A stretch of DNA of 58,283 nt, taken from Polyangiales bacterium. GTDB lineage: Bacteria > Myxococcota_A > Polyangia > Polyangiales > Ga0077539. Positions 1-58,283 of this stretch are shown one piece after another (positions within the stretch are counted from its first letter, which is position 1; each line of letters opens with the position of its first letter). The position numbers were made by a program, and so were the translations under genes. The notes below the pieces were generated by a model, which saw nothing but the letters and a program-made list of their open reading frames with translations, searched no databases and was not told the origin of the DNA. The stretch lies in assembly GCA_046351555.1 (NCBI GenBank), contig JAXLYI010000006.1, positions 1 to 58,283 on the forward strand. The letters run 5' to 3'.

Positions 1-17
1 ACGGAGCTGCACACCCC

Positions 18-1258
18 ATGACCTCTTGCCCCCCTCGCGCCGGCCTCCGGCCCGCCCTCCTCGCCCTCCTCGCCACCGCCTGCGGCGAGACCGTCGCCAC
101 CGCCCCCGACGCGAGTTCGCCCGACGCGCCCGCCCCCGACGCGCCCCCCGCCGACGACATCCTCGACGCGCCCAAGCCCGACGCCGCCCTCGACGTGAGC
201 GCCCCCGACGCCGCGCCCGACGCGCCCATCGCGCAAGACGTCTCCCCGCCGCCGGCCGACCTGCCCACCGAGGCGTCCGTCGCGCACCTCGCGGGCGTCA
301 CCTGCGCGAGCACGCCGCCCGAGGGCGCCACGCGCTCGCCGCCGCTCCCTGCCTACTCCGGCGGGACGTGCCCGACGCTGCGGCCCGGCACCAACACCAT
401 CCGCACGACGGGCGGCGACCGGAGCTTCATCCTCGTGGTGCCCACAGGCTTCGACCGCGCGCGCCCGGCGCCGCTGGTGTTCATCTGGCACTGGCTCGGC
501 GGGTCGGCCAGCTCGGTGGTCAACAACGCGATGGCGCAGCCGATCGCCGACGCGCTCGGCGTCATCGTCGCCATCCCCGAGAAGAAGACCGACCTCGCGA
601 TCCGCATCCCGATCATCAACCGCGACTTCGACCCGGCGTGGCCCTACCTCAACCTCGCCAGCGCCGCGCGCGTCGAGGAGGAGGCGCGCTTCTTCGACGA
701 CGTCATCGCGTGCGTCCACGCGAGCTACGGCGTCAACGCCGACTGCATCTCCTCCGCGGGCGTCAGCGCCGGCGCCCTCTGGACCTCGCAGCTCATGCAG
801 ATCCGCAGCGAGCGCCTCGCCAGCGCGATCATCCTCTCGGGCGGCGTCGGGCCCGCCACGAGCACGGGCGTCATCGACGCGCGCGGGTGGACGGCGCCGC
901 CGCGCGCGATCCCCACGCTGCTCGGGTGGGGCGGGCCCATCGACCAGTGCGGGCTCAACTTCAACACCGCCTCGCGCAGCCTCGGCACGCGGCTCCACAT
1001 GGCGGGATCCTTCGTCGAGGAGTGCATCCACAACTGCGGCCACACCGTGCCGCCCGTCGACGACCAGGCCGCCGGCCTCCGCGTTCTCCTCCGCTTCGCG
1101 GTCGACCACCCGTACTGGCTGCGCCGCGGGGAGTCGCCCTACCTGCACGACGGACTCCCGACGGGGACGCCCTCGTGGTGCGCCATCGGGGTGGGCCGCG
1201 CGGTGGCCCGCACCGGCGCGTGCCCGAGCGCCTTCATGAGCTGCCCGGTGCCGGCGCT

Positions 1259-1262
<4 letters not shown>
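18..1262 (+). CDS. Secreted alpha/beta-hydrolase esterase (PHB-depolymerase/feruloyl-esterase-like) lipoprotein
   Basis: N-terminal signal peptide with lipobox-like LLATAC, then a Pro/Asp/Ala-rich linker. Esterase motifs FIWHWLGGS and a GxSxG-like nucleophile elbow [11 protein letters not shown]. Long uninterrupted ORF. Confidence 0.7.
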
Positions 1263-2556
<1,294 letters not shown>

Positions 2557-2560
<4 letters not shown>

Positions 2561-3657
2561 CCGCGGGCCTCCCCGGGCCGGTACCAGTCGAAGGCGTTGC
2601 TTCGGGTGAAGTTGGTGAAGGCGAGGTTGATGCTGAGCGAGAGGGCCCGGACGTGGTGCCACCAGCCCACCGGGATGAAGAGCATGTCGCCCGGCTCGAG
2701 CGTCACGTCCTTCACCACGGCCTTCGCGAAATCGGGGTACGCCGCGAGGTCGGGCGCCTCGGGGTCGACCCTGCTGTACACGCCGCGGGTGGCCGGGATC
2801 ATCGCGGGCTCCCACGGCGCCACGAGGCGGAAGCGCTTGCGCCCGTACACCTGCCCGAACAGGATGTTGCAGGTGTCGTGGTGCATCGGGGTGACGGTGC
2901 CGCCGGGCCCGACCCACAGCGCGACCGAGCCCGCGAGGCGCTTCGGGTCGAAGAAGGTCGGGTCGAGCGCGACGTCGTCGTAGAGAACCTGGAGCGCCGC
3001 CCGGTCCATGTTGCGGTTGTTGGCGACGAGGTAGAGGTCGTTCGACTCGCCCGCGGCCACCACCCGGTCGATGAAGTCGCCGAAGCGCACGGGGCGGGAG
3101 TGCTTCGGGGTGTTGAGGTCGTAGTCGGGGTCGCCCTCGCGGCCGAACACCGCCGCCACCTCGACGTCGCCGACGCGGGCCTTGAGGTACTCCGGCGTCC
3201 ACCGCCCGAAGGCGGGCCAGCGCGTCACCACGTCGGTGAGCACCACCGGCGTGCACGTCGCGTAGTAGCGGTCGAAGAACTCCTCCGCCCCGACGCCCGC
3301 GCGCCGCTCCACGCGGGTCGCGTGCGGCGCGGTGCGATTGAGCTCGGCGAGCAGCCGCGTGGTGAGCTCGAGCCGGCGCGACTGCGCGACGTAGCGGCGC
3401 GCGGCGGCGGTCACGGGCGACGCGAGCAGCGCAGCCACCACGGCGGCGGCCTCCTCCGCGTCGACGCCCTGCGCGACGAGCACCGAGGCCACCTCCTCGC
3501 GCGAGCGGCCAGCGAGGAGGTTCTCCGCGGCCCAGGCGCGCCAGTCGGGTGCGAGCGCGCGGTCGTTGCGTCGCGCGGGCCGGCGGACGCGGCCGCCCGC
3601 GGCGGGGGTGCGGCGGAGCATGGAGCCTCGTTCACACGCGGGCCGCGGGGCTGTCAA
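2557..3657 (-). CDS. JmjC/cupin-like 2-oxoglutarate/Fe(II) oxygenase domain protein
   Basis: HxD...H metal triad (MHHDTCN ... WWHHV) in a cupin fold typical of JmjC-type hydroxylases. Its stop overlaps the purB start by 4 nt. An alternative start is at 3621 (MLRR). Confidence 0.7.
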
Positions 3658-3699
3658 GCGGCGCCGGTGCGCGCGAACCCGAGCGCACCGGGCGCGCGC

Positions 3700-5631
3700 T
3701 CACTGCGAGTCGAGCTGGCGGAGGAGCTCCTGCATCACGCCCTGCACGTCGGGGTCGGCGCCGTTGCCGCCCCCCGACGGGAGCCGCTGCGGCCCGCTGC
3801 CCGGCGCGATGCGCGTGGGCCCGCCGCCCGACGGCGCGCTCCCCCCCTGGTTCGTGAGCCCCTGGAGCAGCGGGCCGAGCATCTCGATCGCCTGCTGCAT
3901 CTCGGGCGAGGCGTTGCCGCCCATCACGCCCTGGAGCAGGGACGCCATGTTGGCCTGGCCGAGGTCGTCGTCGCCGTGCGACTCCTGGAGCCACCGGCGC
4001 GCGAGCCCGCGGTAGCGCGCGGCCCCGGCCCCGTGCTCGGCCACCAGCGCGTCGACGAAGCCCGCGGTCGGCGCCGTGCGGAAGCGCCACGTGTCGACGT
4101 AGCGCCGCACCGCGCGGAAGAAGACCTCGTCGCCCGCCGCCTCGCGCAGCGCGTTGTAGAGGTAGGGGCCCTTGCCGTAGACGATCCCGGCGTAGCGGAG
4201 CTGGTCGTTGAAGACGGCCGCGGGCCGGTCGACCGGGCCGTCGGGGCGCCCGAGCATCCGCATCATCTGGTAGTTCATGCGGATGTTCAGGTCGGCGTCG
4301 CGGCGCGATCGTTCGATACCGTACCGATCCTCGAGGTAGAGCGCGGCCGACCACTGGGCGAGCGACTCGTCGACGAAGGGGTGGAGCCGCGAGTCGCTCC
4401 CGACGAGGCCGTGCCAGTACTGGTGCGCCACCTCGTGGGCCGTCACGAACTCCAGCATCGCGGGCATCATCTGCCCCATCGCCTGCGTCGCCTCGCCCCC
4501 GCCGAGCAGGCCCATCAGGCCCCCCGCGAGGCCGTCCATCTGCGGCGGCTTGTAGAACATGCTCGCCACCGTCACGAGCCCCGGAAACTCCACGCCCCCC
4601 GCGCCGCCGACGAGGGGCGCCTCCACCACGTCGAGGTCGACGTAGGGGTACGGGCCGAAGCGCCGTTCGAAGTCCGCGAGCGCGGCGGCGGCGACGTCGA
4701 GCACCCGCTCGCCCGCCGCCTGGTCGTTGGGCAGGTAGTGCGAGCGCACCTCCACCTCGCCCACGCGCCGCGTCGACGTGCGCAGCGTCGCGCCGGCCAT
4801 CACGCAGAAGTCCCGCACCGCGGCGCCGCCCACCTCCAGCCGCTGCCGATCGTTCGCCACCGTACGACCGAGCGTCACGCCCGTGGTCGCCACGGTGTAC
4901 GACGCGGGCAGGTCGAGCACGGCGCGCACGTTGGCGAGGTCGTCGGAGCCGAGGTCGCCCGCGTGGCCGCCGTCGTCGCGCTCCCAGCGCGCGCCCACGC
5001 GCCGCCCGACCACCGCGTAGAAGTTGGCCATGCTCACGACGCCGTCGCCCACGGCGAGGAGCCCGTAGTCCCCCGACGACTCGCCCGCGCCGAGCATCGA
5101 GAGCGACTCCATCCCCTGCGCGAGGATGTTGGTGCGCGAGCCGTCGATCTCGTCGAGGCGCCCCTGGAGGTCGACCACGACCCGCAGCGACGCGCCCGGC
5201 GCGAGCGGCGCGCGCGGGCGGACGACGATCACCGACGGCGACTCCTGCCGCACCGTGCACGGCCCCGTCACGCAGCGCCCCGACACGAAGCGGACCGGCG
5301 CCTCCCCCTGCGCGCGGCGCGCGGCGTTGGCGTACACGCGGAGCACCACCTCGGGCATCGGCGCGCGCTCGTTGTTGGTGAACCAGAGCTCCTCCGCGAC
5401 GGAGAACGCCCGCTCGCCCTGCGCGAGCGAGACCGTGAGGCTGTAGAGCGGGAGCTGGTCGAGGCGCTGGAGGTGTGCGGCCGCGGGCAGGGCGTCGCGC
5501 GCCCAGGGACGGAGCGAGGGGAGGAGCTGCGCGGGGTCGTAGCGGGCGGCCGGGGGCGCGGGCTGGGCGCAGGCCGCCGCCGACGCGAGGAGGGCGGCGA
5601 GGCACGGGGGGAAGGCGGACTTCCAGCGCAT
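3700..5631 (-). CDS. Secreted M1-family zinc metallopeptidase (aminopeptidase N-like)
   Basis: Gluzincin motif HEVAHQYWH followed 19 aa later by the third zinc ligand E (DESLAQW). Signal peptide MRWKSAFPPCLAALLASAAACAQ. Start trimmed to the ATG at 5629-5631. Confidence 0.8.
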   Translation of the reverse strand: MRWKSAFPPCLAALLASAAACAQPAPPAARYDPAQLLPSLRPWARDALPAAAHLQRLDQLPLYSLTVSLAQGERAFSVAEELWFTNNERAPMPEVVLRVYANAARRAQGEAPVRFVSGRCVTGPCTVRQESPSVIVVRPRAPLAPGASLRVVVDLQGRLDEIDGSRTNILAQGMESLSMLGAGESSGDYGLLAVGDGVVSMANFYAVVGRRVGARWERDDGGHAGDLGSDDLANVRAVLDLPASYTVATTGVTLGRTVANDRQRLEVGGAAVRDFCVMAGATLRTSTRRVGEVEVRSHYLPNDQAAGERVLDVAAAALADFERRFGPYPYVDLDVVEAPLVGGAGGVEFPGLVTVASMFYKPPQMDGLAGGLMGLLGGGEATQAMGQMMPAMLEFVTAHEVAHQYWHGLVGSDSRLHPFVDESLAQWSAALYLEDRYGIERSRRDADLNIRMNYQMMRMLGRPDGPVDRPAAVFNDQLRYAGIVYGKGPYLYNALREAAGDEVFFRAVRRYVDTWRFRTAPTAGFVDALVAEHGAGAARYRGLARRWLQESHGDDDLGQANMASLLQGVMGGNASPEMQQAIEMLGPLLQGLTNQGGSAPSGGGPTRIAPGSGPQRLPSGGGNGADPDVQGVMQELLRQLDSQ

Positions 5632-5701
5632 GGTTCGCCGGTCGTACCACGGCGAACGGCCGTTGCGGGGCGGCGGGGCTTCGAAGTACACGGGCGGTCG
5701 C

Positions 5702-6739
5702 ATGGACGCCCCCCTCCACCTCCGCGCGCAGGCCGCCGCCGCCCGCGCGCTGCTCCGTCTCCCGCCCGAAGTCCTCGTCCGCCTCGCCGGCGGTGTGCCC
5801 CTGGCGAAGGACGGCTGCGTCCTCGACGCGCAGACGCAGATGCTCGCGTGGCTCGCGGCGCGGCTCGGGCGCGCGGGCCGGGGGCGCGGCGAGCTCGCGC
5901 ACGAGCGGAGGGAGTTCGACCGCGAGGCCGCGGCCTTCGTGCGGCGGCACAGCCCCCTCGCCTCGGTGCGCGACGAGCGCGTCAGCGCGAACATCCGCGC
6001 GCGGGTCTACCGCCCCCACGGGGCGCGGGCGAAGGGGCCGGCGGTGGTGTTCTTCCACGGCGGGGGCTTCGTGCTCGGGGGACTCGCGTCGCACGACCCC
6101 ATCTGCCGCGCGCTCGCGCACGACACGGGCTTCGCGGTGGTGGCGATCGACTACCGGCTCGCGCCCGAGCACCCCTTCCCCGCCGCCGCGGACGACGCGA
6201 CCGAGGCCTTCCGTTGGGTCGCCCGATCGGCCGACGCGCTCGACGTCGACCCCGCGCGCCTCGCGGTGGCGGGCGACAGCGCGGGCGGCAACCTCTCGGC
6301 CGTCGTGTGCCTCGACACGCGCGGCGACGCGGTGAGGCCGCGCTTCCAGGCCCTCGTCTACCCGGCCACCGACAGCACCTGGTCGTTCCCGTCGATGGAG
6401 ACGATGGCCACCGGGGGCCTGCTCGAGCGCGAAAGCGTGGGGTGGTTTCGCGGCTCCTACACGCCCGACCCCGCGATCTGGAAGCTCCCGCGCGTGTCGC
6501 CCTGGTTCGCCGACGACCTCGCGTCTTTGCCGCCCGCCCTCGTGCAGACGGCAGGCTTCGACCCGCTGCGCGACGAGGGCGAGGCCTACGGCGAGAGGCT
6601 TCGCGACGCGGGCGTGCCCGTCACGGTGAAGCGCTACCCCAGCCTCTCCCACGGCTACCTCAACGTCCTCGGCACCGTCACCGCCGTCGCCGAGCCCTGG
6701 GACGACCTCGTCGCCGCCCTCCAACAGCACCTCGCCTGA
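5702..6739 (+). CDS. Alpha/beta hydrolase fold-3 esterase/lipase (Aes/HSL family)
   Basis: Oxyanion-hole motif HGGGF and nucleophile motif GDSAGG, with a C-terminal catalytic His region (SHGY). Confidence 0.85.
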   Translation: MDAPLHLRAQAAAARALLRLPPEVLVRLAGGVPLAKDGCVLDAQTQMLAWLAARLGRAGRGRGELAHERREFDREAAAFVRRHSPLASVRDERVSANIRARVYRPHGARAKGPAVVFFHGGGFVLGGLASHDPICRALAHDTGFAVVAIDYRLAPEHPFPAAADDATEAFRWVARSADALDVDPARLAVAGDSAGGNLSAVVCLDTRGDAVRPRFQALVYPATDSTWSFPSMETMATGGLLERESVGWFRGSYTPDPAIWKLPRVSPWFADDLASLPPALVQTAGFDPLRDEGEAYGERLRDAGVPVTVKRYPSLSHGYLNVLGTVTAVAEPWDDLVAALQQHLA

Positions 6740-6887
6740 TTTCACCAATAACGGAATGTTTCAAATTTGACGGAATCGGACCGTCGTGACAGAAACGCGC
6801 CTGTCGATTGCCGTGGGATCAAATCTTTTCACTCCCACGGTCGTCGAAGGGTTGGTTCCACCCACACGCCCCCCGATGAGGTTCCCC

Positions 6888-7658
6888 ATGACGGCACGCC
6901 ACGACGACTCGGTCCTGACCTCGATCCGTGAGATCCAGCGCCTGGAGGAGGAGCGGCTGCGGGAGAACGCCCGCCGCGCCGAGGCCGCCGAGCGCGACCG
7001 GGTCGCCCGCGCCGAGGCCGCGCGCCTGGAGGCCGAGCGTGAAGTCGCCGCCCGGGCCGCCGCGCTGGAGGCCGAGCGCGTCGCCGAGCAGCGCCGCCGT
7101 GACGAGTCCGAGCGCAAGGAGCACGAGGCCCGCGAGGCCCGCGAGCTGGCGATCCGCGCCGAGGCTGACGCCGAGCGGGCCCTGCGCGCGCAGCGCCTCG
7201 CCGACGAGCACGCGCAGGCGATGGCGGCGATCGAGGCCGAGCGCAGCCGCGGGGTGCAGGCGCCGAAGGCCGTCGCGATGGTGCTCGCGGCGGTGGCGCT
7301 CACGGGAGCGATCGGGTGGTTCGGGGTGTACGTCCCCCACCAGCGGCAGCACGCGGCGGAGGTCTCGTCGATCGCGTACCGCGCGCAGGCCGCGCAGCGC
7401 GAGCGCGACCGGGTCCAGCAGGAGGCCGACGCCCTCGCGGTGCGCCTCCGCGACGCCGCCCGCACGGCGCCGCCCCCGAGCCCCGTCGTCGCCGTCGCCA
7501 CGCCGACGCCCGCGCCGCGCACCCCGACGCGCACCCCGGCCCGCGTCCGCCAGCAGACGCAGCAGGCCGCCCCCGAAGTGATCGAGATCGGCGGGGGCGA
7601 CGACCCCTTCGCCATGGACGACGGCGCCCGCGGGACCACGGGGAGGCCGCGGCGCTGA
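6888..7658 (+). CDS. Coiled-coil protein with a single TM helix (tandem paralog 1)
   Basis: N-terminal motif DDSVLTSIREIQRLEEERLRE, then an Arg/Glu/Ala-rich coiled coil, a TM segment AVAMVLAAVALTGAIGWFGVYV, and a Pro-rich tail. An alternative start is at 6876. Confidence 0.55.
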   Translation: MTARHDDSVLTSIREIQRLEEERLRENARRAEAAERDRVARAEAARLEAEREVAARAAALEAERVAEQRRRDESERKEHEAREARELAIRAEADAERALRAQRLADEHAQAMAAIEAERSRGVQAPKAVAMVLAAVALTGAIGWFGVYVPHQRQHAAEVSSIAYRAQAAQRERDRVQQEADALAVRLRDAARTAPPPSPVVAVATPTPAPRTPTRTPARVRQQTQQAAPEVIEIGGGDDPFAMDDGARGTTGRPRR

Positions 7659-7773
7659 AGCGCAACGTCACGCGCCACCTTCGCGCGGCGGCGAAGGTTG
7701 ACACCGTAAAGGCGCACTGATAGCAAAGATTTCCGCCGCACCCTGTCGTTCTCCCCATCGGAGGAAGCGTTCG

Positions 7774-8547
7774 ATGAGCCAGCAGAAGGAAGATTCGGTC
7801 CTGTTCTCTCTCCGCAGCCTGATGGAGATCGAGGAGGAGCGGATCAAGCAAGAGGAGGACTCCAAGCGCCGCGCCGAGGAAGAGGCGAAGATGCGCGCGG
7901 AGGAGCAGCGCCGCGCCGAGGAGGAGGAGAAGGCCGCGAAGATCCGCGCCGCCGAGGAGGCCCGCGCCGCCGAGGAGCGCCGCCGCCAGGAGGAGGAGGA
8001 TCGCCGCCGCCGCGAGAACGAGGAGCGCGAGCTCCGCATCCGCCTCGACGCGGAGGCCCAGGCGCGCGACCGAGAGCTCCAGGCCAAGATGGAGCACGAG
8101 CAGAAGCTCGCGATGATCGAGGCCCAGAAGAAGAAGGGCATGTCGTCGGGGGCCGTGGCGGGCATCGTGTTCGGCGTGGTCGCGCTGATCGGCGTCGGCG
8201 GCTTCTTCGGCGTGATCCGCCCCTCGCAGGAGCGCGCCGCGGCCGAGCAGCGCGCCTCGCAGGAGCGCGCGGCCCGCGCCGAGGTCGAGCGTCAGGCGGC
8301 CGAGGCCCAGGCGGCCGCGCACCGCCGCGAGCTCGAGCGCCTCGAGGCCCAGCACCGCGAGGACGCAGCCCGCGCCGAGCGTGAGCGTCAGGCTGCTGCC
8401 ACGGCGGCCGCGGCGGCTGCCAGCAACCCCGCGACCGCGGCCTCGCGCCCCCGCCCCTCGGGTGGTGGCCGTCGCCCGGCGCGCCCCGCCGGCGGTGGCG
8501 GTGGCGGAGGCGGCGGCGGCAGCGACTTCGGCGACCTCGGCCTGTGA
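7774..8547 (+). CDS. Coiled-coil protein with a single TM helix (tandem paralog 2)
   Basis: Same architecture as the upstream gene: EDSVLFSLRSLMEIEEERIKQEE, an E/R-rich coiled coil, TM segment AVAGIVFGVVALIGVGGFFGVI, and a Gly-rich tail. Confidence 0.6.
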   Translation: MSQQKEDSVLFSLRSLMEIEEERIKQEEDSKRRAEEEAKMRAEEQRRAEEEEKAAKIRAAEEARAAEERRRQEEEDRRRRENEERELRIRLDAEAQARDRELQAKMEHEQKLAMIEAQKKKGMSSGAVAGIVFGVVALIGVGGFFGVIRPSQERAAAEQRASQERAARAEVERQAAEAQAAAHRRELERLEAQHREDAARAERERQAAATAAAAAASNPATAASRPRPSGGGRRPARPAGGGGGGGGGGSDFGDLGL

Positions 8548-8595
8548 CCGTCCCCCGCCTCTCCCTTCCCTCCCCCCTCACCTGAACTCCCTCCC

Positions 8596-9345
8596 ATGAA
8601 GCGTTACCTCTGCGGCGTCCACGCCGTGCGGGAGGCCCTCGCGAGCCACGCGAAGGACGTCGCCGTGGTGTACGTCGCGGGCGACGTCGCGCGCGGCCCC
8701 CTCGCCGAGCTCGCCGCCCTCGCGAAGGCCCAGCGCGTCACCCTCGAGAGCGCGCAGCCTCAGGCGCTCGACGCGCTCGCGGGGGGCGTTCGCCACCAGG
8801 GCGCCGTCGCCGTGGTGGGCGGCGACTACCCGTACGTCGACCTCGACGCGCTGCTCGAGCGCGCCCGCAAGCGCTCCGAGCGCCCGCTGGTGGTGTGCCT
8901 CGACGAGGTGACCGACCCGCACAATTTCGGGGCGATCGTGCGCTCGGCGGTGGCGCTCGGCGGCGACGGGGTGGTGACGCTGAAAGACCGCGCGGCGCCT
9001 GTCACCCCGGTGGTCGTCCGCACCTCCGCGGGCGCCACCGAGCACTGCGCGATCGCGCGCGTGGTGAACCTCGCGCGGGCGCTCGAAGCGCTCTCCCGCG
9101 CGGGCTACCGCACGGTGGGCCTCGACGCGGAAGGGACGGCCTCGCTCGAGGAGGTCGACCTCACGGGGCCCGTCGCCCTGGTGGTGGGCTCGGAGGGGAG
9201 CGGGCTCCGGCGGCTCGTGAAGGAGCGCTGCGACGTGCTCGCGCGCATCCCGCTCGGCGGCCCGGTCGCGTCGCTCAACGCCTCGGTGGCGGCGGGCGTG
9301 GCGATCTACGAGGTGACCCGCCAGCGCCGCGCCCTCCCGACGTGA
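8596..9345 (+). CDS. rlmB: SpoU/TrmH-family 23S rRNA (guanosine-2'-O)-methyltransferase
   Basis: SpoU-class methylase motifs: LDEVTDPHNFGAIVRSA, VVGSEGSGL and SLNASVAAGVAIYE. Length 249 aa. Confidence 0.8.
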   Translation: MKRYLCGVHAVREALASHAKDVAVVYVAGDVARGPLAELAALAKAQRVTLESAQPQALDALAGGVRHQGAVAVVGGDYPYVDLDALLERARKRSERPLVVCLDEVTDPHNFGAIVRSAVALGGDGVVTLKDRAAPVTPVVVRTSAGATEHCAIARVVNLARALEALSRAGYRTVGLDAEGTASLEEVDLTGPVALVVGSEGSGLRRLVKERCDVLARIPLGGPVASLNASVAAGVAIYEVTRQRRALPT

Positions 9346-9394
9346 CAGCGCCCTCGGAGCCGGTGGGCTGCGAGGGCGCTGCGGGCCTTCAGGG

Positions 9395-9478
9395 TGCGAG
9401 CGAAAGGACTTGAACCTTCACGAGTGTTACCCCACTGGAACCTGAATCCAGCGCGTCTGCCAATTCCGCCACGCTCGC
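9395..9478 (-). tRNA. tRNA-Leu (anticodon CAG)
   Basis: Reverse complement reads GCGAGCGTGGCGGAATTGGCAGACGCGCTGGATTCAGGTTCCAGTGGGGTAACACTCGTGAAGGTTCAAGTCCTTTCGCTCGCA. The 7-bp acceptor stem GCGAGCG/CGCTCGC, anticodon stem-loop CTGGA-TTCAGGT-TCCAG, long variable arm and T-loop GGTTCAAGTCC are all present. Confidence 0.85.
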
Positions 9479-9523
9479 ATGCGTTCGGGGGAACGGAGGG
9501 GTACCGCCCGCGGGCGGTCGTTG

Positions 9524-11596
9524 TCAAGCGGGTGTTGAGGCGCTCGGCTGCGCCCGCTGCGTGCGCTCGGCCCACCAGCAGCGCTCGAGGCGGTCGATGA
9601 CGCGACGGACGAGCAGGCGGGGCGGGACGTCTTCCTTCACCACCTCGGAGACCCAGCGGGCCCAGTGCGGGTCGAACACCGGCCCGCGCACCTTCGCGTG
9701 GGTCGCCTGCGCGCGGAAGGCCAGCACCACGCGCGACTCGCTGGTGAGGGCCGGCACCTCCACGGGCACCGTCGCCGTCAGCCGCCGGCGGAACATCGCC
9801 GCGTCCTCCCACGCCAGCACCGTGCGCTGCTCGGCGACGTCGTCGAGCAGCTCCGACGCCTCGGCGCGCAGCGAGGCGAGCGCGTCGGGCGTGATCGCCA
9901 TCACCACGCACGCGCCCGGCAGCGTGCCGCCGCAGTAGAACGACAGCGTGCGGAGGGCCGTGCGGCGGTCGGCGCGGGAGGTTCCGTTGCGGTAGAGGTT
10001 CTCGGCCTCGTCGACGAGGAGGACGGGGCCCGCGCACTTCTCCACGCGCTCGAGCAGGGCGATCCAGAGGAGGAGGCGCTGGTAGGCGTCCTGGCGGTAG
10101 TTGGCGTTGGAGGGTCGCGTGGCGAGCTCCGCGGCGCCGAGCCACGACTCCAGCGCCGCGCCTGCATTGGGCGCGCGGGCCGCGAAGGCGAGCGCCTTCT
10201 TCGCGGGCCCGGCGACGTCGCCCCCCTCGGCGGCGAGGGCCTCCAGCGCGTCGAGCAGGCGGCGGCACTGCTGCGACGAGCGCGTCCAGGCCGCGAGTCG
10301 GTCGAGCGCGGTGGGCTGGCCCGGCAGCGGGAGCGTGGCGTGCTCGAGCATCCGCCGCAGGTGGCGCTGCGGGCTGCCGAGGTCCATATCGAGCCGCTCG
10401 AGCGACAGTCGGAACACCGGGCGCCGGTCGGCGAGGGCGCGCCCCGTGAGGTGCATCAAGAGATGCGATTTGCCCGTCCCGTACGCGCCGGTGAGCAGCG
10501 CGAACACCGAGCTCTGCATCGCCGCGTGTTCGAAGAGGGCGGTGATGGTCCGGTCGATCTTCTCGTGGCCGACGCTCATCGACGGCACGGGCTCGGCGGG
10601 GGGGAGCCCCTGCGCCGCGCGGATCACCGCCCGGAGCGCGGGCAGCGCGGCGTTGGACGTCCCCTGCGGCTCGGGCGGGTCGAGCGGCGCGCGCCACCCC
10701 TCCGGCGGCGTCGCGTCGACGACGGGGCGGTGCGGCGGCGGAAGCTCGTCGGGCGCGTCGCCGAGGGGCATCGCGCGCATCGCGAGGGGCGCGAGCGTGC
10801 GGAGCCCGCGGGCGCCGTCGAAGAGCGTGGCGGAGCCCGAGACCACCGCCTGCATCGAGACGAGCCCGCGGCCCCCGTCGGCGTTGTCGATGAGCTCGCG
10901 GAGCACGGTGTAGGCGTCCTCGCGGCGGCCCGGCGGCAGGCGGGTGAGCGCCTCGGCGCCGGCGAACACTGCGACCGTCCCCTTCCACCCGAGCACCCGG
11001 GCGAGGCGGGTGATCTCGCCGAGGCCGCGCTTGGCGGTCCGCGGCGAGAGCGCGGCGAAGGCCGTGTCGTCGCTCTCGGCGCGCGCGAGCTCGGTGCCCG
11101 CGAGCCACGCGTCGATGCGCCGGGCCTCGTGCGAGGGCTTGCGGCGCGCGTCGACGTAGGCGCGGGCCAGCGCGACGAGGTCGCCGCCCGCGTGCCACGC
11201 GAGCACGCCCCGGTCGAAGGCGGCGAGGGCCTCCTGCGAGCCCGCGTGGCGCGCGATGAAGCGGTCGAGCAGCGCGACCACGCCGCGGGCCTTCGGGGCC
11301 TCGTGGCACTGGAGGTTGCGCGCCACCGCCCGCACCAGGCCGTCGAGCGAGTCGAAGGCCTGGTCGGCCAGCACCGACACGCGCGCCGTGAGGAAGCCGC
11401 GCGCCCGCGCCCGCTCCTCCAGCGGGTCGAGGAGCTCCCACTGCCCCGTCGCCTTCGGCTGCCGGAGGAAGATCACCTCCGAGGCGCCCGAGCGGGAGAG
11501 GTCTTCGAGGCCCTGCGCCTCGACCGCGAGGAGGTGCTCGCGCCAGGCGTCCTGCGTCGCGCGGGCCGCGAGCCGGGATGTCGCCGCCGTCTCCAT
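9524..11596 (-). CDS. P-loop NTPase (AAA/STAND-like) with an uncharacterised ~350-aa N-terminal region
   Basis: Walker A LLTGAYGTGKSHLL and Walker B VLLVDEAENLY lie in the C-terminal half. 690 aa. No recognisable partner gene. Confidence 0.7.
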   Translation of the reverse strand: METAATSRLAARATQDAWREHLLAVEAQGLEDLSRSGASEVIFLRQPKATGQWELLDPLEERARARGFLTARVSVLADQAFDSLDGLVRAVARNLQCHEAPKARGVVALLDRFIARHAGSQEALAAFDRGVLAWHAGGDLVALARAYVDARRKPSHEARRIDAWLAGTELARAESDDTAFAALSPRTAKRGLGEITRLARVLGWKGTVAVFAGAEALTRLPPGRREDAYTVLRELIDNADGGRGLVSMQAVVSGSATLFDGARGLRTLAPLAMRAMPLGDAPDELPPPHRPVVDATPPEGWRAPLDPPEPQGTSNAALPALRAVIRAAQGLPPAEPVPSMSVGHEKIDRTITALFEHAAMQSSVFALLTGAYGTGKSHLLMHLTGRALADRRPVFRLSLERLDMDLGSPQRHLRRMLEHATLPLPGQPTALDRLAAWTRSSQQCRRLLDALEALAAEGGDVAGPAKKALAFAARAPNAGAALESWLGAAELATRPSNANYRQDAYQRLLLWIALLERVEKCAGPVLLVDEAENLYRNGTSRADRRTALRTLSFYCGGTLPGACVVMAITPDALASLRAEASELLDDVAEQRTVLAWEDAAMFRRRLTATVPVEVPALTSESRVVLAFRAQATHAKVRGPVFDPHWARWVSEVVKEDVPPRLLVRRVIDRLERCWWAERTQRAQPSASTPA

Positions 11597-11682
11597 GGTT
11601 CGCGGGCGACCATACCACCGCCCGGGCGCGCGGAAAGGGGGCGTTGCGGGCGCCGGCGCGGGCGACGAAACTCATCGCCGCC

Positions 11683-12438
11683 ATGCTCGTCCTCGGCCAC
11701 CGCGGCGCCCCCCGGGAGGCGCCCGAGAACACCCTCGCCTCCTTCGAAGCCGCCCTCCGCGCGGGCGCCGACGGCGTCGAGCTCGACGTGCGCCTCTGCG
11801 CCTCGGGCGAGGTCGTCTGCTGCCACGACCCGACGCTCCTCCGCCTCGCCGGCGAAGACGTTCGGGTCCGAACGACCTCGTGGGAGTCCTTGCGCCGCAG
11901 CGACCTCGGCGGCGGCGCGCGCCTCTGCCTCCTCGACGACGCGCTCGCGCTCTGGGCCGCGCGCGGCGTGGTGAACGTCGAGCTCAAGCCCGACGACGTC
12001 GACGCGCCCGCCCTCGCCCGCGCGACCGTCGTCGTCATCACCCGCGCCCCACGCGGCGCGGTGATCGTCTCGTCCTTCGACCCCGCCCTCCTCGACGCCG
12101 TCGCCGCGCTCGCGCCGAGACTCGCGCGGGGTCAGCTCGTTCCGCCGTTCACGCGCCCCGAGGCGGGTGCGTGCCTCGCCGCGCTCGACCGCCCGGGCAT
12201 CGCCGCGGTGCACCCGTGGCATGGCGACGCGACGCCCGAGAGGGTCAGCGCGTGGCGGGCGCGAAGGCTCGACGTCAACGTGTGGACGGTCGACGACCCG
12301 GCGCGCGCGGCTGCGCTGCGCGAGGCGGGTGCGGCGATGGTGATCACCAACCTGCCCGGCGCGGTGCTCCCGTCAGTCCGCGTCGAAGGGGACGACGCGC
12401 GTCGACGCGAGGTTCGGGATCGCCTTCTCCAGCGCTGA
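11683..12438 (+). CDS. Glycerophosphodiester phosphodiesterase family protein
   Basis: GDPD N-terminal signature LGHRGAPREAPENTLASFEAA and VELDVRL, plus the C-terminal VNVWTVDD motif. Confidence 0.8.
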   Translation: MLVLGHRGAPREAPENTLASFEAALRAGADGVELDVRLCASGEVVCCHDPTLLRLAGEDVRVRTTSWESLRRSDLGGGARLCLLDDALALWAARGVVNVELKPDDVDAPALARATVVVITRAPRGAVIVSSFDPALLDAVAALAPRLARGQLVPPFTRPEAGACLAALDRPGIAAVHPWHGDATPERVSAWRARRLDVNVWTVDDPARAAALREAGAAMVITNLPGAVLPSVRVEGDDARRREVRDRLLQR

Positions 12439-13671
12439 GCGGTGCTCGCCCGCGGTCGCGACGACGGTGACGAGCAGGTCGTCGGGGCGGATGCGGCGGC
12501 GGAGGGCGTCGTTGACCTCGTCGAGGGTCACGGCCTGGACGCGGTCGACGTAGTCCTTGAAGTAGCGCTGCGGCAGGTCGAGCAGGCGCGTGTCGAGCGC
12601 GTGCCAGAGGCGCTTGGAGGCGGTGTCCGTCTCGAACGCGTAGCTCCGCGTGAGGTACGACTTCGCGAAGGCCAGCTCGCGCGCGCTCACGCCGGCCTCC
12701 ACCAGCTTCTTCACCATCTTGAGCTGGAGCGCGATGCACCGCCCCGCGTCGGCCGCCGCGGGGAACGTCCACATCGACCACGCGTCGCGCACCTTCTCGC
12801 GCCCGAGGCGGCTCGACGCGCCGTACGACCAGCCGCGCTTCGAGCGGATCTCGCGCATCAGCCGCGCGGTGAAGGTGCCGCCGAAGATCGTGTTGCCGAC
12901 CGTGAAGGCCATGTGGTCGCGGTCGCGCGCGCTCGTGCCGAGGGCCCCGATGTAGATCTGCGTCTGGGTGCGGGCGGGCTTGTCGACCAGCACGAGGTGG
13001 CGGCCCTTGCGGGGCGACGGCTCGGGCACCTCGTCGGGGCGCGTGGCGGCGGCGCCGAGGCCCGCGAGCGTGCGCGTCGCGAAGGCCTCGAGCTCGGCGG
13101 GGCGGATGTCGCCGGCGGCGGCGATCACCACGTTGTCGCGGCGGAAGGCGCGGCGCCAGGCGGCCTCGGCGTCGGCGCGGCTGAGGCGCTCCATCGAGCG
13201 GGGCGTGCCCTGCGAGGGGCGGCCGAAGGGGTGCGATTCGAAGAGCGAGCGGCGGAAGTGGCGGCCGGCGAGCGTGCGGTCGTCGTCGCGCGTGTCGATG
13301 ATCTCCGCGCGGATCTCGCGCGCCACCTGGGCCACCTCGTAGAAGGGGAGCGCGGGCTCGGTCACGATGTCGCCGAGCATGTCGAGGAAGGGCTCGAGGT
13401 TGCGGCGGATCACCGTCGCGTGGAGCATCGACGACGTCGGGTCGGCCGAGGTGCTGAGCTCGGCGCCGAGGCGGTCGATGAGGGCGTCGATCTCGTGGGC
13501 GGTGCGCTTGCGGGTGCCGCGGCGCAGGGCGCGGAGGCAGAGGTGGAGCGCGCCCTCGCGGTGCCGCGGGTCGTGGGAGGTGCCGGTCTCGGTGATGACG
13601 TAGACGTCGACGATGGGGAGGTCGTGCGACGACTCGACGTGCCAGCGCGCGGGGGTGCGGGGCGCCGTCAT
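12373..13671 (-). CDS. M16-family peptidase-like protein (lacks the HxxEH zinc motif)
   Basis: Pitrilysin-fold paralog immediately downstream of the catalytic M16 gene, with an ATGA start/stop overlap at 13668-13671. Confidence 0.8.
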   Translation of the reverse strand: MTAPRTPARWHVESSHDLPIVDVYVITETGTSHDPRHREGALHLCLRALRRGTRKRTAHEIDALIDRLGAELSTSADPTSSMLHATVIRRNLEPFLDMLGDIVTEPALPFYEVAQVAREIRAEIIDTRDDDRTLAGRHFRRSLFESHPFGRPSQGTPRSMERLSRADAEAAWRRAFRRDNVVIAAAGDIRPAELEAFATRTLAGLGAAATRPDEVPEPSPRKGRHLVLVDKPARTQTQIYIGALGTSARDRDHMAFTVGNTIFGGTFTARLMREIRSKRGWSYGASSRLGREKVRDAWSMWTFPAAADAGRCIALQLKMVKKLVEAGVSARELAFAKSYLTRSYAFETDTASKRLWHALDTRLLDLPQRYFKDYVDRVQAVTLDEVNDALRRRIRPDDLLVTVVATAGEHRSALEKAIPNLASTRVVPFDAD

Positions 13672-15032
13672 GCCGCCACCGCGCCGAGGTCGGAGCGGAC
13701 GAGCACCACCGTGCGGCGGTTGCGCAGGAGGTAGCGCGAGGCGACGTCGGCGACGCGCGCGGGGGTGACGGCGCGCACGGCCTCGAGGCGCGCGAAGCCG
13801 CCGCCGGGGTCGCCGAGGACGGTGTCGAAGAAGCCGATCTGCTCGGCCTTGCCGCCGACCGTCTCGAGGTTGCGGAGGAAGTTGAGCTCGTAGCGGGCGA
13901 CGGCGCGGTCGCGCTCGTCGGCGCCGATCGGGCGCGTGCGGACGCCGTCGATGGCGGCGTTGAGCGCGTCGAGGAGGCGCTGCGCGGTCACGCCCTCGCG
14001 GCCGGTGACCGACACCTCCCAGAGGCCCGGGTCGTGGAAGGTGCTCGTCCAGCCGACCACGTCGGCGGCCATCTCGCGCTCGGTGACGAAGTCGCGGTAG
14101 AAGCGCGACGAGCGGCCGCCGGTGAGGGCCTCGGTGAGCACGGTGAGGGCGGGGTGGTCGGGGTGCGCCATGCCGGGGCACTTGTAGCCGACGGAGACCT
14201 TGTCGGTGGGCGTCGGGTGGCTGAGGTTGACGACGCGCTCCTCGGTCTGCTCGGGCTCGGCGGGGAGGGCGAGGTCGGGGATGGCCGCGGGCTTGAGCTC
14301 GCCGTAGTGCTTGAGCAGCAGCGGGAGGAGGTGGGCGTAGTCGACGTCGCCGACGAGCACGAGGGTCGCGTTGTTGGGCGCGTACCACGTGCGGTAGAAG
14401 GCGCGGCAGTCCTCGGGGGTGAAGTTGAGGATGTCGTCCATCCACCCGATGGTGGGGTGGTGGTAGGGGTGCACGCGGAAGGCGTGGGCCCAGAGCTGCT
14501 CGGAGATGGTTCCCTCGACGTCGTCCTCGACGCGGTAGCGGCGCTCGTTGGCGACGACCTCCTTCTCGCTCGCGACGGGCTTCTCGCGGAGCACGAGGTT
14601 GTGCATCCGCTCGGCCTCGAGGCGCACGACGAGGGGGAGCTGGTCGCTCGGGACGTTCTCGTAGTAGTAGGTCCAGTCGTTCCAGGTGGCGGCGTTGGTC
14701 TCGGCGCCGGCGCGCTCGAGGAGCTGGTCGAAGCGGCCCGCGGGGAGCTGCTTCGTCTCGTTGAACATCAGGTGTTCGAAGAGGTGGGCGATGCCCGTCT
14801 TGCCCTCCCGCTCGTGCCGCGACCCCACGCGGAACCACGTGTTGTACGACACCACGGGGGCGCTCGTATCCACCAGCACGAGCACCCGCAGCCCGTTGCC
14901 GAGCGTGAGCCGCTCGACCGCGCCGCCGCCGAACGCGAACGTGCCGTCGTGGGTCACGTGCAGGCGCCTCGGGGCGCCCTTGTTGATCTTCTCGAGGACG
15001 GCCGCGAGCGCGGCGCGGGCCTTGGTCTTCAT
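13668..15032 (-). CDS. M16-family zinc peptidase (insulinase/pitrilysin-like)
   Basis: Inverted zincin motif HLFEHLMF (HxxEH) with a signal peptide-like N-terminus. Confidence 0.85.
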   Translation of the reverse strand: MKTKARAALAAVLEKINKGAPRRLHVTHDGTFAFGGGAVERLTLGNGLRVLVLVDTSAPVVSYNTWFRVGSRHEREGKTGIAHLFEHLMFNETKQLPAGRFDQLLERAGAETNAATWNDWTYYYENVPSDQLPLVVRLEAERMHNLVLREKPVASEKEVVANERRYRVEDDVEGTISEQLWAHAFRVHPYHHPTIGWMDDILNFTPEDCRAFYRTWYAPNNATLVLVGDVDYAHLLPLLLKHYGELKPAAIPDLALPAEPEQTEERVVNLSHPTPTDKVSVGYKCPGMAHPDHPALTVLTEALTGGRSSRFYRDFVTEREMAADVVGWTSTFHDPGLWEVSVTGREGVTAQRLLDALNAAIDGVRTRPIGADERDRAVARYELNFLRNLETVGGKAEQIGFFDTVLGDPGGGFARLEAVRAVTPARVADVASRYLLRNRRTVVLVRSDLGAVAA

Positions 15033-15039
15033 CCGCGGC

Positions 15040-15846
15040 CTAGAACGTCCCCGCCACGGCCACGCCGTCGGGGCCCACGCCGAAGTTCAACCGCGCCATC
15101 GGGGCGGGCTCCTCCACGCGGCGCGGGTGGGTGAGCATCCACACCGCGCCCACGGCCGCGCCGACGCCCGCGACGAGGCCCACCACGCCGACGATCCGGT
15201 ACGTCTCGCCCTGGCTGCGCAGCGAGTCCTGCAGCGGGCGCGGCGCGGCGGGGTTGGCGTAGGTGCTGGCGTTGTCGATGGCCACGCCGAGGAAGCCCGC
15301 GCCGACGGCCGTGAGCACGAGCGAGCCGCCCGCGAGGGCCCACGCGGCGGGCGACACCTGCGTCGTGACGCGCACGGGCGCGGGCGGCGGCGGGCACTCG
15401 CGCTGCGGCGGCGGCGGCGGGCACGCGGGGCACGCGACCTGGCGCGGCGGCGAGGGCTGGAGGTCTTGCTCGCCCATCTGCTGCGCGAGGGTGCGCGCGC
15501 GGCCGGCGAGCTCGGCGTCGGGGGCCGGGTCGGTCATCGCGAGCAGGTCGCGGAGCTGCGCGACGGCGCCGGCGTTGTCGCCCGCCCGCATGCGCGCCTC
15601 GGCCGCGTTGTAGAGCGTGAAGGGGTGCGGCCGCAGGCGGAACGAGCGCTCGAACGCCACCGTCGCCTCGGCGTACTGCCGCCGCTGGAAGAGCTGGAGG
15701 CCCTCGCGGTAGCGCGCGCGCGCCTCCTCGACGCGGGCCGGGTCTTCGCCCGCGGGCGTGGGCTGCTGCTGCGCGAGCGCGGGGGCCGCCGCGAGCGTGA
15801 GCGCGGCGGCCAGGGGGAGGGCGAGGGCGGTGGACTTCGGGCGCAC
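15040..15846 (-). CDS. Secreted TPR-like protein with a C-terminal membrane anchor
   Basis: Signal peptide MRPKSTALALPLAAALTLAAAPALA. TPR-like helices (YAEATVAFERS...YNAAEARMRAG). A Cys/Pro-rich segment CPACPPPPPQRECPPPP followed by a TM helix. Confidence 0.5.
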   Translation of the reverse strand: MRPKSTALALPLAAALTLAAAPALAQQQPTPAGEDPARVEEARARYREGLQLFQRRQYAEATVAFERSFRLRPHPFTLYNAAEARMRAGDNAGAVAQLRDLLAMTDPAPDAELAGRARTLAQQMGEQDLQPSPPRQVACPACPPPPPQRECPPPPAPVRVTTQVSPAAWALAGGSLVLTAVGAGFLGVAIDNASTYANPAAPRPLQDSLRSQGETYRIVGVVGLVAGVGAAVGAVWMLTHPRRVEEPAPMARLNFGVGPDGVAVAGTF

Positions 15847-15936
15847 GGGCGGGGATGTTGTCGCCGCCGCGCGCGGAGCGTCAAGGTCGGATTTCGCCCG
15901 CGCATCGAAGGACCGGACGCCCCGTCGACGGACTTT

Positions 15937-16467
15937 CTACCCCGCGACGTGGCGGCGGGCGAGGTCGACGTAGCTCTGCCAGCCCGAGGCGATCATCGCG
16001 CGGTCGCTCTCGCGCAAGGGCCGCACGGGCTTCGCGGGCGAGCCCACGTACACGAAGCCCCCCGGGAGCTTCGCGCGCGGCGGCACGAGCGAGCCCGCGG
16101 CGATCACCGCGTCGTCGCCGACCTCCGCGTTGTCGAGCACGATCGCGCCCATCCCGACGAGCACGCGATCGCCGAGGGTGCAGCCGTGGAGGATCGCCCG
16201 GTGCCCGACGGTGCAGTCGTCGCCGACCACGGTGGTGGAAATGTCCGTCGTCGCGTGGACGATCGCGCCGTCCTGGAGGTTGCTTCGCCGACCGAACCGG
16301 ATGGGCATCACGTCGCCGCGCATCACGGCGGAGAACCACACCGAGCACCCGTCGCCGAGCGTCACGTCGCCCACCACCGACGCGGTGTCGGCGACGAAGA
16401 CGTCTTCGCCGAACCTGGGCGACACGCCGTCGAAGGGCCGCACGATGCCGCGGACGACGGCCTTCAC
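15937..16467 (-). CDS. Gamma-class carbonic anhydrase / hexapeptide-repeat (PaaY/YrdA-like) protein
   Basis: Left-handed beta-helix repeats (VGDVTLGDGCSVWFSAV, VGHRAILHGCTLG, VGMGAIVLDNAEVGDDAVI). Putative GTG start overlaps the miaB stop. The start is uncertain. Confidence 0.7.
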   Translation of the reverse strand: MKAVVRGIVRPFDGVSPRFGEDVFVADTASVVGDVTLGDGCSVWFSAVMRGDVMPIRFGRRSNLQDGAIVHATTDISTTVVGDDCTVGHRAILHGCTLGDRVLVGMGAIVLDNAEVGDDAVIAAGSLVPPRAKLPGGFVYVGSPAKPVRPLRESDRAMIASGWQSYVDLARRHVAG

Positions 16468-17870
16468 GCGCTCACCACCGGCAGCGACACGCGGCGCCAC
16501 GACGGGGCGACGCGCGGCGGCGCGGGGCGGCGGACGGACTCGACGCGCCCCACCAGTGAGTGCTTGTTGGCGCGGAGCACCTCGGCGACCACCACGGAGC
16601 CCGCGGCGGCGTCGGGGCCCGCGGGGAGGTGGACGATCTCGTTGCCGCGCGTGCGGCCCACCACGGTGTCGGCGCCGGGGCGGCTGGGGCCCTCGACGAG
16701 CACCTCCACGCGCGTCCCGGTGAGCGTCGCGAGGTGCGCGCGGGTGAGGGCCTCGGAGGCTTCGAAGAGGGCCTCGATGCGGCGCTGCTTCTCGGCCTCG
16801 GGGACGTCGTCGCCGAGCTTGAGCGCGGGCGTGTGCGGCCGCGGCGAGTACTTGAAGCCGAAGAGCGAGGTGAAGCCCACCTCGCGGACGAGCGACAGGG
16901 TGGCCTCGAAGTCGTCGGCGGTCTCGCCGGGGAAGCCCACGATCACGTCGGTGGAGAGCGTCATGCCCGCGCGCGCTTTGAGCAGCGCGGTGACGCGGGC
17001 GACGTACTCCGCGCGGGTGTAGCGGCGGATCATGCGGCGGAGCACCCGGTCGCTGCCCGACTGGACGGGCATGTGGACGTGGGTGGAGAGCGCGTCGAGC
17101 TCGGCGTGGGCGCGGACGAGCGAGGGCGTGAGGTGGCGCGGGTGGGGCGAGGTGTAGCGCAGGCGGTCGAGCCCGGGGGCCTCGCGGACGAGCCGCGCGA
17201 GGAGCTCGGGGAAGCGGCTCTCGTCGGGGTCGGCGCCCTCGGGGAGCGGGGACTCGGGGTCGAGGTAGCTGTTGACCGTCTGCCCGAGGAGGACCACCTC
17301 GCGCGCGCCGCCGTCGACGAGGCCGCGTACCTCGGCGGCGATGTCGCCGGCGGGTCGGTAGCGCTCGGGGCCGCGGGTGTAGGGGACGACGCAGAAGGAG
17401 CAGCGCTCGTCGCAGCCCTTCATCACGGTGACGTAGGCGCTGGCCCCGACGGCGCCGGGCGCGACGGGGTTGGTGAGGAAGCGCGGCGCGTCGACGTCGA
17501 AGACGGTGCGGACGGCGGCGGGCGCGCCGAGCTCGGCCTCGCGCACGAGCGAGGGGAGCTCGTGGAGGTTGTCGGGGCCGATCACCACGTCGACGAAGGG
17601 GATGTCGCGGACGAGGGCCTCCCCCTCCTGCTGGGCGACGCAGCCCGCGACGACGAGCACCACGTCGCGCTTCTTCAGCCGGCCGGCCTCGGAGCGGAGC
17701 TTCTGCTCGGCCTTCTCGCGCACCGAGCAAGTGTTGAGGACGACGACGTCGGCGCCGTCGGGGTCGTGCGAGACGTCGTAGCCGGCGCCGCGCATGAGCT
17801 CCTCCATGCGCTGCGAGTCGTGGACGTTCATCTGGCACCCAAAGGTGACCATGGCGAGCTTGCGGGCCAT
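16464..17870 (-). CDS. miaB: Radical-SAM methylthiotransferase (tRNA-i6A37 methylthiotransferase family)
   Basis: N-terminal MTTase domain TFGCQMNVHDSQRM. Radical-SAM motif CDERCSFC. C-terminal TRAM domain (RVEVLVEG...VGRTRGNEIVHL). A RimO paralog cannot be excluded. Confidence 0.8.
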   Translation of the reverse strand: MARKLAMVTFGCQMNVHDSQRMEELMRGAGYDVSHDPDGADVVVLNTCSVREKAEQKLRSEAGRLKKRDVVLVVAGCVAQQEGEALVRDIPFVDVVIGPDNLHELPSLVREAELGAPAAVRTVFDVDAPRFLTNPVAPGAVGASAYVTVMKGCDERCSFCVVPYTRGPERYRPAGDIAAEVRGLVDGGAREVVLLGQTVNSYLDPESPLPEGADPDESRFPELLARLVREAPGLDRLRYTSPHPRHLTPSLVRAHAELDALSTHVHMPVQSGSDRVLRRMIRRYTRAEYVARVTALLKARAGMTLSTDVIVGFPGETADDFEATLSLVREVGFTSLFGFKYSPRPHTPALKLGDDVPEAEKQRRIEALFEASEALTRAHLATLTGTRVEVLVEGPSRPGADTVVGRTRGNEIVHLPAGPDAAAGSVVVAEVLRANKHSLVGRVESVRRPAPPRVAPSWRRVSLPVVSA

Positions 17871-17921
17871 TGCGGGGGGCGCAAAGGTGAGGGCAACGCG
17901 GGCGCCCGGTCAAGGGCGGCG

Positions 17922-18788
17922 CTACGGGTTGACGAAGGCCGGGCGCGATTCGAAGCGGAGCCCGACGGAGATCTGCCGGCACACGCCGCCCTCGTCAGGC
18001 GCGAGGTCGGCCATCAGCCGGAGCGTGGTGAGGAAGACCCGCTGGAGCTCGGCGCCGATGCCGTAGCGCTGGATCTCCGCGCCGAAGGTCTCGACCACGA
18101 TGCCGCCGCCCATCACGCCGGCGAGCGATCCGTCGGGCGCGACGCGGGCCCGCACCCGCGCGCCGTGAAGCGGCAGGATGAAGCGCGCGTCGAGGGCGGC
18201 GACCGGGAGCGGCAGGTCGAACGCGTCGGTCTCGAGCACTCCCCCGCGGATGCGCGCCGGGACGCGGGTGGGGCTCTGGGCGCGGTCGACGTCGAAGGTC
18301 TGGTCGGGGTCGATGCGCATGTCGCCGCCGACGAAGGGCATCCCGGTGACGCGGTAGAAGGCGAGGGTGACGCACTCGTCGTCGCGCGGGTCGTCGACGC
18401 CGTCGAGCGCGACCGCGACGAGGAGCTGGCCGTTGTTGATCGACGACTGGATGAGCCCGTCGAAGGCGCCGCCCGTCATGCCGTCGACGATGGGGAGGAG
18501 CCGCGCGACCTGGTTGTCGACCCCGCGCGTCCCCTCGGGGTTGGTGAAGTCGCCCTGGCGGCAGCCGACGAGGTCGCCGCCGGCGCTGACGTGGCCGTCG
18601 AGGTCGAAGCCGTCGACCACGTCGCCGCGCATGGGGTCGGCGCGGGCGAAGGCGAAGGCCGAGAGCACCACCGCGCGGCGCGCGCCCGGCGAGTTGCACG
18701 GCGCGCGCGGGGCCTCGGGGGCCTCGCCGCACGAGGCCGCGGCGAGCAGCGCGGAGACGGCGGCGAGCGTGCGAATGGCGCGGCGCAA
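17922..18788 (-). CDS. Hypothetical lipoprotein
   Basis: Signal peptide with lipobox LLAAASC. Long ORF with no recognisable catalytic motif. Confidence 0.5.
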   Translation of the reverse strand: MRRAIRTLAAVSALLAAASCGEAPEAPRAPCNSPGARRAVVLSAFAFARADPMRGDVVDGFDLDGHVSAGGDLVGCRQGDFTNPEGTRGVDNQVARLLPIVDGMTGGAFDGLIQSSINNGQLLVAVALDGVDDPRDDECVTLAFYRVTGMPFVGGDMRIDPDQTFDVDRAQSPTRVPARIRGGVLETDAFDLPLPVAALDARFILPLHGARVRARVAPDGSLAGVMGGGIVVETFGAEIQRYGIGAELQRVFLTTLRLMADLAPDEGGVCRQISVGLRFESRPAFVNP

Positions 18789-19121
18789 GGGAGAACCTCC
18801 GCGTGCGATGGGAGCGCGCGCGTGGCGTTTGTGTCAAGGCGCAAGCGAGGGGGGAGAGAGCGGAGGGAGGCTCAGGGAGGAGGTGGCGCGGGCGCCAGGA
18901 GTCGAACCTGGATGATCTGAGTGGGATCGCGTGGGCGAGGACATCCGCCTCACCCCATCGTCACTCGGTTAATGACCGCAACATTGACTGTGTCGTGCGC
19001 TACCGTTACGCGACGCCCGCGGGGCGCCTACCGTAGCCTCCGCGGGGGCGGTCGCGCAAGCCACGCGCCGGATGTTTCTCCTACGCGCCGCGGGGTGCGC
19101 TTGTGGTGTACTCCGCGCGCC

Positions 19122-20066
19122 ATGGCCCGCACCCCCGCACGCCCCGCCGCGCCGCGCGGCCCCCTCGTCGACGTCGCCTGGCTCGCCGCGCACCTCGGCG
19201 ACCCGAAGCTCCGCGTCGTCGACCTTCGCTGGTACCTCTCCGGCAAGACGGGCGCGACCGCGTACGCGCAAGGGCACGTCCCCGGCGCGGTGTTCGTCGA
19301 CCTCGAGCGAGAGCTCACCGGGCCGGTGGGCGTGGGGCGCCACCCGATCCCCTCGCCCGCCCAGTTCGAACGGGCGATGCGCGCGGCGGGTGTTTCAAAC
19401 GACACGCGCGTGGTGGTGTACGACGACGCCGGCGGGAGCGTCGCGGCGCGCCTCTGGTGGCTGCTCACGGGCTACGGCCACGCGCGCGTCCACGTGCTCG
19501 ACGGAGGTTACCCCGCGTGGGTCGAGCAGGGCCGCCCGGTCGAGACGGAGCCCGCTGCGGTGGCGCCTGGGACGTTCACCGCGAAGACGGACGTGCAGCT
19601 CCCGGCGGTGGACCGGCACCTCGTCGACGCCGTGCGGGGGCGCAGCGGCTGGGTGGTGCTCGACGCGCGCGTGCCCGAGCGCTACCGCGGCGAGGTCGAG
19701 CCCATCGACGCGCGCCCCGGCCACATCCCCGGCGCGCGCAACGCGCCCTGGACGGGCAACCTCGACGGCGGCCGCTTCGCCGACGCGAAGGCCCTCCGCG
19801 CCCGCTACCGCAAGCTCGGCGTGGTGCCGGGCAAGACGGTGGTCTGCTACTGCGGCTCAGGCGTGACGGCCTGCCACGACGTCCTCGCGCTCGCCCTCTC
19901 GGGCATCTCGGCCATCCGCGTGAAGCTCTACGAGGGGAGCTGGAGCGACTGGGCCCGCGACCCCGACCGCCCCGCCGCCCTCGGCGACGAGCCCGCGCCC
20001 GCGCCGAAGCAGAAGCCCGTCGCGAAGAAGAAGCCCGCGAAGAAGAAGCCCGCCGCGCGGCGGTAG
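19122..20066 (+). CDS. sseA: 3-mercaptopyruvate/thiosulfate sulfurtransferase (tandem rhodanese domains)
   Basis: Two rhodanese domains with active-site loop CYCGSGVTAC (the CGSGVTA form typical of MST). Lys-rich C-terminal tail. Start trimmed to the ATG at 19122. Confidence 0.85.
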   Translation: MARTPARPAAPRGPLVDVAWLAAHLGDPKLRVVDLRWYLSGKTGATAYAQGHVPGAVFVDLERELTGPVGVGRHPIPSPAQFERAMRAAGVSNDTRVVVYDDAGGSVAARLWWLLTGYGHARVHVLDGGYPAWVEQGRPVETEPAAVAPGTFTAKTDVQLPAVDRHLVDAVRGRSGWVVLDARVPERYRGEVEPIDARPGHIPGARNAPWTGNLDGGRFADAKALRARYRKLGVVPGKTVVCYCGSGVTACHDVLALALSGISAIRVKLYEGSWSDWARDPDRPAALGDEPAPAPKQKPVAKKKPAKKKPAARR

Positions 20067-20074
20067 TCGCACCG

Positions 20075-21718
20075 ATGCGCCGCCTCGCGCTCGCGCCCTT
20101 CGTCCTCCTCGCGTGTCGACCGCGCCCGAGCGCGCCGCCCGACGCGCGAACGCCCTCGCACACCAACGCGCCCGCGCCCGCCGCGCCGCCCGACCCGTGC
20201 ACGGGCGTCGGCAACCCGACGGCCGTCCGCCTCCCGCCCGGCTTCTGCCTGCGCCCGGTGGCCACGGGGCTGCTGCGCCCGCGGCAGATGGCGCTCGCGC
20301 CCGACGGCAAGGTGCTCGTCGCGGAGTCGGGCCCGGGCTGGCGGCGCAACCGCGGGCGCGTCTCGCTGCTCACGCGTCGCGCCGACGGGGGCTTCGACGC
20401 GACGCCGCTCACAGGCGCGCTCGACCGGCCGCACGGCGTGGCCTTCCGCGACGGGCACGTGTGGGTGGCCGAGGCTGGGCGCGTCGCGCGCTTCCCGTAC
20501 CCCGCGGGCGACGCCGCGGCGCCGGAGACGGTGGTGGGCGAGCTCCCGAGCGATGGCCGTCACGTCCACAAGACGCTCGGATTCGCGCCCGACGGGTCGC
20601 TCTTCTTCTCCGTCGGCTCGGCCACCGACAACTGCCAGCGCGACCGCGCGCGCGAGGTCGACGACCCCTGCCCCGAGCGCGAGCCCGTCGCCCCCGCCGT
20701 CGAGCGCGGCGTCGTGATGCGCTGGGACGCGCGCCGCCGCGCCGCCTCCGTCTTCAGCCGCGGGCTGCGCAACAACACCGGCTTCGCGTGGCACCCCGCC
20801 TCCGGCCGCCTCTGGGGCGTCGAGAACGCTCGCGACTACATCGACCGCGCCGACCCGTCGCTCTCCGACGCCGCCCTCCCGCACGACGAGCTCAACGAGC
20901 TCACGCGCGGCAGCGACCACGGCTGGCCCTACTGCTATGACGCCGACGTCCCCGCGCCCGAGTACCGCGCCCACCCCGAGCGCTGCCGACGCGCCGTCGC
21001 ACCCGCGGTTCTCCTCCCGCCGCACTCGGCGCCGCTCGCGATCGCGTTCTACACGGGCGCGATGTTCCCTGCGGCGTACCAGGGGCGCGCGGTGATCACG
21101 TACCACGGGTATCGCGCCGAGGGTCACCGCGTGGTGAGCGTCCCCTTCGGCCCCGACGGCGCGCCTTCGGGCCCGCCGGAAGACCTCGTCTCCGGCTGGG
21201 AGGAGCGCCCCGGCCGACCGCACGGTCACCTCACCGGGCTCCTCGTCACGCCCGAAGGCTCGCTCCTCGTGAGCGACGACGTCGCAGGGACGATCTACGA
21301 GCTTCGCTACGGCGCGAGCGCCCTCCACGCGCCGCCCCCGGTCGTGGTGGCCCCACCGCCCGAAGACCCCGCCGCGGTCGAGCGCCGCTGCGCCTCCCTC
21401 GCGAACCGGCGCGACCTCCTCGCGGCGGTGCAACGCGACGTCGTCGACGCGAAGTGCGTGAGCTGCCACGCGGCGTCGGCGGGCGGGCTCCTCCTGCGCC
21501 GGTGCGACACGGCGACGACCTGGGAGTCGCTCGCCCGCGGCCGCTCGGCGGTGTACGGCCACTACGTGGTGCCCGGCGACGTACAGCGCGGCGTGCTGCT
21601 GGCGCGGCTCCGCGGCGATTCGATGGGGCCGCGGATGCCGATGCAGGGCGTCGAGCTCACGGCCGGAGAGCTCGACGCGGTGGTCCGCTGGGTCGAGGCC
21701 GGCGCGCCCGCGCCCTGA
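20075..21718 (+). CDS. PQQ-dependent soluble sugar (glucose/sorbosone) dehydrogenase-like beta-propeller fused to a C-terminal cytochrome c domain
   Basis: Signal peptide MRRLALAPFVLLAC. YliI/Asd-family propeller motifs (GFAPDGSLFFSVGS, RNNTGFAWHP, HGWPYCY). C-terminal haem-binding motif CVSCH. Confidence 0.75.
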   Translation: MRRLALAPFVLLACRPRPSAPPDARTPSHTNAPAPAAPPDPCTGVGNPTAVRLPPGFCLRPVATGLLRPRQMALAPDGKVLVAESGPGWRRNRGRVSLLTRRADGGFDATPLTGALDRPHGVAFRDGHVWVAEAGRVARFPYPAGDAAAPETVVGELPSDGRHVHKTLGFAPDGSLFFSVGSATDNCQRDRAREVDDPCPEREPVAPAVERGVVMRWDARRRAASVFSRGLRNNTGFAWHPASGRLWGVENARDYIDRADPSLSDAALPHDELNELTRGSDHGWPYCYDADVPAPEYRAHPERCRRAVAPAVLLPPHSAPLAIAFYTGAMFPAAYQGRAVITYHGYRAEGHRVVSVPFGPDGAPSGPPEDLVSGWEERPGRPHGHLTGLLVTPEGSLLVSDDVAGTIYELRYGASALHAPPPVVVAPPPEDPAAVERRCASLANRRDLLAAVQRDVVDAKCVSCHAASAGGLLLRRCDTATTWESLARGRSAVYGHYVVPGDVQRGVLLARLRGDSMGPRMPMQGVELTAGELDAVVRWVEAGAPAP

Positions 21719-21807
21719 AGGAGCGCGAGACGAAAGCGGTTCCCCCGCGGGGGCGCGGTCCGGTAGATTCGGGACGGCGCGCCTGCGCCGGCGAGGTCCC
21801 CGCGTCG

Positions 21808-22233
21808 ATGCTCACCTACCACCTCCACGAAGCCGACCTGCTCCTGCCCGACGGGGTCGTCGACAACACCGTCAACGCCTTCGTGCTCCCCGCGGAGGAC
21901 GGCGCGCCGCTCACCGTCGTCGTCACGCGCGACCCGAAGCCCGCCCGCGCCGACGCCTTCGGCTACGCCGACCACCTCCTCGTCGAGGCCGCGAAGCGCC
22001 TCCCCGGCTACGACCTCAAGGAGCGCGTCTCCGTCGTCGTCAGCCAGCAGCAGACCATCGAGGCCCGCTTCGCCTGGCGCACCCCCGAGGGCGCCGCCGT
22101 CGAGCAGCGCCAGGCCTTCGTCTTCCACCGCGGCGCCGCGATCATCTTCACCATGACCACGCGCGCCAACGACATGGACCGCGCCACCCCCCGCTGGCGC
22201 CAGGTGCTCGACTCCGTGCGCCTCCGCGCCTGA
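21808..22233 (+). CDS. DUF1795-like Eag-type T6SS effector chaperone
   Basis: 141-aa protein immediately upstream of a prePAAR effector. Size and position match EagR/EagT chaperones. Assigned by context and weak sequence recollection. Confidence 0.55.
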   Translation: MLTYHLHEADLLLPDGVVDNTVNAFVLPAEDGAPLTVVVTRDPKPARADAFGYADHLLVEAAKRLPGYDLKERVSVVVSQQQTIEARFAWRTPEGAAVEQRQAFVFHRGAAIIFTMTTRANDMDRATPRWRQVLDSVRLRA

Positions 22234-22253
22234 CCCACCCGCGAGGCGCGACG

Positions 22254-23516
22254 ATGGCCGAGGAGGAAGCCGCACGGTTCACCGACCCGATCACCCACGG
22301 GCTCGGCATGCTCGGGATGGTGGCCGGCGCCATCGCGGGCGCGGTGGTCGGCGCGGCCCTCATCGCCGGCGCGGTCGCCACCGGCGGCACGCTGCTCATC
22401 GCGATGTCGGTGTGCGCGGCGGGCGCCAGCGTCGCGGGCGGCGGCCTCGCGGGGGGCCAGCTCGCGCGCGGCATCGCGGCCGTGGCCAACCTCTCCCCCA
22501 CCACCGGCGCGCTCGGCTCGGGCTCGTGGGACACCTACGCCGTCGACCTCCGCAGCGCGCGCACCGTCGTCGACTTCGCCGCCGCGTGCCACGGGCTCTA
22601 CGGCGTCAACCACTTCCCGCTCACCCTGGTGCCCATCGCCGAGGGCTCGGCCACCGTCTTCATCAACGACCAGCACGCCTCGCGCGTGAAGGACAAGCTG
22701 GTGTGCGGCGCCGCCATCAAGGACGGCGCCGACACCGTGATCATCGGCGGCGACACCAAGCGCGTGCTCCCGGTGTACGACGCCGAGGCCGCGCTCGAGG
22801 AGGCGCTCAACGTCCTGCTGATGGGCTCGCTCGCGGGGATGTTCGTGCTGTCGTTCCCGCTGGGGATGACGGCGGAGCTGATCGCGGGCGTCGCGGTCTT
22901 CGCGGGCCTCAACGAGGGCGTCGGGTGGCTCGGCGACCAGATCGGCCCGGGCTGGCGCGACGTCTTCCAAGGCACCCTCGGCCTCGCCGCGCTCGGCGTC
23001 ACGGGGCGCACGGCCTTCCGCGAGCTCGCCAAGCCCAGGCCCTTCGAGCTCATCGAGACCTCGCAGGGCCCGCTCATCAACGGCCGCCCCGTGGAGCCCC
23101 CGAGCACCGCCGCCGCCGAGCGCAACTACCGCCCGCAGTCCGAGTGGGACACCGCGTACAAGAAGGTCAACCGCCGCGGCAACCTCGACTGGGACTGGCC
23201 GCCCGACCAGGGCTTCAAGGGCGGCGTCCCCCCCGAGCAGCCGCTGAAGCCCGGCACCCTCTTCGACCGCTACGGCGAGCCCAACGGAACCTTCGTCTCG
23301 CCCTACGGGACGCCCTTCGAAGCGCGCGCCCTCGCGCCCGACACCGTGGGCAAGCCCTACCGCGTCTACGAGGTCGTGAAGGAGATCCCCGCCCGCAGCG
23401 GCGAGATCGCGCCCGCCTTCGACCAGCCCGGCGGCGGCATCCAGCACAAGCTCGGGCAGACCGTCGAGGCCCTCGAAGCCGGGGGCTACGTCCGGCAGAT
23501 CTGGCCGCCGCCCTGA
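22254..23516 (+). CDS. T6SS prePAAR/PAAR effector with a C-terminal TNT (tuberculosis necrotizing toxin-like) NAD+ glycohydrolase domain
   Basis: prePAAR motif AARFTDPITH (AARxxDxxxH). Two Gly/Ala-rich TM regions flank a PAAR domain (TVFINDQHASRVKDKLVCGAA). C-terminal TNT signature PYRVYEV...GEIAPAFDQPGGGIQHKL. Confidence 0.8.
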   Translation: MAEEEAARFTDPITHGLGMLGMVAGAIAGAVVGAALIAGAVATGGTLLIAMSVCAAGASVAGGGLAGGQLARGIAAVANLSPTTGALGSGSWDTYAVDLRSARTVVDFAAACHGLYGVNHFPLTLVPIAEGSATVFINDQHASRVKDKLVCGAAIKDGADTVIIGGDTKRVLPVYDAEAALEEALNVLLMGSLAGMFVLSFPLGMTAELIAGVAVFAGLNEGVGWLGDQIGPGWRDVFQGTLGLAALGVTGRTAFRELAKPRPFELIETSQGPLINGRPVEPPSTAAAERNYRPQSEWDTAYKKVNRRGNLDWDWPPDQGFKGGVPPEQPLKPGTLFDRYGEPNGTFVSPYGTPFEARALAPDTVGKPYRVYEVVKEIPARSGEIAPAFDQPGGGIQHKLGQTVEALEAGGYVRQIWPPP

Positions 23517-23520
23517 CCGC

Positions 23521-23931
23521 TCAATGCGAGGGCGGGAGCCGCGCGCCGAAGGGCGGCAGCGGGCCCTCCGCGGCGACGTGGCGGCGCCACCAGAACTTCA
23601 CCAGCGCGATCCACGCGGACTCGAAGCGCCGCAGCACGCAGTAGCGCACGGCCTCCTCGCGGGTGGCGAAGCGCCCGACGAGCTCCTCCTCGCCGCGCTC
23701 GGCGCGGTGAACCGCCCACTGCGCCCCATCGGGGTCGACGAAGAGGTTGGGCACGGGCTCGCCGACGTCGCCGCGCGCCAGCACCGCCGCCACGCCGTCG
23801 CCGGGCGTCACGGAGACGAAGTCGTCGTAGTGCCGGTCGGCGAGCGAGACGCCCGGCGGGAGCTGCGCCCGCGCCCACGCCTCCGCGTCGCCTTCGAGGA
23901 TCACCCGGAGCTGCTCTTCCGCGCGCTGCAT
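23521..23931 (-). CDS. Hypothetical 137-aa protein (convergent with the TNT effector; candidate immunity protein or last gene of the TPR operon)
   Basis: Clean ORF starting MQRAEEQLRVILEGD. Its stop lies 4 nt from the effector gene stop. Co-oriented with the giant TPR gene 57 nt upstream. Confidence 0.45.
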   Translation of the reverse strand: MQRAEEQLRVILEGDAEAWARAQLPPGVSLADRHYDDFVSVTPGDGVAAVLARGDVGEPVPNLFVDPDGAQWAVHRAERGEEELVGRFATREEAVRYCVLRRFESAWIALVKFWWRRHVAAEGPLPPFGARLPPSH

Positions 23932-23987
23932 CGGGCGGTAGCTTCGCGTCCCGCGCGCGCCGCTGTCAACGACGCGCGATGCCTCCG

Positions 23988-26900
23988 TCAGAGCGCCCCA
24001 CGCGCCGCGTCGCGCACGGCTGCGTCGACGTCCTCGCGGGCCGCCCGCTCCAGCGCCGCCCGCACCGCCGGGTCGCCCGCCCGCCCCGCGAGCGAGCGCG
24101 CCGCCGCCGCCCGCACGAGCGAGAGCCTGTCGGTCGCGAGCGCGCGGGTGAGCGCCTCCACCGCGTCGTTGCCGCCGCCGTGGGCGAGGGCCTGCGCCGC
24201 ACGGAGCCGCGCCTCCCAGGGGGCCTCCGCGTCGAGGTGGCGCGCGACGCTCGCGGGGGCGTCGCCGTCGCCGCGCGAGGCCAGGGCCGCGAGCGCGTCC
24301 TCCGCGACGGAGGGGTCGTCGTCGCCCGCCGCGCGCGCCAGGGCCGCGGCCGCCTCGGGCGCGTCGCTCGCCGCGAGCACCGCCAGCGCGCGCCGCCGCA
24401 CGGCCACATCCGTGTGGGTCACCAGCCCCGCCAGCGACGGCGCCAGCGAACGAACCAGCGCGCGGGCCGCGGCCTCGCCCTCGGCGGACACCGCCGGCGC
24501 GTCCCCCGTGAGCGGGCCGAAGCGACCGGGGACCGCGAGCGCGTCGAGCACCCGGTCGACGCCCGCGGGCGACGCGAGCGCGGCGCGGGCGGCCTCGGCG
24601 ACGCGCGGCCCGTAACGCACCAGCGCGGCCTCGCCCCCGGCCAGCGGGCCCGGCGGCGCGATCACGCGGGCGAGCATCACGCCCGCCGACGCGGCGGCCT
24701 CGGGGTCGTCGAGCGCGCCCGGGCCCGACGTCTCGTCGCCCGACGCGAAGGCCGCGAGCCCGTGCGCGGCGACGCGTCGGAGCGGGAGGTCGCCGCCCAC
24801 CTGGCGCACGACCATCGGCGAGAAGAGCCCCGCCGCGAGGTCGTCGACGGCGCGATCGCGCAGGGCCGCGGGCACGCGTCCGAGCGCCGCGAGCGCCGCC
24901 GCGCGCGACCACTCGCCGTCGAGCAGCGACGCGCGGAAGCGGGTGACGAGCGCGGCGTCGGCGGTGGGGGCGAGCGCGAGCATCGCCGCGGTGGGGAGCC
25001 AGAGGTCGTTGCGCGCGTCGAGCGCGGACCGCAGCGCGGCGCGGGCGGCGGGGGCGCGGGCGCCGGTGAGCGCGAGCGCGGCCATCGCGGCGACCTCGGG
25101 CTGCGTGCGCTGGGCGACGAGGGCCGTGAGCGCGGCGGGCGAGGCGGGGGCGCGGGCGCGTCCGACGCCCCAGGCGGCGATCGTCGCGAGCGTCGGGTCG
25201 GTGCCGCGGGCGAGCGCGACGAGCCGCGGGAGCGCGCGCCCGTCGGCCACCGCGGCGGCGGCGCGGAGCGCGTCGATGCGGACCTCGTGGGGGGCGGTCC
25301 CCTCGGCGACGGTGAGGAGGGCCGCGGCCGCGTTGGGGTTGCCGAGGTACCCGAGGATCTCCAGCGACACGCGCCGCCGGGCCTCGTCGTTGTCGGCGAG
25401 GGTGTCGAGCAGGGGCTTGAGCGCGCGGGCCCCCATGCGGGTGAGCTCGGCGCGGGCGCGCGCGCGGGCCTCGGCGTCGCCGTGGCGGAGCGCGTGGACG
25501 AGCGGGCGGCACGTGGCGGCGTAGAGGTCGACGAGCAGGCGGCGGAGCACCACGCGGGCGGGCGACGCGGCGGAGGCGGCGGAGAGGTCGCGCTCGAGGT
25601 CGGGGAGGGCGCCGGCGGCGGGCGCGATCTGGATGGCGAGACGTCCCGCGCGGGCGACGAGCTCGTCGTCGGGCGCGAGGCGGATCACCCGGCGGAAGAG
25701 CTCGACGGCCTCGCGCGACTCGTCGCGCGCGAGGTCGAGGTCGGCGAGCTGGAAGTACGTCGGGAAGAGCCGGTCGTTGAGCGCCAGCGCCCGGCGGAAC
25801 GACGCCGCCGCCTGCCCCGCGTCGTTGCGCGCCCGGTAGAGCTCGCCGAGGCGCAGGTGCCCGTTGGCGTCGTCGGGGTTGAGCTCCACCGCGCGGGCGG
25901 CGCTCTCCAGGGCCTCGGCGTCGCGGTGGAGCGCGAGCGCGTGGGCCGCGAGCCGCTGGTGCCACTCGCGCGCGTGCCGGGGGTCGGCCTCGACCAGCCG
26001 CCGCAGCACGTCGATCGCGCCCGCGAGGTCGCCGCGCTGCGTGCGCATCCGCTCGAGCACCGAGAGCGTGGTGACGTCGCCGGGCTCGGCCTCGACCAAT
26101 CGCACGAGCACGCGCTCGGCGTCGTCGAGCCGGCGCGTGCGGGCGTAGGCCTCGGCGAGGTCGCGGCCGGCTTCGAGGTCGGGCGGCGTGGCGGAGAACG
26201 CACGCTCCAGGGCGGGGATGCGCTCGGCGAGGCGGTCGGTGAGGTTCCAGAGGTTGACGATGCGGGCGCGGGCCTCGCGGCGGAGCTCGCGGTCGTCGCG
26301 GGAGAGCTCGATGACGCGGCGCCACGCGGCGATGGCGGGGTCGAACATCCGCAGCGCCTCGGCCACCACCGCGAGCCCCTTGTGGTACTCGAGCTCGTCG
26401 GGGCGCGCGTCGATCGCCTCGCGGTAGAGCGCCATCGCCTGCGGGCCCATGTCGTGGCGCGCGTACACCTCGGCGAGGGCCGCGGCGCCGCGGGCCCGGT
26501 CGCGCGCCCGCTCGCGGATGCGGGCCCACGTGGCGAGGGCGCGGTCGCGGTCGCCGGCCTCCATCTGCCGCTCGCCGAGGGCCTCCAATGCGGCCGGGTC
26601 GGAGGGGTCGTAGCGCGCGACGAGCTCGGTCTCACGGAGCGCGGCGGCCTGCTCACCCAACCGGGCGTACGCCTGGGCGAGGCGCTCGTGCATGTCGACG
26701 TCGGCGCCGGCCCGCGCGCTGGCCTGCGCGAGCGCGGCGAGGGCCTCGGCGCGGCGGCCGGCGCGCACGAGGTCGTCGGCGAGGTCGGTGACGTAGGTCG
26801 GGTTGCGCGGCGCGGCGGCGGCGAGACGTCTCCGCGCGGCGACGAGCTCTTCGAAGCGGGCGCTCTGCGCGAGGAGCTGGACGAGCTGGACGAGCGCGTC

Positions 26901-28073
26901 GACGTCCCCGGGGCGCAGCGCGGCGGCGCGGCGGTAGGCGGCGACGGCCTGGTCGGCGCGGCCCTGCTCGGCGTGGAGGCGGCCGAGGAGCATCTGGCGC
27001 TCCCAGCTCCCCGCACCCTGGCGCGCGAGCTCCTGGATCCATCCGTCGAGGTCGCGGCGGCGCGTGTGGAGCTCGGTGAGGTCGTCGAGGAGCTCGCGGC
27101 GCACGCCCGTCCCCGCGCCCGCGAGGGCGAGCGCGCGGCGGAAGGTGGCGAGCGCCTCGTCGAGCTGGTTGGCCTGCATCTGCGCGCGGCCGAGGTCGCG
27201 TAGCACCGGCGGCAGCACCCGGTTGTCCCCCGCCAGCGCCCGCGTCAGCGCCTGGAACTCCCCGATCGCCTCCGCATACAACCGCCGCGCGACGAGGGCG
27301 TCGGCGAGCTCGCGGCGCACCGAGGCGCTCGCGGGCGACGCGGCGACGAGGCGCTGGTGCCACGACCGCGCGCGGGCGACGTCGCCCGAGGCGAGCGAGA
27401 GGTCGACGAGCGCGCGCAGGACGTCGCCGCGGCGGTCGGCGCGGAGCCCGAGGCCGAGGGCGCGCTCGTAGGCGGCGAGGGCGTCGGGGGCGCGGCCCAT
27501 CTGGCGGAGCGTGTCGGCGAGGGCGAGCTGCGGGGCGGGCGCGTTGGGCGCGGCGGCGGCGGCGCGCTGGTAGCGGGCGACGGCCTCGTCGAGGCGCCCG
27601 TTCTGCCGCTGGACGTGCCCGAGGAGGAGGAGCGCCCCGACCGCGTCGGCGCCCGGCGCGGCGGCGCGGCGCTCGAGGTCGGCGGTGAGGGCGTCGAGGT
27701 TGCCGTCGCGCTCGCGAACGAGTCGGAGCAGCGTGGGGAGGGCGACGGCGTTCTCGTCGTCGCCGCGGAGGAGCACCGCGAGGAGGTGCTCGATCATGCG
27801 GCGGTTGCGGTCGGTGTCGCTCGCGGGCGCGGCGGTCGGCGGGGCGCTCGGGGGCGGCGGCGCGGGCTGCGCGGTGGGCGCGGGGCGCGTCGGGCGCACG
27901 GGGGATGGGCGTACGGGACCGGGGCGCACAGGGCCGGGGCGTGCGGGGCGCGACGGGCGGGCCGGGCGCGAAGGGCGGGCGGGGCCGACGTCCCAGTCCT
28001 GCGCGGCGGCCGGCGGGGCGGCGAGCGCGAGGGCGACGAGCGCGAGGGCCGTGGGGAGCGGGCGTCGGGTCAT
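23988..28073 (-). CDS. Secreted giant TPR/HEAT-repeat protein
   Basis: Signal peptide MTRRPLPTALALVALALAAPPAAAQ. A Pro-rich region, then more than 25 TPR-like repeats and C-terminal HEAT/PBS-lyase-like repeats (VRRRALAVLAASDAPEA...). 1362 aa. Confidence 0.75.
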   Translation of the reverse strand: MTRRPLPTALALVALALAAPPAAAQDWDVGPARPSRPARPSRPARPGPVRPGPVRPSPVRPTRPAPTAQPAPPPPSAPPTAAPASDTDRNRRMIEHLLAVLLRGDDENAVALPTLLRLVRERDGNLDALTADLERRAAAPGADAVGALLLLGHVQRQNGRLDEAVARYQRAAAAAPNAPAPQLALADTLRQMGRAPDALAAYERALGLGLRADRRGDVLRALVDLSLASGDVARARSWHQRLVAASPASASVRRELADALVARRLYAEAIGEFQALTRALAGDNRVLPPVLRDLGRAQMQANQLDEALATFRRALALAGAGTGVRRELLDDLTELHTRRRDLDGWIQELARQGAGSWERQMLLGRLHAEQGRADQAVAAYRRAAALRPGDVDALVQLVQLLAQSARFEELVAARRRLAAAAPRNPTYVTDLADDLVRAGRRAEALAALAQASARAGADVDMHERLAQAYARLGEQAAALRETELVARYDPSDPAALEALGERQMEAGDRDRALATWARIRERARDRARGAAALAEVYARHDMGPQAMALYREAIDARPDELEYHKGLAVVAEALRMFDPAIAAWRRVIELSRDDRELRREARARIVNLWNLTDRLAERIPALERAFSATPPDLEAGRDLAEAYARTRRLDDAERVLVRLVEAEPGDVTTLSVLERMRTQRGDLAGAIDVLRRLVEADPRHAREWHQRLAAHALALHRDAEALESAARAVELNPDDANGHLRLGELYRARNDAGQAAASFRRALALNDRLFPTYFQLADLDLARDESREAVELFRRVIRLAPDDELVARAGRLAIQIAPAAGALPDLERDLSAASAASPARVVLRRLLVDLYAATCRPLVHALRHGDAEARARARAELTRMGARALKPLLDTLADNDEARRRVSLEILGYLGNPNAAAALLTVAEGTAPHEVRIDALRAAAAVADGRALPRLVALARGTDPTLATIAAWGVGRARAPASPAALTALVAQRTQPEVAAMAALALTGARAPAARAALRSALDARNDLWLPTAAMLALAPTADAALVTRFRASLLDGEWSRAAALAALGRVPAALRDRAVDDLAAGLFSPMVVRQVGGDLPLRRVAAHGLAAFASGDETSGPGALDDPEAAASAGVMLARVIAPPGPLAGGEAALVRYGPRVAEAARAALASPAGVDRVLDALAVPGRFGPLTGDAPAVSAEGEAAARALVRSLAPSLAGLVTHTDVAVRRRALAVLAASDAPEAAAALARAAGDDDPSVAEDALAALASRGDGDAPASVARHLDAEAPWEARLRAAQALAHGGGNDAVEALTRALATDRLSLVRAAAARSLAGRAGDPAVRAALERAAREDVDAAVRDAARGAL

Positions 28074-28346
28074 CGTTCGCCGCGGAGGATAGCCTACGGC
28101 GGAGGTGCGGGGCGAACCCGTGGGACGTGTCGTTGGTTTCACGCCGGCCTTGAAAACCCGTCGGGCGCCGTCGCCCGGGGAGAGCCTCGGCCACGATGCC
28201 GGAGCACGTCGGGCGAACCCTGGCGACGGCTTCCCGCACGAACGATCCCTCCGTCGGGATCACGTCGGCGGAATCGGACGAGTCGCCCTCAACCACCCAC
28301 GGCTTCGCGCGATCCGCCGGTGTTTCGCCGCACCGTCGCCTTCGCG

Positions 28347-28431
28347 ACCGCCGGGGACGCGGGACGTCGCCGACGTCTCGCCCTCGCGGCCGCCGGGGAC
28401 GCGGGACGTCGCCGACGTCTCGCCTTCGCCC
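28347..28431. repeat. Two direct tandem copies of a ~42-nt unit in the intergenic region upstream of the TPR gene
   Basis: Reads GACCGCCGGGGACGCGGGACGTCGCCGACGTCTCGCC(C/T)TCGC twice in succession. Confidence 0.6.
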
Positions 28432-28534
28432 GGCGCGATGTCCGCGGTTCGGAACAGGCGCTTCGACCGCCCTGCCCCAGCCCGGCGCGCCCACGGGCTA
28501 CGCGGTGTCGCGACGCCCGCGGCGCACGACCGCA

Positions 28535-29422
28535 TCAGGGCCACAGCGGCGCGATCGCCGACGGGAGGGGCGTGTCGTGGTCGGGGTACGCGTCGCAGCC
28601 GCGGAGGTCTCGGCGCCTCTCTCCCCACGGGCAGGCCGCCGCTCCCACGAAATCGTCTCCCCAGCCGAAGGCGCTCTCTTCGAACCGACGGCACAGCGCC
28701 TCGACGCGGAGCTCGGTCGGACCCGCGCCAGGCAGCCCGTCGAGCAACGGCCCTAGATCGTCGACGGGGTTCTCCGGCGAAGGTCCCGCGTACAGCCAGC
28801 GGAGCGCCCGATGAAGGGACTCGAACAGGTACTGGCCGTGGTCGACGCCCGCGACGTCGCAGCGCGCCACCGAATCGCGGATGAATTCGTCGATCCTCCG
28901 GCGGAGCGCGCGGACGCACCCCACGACCACGGCAGGTGGAAGCGCGGGCGGCGACGGGCGCGACAGCAGGTCGGATGGGCGCAACGCACCGACCACGCGG
29001 ACGTGAACACCCGTACCGGCCGAGCGCACGCCCGGGTCTTGATAGAGCTCGATGCGCGTCGGGAGCGCGTCCGCGCGGAACATCGTGCGCGCGAGGACGC
29101 GCTCGGTCGGCAGCGCGGGGCCCGACGGGAAGCAAGGGTGCGCCACCTCCAGATGAACTTGGAGATGGCGCTCGCCTGAACCGCCCGGCGCTCGCAGCAT
29201 GACGTAGGCCGGCAGCGGGGCCCGGCGTTCGGCGTCATCGAAGACGAACGTGGGGCCGCCGTCGACCGTCACGATCATGCGCCGCAGGCGGAGCGGCGGC
29301 TCCAGGTGGCTCACCAGCGGCACGGCGTCGGGCGGCAGCGGCCTGCGCAGCGTCTCCTGCGGCTGCGCGACGCACGCGGCGAGCGCGATCCCGGCGGCCA
29401 AAGCGTGGCGCGCGGCCCTCAT
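28535..29422 (-). CDS. Hypothetical lipoprotein
   Basis: Signal peptide/lipobox MRAARHALAAGIALAAC and several Cys residues. No recognisable domain. Confidence 0.5.
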   Translation of the reverse strand: MRAARHALAAGIALAACVAQPQETLRRPLPPDAVPLVSHLEPPLRLRRMIVTVDGGPTFVFDDAERRAPLPAYVMLRAPGGSGERHLQVHLEVAHPCFPSGPALPTERVLARTMFRADALPTRIELYQDPGVRSAGTGVHVRVVGALRPSDLLSRPSPPALPPAVVVGCVRALRRRIDEFIRDSVARCDVAGVDHGQYLFESLHRALRWLYAGPSPENPVDDLGPLLDGLPGAGPTELRVEALCRRFEESAFGWGDDFVGAAACPWGERRRDLRGCDAYPDHDTPLPSAIAPLWP

Positions 29423-29531
29423 GAAGCGCGAGGCTACCACCACGCGGACGGGCTCCCCACCAGACACGGCCCCGACGGGAGGCGGTGGGTGGGATGGACA
29501 GGCGCGCCGCGGCGGCGGTAGAACCGCGTCG

Positions 29532-29948
29532 ATGTCCGCCCGCGACCGTGACCACGAAGCCGTGCGGGACGCGCTCGTCGCGGACGGGTGGACCATCACC
29601 GGCGACCCGCTCCACCTGCGGTACGCGGGGGACGACCTCTACGTCGACCTCGCCGCCGAGCGCTTGATCGCCGCGGAGAAGGGCACGCGCCGCATCGCGG
29701 TCGAGATCAAGAGCTTCAACGGCCCGTCGGAGCTCACCGACCTGCACGCCGCCGTGGGCCAGTTCGTGGTCTACCGCGAGGTGCTCGCGGAGGTCGACCC
29801 CGAGCGGGAGCTGTACCTGGCGGTTTCGGAGGACGTCCGCTCTGAGGTCTTCGAAGCCGGCGTCGCGCGGCTCGTGCTCACGCGACAGGTGCACCGCCTC
29901 GTCTCCTACGACCCCACACGAAAGGTGATCGTCCGATGGATCCCGTAG
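29532..29948 (+). CDS. xisH: XisH-family protein (fdxN-element excision controlling factor-like, endonuclease fold)
   Basis: Conserved XisH block DGWTITGDPLHLRYAGDDLYVDLAAERLIAAEKGTRRIAVEIKSF. Confidence 0.8.
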   Translation: MSARDRDHEAVRDALVADGWTITGDPLHLRYAGDDLYVDLAAERLIAAEKGTRRIAVEIKSFNGPSELTDLHAAVGQFVVYREVLAEVDPERELYLAVSEDVRSEVFEAGVARLVLTRQVHRLVSYDPTRKVIVRWIP

Positions 29949-30271
29949 AGGGCTACCGGGAAGCGCTGATGCGGGTGCTCCGCGCGTGGGAGCGGCGCCC
30001 GGGGCCGGAGTCCGCGCTTCGCTTCGAAGCCGTCTTCGACCGCGAGCGCGACCGCTACCTGCTGGTGGTGGTGGGCTGGGACGGTCGCCACCACGTCCAC
30101 GCCACGCTCGCGCACGTCGACGTCGTCGACGGCAAGCTGTGGATCCAGCACGACCAGACCGAGTCGGGCGTCGCCCCCGACCTCGTCGACGCGGGCGTCC
30201 CCCGCGACCGGATCGTCCTCGCGTTCAAGTCCCCGGCCCGGCGCGCGCTCACGGGCTACGCGGTGTCGTGA
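29936..30271 (+). CDS. xisI: XisI-family protein
   Basis: 111-aa ORF overlapping the xisH 3' end by 13 nt. XisI-like motifs YLLVVVGWDGRHHVHATLAHVDVVDGKLWIQHD. Confidence 0.75.
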   Translation: MDPVEGYREALMRVLRAWERRPGPESALRFEAVFDRERDRYLLVVVGWDGRHHVHATLAHVDVVDGKLWIQHDQTESGVAPDLVDAGVPRDRIVLAFKSPARRALTGYAVS

Positions 30272-30349
30272 CGCCCGCGGCGCGCGAGCGCGTCAGGGTG
30301 AGGTTCGCCCGGAACTCATTGCTCGACGACATCGCGGTCAAGGCGCCGC

Positions 30350-31021
30350 TCACGTCGCCGCGATCTCGCCCCGCGCGACGATGGCGCGCATCACCGCCAC
30401 GATCGCGAGCGACTCGTGGCGCACCGCGTACTCCCGCGACGGCGCGACCTCCATCGAGAGGCCGCCCGCGGCGTCCATCGTGAGAGCGCCGCGAAGGAAG
30501 GTCCACTTGTCGGTGACGACGAAGGCGCCGAACACCTCGCGCGCCACCGCGCCCCCTCCGAGCCGCGTCATCCCCGCCGCCAGCATCGCGCCGACCACCT
30601 GCGGCAGCGGGTCGCTGGCGTCGATCCCGCGCTTCGCCTCGACCACGAGGAAGTACGGGGCGCTCGGCTGCCCCAGGTCGTCACGCGCGAAGGCGCCGTC
30701 GATCACGCCCGCGATGGTGAGGTCTTGCGTCGGGTGCCGCGCGCTGACGGTCACCTGCGACCACGCGACCACGTCGTCGCGCTCGGCGAGCTCCATCAAG
30801 GGGTAGATCACGCGCGACCAGAGCGTCGCCTCGTTGGCGCGGGCGGTGTTGAAGCGCCGCGCGCGCGCGAGCAGTGCGTCCACGCCCTGGAGCACCTCGG
30901 GCGAGGACGCCGCGCACTCCCACGCGGCCCACGGGTCGTCGCCGACGGGCAGCACCCGCAGCGCCCCCACGTGCGTGGCGATCGTCATCATGTCGAGCGT
31001 CGAGAGCTCGAGCGCAACCAT
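30350..31021 (-). CDS. HsdR_N-like PD-(D/E)xK restriction-endonuclease-fold protein
   Basis: Motif LTIAGVIDGAF...PYFLVVEAKRG matches the (P)D...(E)xK core of type I HsdR N-terminal-like nucleases. 223 aa. Convergent with xisI. Confidence 0.5.
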   Translation of the reverse strand: MVALELSTLDMMTIATHVGALRVLPVGDDPWAAWECAASSPEVLQGVDALLARARRFNTARANEATLWSRVIYPLMELAERDDVVAWSQVTVSARHPTQDLTIAGVIDGAFARDDLGQPSAPYFLVVEAKRGIDASDPLPQVVGAMLAAGMTRLGGGAVAREVFGAFVVTDKWTFLRGALTMDAAGGLSMEVAPSREYAVRHESLAIVAVMRAIVARGEIAAT

Positions 31022-31148
31022 CGACCGGGGACTCTACCACCGCCCCCGCGAGCGCCCGCCTTCATCCCCCGCCCGCGCCGCGGCCGACCGCATCGACGCC
31101 GCGCTCTGGCAGGCCGTGCCGCGCGCGGGCTGACGGTCACCGCGGCGC

Positions 31149-31679
31149 TCACCACATCAGCGTGGTCTGACATCCGCCGCACGAGAGGATCGCGCGGATC
31201 GCCCCCGTCGGCTGCATCTCGACGAGGCACCACATGCCGTCGCGCAGCCGCACGAAGGGCCCCGCGCACGACACCGCGTCGGCGTGGAAGGGCCGCGTGC
31301 AGGTGGCGTCCTCCACCCGCGCGGCGTCGAGCGGCGGCGACTCGCACCGCGCGGCGTCGCACATCGGCGCGGGGTCGTTGCAGCGGGGACAGCGGCCGCC
31401 GTCGTCGGCGCAGGTGAGCGCGGCTTCGCAGCCCCAGGTGCAGCGTCCGGCGAGGCAGCTCCACCGCCCGCCGCCGAGGCAGTGGCGAACGGTGCCGGGC
31501 GTCGGGCGCGCGGCGCAGTCGGCGGGCGCGCGGCACTCCGCCATGACGGGCGCATCGGGCGCGGCGTCGGGCGCGGCGTCGGGCGACGCGTCGATCGGGA
31601 CGTCCGCGCGGGGGCCGCCGTCGCGGGCGGCGGTGGTCGACGCGCAGCCGAGCAGGAGGGTGCAGAGGAGCGGGCGCAC
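31149..31679 (-). CDS. Cysteine-rich secreted lipoprotein
   Basis: GTG start gives the lipoprotein signal [26 protein letters not shown] linker. 16 Cys in the mature part. Confidence 0.5.
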   Translation of the reverse strand: MRPLLCTLLLGCASTTAARDGGPRADVPIDASPDAAPDAAPDAPVMAECRAPADCAARPTPGTVRHCLGGGRWSCLAGRCTWGCEAALTCADDGGRCPRCNDPAPMCDAARCESPPLDAARVEDATCTRPFHADAVSCAGPFVRLRDGMWCLVEMQPTGAIRAILSCGGCQTTLMW

Positions 31680-31721
31680 GTCGGGAGCGTACCGCCGAGG
31701 GTGCCGTGGTAGAAGCGCCGC

Positions 31722-32162
31722 GTGCTCGACCGCGTGCTCGACCGCTTGCTCCACGCGCTGCTCCTGTTGCGGGTGGTGGTGCCCGTGGGGATGCTGTCGT
31801 GGTTCGCGGGGCTGTTCGGCGCGATGATGCTCCGCGCCTCCATCACCGGCAGCCCCTTCCTCGACTCGGTGATCCTGGCGCTCGTGCCGTGGGGCCTCGG
31901 GTTCGCGGCCTACGCCGCGATCCGGCGGGCGCGGGGGCGCCGGTTCGGTCCGAGGCTGGCGCGCCCGCCGTGGTCCGCGCGGGACGGCGTGCTGGTGCTG
32001 GGCGCGGCGACGGGCGGGGCGTGGCTCATCGCCCTCACCGTCATCGCGGCCCGGAGGGGCGAGCGGGACAACGCGCTGCTGCTCGGCTTCATGGGCGCGG
32101 GCTTCGTCGCCTTCGCGGCCTCGTCGGTGGCCCGCGCCCTCCGCGAACCGGGAGCGCGGTGA
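31722..32162 (+). CDS. Small integral membrane protein (4 predicted TM helices)
   Basis: Hydrophobic segments LLHALLLLRVVVPVGMLSWFAGLFGAMML, VILALVPWGLGFAAYAAI, VLVLGAATGGAWLIALTVIAA and LLLGFMGAGFVAFAASSV. Confidence 0.4.
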   Translation: MLDRVLDRLLHALLLLRVVVPVGMLSWFAGLFGAMMLRASITGSPFLDSVILALVPWGLGFAAYAAIRRARGRRFGPRLARPPWSARDGVLVLGAATGGAWLIALTVIAARRGERDNALLLGFMGAGFVAFAASSVARALREPGAR

Positions 32163-32172
32163 CGCGGGGGCG

Positions 32173-34110
<1,938 letters not shown>

Positions 34111-34178
34111 GCCCGCGAGGGTGCAGCACCCGGGCGGCGGTGGGTATCGAAACAGTTCGAAGCGCGGCGGGGAGGCGA

Positions 34179-35021
34179 CTACGCGCCGGAGGCCCGGGCG
34201 ATCAGCGACTCGGTGAGCTCCCAGAGTCGGTCTTGCGCGGCGACGTCGCGCGCGGCGGCCGCGGCGGTCACCTCGCGGGATTTTTCGAAGTACTTGCCGG
34301 TCACCTTCTCGACGGAGGGGTCGGCGGCGACGAAGAGCGAGCACGCCGCGCCCTGCGCGGGCGTCAGCAGGAAGAGCTGGAAGATCTTCACCAGGAGCTT
34401 CGGGTAGTCGCGCACGAGCTCGGTGGCGACGACGCCCGGGTGCACGGAGTTGACGACGACGCCGGTGCCCTCGAGGCGGCGCGCGAGGGCGTTGGCGAAG
34501 AGCACGTTGGCGAGCTTCGACTGGTTGTAGGCGCGCGGGCCGCTGAAGCCGCCGCGCTCGGACTGGAGGTCGTCCCACTGCATCTTGCCCCTGAAGTGGA
34601 GCGTCGACGAGAGCACCACGACGCGCGCGGGCGCGCTCGCCTTCAGCAGCGGGAGCAGCTCGTGGGTGAGCAGGAAGGTGCCGACGTGGTTGACGCCGAA
34701 GGTGGTCTCGAAGCCGTCCCTCGTGGTCGAGCGGGCGGTGGTCCAGACGCCGGCGTTGTTCACGAGGACGTCGAGGCGCGGGTAGCGCTCGCGGAAGGCC
34801 GCGGCGAACGCCCGCACGCTGGCGAGGCTCGCGAGGTCGAGGGGCATCACCGCGACGTCGTCGCGCCCGGTGCTCGCCGCCACCTCGGCGCGCGCGGCCT
34901 CGGCCTTCGCGACGTCGCGGCAGGCCATCACCACCGTCGCCCCCTTCGCGGCGAGGCCCCGCGCGGTCTCCTTGCCGATGCCCGTGTTGCTCCCCGTGAC
35001 GATGCAGACCTTGCCCTTCAT
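34179..35021 (-). CDS. Short-chain dehydrogenase/reductase (retinol-dehydrogenase-like)
   Basis: Cofactor-binding motif VTGSNTGIGKETA, NNAG motif, and the catalytic YNQSK. Confidence 0.85.
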   Translation of the reverse strand: MKGKVCIVTGSNTGIGKETARGLAAKGATVVMACRDVAKAEAARAEVAASTGRDDVAVMPLDLASLASVRAFAAAFRERYPRLDVLVNNAGVWTTARSTTRDGFETTFGVNHVGTFLLTHELLPLLKASAPARVVVLSSTLHFRGKMQWDDLQSERGGFSGPRAYNQSKLANVLFANALARRLEGTGVVVNSVHPGVVATELVRDYPKLLVKIFQLFLLTPAQGAACSLFVAADPSVEKVTGKYFEKSREVTAAAAARDVAAQDRLWELTESLIARASGA

Positions 35022-35095
35022 GCGCCGCTCCTTGTGTCGAGGCGGCGGAGGCTACGCCGGGGCGCTGTGAAGTAGTGTGAATTCGCGCGGCGCGG

Positions 35096-35473
35096 TCAGC
35101 GGAGCTGGCAGTGCGTGGTGGCCGTGTTGCACGACCAGCCGCTCGGGCAGTCGGTGTCCCAGCGGCACTCGTTCATGTGGCAGGTGAGGACGGTGGAGGC
35201 GACCGGGTCGGGGTCGAAGCAGAGGTTCATCGCGGTGTTGCAGTGGCCGCCGTCGGGGCAGTCCGAGTCCCAGTTGCAGCGGGTCGTGGTGATGCAGTCG
35301 TTCGCGCGGGCCATGGGGGCCGCCTGCATCGGCGCGGGGGCCGCGGCCGCGGGGGCGAAACCGGGCGCGCCGACGGGGCGGGTGCCGGGCGGGGGCATCA
35401 TGCCGAAGCACCCCGAGGCGAAGGCGGCGACGAGCGACGAGATGGCGAGGAGGGTGCGGGGCGAGAGCTTCAT
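35096..35473 (-). CDS. Small Cys-rich lipoprotein with an internal duplicated C(R/N)WD(S/T)DCP.G..CNTA module
   Basis: Signal/lipobox MKLSPRTLLAISSLVAAFASGC. Two copies of the CNWDSDCPDGGHCNTA / CRWDTDCPSGWSCNTA module. Confidence 0.55.
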   Translation of the reverse strand: MKLSPRTLLAISSLVAAFASGCFGMMPPPGTRPVGAPGFAPAAAAPAPMQAAPMARANDCITTTRCNWDSDCPDGGHCNTAMNLCFDPDPVASTVLTCHMNECRWDTDCPSGWSCNTATTHCQLR

Positions 35474-35692
35474 GGCGTTCGTGGTCCTTTCGGGGCGCGG
35501 GCAGGTCACGGCCTCCGCCCGATGCTCGGGGGAGGCGCTTGCTGTCGCCCTCGGGTCTCCCTCAGTGCAGCCCACGGGCCAGCGCAAACACCTCGAAAAC
35601 AGCCCGATTCGCGCATCGCGGGCGGGGCGCGTCCGCCTCGAGGCGGGGCGGCGGCGCCCCAGCGCGGAGCCCCGCGGGCGTATGCTCGCGCG

Positions 35693-36199
35693 ATGAGCAC
35701 CGAGCCGAAGCCCGACGCCGCGCAGGAAGAAGAAGGCACGCCGCTGACGCCCGGCGGTCGGCGGGCCCTCACGGGGTTCGTGGTCGCGGTGCTGGCCTTC
35801 GTCGGCTGGTACTTCGCGCAGAGCCCGATGTTCAAGCCCACCATCACCACCGTGGCGCTGACCGGCATCGGGCAGCCCGGCGAGCAGGCGGTGGCCCTCG
35901 CCGGCGGCACGCGCATCGGCTTCGGGATGCGCGCGGAGGACTTCTCGTACGCGGGGCCCGACTACGTGGTGATCCGCGTGGAACTCCTCCGCGAGGGCCG
36001 CGCCGTCGCGACGATGCGCTGCCGCACCTTCGAGCTGGAGGGCGACGTGGGCAGCGGCAGCGGCGTGACGCAGTACAACTCCGACTGCCAGATGGGCGTG
36101 CCCGCGGGCGGCGCGACGGCCATCCGCGCGGTCGCCTCGCAGGAGGGCGAAGGGACGCTCCGGCTGAGCGGCGTCACGCTGCCGGTGTACCGGCCCTGA
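35693..36199 (+). CDS. Hypothetical membrane-anchored protein
   Basis: N-terminal TM helix LTGFVVAVLAFVGWYFA followed by a soluble domain. Clean ORF. Confidence 0.5.
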   Translation: MSTEPKPDAAQEEEGTPLTPGGRRALTGFVVAVLAFVGWYFAQSPMFKPTITTVALTGIGQPGEQAVALAGGTRIGFGMRAEDFSYAGPDYVVIRVELLREGRAVATMRCRTFELEGDVGSGSGVTQYNSDCQMGVPAGGATAIRAVASQEGEGTLRLSGVTLPVYRP

Positions 36200-36214
36200 C
36201 GGAGCGTTCGCGGG

Positions 36215-38062
36215 TCAACGCGGCAAGGACAGGAGGCGCCGCGTCGCGCCGCCGGGGACGCCCGCCGCGGTGGAGGCGAGCCACACGAAGTTGTCGACGT
36301 AGCCGCCCCCGTCCGGCCGGGTCATCTGGTCGAGCACGACGTCGACGAACCCGTCGCGGTTGTGGTCGCCCACGGCCAGCGTGTTCAGCGCGACCACGGC
36401 GCCGTCGTTGGCCCGGTACGACGCGACGCGGTCGAGCCGGAGACCGCCCGCGCTCCCGAGGAGCGTGTCGACCCCGTAGCCCTCCGTCGCGTTGACCGAG
36501 CCGGCGAGGATCACGTCGGCGTACCCGTCGCCGTTCGCGTCGGCGGCGGTGGGGTAGAGGGACGTCGCCCCGGGCGCCGGGAAGAAGGTGACGCGCGAGG
36601 CGGAGAGGCCCTCGGGGGAGCCCGGGAAGATCGCGACGCAAGCGCCCAGCCCGCGCGTCTGGAACGCGGCCGCGGCGTCCGCGTACCCGTCGCCGTTGAA
36701 ATCGCCCGTCGCGGCGACCTTGCCAGACGCGAAGACCCCGGCCGCGCACGCGCCCATGCCCGACGGGATGACGGGCAGCAGCACACCCTCCGCGAGCCCG
36801 CCGGGCGTCCCGCGGTACGTCGCGATGAAGATGCGCGCCCCCATGTACAGCGGCAGCGGGTCGCTGTTGTCCCAGACGATCGCAACGTCCTCGAGGCCGT
36901 CGCCGTCGAAGTCCGCCACCGACGGCACCGTGTTGGTGGCGCTCGGCGCCGGGGGGAACGCCCGCGCCCGCGGCGCCCCGAAGCCGCCCCCGTCGACCCC
37001 GGGGAACTCGATCACCTGCCGGGAGACGAGCGAGCACACCAGGTCGGTGCGACCGTCGCGTTCGAAGTCCCCCGACGCGCAGCCGGGGTAGTCCGACTCG
37101 CTCCCCATCGCGCCCGCCGTCGGCGCCGCGGTGAAGCGCGCCGAGGAGAGGCCCGACGCGCTCCCCGGGTACAGCAGGGCCGTGTCGGAGGTGAGGAAGC
37201 GGTAGTCCGTGAAGCCGTCGTTGTCGTAGTCCCCGACGGTGACGCCGAGGTAGTCGGCGCGCGCGGGCGCGGTGAGCCTCGCGTCGGGGGCCGCCGCCAG
37301 GCCCTCGGCGCCCCCCATCCAGAGGTCGAGGAGGTTCGAGCTCCGGTAGAACGGCGTGTAGCGCTGCATCGCGAAGTCCGCGTAGCCGTCGCCGTTGAAG
37401 TCCGTCGCGGGCGCGCCCACCGTGTCGACCGGCGCGGAGCGCGGCCCGACCGTGAAGCTCCACGTCGCGCTCGGCGCGAGCCCGGCGCCGCCCCCGCCGG
37501 CCCCGAAGGCGCGCCAGAAGTACACGCCGGGCGCGAGGTCCGCCGCGGGCCGGGCGCTCTCGCCGCGCGCGACGCCGAGCGCCGCGACGGGCGCCGCGCA
37601 GCCCCGCTCGCGGCAGAGCTCGACGCGCGCGCCCTCCGCCCCCGCGGCGAGGGCCCACCGCAGCGTAGGGCGCCGCGACGTGACGGCGTAGCCCGACCGC
37701 GGCGCCACCAGCCGCGGCGGCGGCAGCGCCCGGCACGCGCCGTCGACGAAGCCCTCCCCCGCGGGGCAGCCCGCCGGCGCGTCGGGCGCGACGTCCGGCG
37801 CGACGTCCGGCGCGACATCCACAGCCGCGTCGAGCCCGACGTCCGCGGGCGCGTCGGCCGCGGTGACGTCCACGGGCGCGTCGGGCGGCGCGACGTCACC
37901 GGGCGCGTCGGGCGCGGCGTCGCGGACGTCGTCGCGCACGGCGACGTCGCTCACGGGCATGACGTCGGACGTCGCGCCGTCGGCCTCCCGCGCGAGGGGG
38001 ACGGGGACGGTACAGGCCAGCGCGGTCGCGCCGAGCAGCGGCGGCAGGAATCTCATCATCAC
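36215..38062 (-). CDS. Secreted FG-GAP (integrin-alpha-like) repeat protein
   Basis: Signal peptide. A DVAP/DAPA-rich linker. At least six FG-GAP/VCBS repeats (DFNGDGYAD, GDYDNDGFTD, ADFDGDGLEDV, GDFNGDGYAD, ADANGDGYADV, GDHNRDGFVDV). Confidence 0.8.
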   Translation of the reverse strand: MMMRFLPPLLGATALACTVPVPLAREADGATSDVMPVSDVAVRDDVRDAAPDAPGDVAPPDAPVDVTAADAPADVGLDAAVDVAPDVAPDVAPDAPAGCPAGEGFVDGACRALPPPRLVAPRSGYAVTSRRPTLRWALAAGAEGARVELCRERGCAAPVAALGVARGESARPAADLAPGVYFWRAFGAGGGGAGLAPSATWSFTVGPRSAPVDTVGAPATDFNGDGYADFAMQRYTPFYRSSNLLDLWMGGAEGLAAAPDARLTAPARADYLGVTVGDYDNDGFTDYRFLTSDTALLYPGSASGLSSARFTAAPTAGAMGSESDYPGCASGDFERDGRTDLVCSLVSRQVIEFPGVDGGGFGAPRARAFPPAPSATNTVPSVADFDGDGLEDVAIVWDNSDPLPLYMGARIFIATYRGTPGGLAEGVLLPVIPSGMGACAAGVFASGKVAATGDFNGDGYADAAAAFQTRGLGACVAIFPGSPEGLSASRVTFFPAPGATSLYPTAADANGDGYADVILAGSVNATEGYGVDTLLGSAGGLRLDRVASYRANDGAVVALNTLAVGDHNRDGFVDVVLDQMTRPDGGGYVDNFVWLASTAAGVPGGATRRLLSLPR

Positions 38063-38109
38063 CTCCGACGAATGAATGCACGCAGCCCCGCCGCGCCCAT
38101 CGAAAATGT

Positions 38110-38837
38110 TCAGCGCGCCGCCGCGAGCATCGACCGCACGCGCGCCGCGTACGCGCTGCGCGGGTAGCGTTGGAGCAGCGCCTCGGCCCGCGCGCGCATC
38201 GCCTCGGCGCGGCCGAGCCGCCGGAGCGCGTCGACCTCGAGGAAGGCGCGCTCCTCGGCGAGCGCCCCGCCGGGGCAGTCGCGGTCGTACGCGGCCAGGC
38301 GGCGCAGGACTCCGCGGGGTCGACGGCGAGCGCGCGGCGGGCGTGGTCGAGCAAACGGTCCTCGCGGGCGAGCGGGTCTTCCTGCGCCGCGGGCGCGGCG
38401 GGCGGCGGCGCGGGCGAGGGCTCGGCGCGCGGCGCGGCGGCCCGTGGCGGCGGGCGCGGCGCGCGCGGCGGGGGCGACGTCTCGGGCGGCGGGCGCCTCA
38501 CGCGTCGCCGGGGGCGCGGCGGCGGCGCGGGGCGACGCGGGGGCGCGCGGGGCGGGGCGCGCGGCGGACGTCGGGCGCGCGAGGGCGCGGGGGCGCGCGC
38601 GACGGCGACCGCGACGGCGCCCGCGAGGCCGACGGCGGCCGCGGCGGCGAGGCCCTTCGCCCAGAGGCTCGCGGCGGTGGCGAAGAGTGGCGCGAGCGCG
38701 AGGCGCTCGACGTGGCGGCGCGAGCGCGCGCGGGCGGCGGGGCCGAAGTCGGGCGCGGCCTTGGCGACGCGCAGCAGGGCCCGCACCTCCGGCGGCGCGC
38801 CCGTCGCGTCGTCGCGCCAGCGCCTCGGATCGCTCAT
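38110..38837 (-). pseudogene. Anti-sigma factor cognate to the upstream ECF sigma, interrupted by a -1/+2 frameshift near 38320
   Basis: The N-terminal part (MSDPRRWRDDATG...) with a TM segment and Pro/Arg-rich spacer is in one frame. The typical C-terminal region (...LRRLAAYDRDCPGGALAEERAFLEVDALRRLGR...YPRSAYAARVRSMLAAAR) is in another. The junction lies at a GGGG run. Its start overlaps the sigma-factor stop (ATGA). Confidence 0.5.
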
Positions 38838-39403
38838 GGCACACCTCCCAGCCTTCCCCGCGCCCACAGCCGTTGCGTCGCCTGCTCGACGGCCTTCCGC
38901 GCGGCGTGGAGGCGCGAGTACACGGTGCCCACCGGGACGCCGGTGAGCGCCGCGATCTCGTCGCAGGTCATCTCCTCGAGTTCGAACATGACGAAGGCCG
39001 CGCGCTTCTCCACGTCGAGCCCGTCGAGCAGGGCCTGGAGCCGGGCGCGCGCCTGCGCGGCCATCGCGGCCTCCTCGGGGCCGTCGGGGCCCTCCCCGCG
39101 CGGGTCGGGCACGATCGCGACGGGCGCCTCCCGGCGGCGCCACGCGCGGCGGCGCCACCCCGACGCCACGCGCACGCAGACGCCGTAGAGCCAGGTGGTG
39201 ATGCGCGACGAGCCGTCGAAGGTGTGGAGCCGCTGGTGCACCACCACGAACACCTCCTGCGAGACGTCCTCGAGGTCGACGTCGCGCACCCCCATCCGCG
39301 CGAGCGTCACCCAGATGAACTGGGCGTGGCGCTCGTGGATCGAGACGAGGTCGAGCGCCTCGTCGCGGTCGGGGGCGCCCTCGGCGGCGGTCACGGAAGG
39401 CAT
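38834..39403 (-). CDS. ECF-family RNA polymerase sigma factor (sigma-70 regions 2 and 4)
   Basis: Region 2 reads HAQFIWVTLARMGVRDVDLEDVSQEVFVVVHQRLHTFDGSSRITTWLYGV. Region 4 reads MTCDEIAALTGVPVGTVYSRLHAARKAV. Confidence 0.85.
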   Translation of the reverse strand: MPSVTAAEGAPDRDEALDLVSIHERHAQFIWVTLARMGVRDVDLEDVSQEVFVVVHQRLHTFDGSSRITTWLYGVCVRVASGWRRRAWRRREAPVAIVPDPRGEGPDGPEEAAMAAQARARLQALLDGLDVEKRAAFVMFELEEMTCDEIAALTGVPVGTVYSRLHAARKAVEQATQRLWARGRLGGVP

Positions 39404-39441
39404 CGTCAGGGGGAGTGAATGCACGCGCCCCGCCCGGCCCT

Positions 39442-40518
39442 TCAGCGAAACGACAGGCCCGCGCTGAGCGCGGCGAAGCCCCCGACGGGCGACTGCTCGT
39501 AGGCGGCCTCGGCGCGGCCGGCCACGTCGTAGCGGTGGCGCGTCACCGGCACCACCGCGCCCAGTTCGCCGGAGAGAACCCACGGCCCAACCAGCGTCGC
39601 CGTCGCGCGCAGCGACGCCGCCGCGCCGACCCACGCCCTGTCGCCGGGGAGGTCGGGGAGCGGGCGGTACACGACGGCGTGCATCCCGCCGACGGCCACG
39701 CCCGCGCAGCCCGCGAGGGCGCCGCGCGCGCCGCGGGCGACGTCGACGCAGCCCTGGAGCGTCACGGCCGTGAGCCCGAAGGCGAACCCGTCGTCGCCCT
39801 GCCCCGTGCGGCTCTCGGGGAGGTAGGCCACGCCGAGGCCCCACCCGAAGCGCCCCGCGAGCGGCGCCCCCACGCGCAGCAGCACCCCCGGGGCGGCCCC
39901 GGGCAACAGCCCGACGCTCACCAGCGCGCCCACCGCGACCTCGAAGGGCTGCGCGCGGGGCACGCGCGCGGGCGCGTCGGGCGGCGCGGGCGAGGGTGTC
40001 GCAGCGCGCGGCAGCGCGGGTGAAGGGACGGGGGTCACGAGCGCCGGGGCGGGCGGTGGAGCAGGCGGTGGGGCGGGGGTCGCGGGCGGGGAGGGCGCCG
40101 GGGCGGCGGGCGGGGGCGGGTCGCGCGGTCGGGTGGCGGCGTCGGGGTCGATCATCAGCGCGACGGCGAGGGTGGCGGCGCCGACGACCGGCTCGCACGC
40201 GGCGCTGGTGCTCGACAGCGAACGCGCGCCGAGCAGCGCGCCCTCCCGCGTGCGCAGGTAGAGCTGCACCGTCCACGCGTCGCCCGCGCGGGCGACGGAC
40301 CCTTCGAGGGGGCGCTCGCCGGCGTCGGCGGAGGGGTCGCGCCCGAGGCGGGCCCGCACGGCGTCGGTCAGGGCCGCGGCGTCGGCGCAGGTCTCCGCGC
40401 CCTCGCCGCGCGTCCAGCCGAGGCGCACCCCCGACGGGTCGGCGGCGGCGGCCGCGGGCACCGCGAGGGCGGCGAGTGACGCGCGGAGCGTTGCGGCGAA
40501 GGGGAGTCCGCGGGGCAC
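39442..40518 (-). CDS. Secreted hypothetical protein
   Basis: Signal peptide MPRGLPFAATLRASLAALAVPAAAAA. A Pro-rich low-complexity centre and a Gly/Ala-rich C-terminal half, possibly a beta-barrel. Confidence 0.5.
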   Translation of the reverse strand: MPRGLPFAATLRASLAALAVPAAAAADPSGVRLGWTRGEGAETCADAAALTDAVRARLGRDPSADAGERPLEGSVARAGDAWTVQLYLRTREGALLGARSLSSTSAACEPVVGAATLAVALMIDPDAATRPRDPPPPAAPAPSPPATPAPPPAPPPAPALVTPVPSPALPRAATPSPAPPDAPARVPRAQPFEVAVGALVSVGLLPGAAPGVLLRVGAPLAGRFGWGLGVAYLPESRTGQGDDGFAFGLTAVTLQGCVDVARGARGALAGCAGVAVGGMHAVVYRPLPDLPGDRAWVGAAASLRATATLVGPWVLSGELGAVVPVTRHRYDVAGRAEAAYEQSPVGGFAALSAGLSFR

Positions 40519-40527
40519 CGCCCGAGC

Positions 40528-41775
40528 CTACACCGTCGCGGGGCGGGGGCGGAGCGCGCGCGCATACCGCACGACCTCGGGCGTCGCGGCGTATGCGCGC
40601 ACCGCGCCGCCGGCGAACGCGCGCCAGCCTGACGGCGCCGCCATGAGCGCTGCGGCCACCGCCGCCACCGGGAACGCCGCGAGCGCGTCGCCGCGCGCCG
40701 GGGTGAGCTCCTCCTCGCTCCCGTCGAAGAGCCCGCGCCGCCGCGCCACGTCGGCGAGCGCCCGCGCGACGTCGCGCCGCTGCCCCCTCGCCCGCGCCGC
40801 CGCCAGCAGCGCCTGCAACGCCATGTGCGTGCGCACGCCCGCGCGGCCGGTGGACACGCCGCCCGGGGCGCGGCCGAGGCTCACCGCGACGAGCAGCGCC
40901 GGGAGGTTGAGCCCGGCGGCGAGCGCGTTGCCCGTCTCGACGAGGCGGGGATTGCCGTCGATGAACCAGGGCCCCCCGGCGCCGTCGAGGATGAAGTCCA
41001 GCGAGAGGCCGCCGTGCCACCCGAGGCGCGCCCCGAGGCGCTCGACGTGCTCGCAGACCACCGCCGCGTCGAGCGACTCCTTGGCGATGTCGCCGCCGCC
41101 GACGCCCTCGCGGCGCTGGACGCACGCGTGCAGCCCCGCGAGCCGGCCTCGGTCGAACACGGCCTGCGCGCGCCCGAGCGCCCCCTCGACGAGCCGCTGC
41201 ACGACCGCGCCATCGCCGAGCGCCCCGCGGAGCGCGACGACGGCCGCGTCGAGCCCGCGCGCGTCGTCGACGCGGAAGGTGCCCGCGGTCGCGGTGCCGA
41301 ACGCCGCTTTCACGTACACCGGCAGCGGGCGCGCGGCGCGGCGGAGCGCGGCCTCGTCGAAGGCGACCTCGGTCGGCGGCGCGGGCGCCCCGAGCTCGGC
41401 GAGCAGGCCCGCGAAGGCGACCTTGCTCTGCACGCGTTCGAAGGCGTCGAAGTCGGGCAGGGCGAGGGCCGCATGCGCCGCGAGCTCGTCGCGCACGGCG
41501 GCGAAGAGGTAGGCTTGCTCGTGGGCGGGGTAGAGCGCGTCGAAGGCGCCGCCGCGCAGGGCGTCGCGCGCCGCCGCGAGGTAGCCCGCGGGGTCGTCGC
41601 CGAAGCGCGGCGCCGGGCGGACGCGCGCGCACCGCGAGGAGAAGCGCGCGAGGCAGAGGGGCGCGCCGTCGAGCACCTCGACCCGGCAGCCGGCGAGGCC
41701 GAGCGCGGTGAGCGACTCGCGCGCGGAGAGGCTCGACCCCTCGGACATCAGCACCCGGACGCCCGCGAGGTTCAT
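40528..41775 (-). CDS. ATP-grasp domain protein
   Basis: ATP-grasp fold hallmarks (VYVKAAFGTATAGTFRV, VVQRLVEG, SLDFILDGAGGPWFIDGNPRLVETG). Start trimmed to MNLAGVRVLM. Confidence 0.7.
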   Translation of the reverse strand: MNLAGVRVLMSEGSSLSARESLTALGLAGCRVEVLDGAPLCLARFSSRCARVRPAPRFGDDPAGYLAAARDALRGGAFDALYPAHEQAYLFAAVRDELAAHAALALPDFDAFERVQSKVAFAGLLAELGAPAPPTEVAFDEAALRRAARPLPVYVKAAFGTATAGTFRVDDARGLDAAVVALRGALGDGAVVQRLVEGALGRAQAVFDRGRLAGLHACVQRREGVGGGDIAKESLDAAVVCEHVERLGARLGWHGGLSLDFILDGAGGPWFIDGNPRLVETGNALAAGLNLPALLVAVSLGRAPGGVSTGRAGVRTHMALQALLAAARARGQRRDVARALADVARRRGLFDGSEEELTPARGDALAAFPVAAVAAALMAAPSGWRAFAGGAVRAYAATPEVVRYARALRPRPATV

Positions 41776-41822
41776 CGCGCGGGCGTATCGCGCGGGGGCG
41801 CGGGCGGCGTCAAGCGCGCGAC

Positions 41823-42860
41823 TCAGCGCCGCACGTGGTTCACGCCGTCCTGCGTGAAGCCCGAGAACGGCAGGCACGTCTGCGTCGCCGCGAAGCCCGG
41901 CGCGAGGCGAAACTGCACGCACGTCGCCCGGTCAGGCCACGACACCACCGACGCCTGGCCGCCGCCCCAGAGGGTCCCGCGGTCGAAGCCGTTCCAGCGG
42001 GCCTGGGCGTCGAAGACGAGGCTGTCCTGGTGCCACCCGCCGCCCGCGTCGGTGTAGAGCCCCGAGGCCCACTCGCCGGAGTTGAAGCCCCAGTTGGTGA
42101 GCAGCTCGCCGAGCGTGAAGCGGTTGGCCGTCACGGTGAAGGTGGCCCCGCTCGCCACGCTCGACGCGAGCTCGAGGTGCGACGGCGGGATCGACACCGG
42201 CGCCCCCGCGTCGCAGAAGCCCAGCACCGCGCCGACCGCGAACGCGCCGGGCATCACGTTGACGTCGACCGACGCGCCGGGCGCGAGCGGGTTGGCGCAC
42301 GAGCGAACCTGCGCGCCGTTCACCACGAGCGAGACGACGTCGTACTGGTTGCTGTTGACGACGCGGACGCGCGTCGGCGGCGGCGGGGGCGGGGGCAGCG
42401 GCACCACGAAGTCCGCCGGGCTCTCGGCGAAGCTCCCGAGCGCGTCGGAGAAGCGCACGCGGCCCGTCGCGGCGCCCGCGGGCACCGTCACCGCGAGCTC
42501 GGTCGACGACACGAGCTGCGGGCCCGCCGCGGCGACGCGCGCGCCGCCGGCGCCCGCGAAGGTCACCGCGTACCCGACGCCGACAGAAAGGCGCCCGGTG
42601 CGGCTGCGGTCGAGCCAGGCGCCGCGGATCGTGATGCGCGCGCCCGCGGCGGCGCTCGACGGCGTGAAGCCCGTGATGGTGGGGCGCGCGACCTGGAGCT
42701 GGAGGTCGTTGAGGTTGCCGACGGTGGTGATGGGGGCGACGGCGTAGGTGAGCGCCTGCGCGGCGGAGGCGACAGGCGCGTCGCCTTCGGGCGCGTCGGG
42801 CGCACCGGCACAGCCGAGGGAGAGGGAGAGGGCGGCGAGGAGGAGGCGCTTGTGGTTCAT
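41823..42860 (-). CDS. Lipoprotein with an IPT/TIG-like beta-sandwich domain
   Basis: Lipobox LSLSLGCAG. TIG-like segment PTITGFTPSSAAAGARITIRGAWL. A poly-Pro linker. Confidence 0.6.
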   Translation of the reverse strand: MNHKRLLLAALSLSLGCAGAPDAPEGDAPVASAAQALTYAVAPITTVGNLNDLQLQVARPTITGFTPSSAAAGARITIRGAWLDRSRTGRLSVGVGYAVTFAGAGGARVAAAGPQLVSSTELAVTVPAGAATGRVRFSDALGSFAESPADFVVPLPPPPPPPTRVRVVNSNQYDVVSLVVNGAQVRSCANPLAPGASVDVNVMPGAFAVGAVLGFCDAGAPVSIPPSHLELASSVASGATFTVTANRFTLGELLTNWGFNSGEWASGLYTDAGGGWHQDSLVFDAQARWNGFDRGTLWGGGQASVVSWPDRATCVQFRLAPGFAATQTCLPFSGFTQDGVNHVRR

Positions 42861-42974
42861 GCCTCCGCTCATCGCAGCGGGCGTGCCGCGCGGGATTCCG
42901 GGGACTCCGCGCGCGGAGCGTCGGGCGCGGCGGACAGGGGCCCGCGCGGGGGTGTCGGGCGGAGCGGACAGGGG

Positions 42975-44030
42975 TCAGCGCCCGCGCGCGCAGGCCCCGC
43001 AGGCAAAGCGCCCCTGGGCGTGGGGCACGCAGCGCTCGCACGCGAGGTGGAGCCGGTCGTCGCAGAGGGCCGGCCGCGCCGTCGCGCCCCCGCAGAGCTC
43101 GCAGGCCAGCAGGTCGAGCGCCTGCGCCCCCGCCGGGAGCGTCACCCGCAGCTCGCGCTCGGCCTTGCGCCGCCGCAGCCGCAAGCGCACGCGCACCGCC
43201 GGCAGGAGCGCCCCCACCATCGCCACCGGGGCGGCCTCCACCTTCGGCGTGTACCGCAGCACCACGTCGCGCAGCCGCGCGTCGCGCTCGGCGACGACCG
43301 CGGCCGCGCGCGCCGCGAGGGCCGCGGCGTCCACCTTGCGCCGCCCCGCGCCCAGCTCCGCCACCAGGCCGGCGAAGTACTCCGTCATGCGCGCGTGGTC
43401 GCGCGCGTGGCGCCGCTCGATCGCCGCCAGCGGCTCCGCGGTCGCCGCCTCCAGCGCGGCGCGCACGCGCGCCGGCAGCGCGGCCGTGAGCGGCGCGAAG
43501 TCACCCGCCGCGGGGCGGAGCCCGCCGACGCCGCGCGCCGGGTCGAGCAGGGCCGTGACGCGCGCCTCGGGCTCGCCCCCGTCGGGGCCCACCGCCACGT
43601 CGAAGGCGCCCTCGTAGCGGTCGTCGGCCTCCACCGACCAGCCCACCGTCGCGCGGAGGTACGGCGCCTCCAGCGACGCCGCGTCGACGACGTCGGCGAG
43701 CCCGTTGCGCACCACCAGCCGCGCGGCCAGCGAGGTCGCCTGCGACGCCTTCGGCGCGTCGACCTCGGGCGCCGCCACCGCCCACGGCACCCCCGCCCGC
43801 GCCGACACGGTGAGCGCCTCGAGCAGCGGCGACCCGATGCCGCACGCGACGGCTGCGCCGTCGGCCGGCGACGCCGCGAGCGCCACCTCCTCGGGCAGCG
43901 CGAGGGCCCTCGCAAGCTCGGCCGGCAGGAGCGCCTCGACGCGGCCCTCGCGCGCGTCCACCAGGGCCCCGCGCGCGGCGAGGGCGCGGGCGGCGAAGTC
44001 GAGCGGGTCGGGGAGGTCGGCGGCGCTCAC
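42975..44030 (-). CDS. Hypothetical protein with a C-terminal Cys-rich zinc-ribbon, translationally coupled to the SNF2 helicase
   Basis: GTG start overlaps the helicase TGA stop (GTGA). C-terminus reads LLACELCGG...ALCDDRLHLACERCVPHAQGRFACGAC, with CxxC pairs. Confidence 0.6.
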   Translation of the reverse strand: MSAADLPDPLDFAARALAARGALVDAREGRVEALLPAELARALALPEEVALAASPADGAAVACGIGSPLLEALTVSARAGVPWAVAAPEVDAPKASQATSLAARLVVRNGLADVVDAASLEAPYLRATVGWSVEADDRYEGAFDVAVGPDGGEPEARVTALLDPARGVGGLRPAAGDFAPLTAALPARVRAALEAATAEPLAAIERRHARDHARMTEYFAGLVAELGAGRRKVDAAALAARAAAVVAERDARLRDVVLRYTPKVEAAPVAMVGALLPAVRVRLRLRRRKAERELRVTLPAGAQALDLLACELCGGATARPALCDDRLHLACERCVPHAQGRFACGACARGR

Positions 44031-46708
44031 GCTTCGAAGTCCCCCCCGAAGAGCGCCTCGTCGAGGCTGCGGGTCTTCTCGTAGCGGCCTCGGGCGGCGA
44101 GGAGCTCGGCGGCGAGGCGGTCGAAGGTCGCGTCGACCTCGGCGTCGGTCTTCGCGCGGGCCACCGACTGGACGAGCCAGTCCTCGAGGTCGCGCTCCTC
44201 GGCGAGGTTGCCGAGCACCATGTCCATCTCGCCCACCACGAGCTGGAAGAGCTGCACGCGGCGGTCGAGCACGTCGAGGACGCGCTCCTCGATCGTGTCC
44301 TTCGAACAGAGGTTGTAGACGTGCACCTCGCGGGTCTGCCCCATGCGGTGCAGGCGGCCGATGCGCTGCTCGATGGCCATGGGGTTCCAGGGGAGGTCGT
44401 AGTTGACGAGGACGTTGCAGTGCTGGAGGTTGTGGCCCTCGCTGCCGGCCGCGGTGGCGACCATCACCACGGCCCCGCCCGCGCGGAAGCGCTCGAGCGC
44501 CGCGGCCTTCTCCCGCGCGTCGAGCCCGCCGTGGAAGGCCACCGCCGCCACGCCCGCCCGCTCCACCGCCGCCACCACCTCGTCGAGCGTCTCGCGGTAC
44601 CGCGTGAACACCAGCGCCGGCTCGCGCCGCGCCGCCACCACCTGGAGGAGCGCCGCCGCCTTGCCCGACGCGCCCGCCGCCGTGGCGAGCCGCTCGATCA
44701 CCCCGAGCTTCTCGCGGACCTCCTTCTTGTCCGCCCCCTTCGCCTTCTCGCGCATCCGGGCGACGGTGGCCCGCACCGCGCGCGGCGACGAGCCCGCCTC
44801 CAGCAGCAGCGACGTGGCCGCGAGCTGGAGCCCCGCGTCCTCGTGGTGGATCCGCACGAAGGCCAGCACCATCGCGTAGAGCGCGCGCTCGTCGTCGGAC
44901 ATCGGCACGGCGACGGTGGTGACGAAGCGCGGCGGCAGCGCGAGGCCCGACTGGGCGCGGGTGTTGCGCACCATCACCTCGGCGAGCAGCGCGCGGAGGG
45001 CCTCGCGGTCCTTCGGGCGCGTCGGGTCCTTCGGGTCGACGAAGCGCTTGCGGAAGGCCGCCGGCGTGTCGAACTGCCCGGGCCGCAGCAGCGTGACGAG
45101 GTTGTAGATCTCCTCCAGGTCGTTCTCCACCGGCGTCGCCGTGACCAGGAGGAGGAAGCGCTGCTTGAGCCCGACGACGAGCTTGTAGCCCATGGTCGCG
45201 CGGTTCTTGATGTGGTGCGCCTCGTCGACGATCACCACGTCCCAGGGGTGCGCCTGCACCACCGGCGCGTGGCGCGCGGCGCGCGCGAGGGAGAGCGACG
45301 CCACCACCACCCCGGGCCCCGACCAGAAGCCCTCCGGGTCGTCCTTCGCGCGCGGGTCGTCGGTGGTGCGGGCGGCCACCCCCGCCTTCTGCGCGAGCTC
45401 CCCGGCCCACTGCGGCACCAGCGACGCCGGGGCGAGCACCAGCGCGCGCCGGGCCATGCCCCGCACCTGGTACTCGCGCAGCACCATCATCGCCTCCACC
45501 GTCTTCCCGAGGCCCACCTCGTCGGCCAGGATCCCTCGGCCCCGCAGCGCGCGCAGCACGCGCCGCACCGTCTCCGTCTGGTAGCGGTGCGGGACGACGT
45601 CGCGCATCGTCGCCACCGCCAGCAGCTCGTCGAACTGCGCCGCCGACGCGAGCCGTTGCGCGTCGAGCGCCAGCGCCACCGCGCCGAGCGGCGACGGCGG
45701 CGACGCCAGCACCGCGGCGAAGCGGGCGACGTCCAACGTCGGCAGCGCGCGGGCCGCGGGCGCGAAGGCCGGCGCCTCCGGGAGTGAAGGCGCGGCGGGG
45801 GCCTTCGGCGCAGCGGGCGCGGGCGCGGCGGGAGCGGGCGCAGCGGAAGCCACGGGTGCGGCGGAAGCGGCGGGCGCAGCGGAAGCCACGGGCGGGCGGC
45901 GCACAAGCAGGTCCCGCACCTCGCGGCGCTGGAGGAGCTCGCGCACGCGCCGCTCGAGGAGGGCCTTCGGCAGCCGCCCGAACTCCCCCGCCGGCAGCCG
46001 CGCGAAGGAGGCCGCGTCGCGCACCGACTGGGCGATCCGCTCGGCGAGGCGCGCGGGGTTGTTCACCGCGAGGCCCGCGTCGGCGAGGACGGCGACCGCC
46101 TTCTCCGCGGTGAGCCGGTGGGGCTTGCAGAGCGCCATCGCGGCGGCCAGCAGGTCGCTGCCGGTGAGGTGATCGGCGGCGTGGCGGGCGCCGAGCAGCG
46201 CCCGGAGCGTCGCGTCGTCGTCCGCGGGGGGCGGCTCCGTGGGCGGGGCCTTCGCGCGGCGCGACGGTGCCTTCACCCGTTCGGGCGTTGGGATGGGGAG
46301 CACCGGCATCCCCGCCGCCCCCCGCACGAGCGAGTGCCCGCGCGCGAGCGGGTCGACCGCGGCGGCCTTCACCTCCCAATAGCGCCGCTCGTACTCGCCC
46401 GCCCGCGCCGGGTCGTCGACGATCTGCGCGCGGAGCGCCATCAGCCAGAGCGCCGCGTCGGGGCCCTGTTGGAGGTCGACGGCGAGGGCGGTCTGGGGGC
46501 GACCGTGGGGCGGCCGGGCAAAGAAGTGCTCGACGCCAGCGTGCTGCTGGTTGTCCTCGGTCGACCGCGCGACGAGCGCGACGCGCCGGCAGTCGCACTC
46601 GGGGAGCGGGCAGTAGAAGTCGAAGACGTGGGCGACGCCGACGTCCGGGAGCGTGACGGAGATGGACCAGCCCCGCGGGTCGAGGCGCTGCCACGCGATC
46701 AGCGACAC
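44027..46708 (-). CDS. SNF2-family (RapA/HepA-like) DNA-dependent ATPase/helicase with a ~340-aa uncharacterised N-terminal region
   Basis: Motif I ADEVGLGKTVEAM, motif II VVIVDEAHHIKN, motif III LLLVTATPVEN, and helicase-C motifs VATAAGSEGHNLQ and QRIGRLHRMGQ. Confidence 0.85.
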   Translation of the reverse strand: MSLIAWQRLDPRGWSISVTLPDVGVAHVFDFYCPLPECDCRRVALVARSTEDNQQHAGVEHFFARPPHGRPQTALAVDLQQGPDAALWLMALRAQIVDDPARAGEYERRYWEVKAAAVDPLARGHSLVRGAAGMPVLPIPTPERVKAPSRRAKAPPTEPPPADDDATLRALLGARHAADHLTGSDLLAAAMALCKPHRLTAEKAVAVLADAGLAVNNPARLAERIAQSVRDAASFARLPAGEFGRLPKALLERRVRELLQRREVRDLLVRRPPVASAAPAASAAPVASAAPAPAAPAPAAPKAPAAPSLPEAPAFAPAARALPTLDVARFAAVLASPPSPLGAVALALDAQRLASAAQFDELLAVATMRDVVPHRYQTETVRRVLRALRGRGILADEVGLGKTVEAMMVLREYQVRGMARRALVLAPASLVPQWAGELAQKAGVAARTTDDPRAKDDPEGFWSGPGVVVASLSLARAARHAPVVQAHPWDVVIVDEAHHIKNRATMGYKLVVGLKQRFLLLVTATPVENDLEEIYNLVTLLRPGQFDTPAAFRKRFVDPKDPTRPKDREALRALLAEVMVRNTRAQSGLALPPRFVTTVAVPMSDDERALYAMVLAFVRIHHEDAGLQLAATSLLLEAGSSPRAVRATVARMREKAKGADKKEVREKLGVIERLATAAGASGKAAALLQVVAARREPALVFTRYRETLDEVVAAVERAGVAAVAFHGGLDAREKAAALERFRAGGAVVMVATAAGSEGHNLQHCNVLVNYDLPWNPMAIEQRIGRLHRMGQTREVHVYNLCSKDTIEERVLDVLDRRVQLFQLVVGEMDMVLGNLAEERDLEDWLVQSVARAKTDAEVDATFDRLAAELLAARGRYEKTRSLDEALFGGDFEA

Positions 46709-46776
46709 GCGTCAACCGCTACCACACCCCCAACCGGCGCCGCGAACCGAAACGGGAGGCGATCCCTGAGGCGCTC

Positions 46777-46960
46777 TGCGCCGACCCCGTGTCACGGGGC
46801 GACCGGTTCCGGGAGCGGTCCGCGCCGACCCCACCCCACCGGGCGACCGGTCCCGGGAGCGGTCTGCACCGACCCCGTCTCATGGATCGACCGGTTCCGG
46901 GAGTGGTTCGCGCCGACCCTGACCATCGCGCGACCGGTTCCGGGAGCGGTCGGCCGATGG
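46777..46960. repeat. Tandem array of about 4.5 copies of a 44-nt unit carrying the hairpin GACCG-GTTCCGGGAG-CGGTC, immediately upstream of the SNF2 gene
   Basis: Units begin at 46799, 46843, 46887 and 46930, with a partial unit before 46799. A ~33-nt conserved core CGACCGGTTCCGGGAGCGGTCYGCRCCGACCCY is followed by ~11 variable nt. Confidence 0.65.
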
Positions 46961-47099
46961 GAGCGTCAGCGCGATACCCACCCCGCCCGTCCCACCGCAG
47001 TGCGGGTTGACCGTCTGGCACCCCGGCGCCTCCAACGAGCACTCGGCAAACCGCTGCGCGTGAGTCGGCCGTGGGAAGGTGGGGACGCCTCGATGGGCC

Positions 47100-47245
47100 G
47101 GTCGTCGGGGTTCTCCAGCGCGACCCCCGCGGCGACGAACCGGTAGGACGGTGAAGCGCCGCACCGTCTCCCGCGTGTTGGGCGCGTACACCTTCCCGTA
47201 GCTCCGCTCGGAAGCATCATCGGCGTGATCCCCATGCAGGGCGAG
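47100..47245 (-). pseudogene. Roughly 140-bp fragment duplicating an internal 3'-region segment of the methyltransferase gene (copy of 51476-51615)
   Basis: About 95% nucleotide identity to 51476-51615. Translates to ERSYGKVYAPNTRETVRRFTV...FVAAGVALENPDDR, the same peptide as in the methyltransferase C-terminal region. Confidence 0.6.
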
Positions 47246-47319
47246 CGCACCAAAATCGCTTGAATTGCAGCCTCGCGGCGGGGTTGCCAGTTGCAGCCCA
47301 TGGGGCCACCCCAGACGCA

Positions 47320-50300
47320 GGGTCATGGGGCCGGGGAGAGGCGAGGCGTCACCCGTTGGTAACCCGGAGACGCCGCCTCGGCGTCGAGGGCCTCGAGGAG
47401 GGGCGCGGAGCGACCCGACGACGTCTCTTGCTGGATCATGGGGCCACCTCGGTGACGTCGGCGACGACGATCCCGGTGTTGCTCCTCGCCGCCAACGTCG
47501 CCAAGTTCGATCTCGCGACGACGCGCGCGAGGGTGCGAGTGCACCTTCGGCTGCGGCGCGCTCGGCGGCGGCGACGTTACGTTCGGCTTCTGCCGCGGGC
47601 AGGTACGTCTCGCCGTCATCGAAGTCGAACGCCGTTCTTCACAGGTCCACCGCGCTCTGCGCCAGCGCACGTCGTCGAACATCGCCAGACCCGCCTCTTC
47701 CTCCTGCTCATCGACGCGCGCGAAGTCGTCGATGATCAGCAGGTCCACCGACGACAGCGACGCCATCTCCGCGTCCCGCGAGTTGTCCAGCCGGCTCTGC
47801 CGCAGGCGCCGCAGCATCGCGTCGGCGCGCCGAAGCACCTGGTAGCCGTAGCGGAGACGCCATCCGCGAGATGCTTCGGCGCGAGGGCTCGCCAGCTCGC
47901 TCAGCACGCGCGCCTCGTAGGAGACCTTCTTCGTCCCACGCCTCCGGCGCATGCCCGGGTCGAGCCCGGCCTCGCGGCGCGCAGCCGCGCCCGACTCGCG
48001 GCGCGAGACCCGTCGCTCAGATCGTCAGCAGCACGTCCTCGACGGCCATGTCCTTCTCGGCGCCGTGAGGCCGCCTGGGCGCGCGTACGATCAAGCGTCC
48101 CAGCCGCAGCCGCTTGAGCACCGAGACCGCTCGGGCAAGAGGGCGCGCGGCGTCATCGCGGGTCCCCCTTGCGCTCGCTCGACGCGCCGGTGCGGAAGTG
48201 CTCAGCCGACCTCGCGAAGCGCGGGCGGAGCGCCACCACCTGCCGTCGCGCCGGCCGGCGTGCCCGGCGCCTGGGCCTGCTTGAGCATGCGGCCGAGCCG
48301 CGTGACGTCCACCACGTTCGAAGGCGAGCGCGTTGGAGACGCTCGACGCGCCCTGTCGCCGTGGGCGTCGCACAGCGCATCGAGCGTACGCCTGGCGCAT
48401 GCGCGTCCACGGCAGGGCCCTCCGACACCGCTCGGCGTACCGCCGATGTGGTCGCCGCGTCGGCGCGCCCTCGCATGCACCGCGTCGACGCTAGCACGCG
48501 AAGTCCGCCTTGCCCTCGGGTAGTCAGCGCGGTCGTCGTGCGCTTGCCGGCGCGGTGCGGACGTGCGCCTTGATCAGCTCGTGCCGAGGTACGCGGACGT
48601 CGTGCGGTCGACACCCGCACCGACTGGCCGATCTAGCGAGACCACCTCGCTCTGGAGGCTCCCTGCTGGAGATGCCGGACCGCGCGGATCGCCGCGCGGT
48701 CGCCGGGAAGGCGGGTGAGCTGCTGAGCAAGCACTCGCGGCGCGCGCTCGGCGCGCCGCGTCGATCGAGGCGATCGTCGCCTGCGCGCGCGACACGATGG
48801 GCGTCGCGCAGGCCCCGGCTGGAGGGCAGGGCGCGGGTACGGCACGTCGTGTCCGAGATGCTCCGGCACCGCGAGAGGTCGGGAGGTCGACCAGCGTAAG
48901 CTCCGCGCGCTGCTGGAGTCGCGCCCCGAGCTCGGCGCGATGGCGCGGTGGGTGGGGCTGGTGACGACCGGGGTGCTCCTCGGCCGTCGGCGACCCGCTC
49001 GACTTCCACCACGCGGGCGCCTACGAGAGGAAGGCGTGCGGGCTCAACCCCTCAAGGGCACGACAACGGCACGGCCGCGCGCGGCGGGGCTTCATCACCC
49101 GCGCGGCTCCGCGTGCGCGCGCGCAAGTACCTGGCCACGTATTCCAGTGCTGCGGTGGAAGGCCGCGACCGCGCGACATGCGCCTGAGTCGAGCGCCGCC
49201 GGAGCTGGCGCGCAAGGGCAAGGTCTCCGCGCTGGTGGCGCTGATGCGCAAGGCCGTCAAGCGCGCCCTCTGGCACCTGCGCCGTGGGCAGGACTACGAG
49301 GCGGGCAAGCTCTTCGATCTGCGTCGACTCACGCTCACGCCCCGGCGCGAGGCCACGCTCATCACCGAGTCCGACGCGGGCGGCGGTACCGTGCCCGCCG
49401 ACGCACGACGATGCGACGACGACGGCGCCCGCGCGCGATGGCGCGTCGGGCGCGGCGGCCGCGTCCGGAGGCGACGGCGACTAACGCGACGAAGGCCACG
49501 ACGAAGGCCGCGACGAAGGCGGCGACGAAGGCCACGACGAAGATCCGCGACGGGCGACGACGCCGCGGCGGTGAGGCCGCGCGCGACGACGCATCGAAGG
49601 CGACGCGCGCGCACGCGAAGCGCGAGGCCCGGGGCGGCAAGCGACGGGGATCGCGCGAGGAGCCGACGGCGCGGCACCGGAACGCGGGCCGCGTGCGGGC
49701 GCGTTCGATGGCGCCGCCCCGGGCGCTGCTTCGGCAGGCGCTGGGGCGCATCGCCCGCAGCCGCGGGAGCAGGTCGTCGCCCGCCCTCGTCGGCCGCGTC
49801 ACTCATCTGCCCGAGGTCGTGCGGGGTGACGACGGCGTCGCGCACGTGCTCGCCGAAGCGAACGGGCGTCGGCACGGGGGCCGGCGGCGCTGGCGCCGTG
49901 CTCGCACAGCAGGCCCAGCGCGCCGGGGTCGTCGGTGCCGCGGCGTCCCGGCCACCGCCTCGCGCAGCGCCTCGGCGCCTAGAGGTCGAGCGCCACGATG
50001 GAGCGCGCCACGGCGTTGCCCAGGTTGCGCCCGGCGTCGAGCCAGCGCGCCAGCTCGCGTCGATGCCGGGCGCCTCGGCGCGCAGCCGGTCGCGCCCCTT
50101 GAGCCCCTGGCCGCGCGGCGCTCGGCCACCAGCTCGGCGCGGTGCTCGCGTGCTCGGAACGACCGTCGGCGGCCCCAGGATCGCGCGTGCGGGCGACCTC
50201 CGTACGCGCCGTCCAACAGCTGCACGCGCGCGTCGTCGGCGGCCATCGTCAGTGCGGCCCGCCCACGCCGGCGGCACCGGTAGAGGTTGGTGTCGAGCCG

Positions 50301-51130
50301 CGCGAAGGCCGTCCGGTCGATCGCCACGGGCACGACCTGCTCGGGCGGGGCATCGGGTCGGGCAGCGCCAGCAGCTTCGTGCGCCCTCGGCGAAGGCGCC
50401 GACGGTGCGATCGGGCAGGCGCGGGTGGGGCCGCCGGCGCCACCTCGCGCAGGAACTCCCCGAGCTCGCGGTTGCCCTGCGCCACGTCGCGATCGCGCCT
50501 GCCAGGAAGCGGTCGCGACAGGTAGCGACATCGCGCGCTCCACGCGGCCTTCTCCGCGTGCGCCCGCACCGTGCAGAGCCGCGCCTGCGTGCAGAAGGCC
50601 GCGGAGAGCTCGACCACCGCGGGGTGGAAGCCGCGCCTCAGCACCGGTGCGCGGGTTGTCGAAGAGCCACTGCCGCGGCGACCCTCCGAAGAAGGCGTGG
50701 CGCGGATCGGGAGCGGCGCAGCGAGGCGCGTCGGTCCCAGACGCACTCGGCGAAGAGCATCCGCGACCAGGAGAGCACCATCACGAAGAGCCACAGCCCG
50801 CGGCGCCCGCGGCCTCGCCGCCGACGAAGGCCAGTCGACCTGCGCCTGCTCGCCGACGAGGGTCTCGGTGCGCAGGAAGGCGCCCGCGGCGAGGCTGGCG
50901 CGCCGCGCGACGCCCCGCAGCGTGCGCACCGAGCCCTTGTAGCGGGGCGAGCATGTCGGCCGCGGCGCGCAGCGGTAGCGCGCCGGTCTGCGCGATGCCG
51001 AAGGACTCGCTCCCGATCCACGCGCAGAGTCGAGGACAGCGCGCCGGCGTCGACGCGAGGGCGCCGACGCGCGAAGAGCGTGTCGGGACCTTCATGCGCC
51101 CGAACGGGCGCGAAGGCACTCAACGCGGCG
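47320..51130 (-). mobile_element. Heavily degraded IS21-family element (istA transposase and istB helper remnants with many frameshifts), plus ~1.7 kb of unassignable decayed sequence
   Basis: IstB-like remnant at 47323-47952 (LRRLRQS...VDLLIIDDFARVDEQEEEAGLAMFDDV). IstA-like remnants between about 49800 and 51120 in different frames (LVGEQAQVDWP; LFVMVLSWSRMLFAE; LDTNLYRCRRRGRAALTMAADDARVQLL). No intact ORF. Confidence 0.5.
49486..49542. repeat. 12-nt tandem repeat (GCGACGAAGGCC-like), about 4.75 copies
   Basis: Reads GCGACGAAGGCCACGACGAAGGCCGCGACGAAGGCGGCGACGAAGGCCACGACGAAG. Confidence 0.7.
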
Positions 51131-51218
51131 CGCGGATTTTTCGAGGCTCTGCCGATTCCTACTTGCCTATGACAGCGCACGGGCTCTACCTCCCGCACGA
51201 ACCATCCCCCCGTCAGGA

Positions 51219-53344
51219 TCAGTACGGCCCGAGGAAGCGCTCGCCGTTGAAGTGTATCATGTGGGTCGGGGCGTCGGCGCACCACACCTCGGTAAGCACC
51301 GGCACCCGCGACATCTCCCGCTCCTTCGCGTAGCGGGCGCGGAGCGTCTCCACCGTGGCCAGCCACCGCGCGAGCGCGCCGCTCCAACGCGCCGTCCCAT
51401 AGCGTTGGAGCACGGCGAGCACCCCCGGCTCGATCTGGTAGACCGCCTTGGGGCTGTTGGTCGGGCGCGACCGGTCGTCGGGGTTCTCCAGCGCGACCCC
51501 CGCGGCGACGAACCGGTGGACGGTGAAGCGCCGCACCGTCTCCCGCGTGTTGGGCGCGTACACCTTCCCGTAGCTCCGCTCGAAGAACTGCATCATCGGC
51601 GTGATCCCCATGAGCGGCGCCGACGCCTCCGCCCAGGGACGCTCCGCCGTCAGGTCGACGAGCGCGAGGAGCGTGAGCGCCGACCGCTCGTTCTGCTGCT
51701 CGCGCGGCAGTCCGATGGCCTCCAACACGGACAGGGCCTCGTCGATGCGACGCCTCGCCGCCACCGGGTCGATGGCCGTTGGTTTCTTGTCTCCCATACG
51801 AAACAACACCTCGTCCACGGCGCGATCGACCGCCCCTTGCGTGGCGAGCGACTTCCCCGCGGCATCGCCGAGCGCCTCGAGCTGTGCGCGGGTCGGGTAC
51901 GGCATCTTGCGGAGGTCGGTCGCGTTCACCTGCGTGTGCCCGCTCCAGGCGCGGAAATGCGCGTCGACGAGCGTCGAGTTGAGCCACACCGTCAGCCCGC
52001 GCGCGAGCCGCTCGGGCACCCCAGCGCCGTCGCAATGGAACACGTTGAGGTGGTTTTCGAACCCGACGCGCCCCCGCGCGACCGCCGCCGGTTCGTAGAG
52101 GGCGGCGACGATGCGGCGCGGCTCCTCCTTCGAGGAGAAGCGCTTCGTCAAGACGTAGGTGCCCTCCGGCAGCAGGAGGGCGGCGGTCTCCGCGTTGTCG
52201 TCGATCGCGTTGGGCTTGCGCGATCCCTCGCGCGGCCACGCCACCCCTCCGCCCGCGAGGTGCAGCGGGTAGATGAGCGGGGCCGTGGTGCGCGCCGGTC
52301 GGTCGTGGAGGTGGGCGCGGGCGCGGAAGTCCACCACGCGGCCGGTCGACGCCTGGAGCCCGAGGTCGGCGAGCGTCGAGCGGAACGTCGCCATCCGCTC
52401 GCTCACGGCGCCGCCGAGTCCGTCGGACACGATGTGGACGATGCGTTCGGGGTCGTCGGGTCGCACGACCTCCGCGAAGGGAACCTCCCGCACGAGCGGC
52501 GCAGGGTCCTCGGGGCAGGTCGCCGACGAGACCGTGACGCGCCCGCGCGGCGCCCCGTCCTTCACCGCGTGGAAGATCACGGTCTCCTGGAGCACGTCGT
52601 CGTCGGCGAAGGCGCGGTCACGCCGCTCGAAGACGTGGAGCCGCAGGAGCCTCATGCGCGCGAGGAAGCGCTCGCGGAAGGGGCGGAAGTAGGGGCCGTT
52701 GCAGAAGCTCCGCGGGGTGATGGCGACCAAGCTCGCCGCCGGGCTCGAGCAGGTCGACCGCGACCGCGAGGAAGGCCGTGTGGAGGTTGCTCGTCTCGAG
52801 GCCGATCCGCTGGAGCGCGCGCCTCGGGCGAGTCCGCGCGGATCTTGTGTTACGGCGGGTTGAGGATCGCGGCGTTGAAGGCGCCTCGCTGCGTCGCGAA
52901 GAGGCCGCCGTCGAGCGCGCCCACCCCCGAGGCGATGAAGTTTTCGACGTGGACCCGGGCCTCGACCCGGAGGCCGGCGGCCGCGCCGTGCTCCTCGCAC
53001 GCGGTGAGCGTCTCGCGCAGGTACCGCGCGAGCGTCGGGTCGACCTCCCACGCGTCGACCGTGATGGATGTCGGGCGCGCGGGACGTCCGGCGAACGCCT
53101 CGACGGCAGCGGCGGTGAGTGCGCCGACACCAGCGCCCGCGTCGAGCAGGCGGACCTCCGCCGCGTCGGTTCGCAGGAGCGATGCCATGAACGACGCCAC
53201 CGCCGCGGGGGTCATGTACTGCCCGAGCTCGGCCCGCCGCGCCGGGGAGAGCTGGCGCATGGCGTCGACGCGCGCCACGTCGGCGACCTCGCCGGGGTGG
53301 CGGCCCGATGCGAGGAGGGAGGTGGCGAAGCCGGGTTTGCGCAT
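51219..53344 (-). pseudogene. Eco57I-family (gamma-class, NPPY) N6-adenine DNA methyltransferase, inactivated by an in-frame TAA and two frameshifts
   Basis: Motif I LLDAGAGVGAL and motif IV FNAAILNPP are followed directly by TAA. The downstream conserved blocks KIRADSPEARA / ALQRIGLETSNLHTAFLAVAVDLLEPGGEL / VAITPRSFCNGPYFRPFRERFL sit in three different frames. The junctions imply an indel in a GCGCGC run and a 1-nt insertion. Confidence 0.65.
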
Positions 53345-53407
53345 GGGGAGCGGCCGAGGCGCACGCTGCCCGAGGCGGGGCCGCGGGTCAACGGATCGGC
53401 GCGCCCC

Positions 53408-54451
53408 TCACCAGGTGTCGGGGAAGTTGCCGCGCGACATCGGCTGCGGCGGCGGCTTCGGCACGGCGACCGCGTCGGCGGCCTTCTTGCGGATCACCTG
53501 CGTCCCCTCCTGCTTGAGCGTCTTGATGGGGCCCTTCACCCACGAGCCCGGGCCCGACACCGCGCCGATCGCGCCCTGCACGCCGTCGCCGATCTTCTGC
53601 CCCATCTCGGGCGACGCGCCGAGGTACTCCGCGCCCGCGCCGATCGCCTGCGACGTGTACGTGCGCTGCGGCACGCCCGTCCAGATCTGCTTCACCGCGG
53701 CCCAGCCCCGGTCGCCCGCGTTGGCGATGAGCGCGCCGCCCGCCACCTGCCCGACGCCCGTCGGCGTCGACGCGAGCCCGACGCCCACCGTCCCCTGCCC
53801 CACCGCGCCCGCGAGGTCGATGCCGCCCGCGACGCGCGGGTACGCCGCGCGGAAGTCCTGGTAGCGCCCCCACGTCTGCCGCATCCCGTACTGCGCCAGC
53901 GACTCGTTGGGACGGCGCGCGAACGACGACGGCTCCTGCGCCGGCTGCTGCGGCTGCGCGGGCTGCTCAGGGGGCTGCGCCGCGGCCTGCTCCTGCGGCG
54001 TCTCGGGCTTCGGCTCGGGGTTCGGGTCGCTCTTCGGCTTGCCGTCCTCGCCGACCTCGTTGGTGGGCTCCGTCCCCTCGTCGAACACCGCCTTGCCCTT
54101 GGTGTTCTTGTCGTTCATCTCGTGCTCGTCCTTGTGACGAATCACGTTCTGGCCCTCGGCGCGCACCGTGGGGGAGTGCTCGACGGGCTCGGTCTTGCCG
54201 CCGCCCGCGTGGGTGCCCGACACCACGCCCTCGCCCGTGCCGCCCTCGTCGCCCTCGACGCCCTGGATGTAGCTCTGCTTCGTGAAGACGCACTGGTTGG
54301 TGGCCCGCACCGTCGGCGTCACCATGCAGGCGTTCTGGTACACCGACACGATCTGGTAGGGCACCGGCGCCGTCGGCGACTTGCAGACGTCGGGGTAGCT
54401 GCTCACGACGAGCGCGCGGGGCGTCTTGCGGGTGAGTTCGAGCTCGCTCAC
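53408..54451 (-). CDS. T6SS PAAR-like (DUF4150) effector with a Pro/Glu/Gln-rich linker and a glycine-zipper-rich C-terminal domain
   Basis: N-terminal DUF4150 pattern YPDVCKSP...GDEGGTGEGVVSGTHAGGGKTEPVEHSPTVRAEGQNVIRHKDEHEMNDKN. C-terminal GxxxG-rich segment (AGAVGQGTVGVGLA, GVGQVAGGALIANAG, AIGAGAEYLGA, GDGVQGAIGAVSG). Confidence 0.7.
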   Translation of the reverse strand: MSELELTRKTPRALVVSSYPDVCKSPTAPVPYQIVSVYQNACMVTPTVRATNQCVFTKQSYIQGVEGDEGGTGEGVVSGTHAGGGKTEPVEHSPTVRAEGQNVIRHKDEHEMNDKNTKGKAVFDEGTEPTNEVGEDGKPKSDPNPEPKPETPQEQAAAQPPEQPAQPQQPAQEPSSFARRPNESLAQYGMRQTWGRYQDFRAAYPRVAGGIDLAGAVGQGTVGVGLASTPTGVGQVAGGALIANAGDRGWAAVKQIWTGVPQRTYTSQAIGAGAEYLGASPEMGQKIGDGVQGAIGAVSGPGSWVKGPIKTLKQEGTQVIRKKAADAVAVPKPPPQPMSRGNFPDTW

Positions 54452-55476
54452 AGCGGGGCCTCCTGCTGGTCGGGGTCGTTGAAGTGCATGCGCAGCTCGG
54501 CCACGCGCACCGCGGGCTCCTCACGCACGGTCAACCGCGAGGTGACGTAGACGAGGCGCCGCGCGAGGTCGATCACCACGGTGTCGAGCTCCATCGGGCG
54601 CATCTCGATCTCGCCCGACTCGTAGCGGAGCAGCGTGAACATCCCGTGGCCCGGCAGCCGGCAGCGCAGCGGCCCCTCGGGGAGCAGGCCCTCGAGCGCG
54701 ATGTCGGCGTCGCTGCGGAGCATCCCGCGCACGGTGAGGTCGGGGTGCGCGCCGTTCCAGTACTCCGAGCGGAAGTCCTTCGGGAGCACGGGCCAGGTGT
54801 GCTTCACCCACGCCTCGTCGTAGGTGCCTGCGAGCGCGAGGCGCGGCGCCCACGCGCGCCCGATGGGGCCGTAGCCCACCGGGGCGGGCTCGGCGAAGGG
54901 GTCGGTGAGGGGCGCGTCGGCCGACTCGATGCGCGGGGCTTCGAAGCGGTCGACGTCCTCCACCGACCAGGGGCGCGCGAAGCCCACGCCCACGGGGTTG
55001 CTCGCGCACGCCTCCTCGCGGTCGCCGCGGCGCGCGACGCCGCCGTGCGCGAGCTCGTAGCAGAGCGGGACGCGGTCGACGGGCTCCGGGTCGGTGAGCC
55101 GCCACGCCTCGCCCTCGCGCACCCACCAGCGTGGGCCCGTGACGCGCAGACGCTTCTCCACCGGACCCACGCGCACGAGCGTCTCCCACGACGGGAGCGC
55201 CTCGCCGTTGGGCGCGCAGGCGTCGCCCACCACCGTCACGTCGGTGAAGGGCTTGTAGGGCGCGAGGTCGCTCTCGAACACCGGGCTCGACGCGCCGGGC
55301 TCGCCGCGGAACACCTCCGCGGTCTGGAGGGGCGTCTGCTCGCGCGCGAGGCGCAGCACCTTGCCGTGCTCCAGGCGCAGCGTCATGCGGCTGACCACGA
55401 CGTGGAAGGGTTCGTCGTCGACGGTGTGCGACTCGAACACCAGCATCGGGAAGGGCGTGTGGTTGCGGGGCCTCAC
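54448..55476 (-). CDS. DUF2169-family T6SS adaptor protein
   Basis: 342-aa protein whose stop overlaps the DUF4150 effector start by 4 nt. Size, position and sequence feel match DUF2169 adaptors that pair with DUF4150 effectors. Confidence 0.6.
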   Translation of the reverse strand: MRPRNHTPFPMLVFESHTVDDEPFHVVVSRMTLRLEHGKVLRLAREQTPLQTAEVFRGEPGASSPVFESDLAPYKPFTDVTVVGDACAPNGEALPSWETLVRVGPVEKRLRVTGPRWWVREGEAWRLTDPEPVDRVPLCYELAHGGVARRGDREEACASNPVGVGFARPWSVEDVDRFEAPRIESADAPLTDPFAEPAPVGYGPIGRAWAPRLALAGTYDEAWVKHTWPVLPKDFRSEYWNGAHPDLTVRGMLRSDADIALEGLLPEGPLRCRLPGHGMFTLLRYESGEIEMRPMELDTVVIDLARRLVYVTSRLTVREEPAVRVAELRMHFNDPDQQEAPL

Positions 55477-55512
55477 GACGTCGAGGCTACCGCAGGGCAG
55501 ACGCGACGGGGA

Positions 55513-56805
55513 TCAGAACTGGGCCTTCTCGGTGCTCTCGGTGAGCGCGAGGGTGCTGGCCTTGCCGCCGGAGATCACCTCGGCGACGGCGTCGAAGTAG
55601 CCGGTGCCCACCTCGTGCTGGTGGCGCGTCGCGGTGTAGCCCTGCTTCTCCGCGTTGAACTCCGCCGTCTGCACGTCGGAGTAGGCCGCCATCCCGCGGT
55701 TCTTGTAGTCCGCGGCGAGGTTGTACATGGCGAGGTTGAGCGTGTGGAAGCCCGCCAGCGTGACGAACTGGAACTTGTACCCCATCGCCCCGAGCTCGCG
55801 CTGGAACTTCGCGATCGTCGCCTCGTCGAGGTGCTTGCGCCAGTTGAAGCTCGGCGAGCAGTTGTACGCGAGGAGCTTGCCCGGAAACTTCTTGTGCACG
55901 CCCTCGGCGAACTGCCTGGCCTCGTGGAGGTCGGGCGTGGAGGTCTCGCACCAGCAGAGGTCGGCGTAGGGGGCGTAGGCGACGGCCCGCGCGATCGCGC
56001 AGTCGATGCCGCCCTTGAGGGTGTAGAAGCCCTCGGCGGTGCGGCCCTTCGCGCGGTCGATGAAGGCGTGGTCGCGCTCGTCGTGGTCGCTGGTGAGGAG
56101 CTTCGCGCTGTCGGCGTCGGTGCGGGCGACGACCAGCGTCGGCACGTCCATCACGTCGGCGGCGAGGCGCGCGGCGACGAGCGTGCGGATGAACTGCGAC
56201 GTCGGCACGAGCACCTTGCCGCCCATGTGCCCGCACTTCTTCTCGGCCGCGAGCTGGTCTTCGAAGTGGACGCCCGACGCGCCCGACTCGATCATGTGCT
56301 TCATGAGCTCGTAGGCGTTGAGCGGGCCGCCGAAGCCGGCCTCGGCGTCGGCCATGATGGGGGCGAACCAGTGGGTGTCGCGCTTGCCCTCGGAGTGGTC
56401 GATCTGGTCGGCGCGGGTGAGGGCCTGGTTGACCTTCTTCACCACGTTGGGCACCGAGTCGACGGGGTAGAGCGACTGGTCGGGGTACATCTCGCCGGCG
56501 GTGTTGGCGTCGGCGGCCACCTGCCAGCCCGAGAGGTAGATGGCCTTGAGCCCCGCGCGCACGGCCTGGACGGCCTGGTTGCCGGTGAGGCAGCCGAGGG
56601 AGGCGACGAAGGGCTCGGTCTGGAGGAGGCTCCAGAGGCGGCGCGCGCCCATCTGGGCCCACGTGTGGTCGATGCGCACCGAGCCGCGGAGGCGGGCGAC
56701 GTCGGCGGGCGAGTACGGGCGGGTGATGCCCGCGAAGCGCCCCTCGGGGGCGTCGGTGACGTACGTCGCGGCGGCGTTGGAGGTCTTGTCCGAGGGCGTC
56801 ATCAT
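55513..56805 (-). CDS. aceA: Isocitrate lyase
   Basis: Isocitrate lyase signature KKCGHMGGK with flanking conserved blocks ([23 protein letters not shown]). 431 aa. Confidence 0.9.
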
Positions 56806-56819
56806 GGTCGTTCTCCTGG

Positions 56820-58283
<1,464 letters not shown>

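Follow-up and report, generated by a model that had tools for sequence, protein, structure and literature searches.

A T6SS effector-immunity module from a Polyangiales bacterium with a TNT-type NADase domain and a convergently encoded, predicted immunity protein

In the EagT6-Tse6-Tsi6 system of P. aeruginosa and the Tas1-Tis1 system of PA14, the gene of an Eag (DUF1795) chaperone lies immediately upstream of the effector gene, and the immunity genes of Tse6 and Tas1 are co-directional with their effectors. T6SS immunity genes are usually encoded downstream of the effector on the same strand, and convergent placement is atypical. Tse6 and Tas1 are composed of an AARxxDxxxH prePAAR motif, a first transmembrane region, a PAAR domain, a second transmembrane region and a C-terminal cytoplasmic toxin in ~420-450 aa, and Tse6 is an NAD(P)+ glycohydrolase (PMC10539506). 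Class II prePAAR effectors are defined by AARxxDxxxH in the first ~15 residues, a PAAR domain between two transmembrane regions, the lack of an Rhs cage, a length of about 450 aa, the motif GxxxxGxxLxGxxxD after the second transmembrane region and an accompanying gene for the cognate Eag chaperone of the DUF1795/DcrB type (Ahmad et al. 2020, PMC7773334).

Toxins of the TNT type are known with other partners. The Rhs1CT(SJC1036)-RhsI1(1036) ('Tne4') pair of Serratia marcescens contains a T6SS TNT-like NADase with the same Arg/Phe/Gln active site as the effector described here, and a small cytosolic immunity protein with a previously unreported fold and with orphan copies, again as here (PMC10539506). 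It differs in its class I delivery by an Rhs cage and in its co-directional downstream immunity gene; its immunity protein, from a 124-aa family, has no relation to the family described below, and the Enterobacter homologue (L016:953-1324) has no similarity to the latter either. The CpnT TNT-IFT pair of M. tuberculosis (Rv3903c/Rv3902c) combines a toxin of the same family (PF14021) with a dedicated cytosolic neutralising protein. In Ntox40 (TNT)-Imm63 pairs, e.g. gp34/gp33 of mycobacteriophage phiT46-1, a TNT toxin gene is likewise accompanied by an adjacent immunity gene, but these systems are T7SS/WXG-linked and their immunity gene is co-directional, unlike the arrangement reported here.

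The window, i.e. the whole analysed stretch of 58,283 nucleotides (contig JAXLYI010000006.1), comes from a soil myxobacterium (Polyangiales) and holds a three-gene module for a chaperone, a predicted NAD+-destroying toxin and a small putative antidote. The first gene (21808-22233, plus strand) codes for an Eag-type (DUF1795/DcrB) chaperone of 141 aa, matching Pfam PF08786 (DcrB) over its full length with an E-value of 9.7e-22. After a gap of 20 nt between stop and start, it is followed by the gene of a 420-aa effector (22254-23516, plus strand). The third gene (23521-23931, minus strand) is convergent to the effector gene, from whose stop codon its own is separated by exactly 4 nt (23517-23520). 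An earlier note on this DNA had given the convergent ORF 137 aa and a stop 4 nt away; convergence and spacing hold, and the protein is 136 aa long, 137 being the count with the stop codon. The same note had reported no same-strand ORF after the effector, in agreement with the present gene calls, as the next two genes, the small gene and the gene of a 1384-aa TPR/HEAT protein, are both on the minus strand and no plausible gene comes after the effector on its own strand. Third-position GC was 0.96-0.99 in all three ORFs (genome ~75% GC), so they are regarded as real genes. Neither vgrG (by tblastn) nor any T6SS core gene was found in the 58-kb window, and because vgrG is missing from it, the module is called 'orphan'. 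Among related loci, vgrG lies directly upstream of eag in L005, L008, L014 and L021, and Eag homologues are encoded immediately 5' of the effector gene in L002, L004, L005, L008, L014 and L020-22. No Rfam family was matched in 19000-29000, and no tRNA lies near the module, the sole one being at 9392-9479. Direct or inverted repeats flanking the module amounted to GC-rich noise, thus giving no sign of a discrete mobile-element boundary.

The effector has the features of a class II prePAAR protein: a prePAAR motif, a PAAR domain flanked by transmembrane regions without Rhs cage and an Eag gene alongside. The motif AARFTDPITH occupies residues 6-15 (22269-22298, plus strand; regular expression AAR..D...H matched at residue 6), and a weak Pfam match to prePAAR_I was recorded (E 0.008). 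Transmembrane regions were located by hydropathy (Kyte-Doolittle, 19-residue windows, at least 1.4) at about residues 13-67 (22290-22454, plus strand; maximum 2.23), aligning with the first transmembrane region of Tas1, and at about residues 180-227 (22791-22934, plus strand). Between them lies the PAAR domain (about residues 110-165; 22581-22748, plus strand), matched by Pfam PF05488 at 110-155 (E 2.6e-6, 28.0 bits against a cut-off of 27) and by NCBIfam T6SS_PAAR_dom at 128-165; no RHS match was found by Pfam in the 420 aa. The Gly-rich segment GVGWLGDQIGPGWRD (residues 222-236) after the second transmembrane region is a near variant of GxxxxGxxLxGxxxD, unmatched by the strict regular expression, and aligns with LGDRLGPGYRD of Tas1. 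N-terminal homology with Tas1 extends over ~230 residues (E 6e-39), residues 22-253 being aligned to 6ox6_A with an E-value of 6.3e-39. The Eag chaperone and the class II-like scaffold with two transmembrane regions around a PAAR domain, both proposed in the earlier note, were thereby confirmed. The effector is identical to an NCBI MAG protein (P0003) annotated as 'glycohydrolase toxin TNT-related protein [Polyangiales bacterium]'.

At the C-terminus the effector departs from its closest scaffold relatives, since its toxin domain is of the TNT/Ntox40 type (PF14021) and not of the Tse6 (Tne1) type or the (p)ppApp-synthetase type of the Tas1 system. The domain comprises residues 331-416 (23244-23501, plus strand), covers profile positions 2-88 of 88, and scored 100.7 bits (E 6.5e-29) against a Pfam cut-off of 27; the fungal NADase 8r17_A was matched with an E-value of 6.8e-16. 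R339, F347 and Q397 are aligned to R129, F137 and Q194 of AfNADase (6yge_B), which correspond to R757, Y765 and Q822 of TNT (PMC10539506), and conservation of all three extends to 12 related TNT domains. The TNT assignment of the earlier note, which had named missing catalytic residues as a point that would count against it, is therefore upheld with these residues intact, and the domain is predicted to hydrolyse NAD+.

The small protein is unrelated to Tsi6 and Tis1 and gave no match in Pfam, NCBIfam or the PDB, nor against plasmids by tblastn. A word-indexed homology search returned only two near-identical relatives with the protein itself and only seven with the family profile; a search with an alignment of the closer members returned two genome loci and one metagenome locus. 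The family was revealed by inspecting neighbouring genes together with an exhaustive HMMER search, which brought out a rare family with some 25 clusters. An AF2 model built from three sequences was poor (pLDDT 67), so that a model from 23 sequences (pLDDT 94.7) was used, in which the protein has an alpha+beta fold. E78-R79-G80 (ERG) is invariant or nearly so across the family and is placed at the tip of a beta-hairpin, with R79, the sole invariant basic residue, at the turn. No significant match of the fold to solved immunity proteins was obtained. Identity with the IFT family, for which a comparison had been proposed in the earlier note, was rejected, as neither sequence nor fold similarity to Rv3902c was found. 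The small protein lacks a signal peptide and any hydrophobic or transmembrane segment, from which a cytosolic location is predicted, fitting a cytoplasmic toxin.

The relation of the two genes was judged from their neighbourhoods in other genomes. The small gene is convergent to a TNT-domain gene in eight independent lineages (window/L001-3, L004, L005-7, L008, L014/L021, L015, L020 and L022), with 3-84 nt from stop to stop, and together with L013 it adjoins TNT genes in nine. One explanation of the layout is incidental adjacency, under which the 136-aa gene would be part of the minus-strand TPR/HEAT neighbourhood and serve a function unrelated to the toxin; the small gene and the TPR gene do share a strand, the former only 56 nt downstream, so that co-transcription is possible. 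Its outer flank is variable, however, being occupied by a TPR gene, an ABC transporter gene, a DUF2169 gene, a 183-aa gene or divergent genes. An orthologue with 82% identity has an ABC transporter gene and not a TPR gene upstream, the two upstream regions becoming similar no earlier than about 40 nt ahead of the ATG, and the same-strand neighbour differs again in seven further lineages, while the convergent TNT gene is constant. The earlier note had listed conservation with the TPR gene in genomes that lack a TNT effector as an argument against immunity; a tie to the TPR gene was thus not borne out, and the incidental reading, largely refuted by these comparative sequence data, is regarded as extremely improbable.

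The loci also vary at the toxin end. At L015, the TNT protein has no prePAAR scaffold and is encoded after a DUF2169 adaptor, and the small gene is convergent nonetheless. At L013, an Rhs-TNT toxin gene is followed by two tandem family members in the classic co-directional immunity position, the only co-directional arrangement of the family. At L030, the same scaffold (51% identical N-terminus) carries an EndoU toxin, and its downstream gene is co-directional and unrelated to the small family. Genes downstream of other TNT toxins, in Bacillus, Agrobacterium, Rhodococcus and Enterobacter, were unrelated to the family and had no Pfam match. Orphan copies occur at L009-12 and L019, and orphan copies are typical of immunity genes. 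Pairwise identities of TNT domains and small proteins were correlated (r = 0.89, 11 loci), a correlation that co-inheritance of linked genes also predicts.

Alternatively, the small protein could serve the effector as an accessory and not as an inhibitor, for instance as a co-chaperone or by activating or stabilising the TNT domain, with the true immunity gene elsewhere in the genome. Such a role would suit the convergent orientation, which is not the usual immunity layout, the tight TNT linkage, which any TNT-binding partner would show, and the absence of above-threshold homology to any known immunity family. Yet the tandem duplicates at L013 and the toxin-less orphans are the behaviour of immunity genes and not of a secretion accessory, a dedicated chaperone (Eag) is already present in the module, and no other conserved small ORF was found beside the effector in any locus inspected; the accessory role is accordingly considered improbable. 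Given the TNT-linked adjacency with varying flanks, the tandem copies, the orphans and the contrasting EndoU locus, the small gene is very probably the cognate immunity gene of the TNT effector. With good confidence, though on sequence and comparative grounds, the locus is read as a self-contained T6SS effector-immunity module in which the 136-aa protein is the cognate immunity protein. The earlier note had called it a candidate and left two choices, an unusually placed immunity gene or one located elsewhere; the conserved TNT adjacency favours the former, and neutralisation of the toxin is predicted. The convergent orientation is a property of the TNT-immunity cassette itself, the layout being common to every close relative examined. 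A literature search returned no relevant description of T6SS immunity genes in a convergent arrangement.

The ancestry of the small protein is a separate matter. It may have branched off within the Imm63 superfamily and diverged; Imm63 is described as the immunity family that characteristically accompanies TNT (PMC9503650). The locus would then be an ordinary TNT-Imm63 pair differing only in gene orientation. The invariant ERG fits the published Imm63 signature 'E + G' (PMC3482391); the alpha+beta model and TNT neighbours in nine lineages are also Imm63-like, and Imm63 of the phiT46-1 type is an alpha+beta protein of about 130 aa with E-[R]-G on a beta-hairpin. PF15599 was the top or only Pfam match, although a weak one, of 5 of 26 family members (best E 0.0072, 16.9 bits, profile positions 1-47), and hhalign and hmmsearch aligned the helix, beta-hairpin and 'YxERG' of the phiT46-1 Imm63 to the corresponding region of the family. 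These similarities are nevertheless sub-threshold: the 16.9 bits fall short of the gathering score, 26.7, hhalign gave a probability of 9.6-12.6% (P about 0.002-0.003) over 44-46 columns including the ERG hairpin, hmmsearch gave about 5 bits only, and the window protein itself has no PF15599 match. In addition, the small family has an extra N-terminal helical region of ~40 residues and a different C-terminus. The Imm63 link depends on the ERG motif common to both and lacks statistical support; descent from Imm63 is judged quite conceivable, with the balance tilted slightly against it. It is compatible with a cognate immunity function, because it concerns ancestry and not function.

The 56-nt region upstream of the small gene (23932-23987, minus strand) contains GTTGACAGCGGCG, with TTGACAG at 23963-23969, and is also conserved in L001 and L002 despite unlike upstream genes (TPR versus ABC transporter). 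An analogous conserved leader of ~50 nt (TCGACAG...GATACGCT) is present in L004, L008, L014 and L021. The region is likely to be the small gene's own promoter or leader. A consensus scan of 21500-24300 detected no sigma-70 promoter or intrinsic terminator site and so gave the promoter no support, and folding of a hairpin across both stop codons was no better than that of shuffled sequence (z = -0.03).

In the mechanism proposed here, the Eag chaperone would shield both of the effector's transmembrane regions within the producer cell, and the prePAAR and PAAR elements would load it onto a VgrG spike, whose gene would lie elsewhere in the genome, for presumed export by the T6SS. After firing, the transmembrane regions may bring the C-terminal TNT domain through the inner membrane of a target cell, in whose cytoplasm it would hydrolyse NAD(P)+ and stop growth. 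In sibling cells, the 136-aa protein is expected to bind the TNT domain and block its active site. Other NADase immunity proteins reach into the active site with a basic residue (PMC10539506), and because R79 is the sole invariant one in this family, Arg79 at the tip of the ERG hairpin is a plausible blocking residue. Transcription of the immunity gene from the opposite strand via its own conserved upstream region could uncouple immunity from effector expression, and the TNT domain with its convergent immunity gene appears to behave as one cassette, found with different delivery scaffolds.

A bolder proposal combines a mobile tail-to-tail TNT cassette, a functional convergence with its own promoter or leader, and a new fold that plugs TNT-type NADases via the ERG arginine; taken together, this is held to be rather unlikely. 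If the convergence were functional, the ratio of toxin to immunity protein could be adjusted by convergent transcription or by transcripts that overlap at their 3' ends, the stop codons being only 3-84 nt apart, and immunity would stay on while the effector operon is silent, with effector read-through damped.

Effector-immunity pipelines and most manual annotation take the next co-directional ORF as the immunity gene, and would call these effectors immunity-less, as a whole clade of T6SS NADase effectors consistently departs from that layout. The uncurated family of roughly 25 clusters likely consists of inhibitors of TNT-type NADases. Since the M. tuberculosis necrotizing toxin and surface NADases of fungi belong to this enzyme class, a new inhibitory scaffold would be of structural and possibly practical interest. 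The toxin-immunity cassette appears to have been swapped among scaffolds (prePAAR class II, DUF2169-linked and Rhs) with its orientation kept or changed. Some 30 kb from the module, the window contains a second auxiliary module of the T6SS (DUF2169 and a PAAR-like effector). Apart from the convergent immunity gene and the uncurated family, the module described here conforms to conventional T6SS effector-immunity systems.

The module at window 21808-23931 was assigned, with considerable confidence, as a T6SS effector-immunity system in which the convergent small protein is the immunity protein. As a class the system is conventional, pairing a T6SS prePAAR effector and its Eag chaperone with an immunity protein, and two features are non-standard: the convergent placement of the immunity gene is conserved, and the immunity family is uncurated, without a solved-structure relative. 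The Eag-type chaperone (141 aa; 21808-22233, +; Pfam DcrB/DUF1795, E 9.7e-22) is followed, 20 nt after its stop, by the start of the 420-aa effector with a Pfam TNT match (22254-23516, +). The small gene (23521-23931, -; 136 codons plus stop) is convergent to the effector gene, and their stop codons lie 4 nt apart. Upstream of the small ORF on the minus strand, the adjacent gene encodes a 1384-aa TPR/HEAT protein (23988-28142, -), and a GSDH-like dehydrogenase gene (20075-21718) lies upstream of eag. The earlier note had described the module accurately overall, except that its 137 aa for the small protein counted the stop codon. Third-position GC was 0.96-0.99 in all three ORFs (window GC, ~75%), and they were therefore taken as real genes. 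The effector sequence is 100% identical to an NCBI MAG protein on a 534-kb contig, 'glycohydrolase toxin TNT-related protein [Polyangiales bacterium]'.

The effector carries the prePAAR motif AARFTDPITH at residues 6-15 and two hydrophobic stretches (~13-67 and 180-227) on either side of the PAAR match (Pfam, 28 bits vs a cut-off of 27; NCBIfam T6SS_PAAR, partial), and residues 22-253 were aligned with the class II prePAAR effector Tas1 (PDB 6ox6_A, E 6.3e-39). The published class II motif GxxxxGxxLxGxxxD had no exact match in the effector, and the near variant GVGWLGDQIGPGWRD was found. The C-terminus covers the entire Pfam TNT profile (PF14021, 100.7 bits) and also matches TNT-type NADases of fungi (lowest E 7e-16). 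R129, F137 and Q194 of the TNT-type AfNADase correspond to R757, Y765 and Q822 of TNT, respectively (PMC10539506), and their equivalents in the effector by HMMER alignment are R339, F347 and Q397. These catalytic residues, whose possible absence had been raised in the earlier note, are intact and kept in 12/12 related TNT domains aligned, so that the toxin is predicted to be catalytically competent. A 62-nt direct repeat (22310-22371 and 22859-22920, +; 71% identical) was observed between the DNA of the two transmembrane regions; it probably reflects the Gly/Ala-rich composition common to both, and is compatible with an ancient internal TMD duplication.

The small protein had no Pfam or NCBIfam match, and a word-indexed search returned only two near-identical relatives. 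A convergent 147-aa gene was found beside each distant prePAAR-TNT effector inspected (effectors 31-44% identical), with products 41-43% identical to the window small protein. When 1.84 billion cluster representatives were searched exhaustively with HMMER, 31 matches were obtained at E <= 1e-3, ~25 of them credible proteins of 137-162 aa. The small protein belongs to a real but rare family. Q7, G54 and R79 are invariant, and L12, D37, E78, G80, A94 and L110 nearly so. The AlphaFold2 model (23 sequences) was confident (pLDDT 94.7) and has helices at the N-terminus, an antiparallel beta-meander of four strands and, at the C-terminus, one long helix; E78-R79-G80 is the turn joining the last two strands. 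The protein is predicted to be cytosolic, as its sequence contains no hydrophobic segment. Two members carry additional sequence: P0056 (254 aa) has a C-terminal extension of ~110 residues, and P0070 (202 aa) joins a hydrophobic N-terminal region to what is otherwise the C-terminal half of a P0051-like protein, possibly through an error in gene calling.

For the neighbourhood comparison, every fetched locus was translated in six frames and searched with window-gene HMMs and queries. A TNT-domain gene lies convergent to the small gene, at a stop-to-stop distance of 3-84 nt, in eight independent lineages (the window with loci L001-L003; L004; L005-7; L008; L014/L021; L015; L020; L022). The earlier note had considered that the small gene might instead be conserved with the TPR gene in genomes without a TNT effector; the convergent TNT gene is constant and the far-side neighbour varies, being the TPR gene in the window, an ABC transporter gene in L001 (small protein 82% identical), DUF2169 in L005 and L020, a 183-aa gene in L004 and divergent genes in L008 and L021. 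vgrG lies upstream of eag in several relatives (L005, L008, L014 and L021). In L015, a Myxococcaceae MAG, a TNT protein without the prePAAR scaffold follows a DUF2169 adaptor, and the small gene is still convergent. In the control L030, the same scaffold (51% identical N-terminus) carries an EndoU toxin, and the co-directional downstream gene (136 aa, 13 nt away) is unrelated to the small family. L013 encodes an Rhs protein that ends in a TNT domain, and two co-directional members in tandem, P0065 and P0079, come after it, a position canonical for immunity or poly-immunity genes. Where no toxin gene is adjacent (L009-11, L012 and L019), the copies behave like orphan immunity genes. Taken across the loci, the small family thus follows the TNT domain, not scaffold, flank or lineage, and convergent orientation is a trait of the TNT-small-gene cassette. 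Pairwise identities of TNT domains and small proteins correlate with r = 0.89, which fits co-evolution and would also be given by linkage alone.

Further details of these loci were recorded. The L015 TNT protein (291 aa; region 6451-8826, -) is without prePAAR, PAAR or Eag, and its N-terminal 200 residues, which had no Pfam match, may represent another type of T6SS loading domain. L013 (2-4097 and 4166-5888; genome ~55% GC) looks like a poly-immunity array, P0065 and P0079 being divergent copies followed by three more small ORFs without a Pfam match and an IS (rve) transposase. The toxin-less copies lie at L009:5001-6600, L010, L011, L012:3409-3885 and L019:1529-1966, some in low-GC genomes (38-44% GC), and in L009-11 three small unannotated ORFs follow.

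Among known immunity families, Imm63 (PF15599) carries an 'E + G' signature and is reported to be the characteristic immunity partner of Ntox40/TNT (PMC3482391, PMC9503650). PF15599 was weakly matched by 5/26 small-family members, the best match (E 0.0072, 16.9 bits vs a gathering score of 26.7) spanning the hairpin and ERG region. Genuine Imm63 proteins, encoded by mycobacteriophages and on a Mycobacterium plasmid, could be aligned in that region as well ('...YYERGQ'; hhalign probability 9.6-12.6%, hmmsearch ~5 bits). A distant relationship to Imm63 is therefore plausible, and at these sub-threshold scores membership is not claimed. Tsi6, Tni2 and RhsI1 were absent from the fold matches listed for the model; the RhsI1(1036)-type immunity protein of Serratia/Enterobacter is unrelated to the small protein, and the genes that follow TNT toxins on plasmids of Bacillus, Agrobacterium and Rhodococcus are likewise unrelated to the small family.

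The 56 nt from the TPR stop to the small-gene ATG (23932-23987, -) contain GTTGACAGCGGCG, a stretch common to the window, L001 and L002, whose upstream genes are non-homologous and whose similarity begins just there; the window and L001 have GTTGACAGCGGCG...GAAGCT in common. Another leader of ~50 nt, TCGACAG...GATACGCT...ATG (also written TCGACAG...GGCGAGAGGACGATACGCTC), is conserved among L004 (3613-3665, -), L008 (6336-6388, -), L014 (5948-6000, +) and L021 (5101-5153, -). In L005 and L020, the small gene comes after the DUF2169 gene with a GGAG Shine-Dalgarno. These patterns suggest that the cassette includes a promoter or leader dedicated to the small gene. Sigma-70 and terminator consensus scans gave no match and a hairpin spanning the stop codons was not significant, so that such a promoter stays an inference. 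A -10-like element lies very close to the ATG, a hint that the transcript is leaderless or nearly so.

By analogy with Tse6 and Tas1 (PMC7773334), the transmembrane regions of the effector would be stabilised by Eag, the effector would be mounted on VgrG via prePAAR and PAAR, and the TNT domain would be carried by the transmembrane regions into the target cytoplasm, where it would deplete NAD(P)+. The 136-aa small protein would bind to the TNT active site, occluding it. In NADase immunity proteins that are unrelated to one another, a basic residue is in each case placed in the catalytic centre (PMC10539506). R79 is the candidate for insertion into the TNT catalytic centre, because it is the only invariant basic residue of the small family and lies on the hairpin tip. 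The analysis directly shows the domain content, the intact residues and the genetic linkage of the module, from which binding, inhibition, export and promoter activity are inferred.

A second T6SS auxiliary module was observed at window 52850-55476 (-), comprising a DUF2169 adaptor (54448-55476, -; E 4e-85), a 347-aa Tox-PAAR-like (PF13665) effector (53408-54451, -) whose C-terminal ~230 aa have no assigned domain, and, after it, a co-directional 164-aa ORF without a Pfam match (52850-53344, -), which is a likely immunity gene. Next to this module lie genes for isocitrate lyase and malate synthase.

Follow-up and report, generated by a model that had tools for sequence, protein, structure and literature searches.

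The window analysed here, a stretch of 58,283 bp from a Polyangiales bacterium, carries a 44-nt unit repeated head to tail in front of a gene for an SNF2-family helicase, which raises the question of what kind of element this is and whether it serves the gene behind it. The array was found to be a non-coding 44-bp minisatellite located at a synteny break. It was seen in this lineage alone and originated when a single unit was duplicated head to tail in a spacer of about 400 nt. It is an intergenic minisatellite, a known kind of element, and possibly an operator array.

Layout of the array

Tandem Repeats Finder placed the array at 46771-46951, with a period of 44, 4.1 copies, 77% matches and a score of 208. 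The 21-nt core CGACCGGTTCCGGGAGCGGTC starts at 46800, 46844, 46888 and 46931, with 0, 1, 2 and 0 mismatches respectively; the successive starts are 44, 44 and 43 nt apart, and all four cores share one strand in direct orientation. When the whole 58,283-bp window was searched with up to two mismatches allowed, these four copies were found against 0.02 expected, four or more were present in 0 of 100 shuffles, and no further copy was detected outside the array. This established that the tandem array described in the first-pass annotation is real, intergenic and upstream of the SNF2 helicase gene. The period of 43-44 nt given there was retained, while the count of four full units and one partial unit was replaced by three complete units (U1-U3, 46800-46930), a fourth reduced to its core and a decayed copy at the near edge, so both array edges carry degraded copies (U0 and U4). 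The units, to which no strand is assigned, are as follows.

46756-46799, U0: decayed edge copy (register alignment, pairwise identities, repeat search), retaining the box CTGCGCCGACCCC, the linker GTGTCACGGGG and 9-12 of the 21 core positions
46800-46843, U1: full 44-nt unit with core CGACCGGTTCCGGGAGCGGTC, box CGCGCCGACCCC and linker ACCCCACCGGG
46844-46887, U2: full 44-nt unit whose core carries a T>C change, giving a near-perfect 20-bp palindrome, GACCGGTCCC/GGGAGCGGTC
46888-46930, U3: 43-nt unit with TGGTT as the 3' arm of the core (two C>T changes)
46931-46951, U4: core alone, identical to the U1 core, the match to the unit being lost beyond it

The GC content is 75% for the window and 0.73-0.74 across the array region. 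By codon position it was 0.72-0.75 in all frames of the array, compared with about 0.95 at third positions in the genes here; the array is non-coding. A small protein encoded across it was rejected on the basis of this flat profile, a period that is not a multiple of 3 and the fact that no gene was called there in a second allele of the locus (L129, see below). By reading the sequence, 0 CTGCAG sites, the recognition site of the neighbouring PstI-family enzyme, were counted in the array.

Conservation inside the unit

The units could be divided into three parts, which differ in their identity between units.

21-nt core: 86-100% identity
12-nt box: 75-92% identity
11-nt linker: 36-64% identity

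The cores differ from one another at no more than 3 of 21 positions, and one 11-nt window holds 8 of the 14 variable columns (permutation p = 0.04, from the three full units). The division into a conserved core and about 11 variable nucleotides proposed earlier was thereby upheld, although the contrast is modest. As read from the alignment, the substitutions among U1-U3 were all transitions in the core and box and included many transversions in the linker, which suggests that there have been few recent changes in the former. The U1 and U4 cores are identical despite being non-adjacent and separated by 131 nt. The contrast between core and linker is real, if modest, and hints at constraint on the core. 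Since the linkers are still recognisably related, it was whole units that were duplicated, and the array did not grow by insertion of 33-nt elements.

The core is near-palindromic over 20 bp, with 9 of 10 pairs in U2; a palindrome of such quality is expected by chance in about 9% of 44-nt units at 75% GC (binomial estimate). The inverted repeat GACCG-N10-CGGTC, which had been assigned to each unit, was exact in three of them, the 3' arm of U3 being TGGTT. Chance alone would give 0.74 such sites per window, and the three exact ones all derive from a single unit; by itself the motif is not beyond chance.

The SNF2 helicase gene

The gene behind the array was annotated as follows.

44027-46708, minus strand: SNF2-family helicase, 893 aa, downstream of the array (Pfam SNF2-rel_dom and Helicase_C)

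The GTG start at 46708 was confirmed, because an in-frame stop lies just upstream and the N-terminus, MSLIAWQRLD...DFYCPLPECDCR, is kept in orthologues. With this start codon the array lies 69-252 nt upstream of the gene, in good agreement with the earlier estimate of 70-250 nt, and the gene-proximal unit ends 92 nt ahead of the start codon. A conserved cysteine motif, DFYCPLPDCDCR, is present in the N-terminus. The protein is 100% identical to the NCBI entry 'MAG: DEAD/DEAH box helicase [Polyangiales bacterium]', which places the window in a metagenome-assembled genome of Polyangiales (Myxococcota). Its scores fell well short of the curated cut-offs for DrmD, RapA, DpdE and ZorD (NCBIfam, PADLOC), so it is regarded as a generic SNF2 protein and not as a recognised defence helicase.

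Orthologues of the helicase are common across Polyangiales and Sorangium, at identities of 42-75%. A conserved gene of about 350 aa directly follows the helicase gene in 5 of 5 orthologous loci (65-75% identity), and, judging from this gene order, the two genes are a conserved pair. Their stop and start codons overlap in the window (41823-46708) and in the loci L121, L122 and L126. The protein of about 350 aa received no family assignment and shows a weak TIG domain.

The native locus and its insertion

The surroundings of the array were clarified by comparison with L129, an ENA metagenome contig of 8,162 bp whose helicase is the same and whose sequence matches the window at 99.75% identity. 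According to the blastn junctions, L129 joins window position 51174 straight to 47064; the sequence across the join is CGTGCGCT|CACGCGCAG, where 2 nt overlap. The window therefore has a 4,109-bp insertion relative to the L129 allele. The features upstream of the helicase gene are listed below.

46709-47064, no strand: native non-coding spacer with the array (L129 alignment; no codon-position GC signal)
47065-51173, minus strand: 4,109-bp decayed IS21-like insertion, absent from L129 (blastn junctions)
47098-47243, minus strand: near-exact direct copy, about 145 bp, of 51471-51619 (the HTH piece of the restriction gene), inside the insertion
51219-53344, minus strand: decayed fused methyltransferase and BsuBI/PstI-type restriction gene (Pfam, homologues, tblastn, PADLOC MTase_II and REase_II)

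In the insertion-free allele the spacer runs directly from 47064 into 51174-51218. The native setting of the array is thus a spacer of about 400 nt between two same-strand genes, namely the restriction-gene remnant and the SNF2 gene. The array is base-for-base identical with and without the insertion, the 20 differences that separate the two alleles all falling elsewhere, and the junction at 47064/47065 is 104 nt outside it. The possibility that the array represents terminal binding sites of the IS21-like element was rejected on the basis of this junction and of the unchanged array in the insertion-free allele.

The insertion showed a blastn match to an IS21-family istA (76% identity, E = 1e-7) and a weak match to IstB at 47323-47952, with an E value of 2e-4 and a score that does not reach the curated cut-off. 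No intact reading frame was found within it, 20 stop-free stretches gave 0 Pfam matches and the GC content was flat across codon positions. Decayed as it is, the insertion still varies in presence within an almost clonal population; it was therefore either mobilised in trans or lost by deletion. The "adjacent rearrangements" mentioned in the first-pass annotation correspond to this insertion of 4,109 bp with its copy of about 145 bp of the restriction gene. The copy differs from its source by 1-nt and 4-nt indels and occupies one end of the inserted segment, at a distance of about 4.37 kb from 51471-51619; possible origins are an IS-mediated duplication and a capture of flanking DNA. A 12-nt tandem repeat, CGACGAAGGCCA, is also present inside the insertion at 49487-49542 (4.7 copies, 90% matches).

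On the other side of the insertion, the restriction gene was found to carry a frameshift near 52825 and to have lost about 110 aa of the nuclease core by deletion, while its natural C-terminus and stop codon are retained. Its relatives are fusions of about 840 aa, made of an Eco57I-type methyltransferase and a BsuBI/PstI-type endonuclease, and the methyltransferase part and HTH domain of the pseudogene are 77% identical to a full-length homologue (P0122). By these similarities, the native upstream neighbour of the array is a decayed restriction-modification gene. The full-length homologues occupy unrelated neighbourhoods; none was found beside an SNF2 gene and none had such an array downstream. 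Derivation of the array from the nuclease domain that this gene has lost was dismissed as well, because the gene keeps its C-terminus and stop and the tblastn alignment that runs into the array is noise due to composition.

Further genes around the locus are chromosomal housekeeping genes, e.g. those for malate synthase and isocitrate lyase. Between the latter two and the restriction-gene remnant, at 53408-55512, a Tox-PAAR-like domain protein and a DUF2169 protein are encoded. Both kinds of protein are associated with type VI secretion.

Distribution of the array

The array was absent upstream of the SNF2 orthologues with 65-75% identity (L121, L122-L125, L126), and the genes upstream of these orthologues all differ. 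When the spacer was compared with the orthologous upstream regions, nothing was obtained by blastn, and tblastx returned compositional noise alone. No copy of the core or the array was present in about 130 kb of related Polyangiales loci, and within 58 kb the palindrome was not found upstream of any other gene. Searches of plasmid, phage and viral-contig collections gave nothing similar to the array, and the translated array had no match among 5.8 billion protein clusters. A search of the literature on myxobacterial intergenic tandem repeats found nothing relevant.

Two larger scans returned matches of a different kind. With a 19-nt degenerate core as the query, which is too short for a collection of 596 Gb, at least 120 single matches were found in unrelated, mostly GC-rich taxa; among the matches listed, none was tandem and none matched the longer unit. 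A metagenome scan for two cores 41-46 nt apart returned the tandem repeats L127 (42 nt, 2 copies) and L128 (42 nt, 9.8 copies). These were not accepted as kin of the array and were judged to be chance, the common part being the searched 13-mer alone. In L128 the repeat (1046-1458) consists of about 10 copies of a 42-nt unit with the palindrome TCTCCCGG-YC-CCGGGAGA and lies upstream of a small lysine/alanine-rich ORF. Over all the sequence read, the distribution argues for a single, local array seen in this lineage only.

Protein-binding sites or a neutral repeat

The question of whether the array has been kept for a purpose was addressed by weighing two main explanations. We tentatively propose that it has been kept as a phased row of predicted protein-binding sites, while recognising that this falls somewhat short of being probable. 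Each unit would consist of a 20-bp imperfect palindrome, GACCGGTYCCGGGAGCGGTC, and the adjoining GCGCCGACCCC box, and the palindrome matches in length the operator of a dimeric DNA-binding protein. Core and box appear to change slowly and the 11-nt linker fast, and the period of 44 bp, about four helix turns, would put successive sites on roughly one face of the DNA. The array is placed where activator or repressor sites of an SNF2 promoter would be expected. Several copies of one putative regulator may bind cooperatively and set the transcription of the SNF2 gene and of the conserved gene of about 350 aa downstream of it. The slower evolution of the core relative to the linker, the four-turn phasing and the position upstream of the SNF2 gene are the reasons for favouring predicted binding sites. 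F-plasmid sopC, in which 43-bp direct repeats each contain an inverted-repeat protein site (PMC3177203), is an established precedent for this architecture.

Regulator binding sites had been listed among several roles in the first-pass annotation; on sequence grounds an operator array is a plausible functional reading, and the most plausible one. Operator arrays for dimeric regulators resemble the array in having palindromic cores of about 20 bp, helically phased and within 250 nt upstream of a start. They differ from it in that the array has no known cognate regulator and is not conserved in orthologous promoters, and four near-identical tandem units made by duplication would be unusual for them. 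The proposal is weakened by the absence of the array at the orthologues, whose upstream genes differ. It is also weakened because no further copy of the palindrome was found upstream of any other gene in the 58 kb, no regulator gene adjoins the array and no sigma-70-like promoter was found by a simple scan. Between the array and the start codon a poor TGG-N10-GC match for sigma-54, alone, was noted by eye. In addition, the chance of about 9% for the palindrome and a p value of 0.04 obtained from three full units weaken the proposal, as do unrelated intergenic arrays of 42-44 nt at 28336-28429 of the window and in L122.

Alternatively, the array could be a neutral minisatellite, generated by slippage or unequal exchange in a relaxed spacer and without function, in which case the contrast between core and linker would be due to chance or local gene conversion. 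This explanation is of the same tentative standing, and almost as likely as a row of binding sites. It would account for an array that is seen in this lineage only and absent from orthologous loci, for its location in a region that is decaying and rearranged, and for the decay of the copies at either edge, a feature of old tandem arrays. Unrelated arrays of similar period (window 28336-28429; L122 3946-4107) point the same way, and replication slippage may routinely produce intergenic arrays of 42-44 nt in these genomes. No signal from structure, sequence family or neighbouring genes was found. Its head-to-tail unit within 10-100 bp, non-coding nature, degraded edges, occurrence, as far as seen, in one lineage and lack of a sequence family are typical of bacterial minisatellites and VNTRs. 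In contrast, its substitutions are concentrated in the 11-nt linker and not evenly spread. A neutral origin does not readily explain identities of 86-100% in the core against 36-64% in the linker, the clustering of the variable columns (p = 0.04) or the identity of the non-adjacent U1 and U4 cores. The copy number is equal in the two alleles compared, i.e. the window and L129.

Comparison with known repeat systems

The architecture of the array recalls the centromere of the F plasmid. As described in PMC3177203, sopC consists of a 43-bp unit repeated directly 12 times, and SopB binds a 16-bp inverted repeat in every copy. The likeness to that description extends to the period (44 versus 43 bp) and to direct repeats with an inverted-repeat core and less conserved DNA between the cores (PMC3177203). 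Unlike sopC, the array is chromosomal, has about 4 units, shows no sequence similarity and has no sopA/sopB or parA/parB nearby. Since partition genes are absent here, sopC is taken as an analogy and not as a family to which the array belongs.

A bolder version of the binding-site proposal, which we consider unlikely, follows from this analogy: a chromosomal, sopC-like phased nucleation site. Its 4-5 palindromes of 20 bp at four-turn spacing would seed a higher-order complex of a putative DNA-binding protein that controls the conserved myxobacterial SNF2 operon or, acting as a boundary, shields it from the decaying restriction-modification and IS region upstream, and the arrays of 42-44 bp and unrelated sequence in Polyangiales (window 28336-28429, L122 3946-4107) would reflect a recurrent route to such sites by local duplication.

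A relic of a mobile or extrachromosomal element, in the form of a sopC-type centromere, iterons or a transposon end with several transposase-binding sites, left with the restriction-modification cassette, seems quite unlikely. It would fit the sopC-like arrangement of 43-bp direct repeats, each with an inverted repeat, and a synteny break beside horizontally mobile genes, namely a cassette that occurs in unrelated contexts and the IS21-like insertion. The native locus, however, was without parA/parB, rep, transposase or integrase genes; no rep, ParA or ParB family was found in the window and no transposase or integrase gene belonging to the native locus was detected. The full-length homologues of the cassette are likewise without an array downstream, the plasmid, phage and viral collections were empty in this respect, and the array lies outside the insertion, 104 nt from its junction. 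Plasmid iterons are direct repeats of 17-22 bp with a spacing of about 22 bp, beside a rep gene and an AT-rich region. The array has a period of 44, not about 22, a GC content of 0.73-0.74, no rep gene and no AT-rich region, and the suggestion that its units are iterons was dropped for these reasons.

Structured RNA is considered very unlikely. The array would then act as hairpins in the 5' leader of the SNF2 transcript (minus strand) or in an antisense RNA (plus strand), affecting translation or stability or binding an RNA-binding protein. The helicase-sense RNA of 46709-47000 folded no better than its shuffles (z = 0.04), and the single units gave a different structure each, with z from 0 to +1.3 as RNA and from -2.7 to +1.35 as DNA. 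For the antisense RNA of the same region the fold was slightly better than that of the shuffles (z = -2.0; 3 of 200 shuffles). RNAalifold proposed a plus-strand hairpin for four units, in which the box GCCGACCCC is paired to the 3' half of the core. Four single substitutions retain pairing in this consensus as G-U or A-U, and GGA can be read within the 10-nt loop on both strands. No compensatory pairs were found in the consensus hairpin, however, and its covariation was not above that of shuffles, 245-375 of 500 being equally good. Rfam gave no match to the array at the gathering threshold or at E = 10, and simple scans found neither promoter nor terminator signals. The tandem hairpins or structured leader suggested earlier are unsupported, because z is about 0 for the helicase-sense transcript, compensatory pairs are absent and covariation does not exceed that of shuffles.

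A dispersed REP/BIME-like element, or a recombination hotspot driving the nearby rearrangements, is highly improbable: although each unit has an imperfect palindrome, intergenic, short, GC-rich and between co-directional genes as in REP/BIME elements, and an insertion polymorphism is found 104 nt away, the units are all direct and not alternating, no RAYT gene is nearby, neither the 58-kb window nor some 130 kb of related Polyangiales sequence contains another copy, the genome-collection matches listed were single, from unrelated taxa and not tandem, the translated search was empty, and the sole rearrangement, the 4.1-kb insertion, has its breakpoint outside an array that is identical in both alleles.

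CRISPR arrays consist of near-identical repeats of 23-50 nt and unrelated spacers of about 26-72 nt. A partly palindromic "repeat" of 33 nt alternating with variable "spacers" at a fixed period gives the present array a superficial likeness to them. Its spacers, however, are 11 nt long and mutually homologous (36-64%) and its repeats are not identical; a scan of about 37 ORFs from the whole 58-kb window, together with the stop-free stretches within 46883-53387, found no cas gene. A CRISPR array was ruled out by the spacer length, the heterogeneity of the repeats and the absence of cas genes, in line with the earlier remark that the spacers are too short.

Significance

Should the array work as a binding platform, it would illustrate a regulatory region assembled in the recent past from tandem copies of one operator, and it would offer a way into the regulation of the uncharacterised SNF2 helicase operon that is conserved in Polyangiales and Sorangium. 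As a neutral minisatellite, it could serve as a strain-typing marker, and it would be a caution that partly palindromic tandem repeats in very GC-rich genomes mimic hairpins, iterons and mini-CRISPRs by eye. On either reading no long-standing question is opened.

Other repeats and genes

A second non-coding tandem repeat was observed in the window at 28336-28429 (42 nt, 2.2 copies, 94% matches). With the palindrome GACGTCG-C-CGACGTC in its sequence, it is found a short distance upstream of a gene for a 1,423-aa TPR/HEAT-repeat protein (23988-28259, minus strand). In the related Polyangiales locus L122, and also in L124, an intergenic array of 44 nt and 3.7 copies (L122 3946-4107; 95% matches) is located about 120 nt upstream of a gene for a protein of 228 aa. 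Its sequence is unrelated to that of the array at 46771-46951, with a unit made of GACG-N10-CGTC followed by TGCGCA-N2-TGCGCA, while its period and two-palindrome layout match.

Elsewhere in the window, a tRNA gene (9395-9478, minus strand) adjoins a gene (9527-11671) whose 715-aa product has a BREX BrxC/BrxD ATPase domain (Pfam E = 3e-23); together they may mark the edge of a defence island.

What the first reader, a model, noticed from the sequence alone, without database searches (positions are those of the whole stretch)
47100..51615. Near-identical ~140-bp direct repeats bracket the IS21 remnant; one copy is an internal piece of the methyltransferase gene
Segments 47100-47245 and 51476-51615 are about 95% identical. 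The second lies inside the methyltransferase coding region; the first is an orphan fragment on the far side of the IS remnant, next to the 44-nt array. This is far too long for an IS21 target-site duplication. It points instead to a duplication or recombination between two methyltransferase copies, or a deletion that removed a second methyltransferase next to the SNF2 gene.
Basis: seen in the sequence. Interest (0 to 1): 0.5.

Follow-up and report, generated by a model that had tools for sequence, protein, structure and literature searches.

The report
Orphan gene patch beside IS cluster
A 140-base piece of a dead restriction-modification gene is copied once more 4.2 kb away, at the edge of a 4.1-kb block of insertion-sequence debris that a near-identical strain lacks; this is an ordinary rearrangement scar in a poorly sequenced stretch, not a functional element.

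Summary
The repeat is real. Positions 47098-47236 and 51471-51612 match with 0 substitutions and 3 small indels (E 2e-59).

Copy B lies in the BsuBI/PstI HTH domain, which is the restriction-enzyme half of a fused Eco57I-type methyltransferase-endonuclease gene of about 840 aa. That gene is a pseudogene here, with two frameshifts and most of the nuclease domain deleted.

A metagenome contig (L001) is identical over 5.8 kb around the site. It carries the same pseudogene but lacks window 47065-51173 (4109 bp), and only 2 nt (CT) are shared at the junction. Copy A sits inside this block, 33 bp from its end.

The block is a patchwork:
- an IS21 istA plus the start of istB;
- an IS110-family transposase remnant on the other strand;
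- a second, unrelated istB fragment;
- copy A;
- 33 bp of unknown origin.

Against intact IS relatives the block has 75 indels but only 24 substitutions per 1.4 kb, while 8.2 kb of flanks have no indels. This looks like uncorrected long-read noise, so copy A is probably an exact copy.

It is not a target-site duplication, and nothing supports a lost second methyltransferase. The most likely origin is illegitimate, IS-associated recombination. Interest is low.

The parts
51471..51612 (-). Copy B: resident copy of the repeat. It encodes ...MGITPMMQFFERSYGKVYAPNTRETVRRFTVHRFVAAGVALENPDDRS within the BsuBI/PstI HTH domain of the fused R-M pseudogene.
   Evidence: alignment; PF17728 at residues 434-570 of ORF 51219-53051; P0002 residues about 578-625
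47098..47236 (-). Copy A: orphan copy of the same 140 bp. It has 0 substitutions and 3 small indels relative to copy B, and the indels break the reading frame twice. It lies inside the block that is absent from L001.
   Evidence: (weak PF17728 hit on the fragment)
47065..51173 (.). The 4109-bp block that is present in the window and absent from the near-identical contig L001. It is a patchwork of IS fragments, copy A and a 33-bp filler. It has many indels while the flanks have none.
   Evidence: junctions; 2-nt CT overlap; indel profile
47065..47097 (.). 33 bp of unknown origin between copy A and the right-hand junction.
   Evidence: no source found in the window; no significant similarity to the gene, the 44-nt array or the IS end
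47237..47322 (-). 86-nt spacer between the stop of the istB-like fragment and copy A. It could hold an IS21 right terminal region, but no significant inverted repeat with the left end was found.
47323..47960 (-). IstB-like AAA+ ATPase fragment of a second IS21-family lineage. It is 61% identical to a Sorangium IstB-family protein and unrelated at BLAST level to the IstB of the istA relatives.
   Evidence: NF038214 E 2e-4; PF01695 proteins, E 3e-11
49178..49399 (+). C-terminal tail of an IS110-family (DEDD/Transposase_20) transposase on the opposite strand. The whole gene probably spans about 48020-49400, but the rest is not readable.
   Evidence: 27 hits, best E 4e-17, aligned at about residues 385-440 of 430-480-aa proteins; those proteins carry PF01548+PF02371; NF033542, weak
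49701..49806 (-). First 35 or so codons of the istB that belongs with the istA (MSDAADEG..GDDLLPRLRAM). Homology to intact relatives stops near 49750-49700.
49799..51095 (-). The IS21-family istA gene. Its aligned bases are 98% identical to intact elements L005/L006, but it is interrupted by about 75 small indels (61 deletions, 14 insertions).
   Evidence: (E 2e-100 to 489-aa IS21 transposases)
51096..51174 (-). Left terminal region of the block, TGTCATAGGCAAGTAGGAATCGG..., which has lower GC and ends 82 nt upstream of the istA ATG. Its position fits an IS21 left end, but similarity to the relatives' IRL (TGTAGACGGCAG...) is not statistically significant.
51219..53344 (-). Fused Eco57I-type N6-adenine methyltransferase + BsuBI/PstI HTH + BsuBI/PstI nuclease gene, here a pseudogene. 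It has frameshifts near 52825 and near 52700-52740. About 133 codons of the nuclease domain are deleted, with the junction near 51294. All of these defects are shared with L001.
47063..47064 (-). CT dinucleotide found at both edges of the block (also at 51174-51175). It is the only sequence shared between the two junctions.

Best explanation
Copy A is a non-functional scar. It is a 139-bp patch copied from the HTH-coding part of the adjacent, already dead, fused restriction-modification gene. It lies at the edge of a 4.1-kb block of IS debris containing an IS21 istA, an IS110-family element and a second istB fragment. That block is an insertion/deletion polymorphism between two otherwise identical strains.

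The block was joined to the chromosome by illegitimate recombination, meaning end-joining or template switching, and not by IS21 transposition or homologous recombination. The patch was either copied from the template 300-440 bp away during that event or was brought in with the block.

The 96% identity and the 'decayed' look of the IS are mostly uncorrected long-read sequencing noise. Copy A is therefore really an exact, recent copy.

Shown: the repeat, its domain location, the block and its junctions, the patchwork content, and the indel signature. Inferred: the joining mechanism, the polarity (gain versus loss), and that the indels are sequencing noise.
For: 1. L001 matches the window on both sides without a single gap (20 mismatches in 8163 nt). 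There are no mismatches within 484 nt to the left or 5.3 kb to the right of the junction. L001 skips exactly 47065-51173, and only CT is shared at the junction.
2. Copy A lies inside the block, and L001 has a single copy of the 140 bp.
3. There is no 4-8-bp duplication, no inverted-repeat pair at the block ends, and the right edge is not an IS end.
4. The block holds pieces of at least three different IS elements.
5. In the block's istA region, a comparison with intact relatives gives 1299 matches, 24 mismatches and 75 indels. The indels are not enriched in homopolymers, and about 45-50 gaps appear against each of three independent relatives. Copy A shows the same pattern, with 3 indels and 0 substitutions, while the flanks have 0 indels.
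6. Short-read polishing is known to leave errors in repeats (PMC8812927 abstract).
7. No other remnant of the R-M gene occurs in the window.
Against: No reads are available, so the noise interpretation rests only on the mutation spectrum. The 33 bp after copy A and the 86 nt before it have no identified source. Whether the block was gained in this strain or lost in L001 cannot be decided. A patchwork with six or more internal breakpoints is easier to build slowly than in one step. The source genome could not be found, so a donor locus elsewhere could not be looked for.
Confidence: 0.55

Rival explanations
1. Flank carry-over by aberrant IS21 movement. An IS21-family element once sat inside the HTH-coding part of this gene, or of an identical second copy. 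Its right tip was defective, so the next move used the good left end and a break 173 bp out in the flank. This carried copy A + 33 bp to the new site 45 bp beyond the gene, as a local hop.
For: The block begins with a TG...-type, lower-GC terminal region 82 nt before the istA ATG. The istB-like gene ends 86 nt before copy A, which is about where a right end would be. No right inverted repeat can be found, as expected if the tip is lost. The new site is only 300-440 bp from the template. Structural work suggests IstA without proper IstB action could give duplications shorter than 5 bp, of 2-3 bp (PMC10122671), and the junction shares 2 nt.
Against: The 33 bp after copy A are not the sequence that follows copy B in the gene, so the donor cannot be the resident gene as it is now. 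The similarity of the left end to the relatives' IRL is not significant. The element is itself a mosaic of two IS21 lineages plus an IS110-family element, and so is unlikely to be transposition-competent.
Confidence: 0.2
2. Assembly artefact. The block, or its placement, comes from one or a few noisy or chimeric long reads used as backbone or bridge, and it does not represent the genome of the population. The orphan copy would then have no biological meaning.
For: The limits of the indel-rich sequence coincide exactly with the limits of the segment absent from L001. The flanks are at Illumina-level agreement, with 0 gaps in 8163 nt. The error profile resembles raw nanopore sequence: deletions exceed insertions, there are few mismatches, and there is no homopolymer bias (own knowledge).
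Against: The sequence returns to the very next base of the chromosome after 4.1 kb. This is what a real insertion in a DNA molecule looks like, not a ligation chimera. The block contains genuine IS genes that are 98% identical at aligned positions to elements from other samples.
Confidence: 0.15
3. The locus once held a second copy of the methyltransferase (R-M) gene next to SNF2. IS insertions and deletions eroded it to 140 bp, and L001 later lost the whole remnant by a microhomology deletion.
For: A single deletion between CT dinucleotides would explain L001 simply. A patchwork of IS fragments is typical of slow in-situ accumulation.
Against: There are no other R-M gene remains in the block or the window. 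There are 0 substitutions between the copies even though the gene family is otherwise divergent, the best homolog being 77% identical. R-M and SNF2 adjacency is absent from 80 related loci. The flanks are identical between the strains, so any long in-situ history must predate a very recent loss.
Confidence: 0.08

Closest known systems
IS21-family insertion with its target-site duplication (e.g. IS5376, IS21)
   Same: IstA transposase and IstB-type ATPase genes lie between the two copies. The repeats are direct and lie on either side of the IS genes.
   Different: IS21-family duplications are about 5 bp and abut the element ends (PMC10122671). Here the repeat is about 140 bp, one copy is 297 bp away from the element, only 2 nt are shared at the true junction, and no terminal inverted repeats are detectable.
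Flank transduction by one-ended or read-through transposition (ISEcp1, IS91/ISCR, L1 3' transduction; own knowledge)
   Same: A stretch of former flanking DNA sits next to one end of a mobile element at a new site.
   Different: No functional surrogate end is recognisable. The last 33 bp do not continue the source gene. IS21 is not known to me to do this.
Templated or filler insertions at end-joining or template-switch (MMBIR/FoSTeS-type) junctions (own knowledge)
   Same: A short patch is copied in direct orientation from a template a few hundred bp to a few kb away. There is minimal (2-nt) microhomology at the outer junction. The insert is a patchwork.
   Different: Microhomology at the internal breakpoints cannot be examined, because the sources of the neighbouring pieces are unknown. 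The event was not observed directly.
Fused type II R-M enzymes of the BsuBI/PstI (AplI-like) family: Eco57I-type MTase + PF17728 HTH + PF06616 nuclease, about 840 aa
   Same: The resident gene has this architecture and is 77% identical to the intact 840-aa P0002. P0002 matches PADLOC model PDLC03359 end to end.
   Different: The gene here is dead, with two frameshifts and about 133 codons of the nuclease domain missing.

Membership tests
IS21 target-site duplication | Short direct repeat (4-8 bp; 5 bp for IS5376) immediately abutting both element termini | tested here: not met
   The repeat is 139-142 bp. Copy B is 297 bp from the block edge. Only CT is shared at the junction (PMC10122671).
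IS21-family insertion sequence (element between the copies) | IstA DDE transposase gene | tested here: met
   The stitched IstA has E 2e-100 to 489-aa IS21 transposases. The DNA is 98% identical at aligned bases to intact L005.
IS21-family insertion sequence (element between the copies) | Cognate IstB helper gene directly downstream of and overlapping istA | tested here: not met
   Only about 35 codons of the cognate istB remain (49806-49701). The istB-like piece at 47960-47323 is from another lineage and lies 1.7 kb further on.
IS21-family insertion sequence (element between the copies) | Pair of terminal inverted repeats (5'-TG...CA-3') | tested here: inconclusive
   The left end starts TGTCATAGG, 82 nt before istA. 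No significant match was found to any right-end candidate or to the relatives' IRL/IRR.
IS110-family element (nested in the block) | DEDD + Transposase_20 recombinase | tested here: inconclusive
   Only the C-terminal tail is readable (49178-49399). It has 27 hits to IS110-family proteins, best E 4e-17. Pfam finds nothing on the raw frames.
Second (tandem or paralogous) copy of the R-M/methyltransferase gene | Collinear homology beyond the 140 bp, or other fragments of the gene nearby | tested here: not met
   Homology stops sharply at both ends. tblastn with the intact P0002 finds only the resident gene and copy A.
Second (tandem or paralogous) copy of the R-M/methyltransferase gene | A further copy elsewhere in the genome | not testable with these tools
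   The source genome is not in genome contigs, metagenome contigs or the protein-position index.
Fused BsuBI/PstI-type type II R-M gene | Eco57I-type MTase + PF17728 HTH + PF06616 nuclease in one ORF | tested here: met
   The homologs are single 800-860-aa proteins with all three domains. The window gene aligns along P0002 except for the deleted residues about 685-816. The gene is inactivated by frameshifts.
Templated or filler insertion at an illegitimate-recombination junction | Nearby template in the same orientation, microhomology at junctions, no element-specific end features | tested here: inconclusive
   The template lies 297-437 bp from the junction in direct orientation, with 2-nt microhomology at the outer junction. 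The internal junctions cannot be assessed.
DISARM/BREX-like defence system (SNF2 + methyltransferase) | Conserved co-occurrence of the SNF2 gene with the methyltransferase gene | tested here: not met
   None of 80 related SNF2 loci has a P0002-like gene within 8 kb. The SNF2 protein hits DrmD/BrxH models only as a generic SNF2 helicase.

The most novel reading that the evidence does not exclude
The block is a real, very recent single event in which an IS cluster was integrated at a CT dinucleotide while a repair or replicative polymerase switched templates and copied 139 bp from the gene 300 bp away. That would be a bacterial example of a templated patch insertion. Alternatively, it could be an off-target capture by the IS110-family bridge recombinase encoded inside the block, whose model member IS621 uses a CT core dinucleotide (PMC11208160).
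Probability: 0.08. Interest if true: 0.4.

Novelty: already known. Interest (0 to 1): 0.12.

Why it matters
It matters little for biology. It is a scar in a dead restriction-modification locus, and it shows that IS clusters and neighbouring gene fragments get shuffled by illegitimate recombination.

Its practical value is as a caution in three respects:
- The 'IS21 remnant' and the '95% identity' are probably products of uncorrected long-read sequence.
- The orphan fragment should not be annotated as evidence of a second methyltransferase.
- The 4.1-kb block should be re-checked against reads before any evolutionary inference is drawn from it.

Tried and rejected
- **Target-site duplication:** rejected on length and position.
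- **Terminal inverted repeats of the block or of the IS:** none is significant.
- **Other copies of the IS left end in the window:** none.
- **Source of the 33-bp filler, or of the block's unknown parts, elsewhere in the window, including noisy copies of neighbouring genes:** nothing above shuffled controls.
- **Rest of the intact IS (L005 istB and right end) against the rest of the block:** not homologous.
- **Second istA in 49700-48200:** none detectable.
- **Pfam/NCBIfam on raw frames of the block:** only weak IS21 and IS110 signals.
- **Plasmid collection:** one weak istA hit, and no hit for the IS110-like peptide.
- **Rfam on 46600-51700:** nothing.
- **Exact 41-mer of the repeat in genome contigs and metagenome contigs:** no match.
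- **Exact-protein look-ups for other strains:** only L001 was found.
- **SNF2 + methyltransferase as a conserved defence module (DISARM-like):** rejected.
- **Natural pseudogene decay as the cause of the indels:** judged unlikely. Indels outnumber substitutions 3:1, show no homopolymer bias, and the flanks are identical to L001.
Full report
**Observation**

The window has 75.4% G+C. A pairwise alignment, the repeat finder and a self-BLAST all show one outstanding direct repeat, 47098-47236 against 51471-51612. Over 143 columns there are no mismatches and three gap openings (E 2e-59). It breaks down into exact blocks of 47, 65 and 23 nt, separated by a 1-nt insertion and two 2-nt gaps in copy A. 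Similarity ends abruptly on both sides.

**What copy B belongs to**

On the minus strand, the ORF 51219-53051 carries a complete BsuBI/PstI HTH domain (PF17728, E 3e-48). It is followed by only the last 28 or so positions of the BsuBI/PstI nuclease domain PF06616. A database search returned thousands of single proteins of 800-860 aa with the architecture Eco57I-type methyltransferase + PF17728 + PF06616. The best intact one, P0002, is 77% identical. P0002 matches a PADLOC type II model end to end, and its residues 531-840 match a type II restriction-enzyme model.

tblastn of P0002 against the window shows the gene in three frames: 53344-52826, 52824-52681 and 52742-51294. Residues about 685-816 are then missing, followed by the natural C-terminus ...THMIHFNGERFLGPY* ending at 51219. 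The GC3 phase switches at the same places. The gene is thus a fused R-M pseudogene with two frameshifts and a nuclease-domain deletion. Copy B encodes residues about 578-625, in the HTH domain of the endonuclease half. It is not in the methyltransferase domain.

**A strain without the orphan**

The closest database protein, P0001 (99% identical), is encoded on an 8.2-kb metagenome contig, L001. In L001 the same truncated gene is followed after 400 bp by the same SNF2 gene.

L001 aligns to window 53055-51174 and to 47064-40784 without a single gap. It has 4 and 16 mismatches in those two segments respectively, and it has only one copy of the 140 bp. The mismatches are clustered. There are none within 484 nt to the left or 5.3 kb to the right of the junction. 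L001 shares both frameshifts and the nuclease deletion.

Relative to L001, the window therefore carries an extra 4109 bp (47065-51173). Only the dinucleotide CT is shared between the two junctions. Copy A lies inside this block, 33 bp from its low-coordinate edge. Copy B lies outside it, 297 bp from the other edge.

**What the block is**

Read on the minus strand, the block contains the following:

1. About 80 nt of lower-GC sequence starting TGTCATAGGCAAG (51174-51096).
2. An IS21-family istA (51095-49799). A hand-stitched translation hits intact 489-aa IS21 transposases at E 2e-100. The DNA aligns to the intact elements L005/L006, L011/L012 and L007-L010.
3. The first 35 or so codons of the cognate istB (49806-49701), after which homology to the relatives stops.
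4. About 1.7 kb that holds, on the plus strand, the C-terminal tail of an IS110-family transposase (49178-49399). It has 27 hits in an exhaustive search, best E 4e-17, and the hit proteins carry PF01548 + PF02371. The rest of this gene cannot be read.
5. An IstB-like ATPase fragment (47960-47323). It is closest to Sorangium IstB-family proteins and unrelated at BLAST level to the relatives' IstB.
6. An 86-nt spacer.
7. Copy A.
8. 33 bp with no identifiable source.

The intact relatives are about 3.1-kb elements. They have TGTAGACGGCAG... inverted repeats and an extra 700-nt upstream ORF that the window lacks. Neither the block nor the IS21 part has a detectable inverted-repeat pair, and the resemblance of the block's left end to the relatives' IRL is not significant. 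The block is a patchwork of at least three IS elements plus the gene patch. It is not a simple IS21 copy.

**The indel signature**

Across 1.4 kb of istA, the window differs from intact L005 by 24 mismatches, 61 deletions (106 nt) and 14 insertions (26 nt). The deletions are mostly 1-2 nt. They are not enriched in homopolymers: 16 of 61 are in homopolymer context, against 40% of positions. Roughly the same number of gaps (45-50) appears against three independent relatives, so the indels are specific to the window copy. In-frame stretches are almost identical to the intact protein.

Copy A shows the same spectrum, with three indels and no substitution. The 8163 nt of flanks have no indel at all against an Illumina-type contig.

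Natural pseudogene decay gives many more substitutions than indels, and its indels concentrate in repeats (own knowledge). Decay in place is also incompatible with flanks that are identical between the strains. The simplest reading is that the block is uncorrected long-read sequence. It could be a long-read bridge or backbone across repeats, or a low-coverage variant. Short-read polishing is known to leave errors in repeats (PMC8812927). On this reading copy A is an exact copy of copy B, and the IS is not as decayed as it looks. This is inference; no reads were available.

**Mechanism**

An IS21 target duplication is excluded. IS21-family insertions are bounded by about 5-bp repeats at the element tips (PMC10122671). 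Homologous recombination between the two copies would have removed the gene's 3' end, which L001 retains. L001 is therefore not a repeat-mediated deletion product.

The 2-nt junction, the lack of end features and the patchwork content all point to illegitimate recombination. Either the block was inserted, or it was deleted in L001, and the polarity is open. I consider three possible origins for copy A:

- It was copied from the template only 300-440 bp away during the joining event (a template switch or filler). I favour this because of the proximity and the exact identity.
- It is former flanking DNA of the right-hand IS21 fragment, carried over from a donor site inside this gene or an identical copy. 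That would require the 33 bp to continue the gene, and they do not.
- It is the last relic of a second R-M gene. This is unsupported: there are no other remains, it is absent in L001, and none of 80 related SNF2 loci has such a gene alongside.

A fourth possibility is that the block is an assembly artefact. This is weakened by the exact return to the next chromosomal base, but only reads can exclude it.

**Comparison and verdict**

The locus combines well-known things: a fused BsuBI/PstI-type R-M gene (dead), IS21- and IS110-family debris, and a short captured or templated duplicate. Nothing suggests a function for the orphan copy. No RNA family matches the region.

One coincidence deserves mention. 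CT flanks the block, and CT is the core dinucleotide of the IS110-family bridge recombinase IS621 (PMC11208160). However, the IS110 remnant is internal to the block, and the link cannot be tested.

The finding is real but ordinary, and part of its appearance is probably sequence noise. Interest is low.

Noticed in passing
window 51219-53344 (-): The 'methyltransferase' is a fused MTase-HTH-nuclease type II R-M gene (about 840 aa family with thousands of members). Here it is inactivated by two frameshifts and by loss of about 133 codons of the nuclease domain. The same defects are present in the metagenome contig L001.
   Followed up: yes
window 46771-46951: An array of 4.1 copies of a 44-nt unit (77% matches) lies between the SNF2 start and the block. 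Each unit contains the palindromic core GACCGGTTCCGGGAGCGGTC. It is present without change in L001, so it is independent of the block. Its function is unknown.
   Followed up: partly
window 51658, 51667, 51702 and 40788-41758: The 20 differences between the window and L001 are clustered. Three lie within 45 nt just upstream of copy B (two of them G>T, non-synonymous). Sixteen lie in one gene at 40788-41758 (about 1.6% divergence). The 5.8 kb in between, apart from the block, is identical. This suggests a recombination tract or a variable gene.
   Followed up: no
window 49178-49399 (+), probably about 48020-49700: A remnant of an IS110-family (bridge-RNA-type) transposase lies on the opposite strand, between the two IS21-derived parts. 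A 12-nt tandem repeat (CGACGAAGGCCA x4.7) lies just beyond it at 49487-49542.
   Followed up: partly
L005, L011, L007 (relatives of the istA): The intact relatives are about 3.1-kb IS21-family elements. They have an extra Cys-rich ORF of about 700 nt upstream of istA and TGTAGACGGCAG terminal repeats. In L007 the istB is cut short and followed by three tyrosine-recombinase genes (a recombinase trio).
   Followed up: partly
window 44027-46708 (-) and L013-L092: The SNF2 helicase scores as a generic DrmD/BrxH-like protein in PADLOC, but it has no methyltransferase partner in 80 related loci. Its closest relatives are Polyangiales/Myxococcales MAGs (63-82% identity), so the window probably comes from an unsampled member of that group.
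   Followed up: partly
window 53408-58283 (-): Upstream of the R-M pseudogene lie a PAAR-like toxin-domain gene and a DUF2169 gene (type VI secretion-associated), followed by isocitrate lyase and malate synthase genes.
   Followed up: no

What the first reader, a model, noticed from the sequence alone, without database searches (positions are those of the whole stretch)
51219..53344. N6-adenine DNA methyltransferase with three independent inactivating lesions
Motif IV (NPP) is followed immediately by TAA where the conserved Tyr codon is expected. Within the next ~200 nt the conserved downstream blocks shift frame twice. The nearby 1.3-kb miaB, 2.7-kb SNF2 and 4.1-kb TPR genes are intact, so genuine pseudogenisation is more likely than sequencing error. 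The pattern fits loss of a modification enzyme after loss or change of its partner nuclease or defence function.
Basis: seen in the sequence. Interest (0 to 1): 0.55.

Follow-up and report, generated by a model that had tools for sequence, protein, structure and literature searches.

The report
Dead fused restriction–modification gene
This is the wreck of a single gene that once encoded both a DNA methylase and a PstI-type restriction nuclease. It carries one stop codon, two frameshifts and a deletion of the nuclease core. These lesions are real mutations seen in several independent assemblies, so it is an ordinary, recently dead defence gene on a small acquired island.

Summary
On the minus strand (53344..51219) the reading frame ends at NPP-TAA, where Tyr of the NPPY motif belongs. 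It then shifts by -2 bp and by +1 bp within the next 125 nt.

The gene is not a stand-alone methyltransferase. It is a decayed copy of a widespread ~840-aa single-chain enzyme made of an N6-adenine methyltransferase, a PstI/BsuBI/SdaI-type wHTH domain and a PD-(D/E)XK nuclease. A fourth lesion went unnoticed: an in-frame 396-bp deletion that removes the nuclease core.

All four lesions recur without gaps in an ENA contig from a different haplotype. The three small ones also recur in three Logan assemblies. Sequencing error is therefore excluded.

Decay is recent: GC3 is 93-98%, there are no other indels against a 76%-identical intact homolog, and few conserved residues have changed.

The gene sits at the edge of a 10.4-kb island (42984-53401) that relatives of 93-97% nucleotide identity lack.

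In 9 of 71 single-gene homologous loci the nuclease part alone is broken and the methylase part never is. This suggests the nuclease was lost first here too, though the sampling may be biased.

This is a known kind of system and of low interest.

The parts
52853..53344 (-). N-terminal fragment of the methyltransferase (164 codons). It holds the AdoMet-binding motif I (LDAGAGVG, residues 67-74) and ends at N-P-P of motif IV. GenBank annotates it as a hypothetical protein, U0324_10270.
   Evidence: (Eco57I PF07669)
52850..52852 (-). Lesion 1: a TAA nonsense codon in place of the Tyr codon (TAC in L002) of the catalytic NPPY motif.
   Evidence: The same base is present in L001, L087, L088 and L089.
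52814..52826 (-). Lesion 2: a 2-bp loss causing a frameshift. Its placement is ambiguous within this stretch. The simplest reading is one lost GC unit of the GCGCGCGC run at 52815-52822.
   Evidence: All homologs have 13 residues between KIR and LE.
52726..52730 (-). Lesion 3: a 1-bp gain causing a frameshift. GAG CTT G GTC replaces GAG CTN GTC at the conserved GGEL-VAITP block.
51753..52725 (-). The rest of the methyltransferase and its target-recognition region, now in a third frame. Gene callers start a 503-aa ORF (U0324_10265, 'hypothetical') at TTG 52730.
51342..51752 (-). The BsuBI/PstI/SdaI-type winged-helix DNA-recognition domain of the nuclease half, complete.
   Evidence: PF17728, E 4e-48, positions 2-138 of 140; SdaI 2ixs residues 8-154
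51291..51297 (-). Lesion 4: junction of an in-frame 396-bp (132-codon) deletion. It removes P0001 residues 685-816, which is the PD...ExK catalytic core.
   Evidence: Only positions 127-154 of 154 of PF06616 remain.
51219..51293 (-). The retained C-terminal tail of the nuclease domain (TEVWCADAPTHMIHFNGERFLGPY) and the stop codon.
42984..53401 (.). A 10.4-kb lineage-specific island with the dead gene at one edge. It contains the RM pseudogene, a 4.1-kb segment with IS21 debris, 44-bp repeats, an SNF2 helicase gene and a 351-aa ORF. Four relatives of 93-97% nucleotide identity lack it.

Best explanation
The locus is a recently dead copy of a single-chain Type II restriction-modification enzyme. 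This enzyme is the fused form of a PstI/BsuBI-like two-gene system.

The intact ancestor was about 840 aa. It carried, in order:
- a gamma-class N6-adenine methyltransferase with its own target-recognition region (about residues 1-520);
- an SdaI/PstI-type winged-helix recognition domain;
- a PD-(D/E)XK cleavage domain.

It would have methylated its site in host DNA and cut unmethylated incoming DNA.

Neither activity is possible in this genome. Translation from the ATG stops after 164 residues, before the catalytic Tyr. Two frameshifts scramble motifs V onward. The nuclease core is deleted.

The gene arrived on, or as part of, a 10.4-kb island inserted between a PAAR-like gene and a TIG-domain gene. 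All four lesions were already present before the sampled strains diverged.

Inferred and not shown: the in-frame nuclease deletion came first and left a harmless methylase-plus-wHTH protein. That protein then decayed once nothing depended on it.
For: Identity and architecture:
- Pfam hits are Eco57I methylase, the complete BsuBI_PstI_RE_N domain and only the last 28 positions of BsuBI_PstI_RE.
- 7981 homologs were scored. The listed ones are mostly 820-860 aa and carry all three domains.
- P0001 matches an 840-position PADLOC Type II profile end to end. It also matches separate M (494-position) and R (317-position) profiles.
- SdaI (2ixs) matches the C-terminal third of P0001.
- Two-gene relatives have overlapping M-stop and R-start codons at the exact fusion point.

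Lesions are pinned.

The lesions are real:
- L001 covers window 53055..51174 at 99.79% identity with 0 gaps.
- L087, L088 and L089 come from three SRA runs, match at 99.9-100% with 0 gaps, and cover the small lesions.
- No intact protein closer than 76% identity appears among the listed hits.

The decay is recent:
- GC at third codon positions is 0.93-0.98 across most of the remnant (51300-52500), dipping to 0.87-0.88 at 51600-51750.
- There are no further indels against P0001.
- 2 of 98 family-invariant residues are changed, against a mean of 0.26 and a maximum of 2 in 116 intact members.

Constraint is relaxed:
- 3 of the 4 SNPs between the window and L001 are non-synonymous at conserved positions.
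- There are 0 SNPs in the next 5.3 kb.

Island: L090-L093 join window 53402 directly to 42983/42971.

Nuclease-first order:
- 9 of 71 single-gene homologous loci carry lesions. All lie in the nuclease part and none in the methylase part.
- P0103 is an intact 683-aa ORF with its own in-frame nuclease-core deletion and the same retained tail.
Against: - The order of events is not recorded in the sequence. An in-frame deletion has a 1-in-3 chance of arising by accident. In a fused enzyme the upstream stop alone removes both activities.
- The three small lesions are clustered (P about 0.01). A single mutational event, rather than gradual decay, cannot be excluded.
- The survey of homologous loci may be biased toward copies with a long intact methylase segment, because the 80 loci were ranked by match quality. 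Some of the 9 disrupted loci come from long-read MAGs and could contain errors.
- I could not inspect reads directly. Support comes from assemblies.
- Specificity is unknown. CTGCAG is rare in the window (1 observed, about 13 expected). It is equally rare outside the island and in relatives lacking the island, so the depletion cannot be credited to this gene.
Confidence: 0.9

Rival explanations
1. The stop and the indels are sequencing or assembly errors, and the gene is intact in the organism.
For: The source is a MAG. The neighbouring 4.1-kb segment is frame-scrambled and holds a 139-bp copy of part of the gene that differs only by indels, a pattern typical of long-read error.
Against: Four independent assemblies reproduce the three small lesions base for base with zero gaps: ENA MEGAHIT contig L001 and Logan contigs from three runs. 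L001 also reproduces the 396-bp deletion. L001 is a different haplotype (SNPs and a 4.1-kb difference), so it is not the same consensus. All other long genes in the window are intact.
Confidence: 0.02
2. The interruptions are programmed. The gene is expressed through recoding, or it is a phase-variable restriction-modification switch.
For: The 2-bp loss lies in a short GC-dinucleotide run. Phase-variable restriction-modification genes are well known (established knowledge).
Against: - A TAA nonsense codon and a 396-bp deletion are not reversible.
- The net shift is -1, so the two frameshifts do not compensate each other.
- The GC run has only 4 units and the same length in all five assemblies.
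- Homologs carry no conserved repeat tract at their lesion sites.
Confidence: 0.02
3. The surviving 503-aa ORF (target-recognition region, winged helix and tail) has been kept as a sequence-specific DNA-binding protein without enzymatic activity.
For: - The ORF is long and open with very high GC3.
- The nuclease deletion is in frame.
- An independent in-frame deletion with the same retained tail exists in P0103.
Against: - In P0103 the methylase is intact, so that case argues for an orphan methylase, not a binding protein.
- The ORF lacks a canonical start context. Its TTG start was chosen by gene callers.
- In the L001 haplotype two invariant-type residues of the helix domain have changed (L->R and V->G in NERSALTLLAL), which fits the absence of purifying selection.
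- High GC3 is expected for any recently dead gene.
Confidence: 0.06
4. Same pseudogene, opposite order. An N-terminal truncating mutation killed methylase and nuclease together, and the nuclease-core deletion came later as neutral decay.
For: In a single polypeptide an upstream stop removes both activities at once, so no lethal intermediate arises (inference from the architecture). An in-frame deletion happens by chance one time in three.
Against: - In homologous loci the nuclease part is the only part found broken (9 of 9).
- Internal re-initiation downstream of the lesions would have produced a nuclease without a methylase, which should be toxic (inference).
- P0103 shows that the methylase-only intermediate exists.
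Confidence: 0.3

Closest known systems
PstI / BsuBI / AplI two-gene Type IIP restriction-modification systems (M followed by R, head to tail)
   Same: The methylase and nuclease families are the same. P0001 matches the separate M (494-position) and R (317-position) PADLOC profiles at E 4.5e-163 and 4.7e-137. The gene order is M then R. PMC3039593 lists BsuBI as head-to-tail. Nine related loci are two-gene versions with overlapping stop and start codons.
   Different: Here the two reading frames are fused into one polypeptide, and the copy in the window is dead. Its recognition sequence is not known.
SdaI restriction endonuclease (PDB 2ixs)
   Same: Both have an N-terminal winged-helix recognition domain followed by a C-terminal PD...ExK catalytic domain. 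P0001 residues 523-840 match SdaI 5-321 at E 4e-74.
   Different: The window retains only the equivalents of SdaI residues 8-154 and about 297-321. The catalytic core, including the PD and EAVK-type motif, is deleted. SdaI is not fused to a methylase.
Single-chain (Type IIC) restriction-modification enzymes made by gene fusion, such as the engineered RM.Eco29kI
   Same: Methylase and nuclease are in one polypeptide, derived from a head-to-tail two-gene system. PMC3039593 predicted natural fusions of systems such as BsuBI.
   Different: The domain order here is M then R, and the nuclease is PstI-type. Classical Type IIG enzymes (MmeI, BpuSI, Eco57I) have the nuclease at the N-terminus and cut at a distance. 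The PADLOC IIG profile matches only marginally (E 5e-4).
Orphan methyltransferases formed by loss of the cognate nuclease, and their later decay
   Same: The homolog survey shows only the nuclease part disrupted in 9 of 71 loci. The window shows a later stage, with the methylase also dead.
   Different: Here the partner is a domain of the same protein, so the loss is a domain deletion rather than a gene loss.

Membership tests
Fused methyltransferase + BsuBI/PstI-type nuclease (about 840 aa; PADLOC PDLC03359; PF07669+PF17728+PF06616) | End-to-end collinear similarity to full-length members | tested here: met
   The repaired 708-aa product aligns to P0001 at 76.6% identity with a single 132-residue gap. 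DNA homology to L002 spans window 53398..51216.
Fused methyltransferase + BsuBI/PstI-type nuclease (about 840 aa; PADLOC PDLC03359; PF07669+PF17728+PF06616) | One uninterrupted reading frame encoding all three domains | tested here: not met
   A stop at 52852-52850, -2 and +1 frameshifts, and a 396-bp deletion. The locus is a pseudogene of the family and not a functional member.
Gamma-class N6-adenine DNA methyltransferase (Eco57I-like, PF07669) | AdoMet-binding motif I (xDxGxGxG) | tested here: met
   LDAGAGVG at residues 67-74 of the first frame
Gamma-class N6-adenine DNA methyltransferase (Eco57I-like, PF07669) | Catalytic motif IV, N-P-P-Y/F | tested here: not met
   N-P-P is followed by TAA. 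All 116 aligned intact members have the aromatic residue at this position.
BsuBI/PstI/SdaI restriction endonuclease | N-terminal winged-helix recognition domain (PF17728) | tested here: met
   E 4.1e-48, profile positions 2-138 of 140; SdaI residues 8-154
BsuBI/PstI/SdaI restriction endonuclease | PD-(D/E)XK catalytic domain (PF06616) | tested here: not met
   Only profile positions 127-154 of 154 remain, at 19.2 bits against a cut-off of 27. P0001 residues 685-816 are absent.
BsuBI/PstI/SdaI restriction endonuclease | Recognition of CTGCAG-type sites | not testable with these tools
   CTGCAG occurs once, against about 13 expected. It is also depleted outside the island and in relatives lacking the island, so this says nothing about this gene.
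Type IIG enzymes (MmeI/BpuSI/Eco57I type) | N-terminal nuclease followed by methylase and recognition domain | tested here: not met
   The domain order is methylase, then winged helix, then nuclease. The PADLOC REase_MTase_IIG profile matches at only E 5e-4 over the methylase motifs.
Phase-variable restriction-modification gene | A long simple-sequence repeat whose length varies between cells or strains | tested here: not met
   The GC run has only four units and is identical in five assemblies. Homologs have no conserved tract.

The most novel reading that the evidence does not exclude
In this fused family the nuclease half is shed again and again at the boundary between the winged-helix and catalytic domains. 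This happens by frameshift, insertion or deletion, sometimes in frame with the last 24 residues kept. The result is working methylase-plus-winged-helix orphan enzymes. The window's gene would have passed through that stage before dying. If so, the boundary is a preferred breaking point of a self-disarming defence gene, and the retained helix and tail may have a role in the orphan methylase.
Probability: 0.3. Interest if true: 0.4.

Novelty: new member of a known kind. Interest (0 to 1): 0.18.

Why it matters
For this genome the result corrects the annotation. Two 'hypothetical proteins' (U0324_10265 and U0324_10270) are fragments of one dead restriction-modification gene, so no methylation or restriction should be expected from this locus.

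More generally it is a clean, dated example of how an acquired single-chain defence gene decays. It is present on a 10.4-kb island that relatives of 93-97% identity lack. It carries four disabling lesions, yet its codon usage is still pristine.

Together with the homolog survey, it illustrates the familiar rule that the nuclease goes first and the methylase follows. It does not open a new question.

Tried and rejected
- **Source genome in GTDB representatives.** It is not there; the best hit was 65-67% identical. The scan still supplied 80 homologous loci.
- **JGI metagenome scan spanning the stop codon, with N at the mutated base.** It found only a distant intact relative (L085, 68% identity). 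No intact allele of this lineage turned up.
- **Look-up of the 503-aa ORF by exact sequence.** It is not on record, so I could not test whether other assemblies carry the 4.1-kb segment.
- **Pfam on the six-frame translation of the 4.1-kb segment.** The first attempt failed on stop codons. The second gave almost nothing. Hand-joined fragments gave only sub-threshold rve, Mu-transpos_C_2 and IstB hits. IS21 identity rests on a short blastn hit to an annotated istA and on tblastn in three frames.
- **Designed phase-variation tract at the homologs' lesion hot spot.** Rejected, because there is no conserved homopolymer there.
- **CTGCAG depletion as a footprint of this enzyme.** Rejected as evidence. 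The depletion is equally present outside the island and in relatives without the island, and it is absent around the closest intact homologs.
- **Rfam scan of the window.** It found only a tRNA.
- **PADLOC on the island's other genes.** The SNF2 protein matches only generic SNF2 profiles, and the 351-aa protein matches nothing.

Full report
**1. The observation**

The window is 75% G+C, so long spurious ORFs occur on both strands. The periodicity of G+C identifies the real frames. Between 51300 and 52500, one minus-strand frame has 0.93-0.98 G+C at third positions across most of the stretch, dipping to 0.87-0.88 at 51600-51750. From 52800 to 53400 a different frame carries the signal.

- An ATG at 53344 opens 164 codons that end ...FNAAILNPP, followed by TAA at 52852-52850.
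- The conserved blocks continue in a second frame (LQRIGLETSNLHTAFLAVAVDLLEPGGEL).
- They then continue in a third frame (VAITPRSFCNGPYFRPF...) that runs to the stop at 51221-51219.

**2. What the gene is**

I joined the three frames and read the stop as Tyr, which gives a 708-aa product. Pfam finds three things in it:
- an Eco57I-type N6-adenine methylase domain;
- a complete BsuBI/PstI restriction-endonuclease winged-helix domain (E 4e-48);
- only the last 28 of 154 positions of the BsuBI/PstI catalytic domain.

A search of 5.8 billion proteins scored 7981 relatives. The listed ones are nearly all 820-860 aa and carry all three domains in one chain. The best intact one, P0001, is 840 aa and 76% identical.

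P0001 matches an 840-position PADLOC Type II profile from end to end. It also matches separate methylase (494 positions) and nuclease (317 positions) profiles. Its last third matches the solved SdaI endonuclease at E 4e-74.

Among 80 homologous loci from representative genomes, nine are two-gene versions. In these the methylase stop overlaps the nuclease start at ...ELF*/M.... This is exactly the point where the fused proteins read ...VLFxM.... The family is therefore a natural fusion of a head-to-tail PstI/BsuBI-type system. That outcome was predicted in PMC3039593, which lists BsuBI among head-to-tail systems. NCBI already names members 'BsuBI/PstI family type II restriction endonuclease'.

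**3. The lesions**

Alignment of the DNA with the intact homolog L002 and of the repaired protein with P0001 gives four lesions:
- TAC->TAA at the Tyr of NPPY.
- A 2-bp loss between 52814 and 52826, most simply one unit of a GCGCGCGC run.
- A 1-bp gain at 52726-52730.
- An in-frame loss of 396 bp (P0001 residues 685-816), with its junction at 51291-51297.

The last lesion removes the PD...ExK core. Against SdaI, only residues 8-154 and the C-terminal tail remain. Apart from these four lesions there is not a single indel across 2.1 kb.

**4. The lesions are real**

- ENA contig L001 is a MEGAHIT assembly from sample ERZ27248705. It matches window 53055..51174 at 99.79% with no gap, so it carries all four lesions.
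- L001 differs from the window by SNPs and lacks 4109 bp (47065-51173) next to the gene. It therefore represents another haplotype.
- Logan contigs from three sequencing runs (SRR26348422, SRR26348423, SRR14234088) match at 99.9-100% without gaps and cover the stop and the frameshifts.
- The window comes from a GenBank MAG of a Polyangiales bacterium, where the two pieces are annotated as hypothetical proteins U0324_10270 and U0324_10265.
- No intact protein closer than 76% appears among the listed hits.

Sequencing error is excluded as far as assemblies can show.

**5. Age and constraint**

Decay is recent:
- Codon-position G+C bias is undiminished.
- Only 2 of 98 family-invariant residues differ, against a mean of 0.26 and a maximum of 2 among 116 intact members.
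- Only 4 of 184 near-invariant residues differ, against a mean of 2.5.

Constraint appears relaxed. Of the four SNPs between the window and L001 inside the gene, three are non-synonymous at conserved positions: D/N in VEDF, and L->R and V->G in NERSALTLLAL. The next 5.3 kb, which holds the SNF2 gene and its neighbour, has no SNP at all. The numbers are small.

The three small lesions lie within 125 nt of a 2126-nt gene. If they were independent and uniformly placed, this clustering has a probability of about 0.01 (my calculation, 3r^2-2r^3). I cannot say whether it reflects one mutational event or chance.

**6. Genomic setting**

Upstream on the same strand lie:
- malate synthase;
- isocitrate lyase;
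- a DUF2169 protein;
- a Tox-PAAR-like protein.

Four contigs from relatives have these genes at 93-97% nucleotide identity: L090 from JGI, L091 from GCA_009612935.1, and L092 and L093 from Logan. They run from the end of the PAAR-like gene (window 53402) directly into window 42983/42971. The window therefore carries a 10.4-kb island, 42984-53401. In order, the island contains:
- the dead gene;
- a 4.1-kb segment with IS21 debris;
- a 44-bp tandem repeat;
- an SNF2 helicase gene;
- a 351-aa ORF.

Homology to the intact homolog's locus begins at 53398, which is at the island edge. I found no clear target-site duplication.

**7. Order of events**

In the 71 single-gene homologous loci, nine are disrupted:
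- four by frameshifts;
- one by a 220-nt insertion;
- two by core deletions;
- two by late frameshifts.

Every lesion lies in the nuclease part (P0001 residues 663-813) and none in the methylase part. Seven of the nine fall near residues 663-702, at the start of the catalytic domain.

P0103 is an intact 683-aa ORF with NPPY present. It has its own in-frame core deletion and the same retained 24-residue tail.

This pattern fits the well-known route in which the nuclease is lost first and an orphan methylase remains. It makes the same order likely here. Three caveats apply:
- The 80 loci were the best-scoring matches and may favour long intact methylase segments.
- Some of the disrupted loci are long-read MAGs.
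- In a fused enzyme an upstream stop alone would disarm both activities.

The hot spot is not a designed switch, since there is no conserved repeat at that place.

**8. Specificity**

CTGCAG occurs once in 58 kb. About 13 copies are expected from shuffles and from a fourth-order Markov model. It is also the most depleted six-base palindrome when summed over the loci with intact family members, though cyanobacteria drive that result. The depletion is just as strong outside the island and in L090, which lacks the island. It is absent around the closest intact homologs. It therefore cannot be assigned to this gene.

**9. Verdict**

The locus is a new, dead member of a catalogued family. Interest is low.

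Noticed in passing
window 42984-53401: This is a 10.4-kb island absent from four relatives of 93-97% nucleotide identity (L090-L093). Their sequences join the PAAR-like gene directly to the TIG-domain gene. Besides the dead gene, the island carries an SNF2 helicase (44027-46711) whose stop overlaps a 351-aa ORF with no family match. I did not establish whether these two form a defence module.
   Followed up: partly
window 47065-51173: This 4109-bp segment is absent from the otherwise 99.8%-identical contig L001, and the junction has only 2 bp of overlap. It holds an IS21 istA-like remnant spread over three frames (50890..49875), a weak istB-like trace and about 2.8 kb with no clear coding frame. 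I did not resolve whether the window gained it or L001 lost it.
   Followed up: partly
window 47098-47236 versus 51471-51613: This is a 139-bp copy of part of the dead gene's winged-helix region, located 4.4 kb away. It differs from the original by three small indels and no substitution. The indel-only pattern is unexplained. It could reflect error-prone repair, templated patching or local long-read error.
   Followed up: partly
window 46771-46951: A 44-bp tandem repeat of 4.1 copies at 77% match lies in the intergenic region just upstream of the SNF2 gene. It is also present in L001.
   Followed up: no
whole window; site at 15229-15234: CTGCAG occurs once, against about 13 expected. AGGCCT (6 observed, 26 expected), CAGCTG (1 observed, 7 expected) and ATCGAT (0 observed, 5 expected) are also scarce. 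The CTGCAG depletion extends to relatives lacking the island, so it points to some other, older restriction pressure in the lineage.
   Followed up: partly
loci L011, L016, L017, L019, L021, L036, L039, L042, L047; protein P0103: In homologs from unrelated phyla only the nuclease part of the fused gene is broken. Most breaks lie at the boundary between the winged-helix and catalytic domains. Three related cyanobacterial strains (L039, L042, L047) each carry a different lesion there.
   Followed up: partly
window 40788-41758: All 16 SNPs between the window and L001 outside the dead gene fall in this 1-kb stretch. The preceding 5.3 kb has none. This is either a hypervariable gene or strain mixing at the contig end.
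   Followed up: no
window 9524-11671 and 9395-9478: A 715-aa protein with a BrxC/BrxD-type ATPase domain (PF10923, E 3e-23) lies next to the only tRNA gene in the window. I did not examine any other BREX components.
   Followed up: no
window 53408-55476: A DUF2169 protein and a Tox-PAAR-like protein, a pair usually associated with type VI secretion, sit directly after the glyoxylate-shunt genes. No other secretion genes are in view. This arrangement is conserved in the relatives L090-L093.
   Followed up: no
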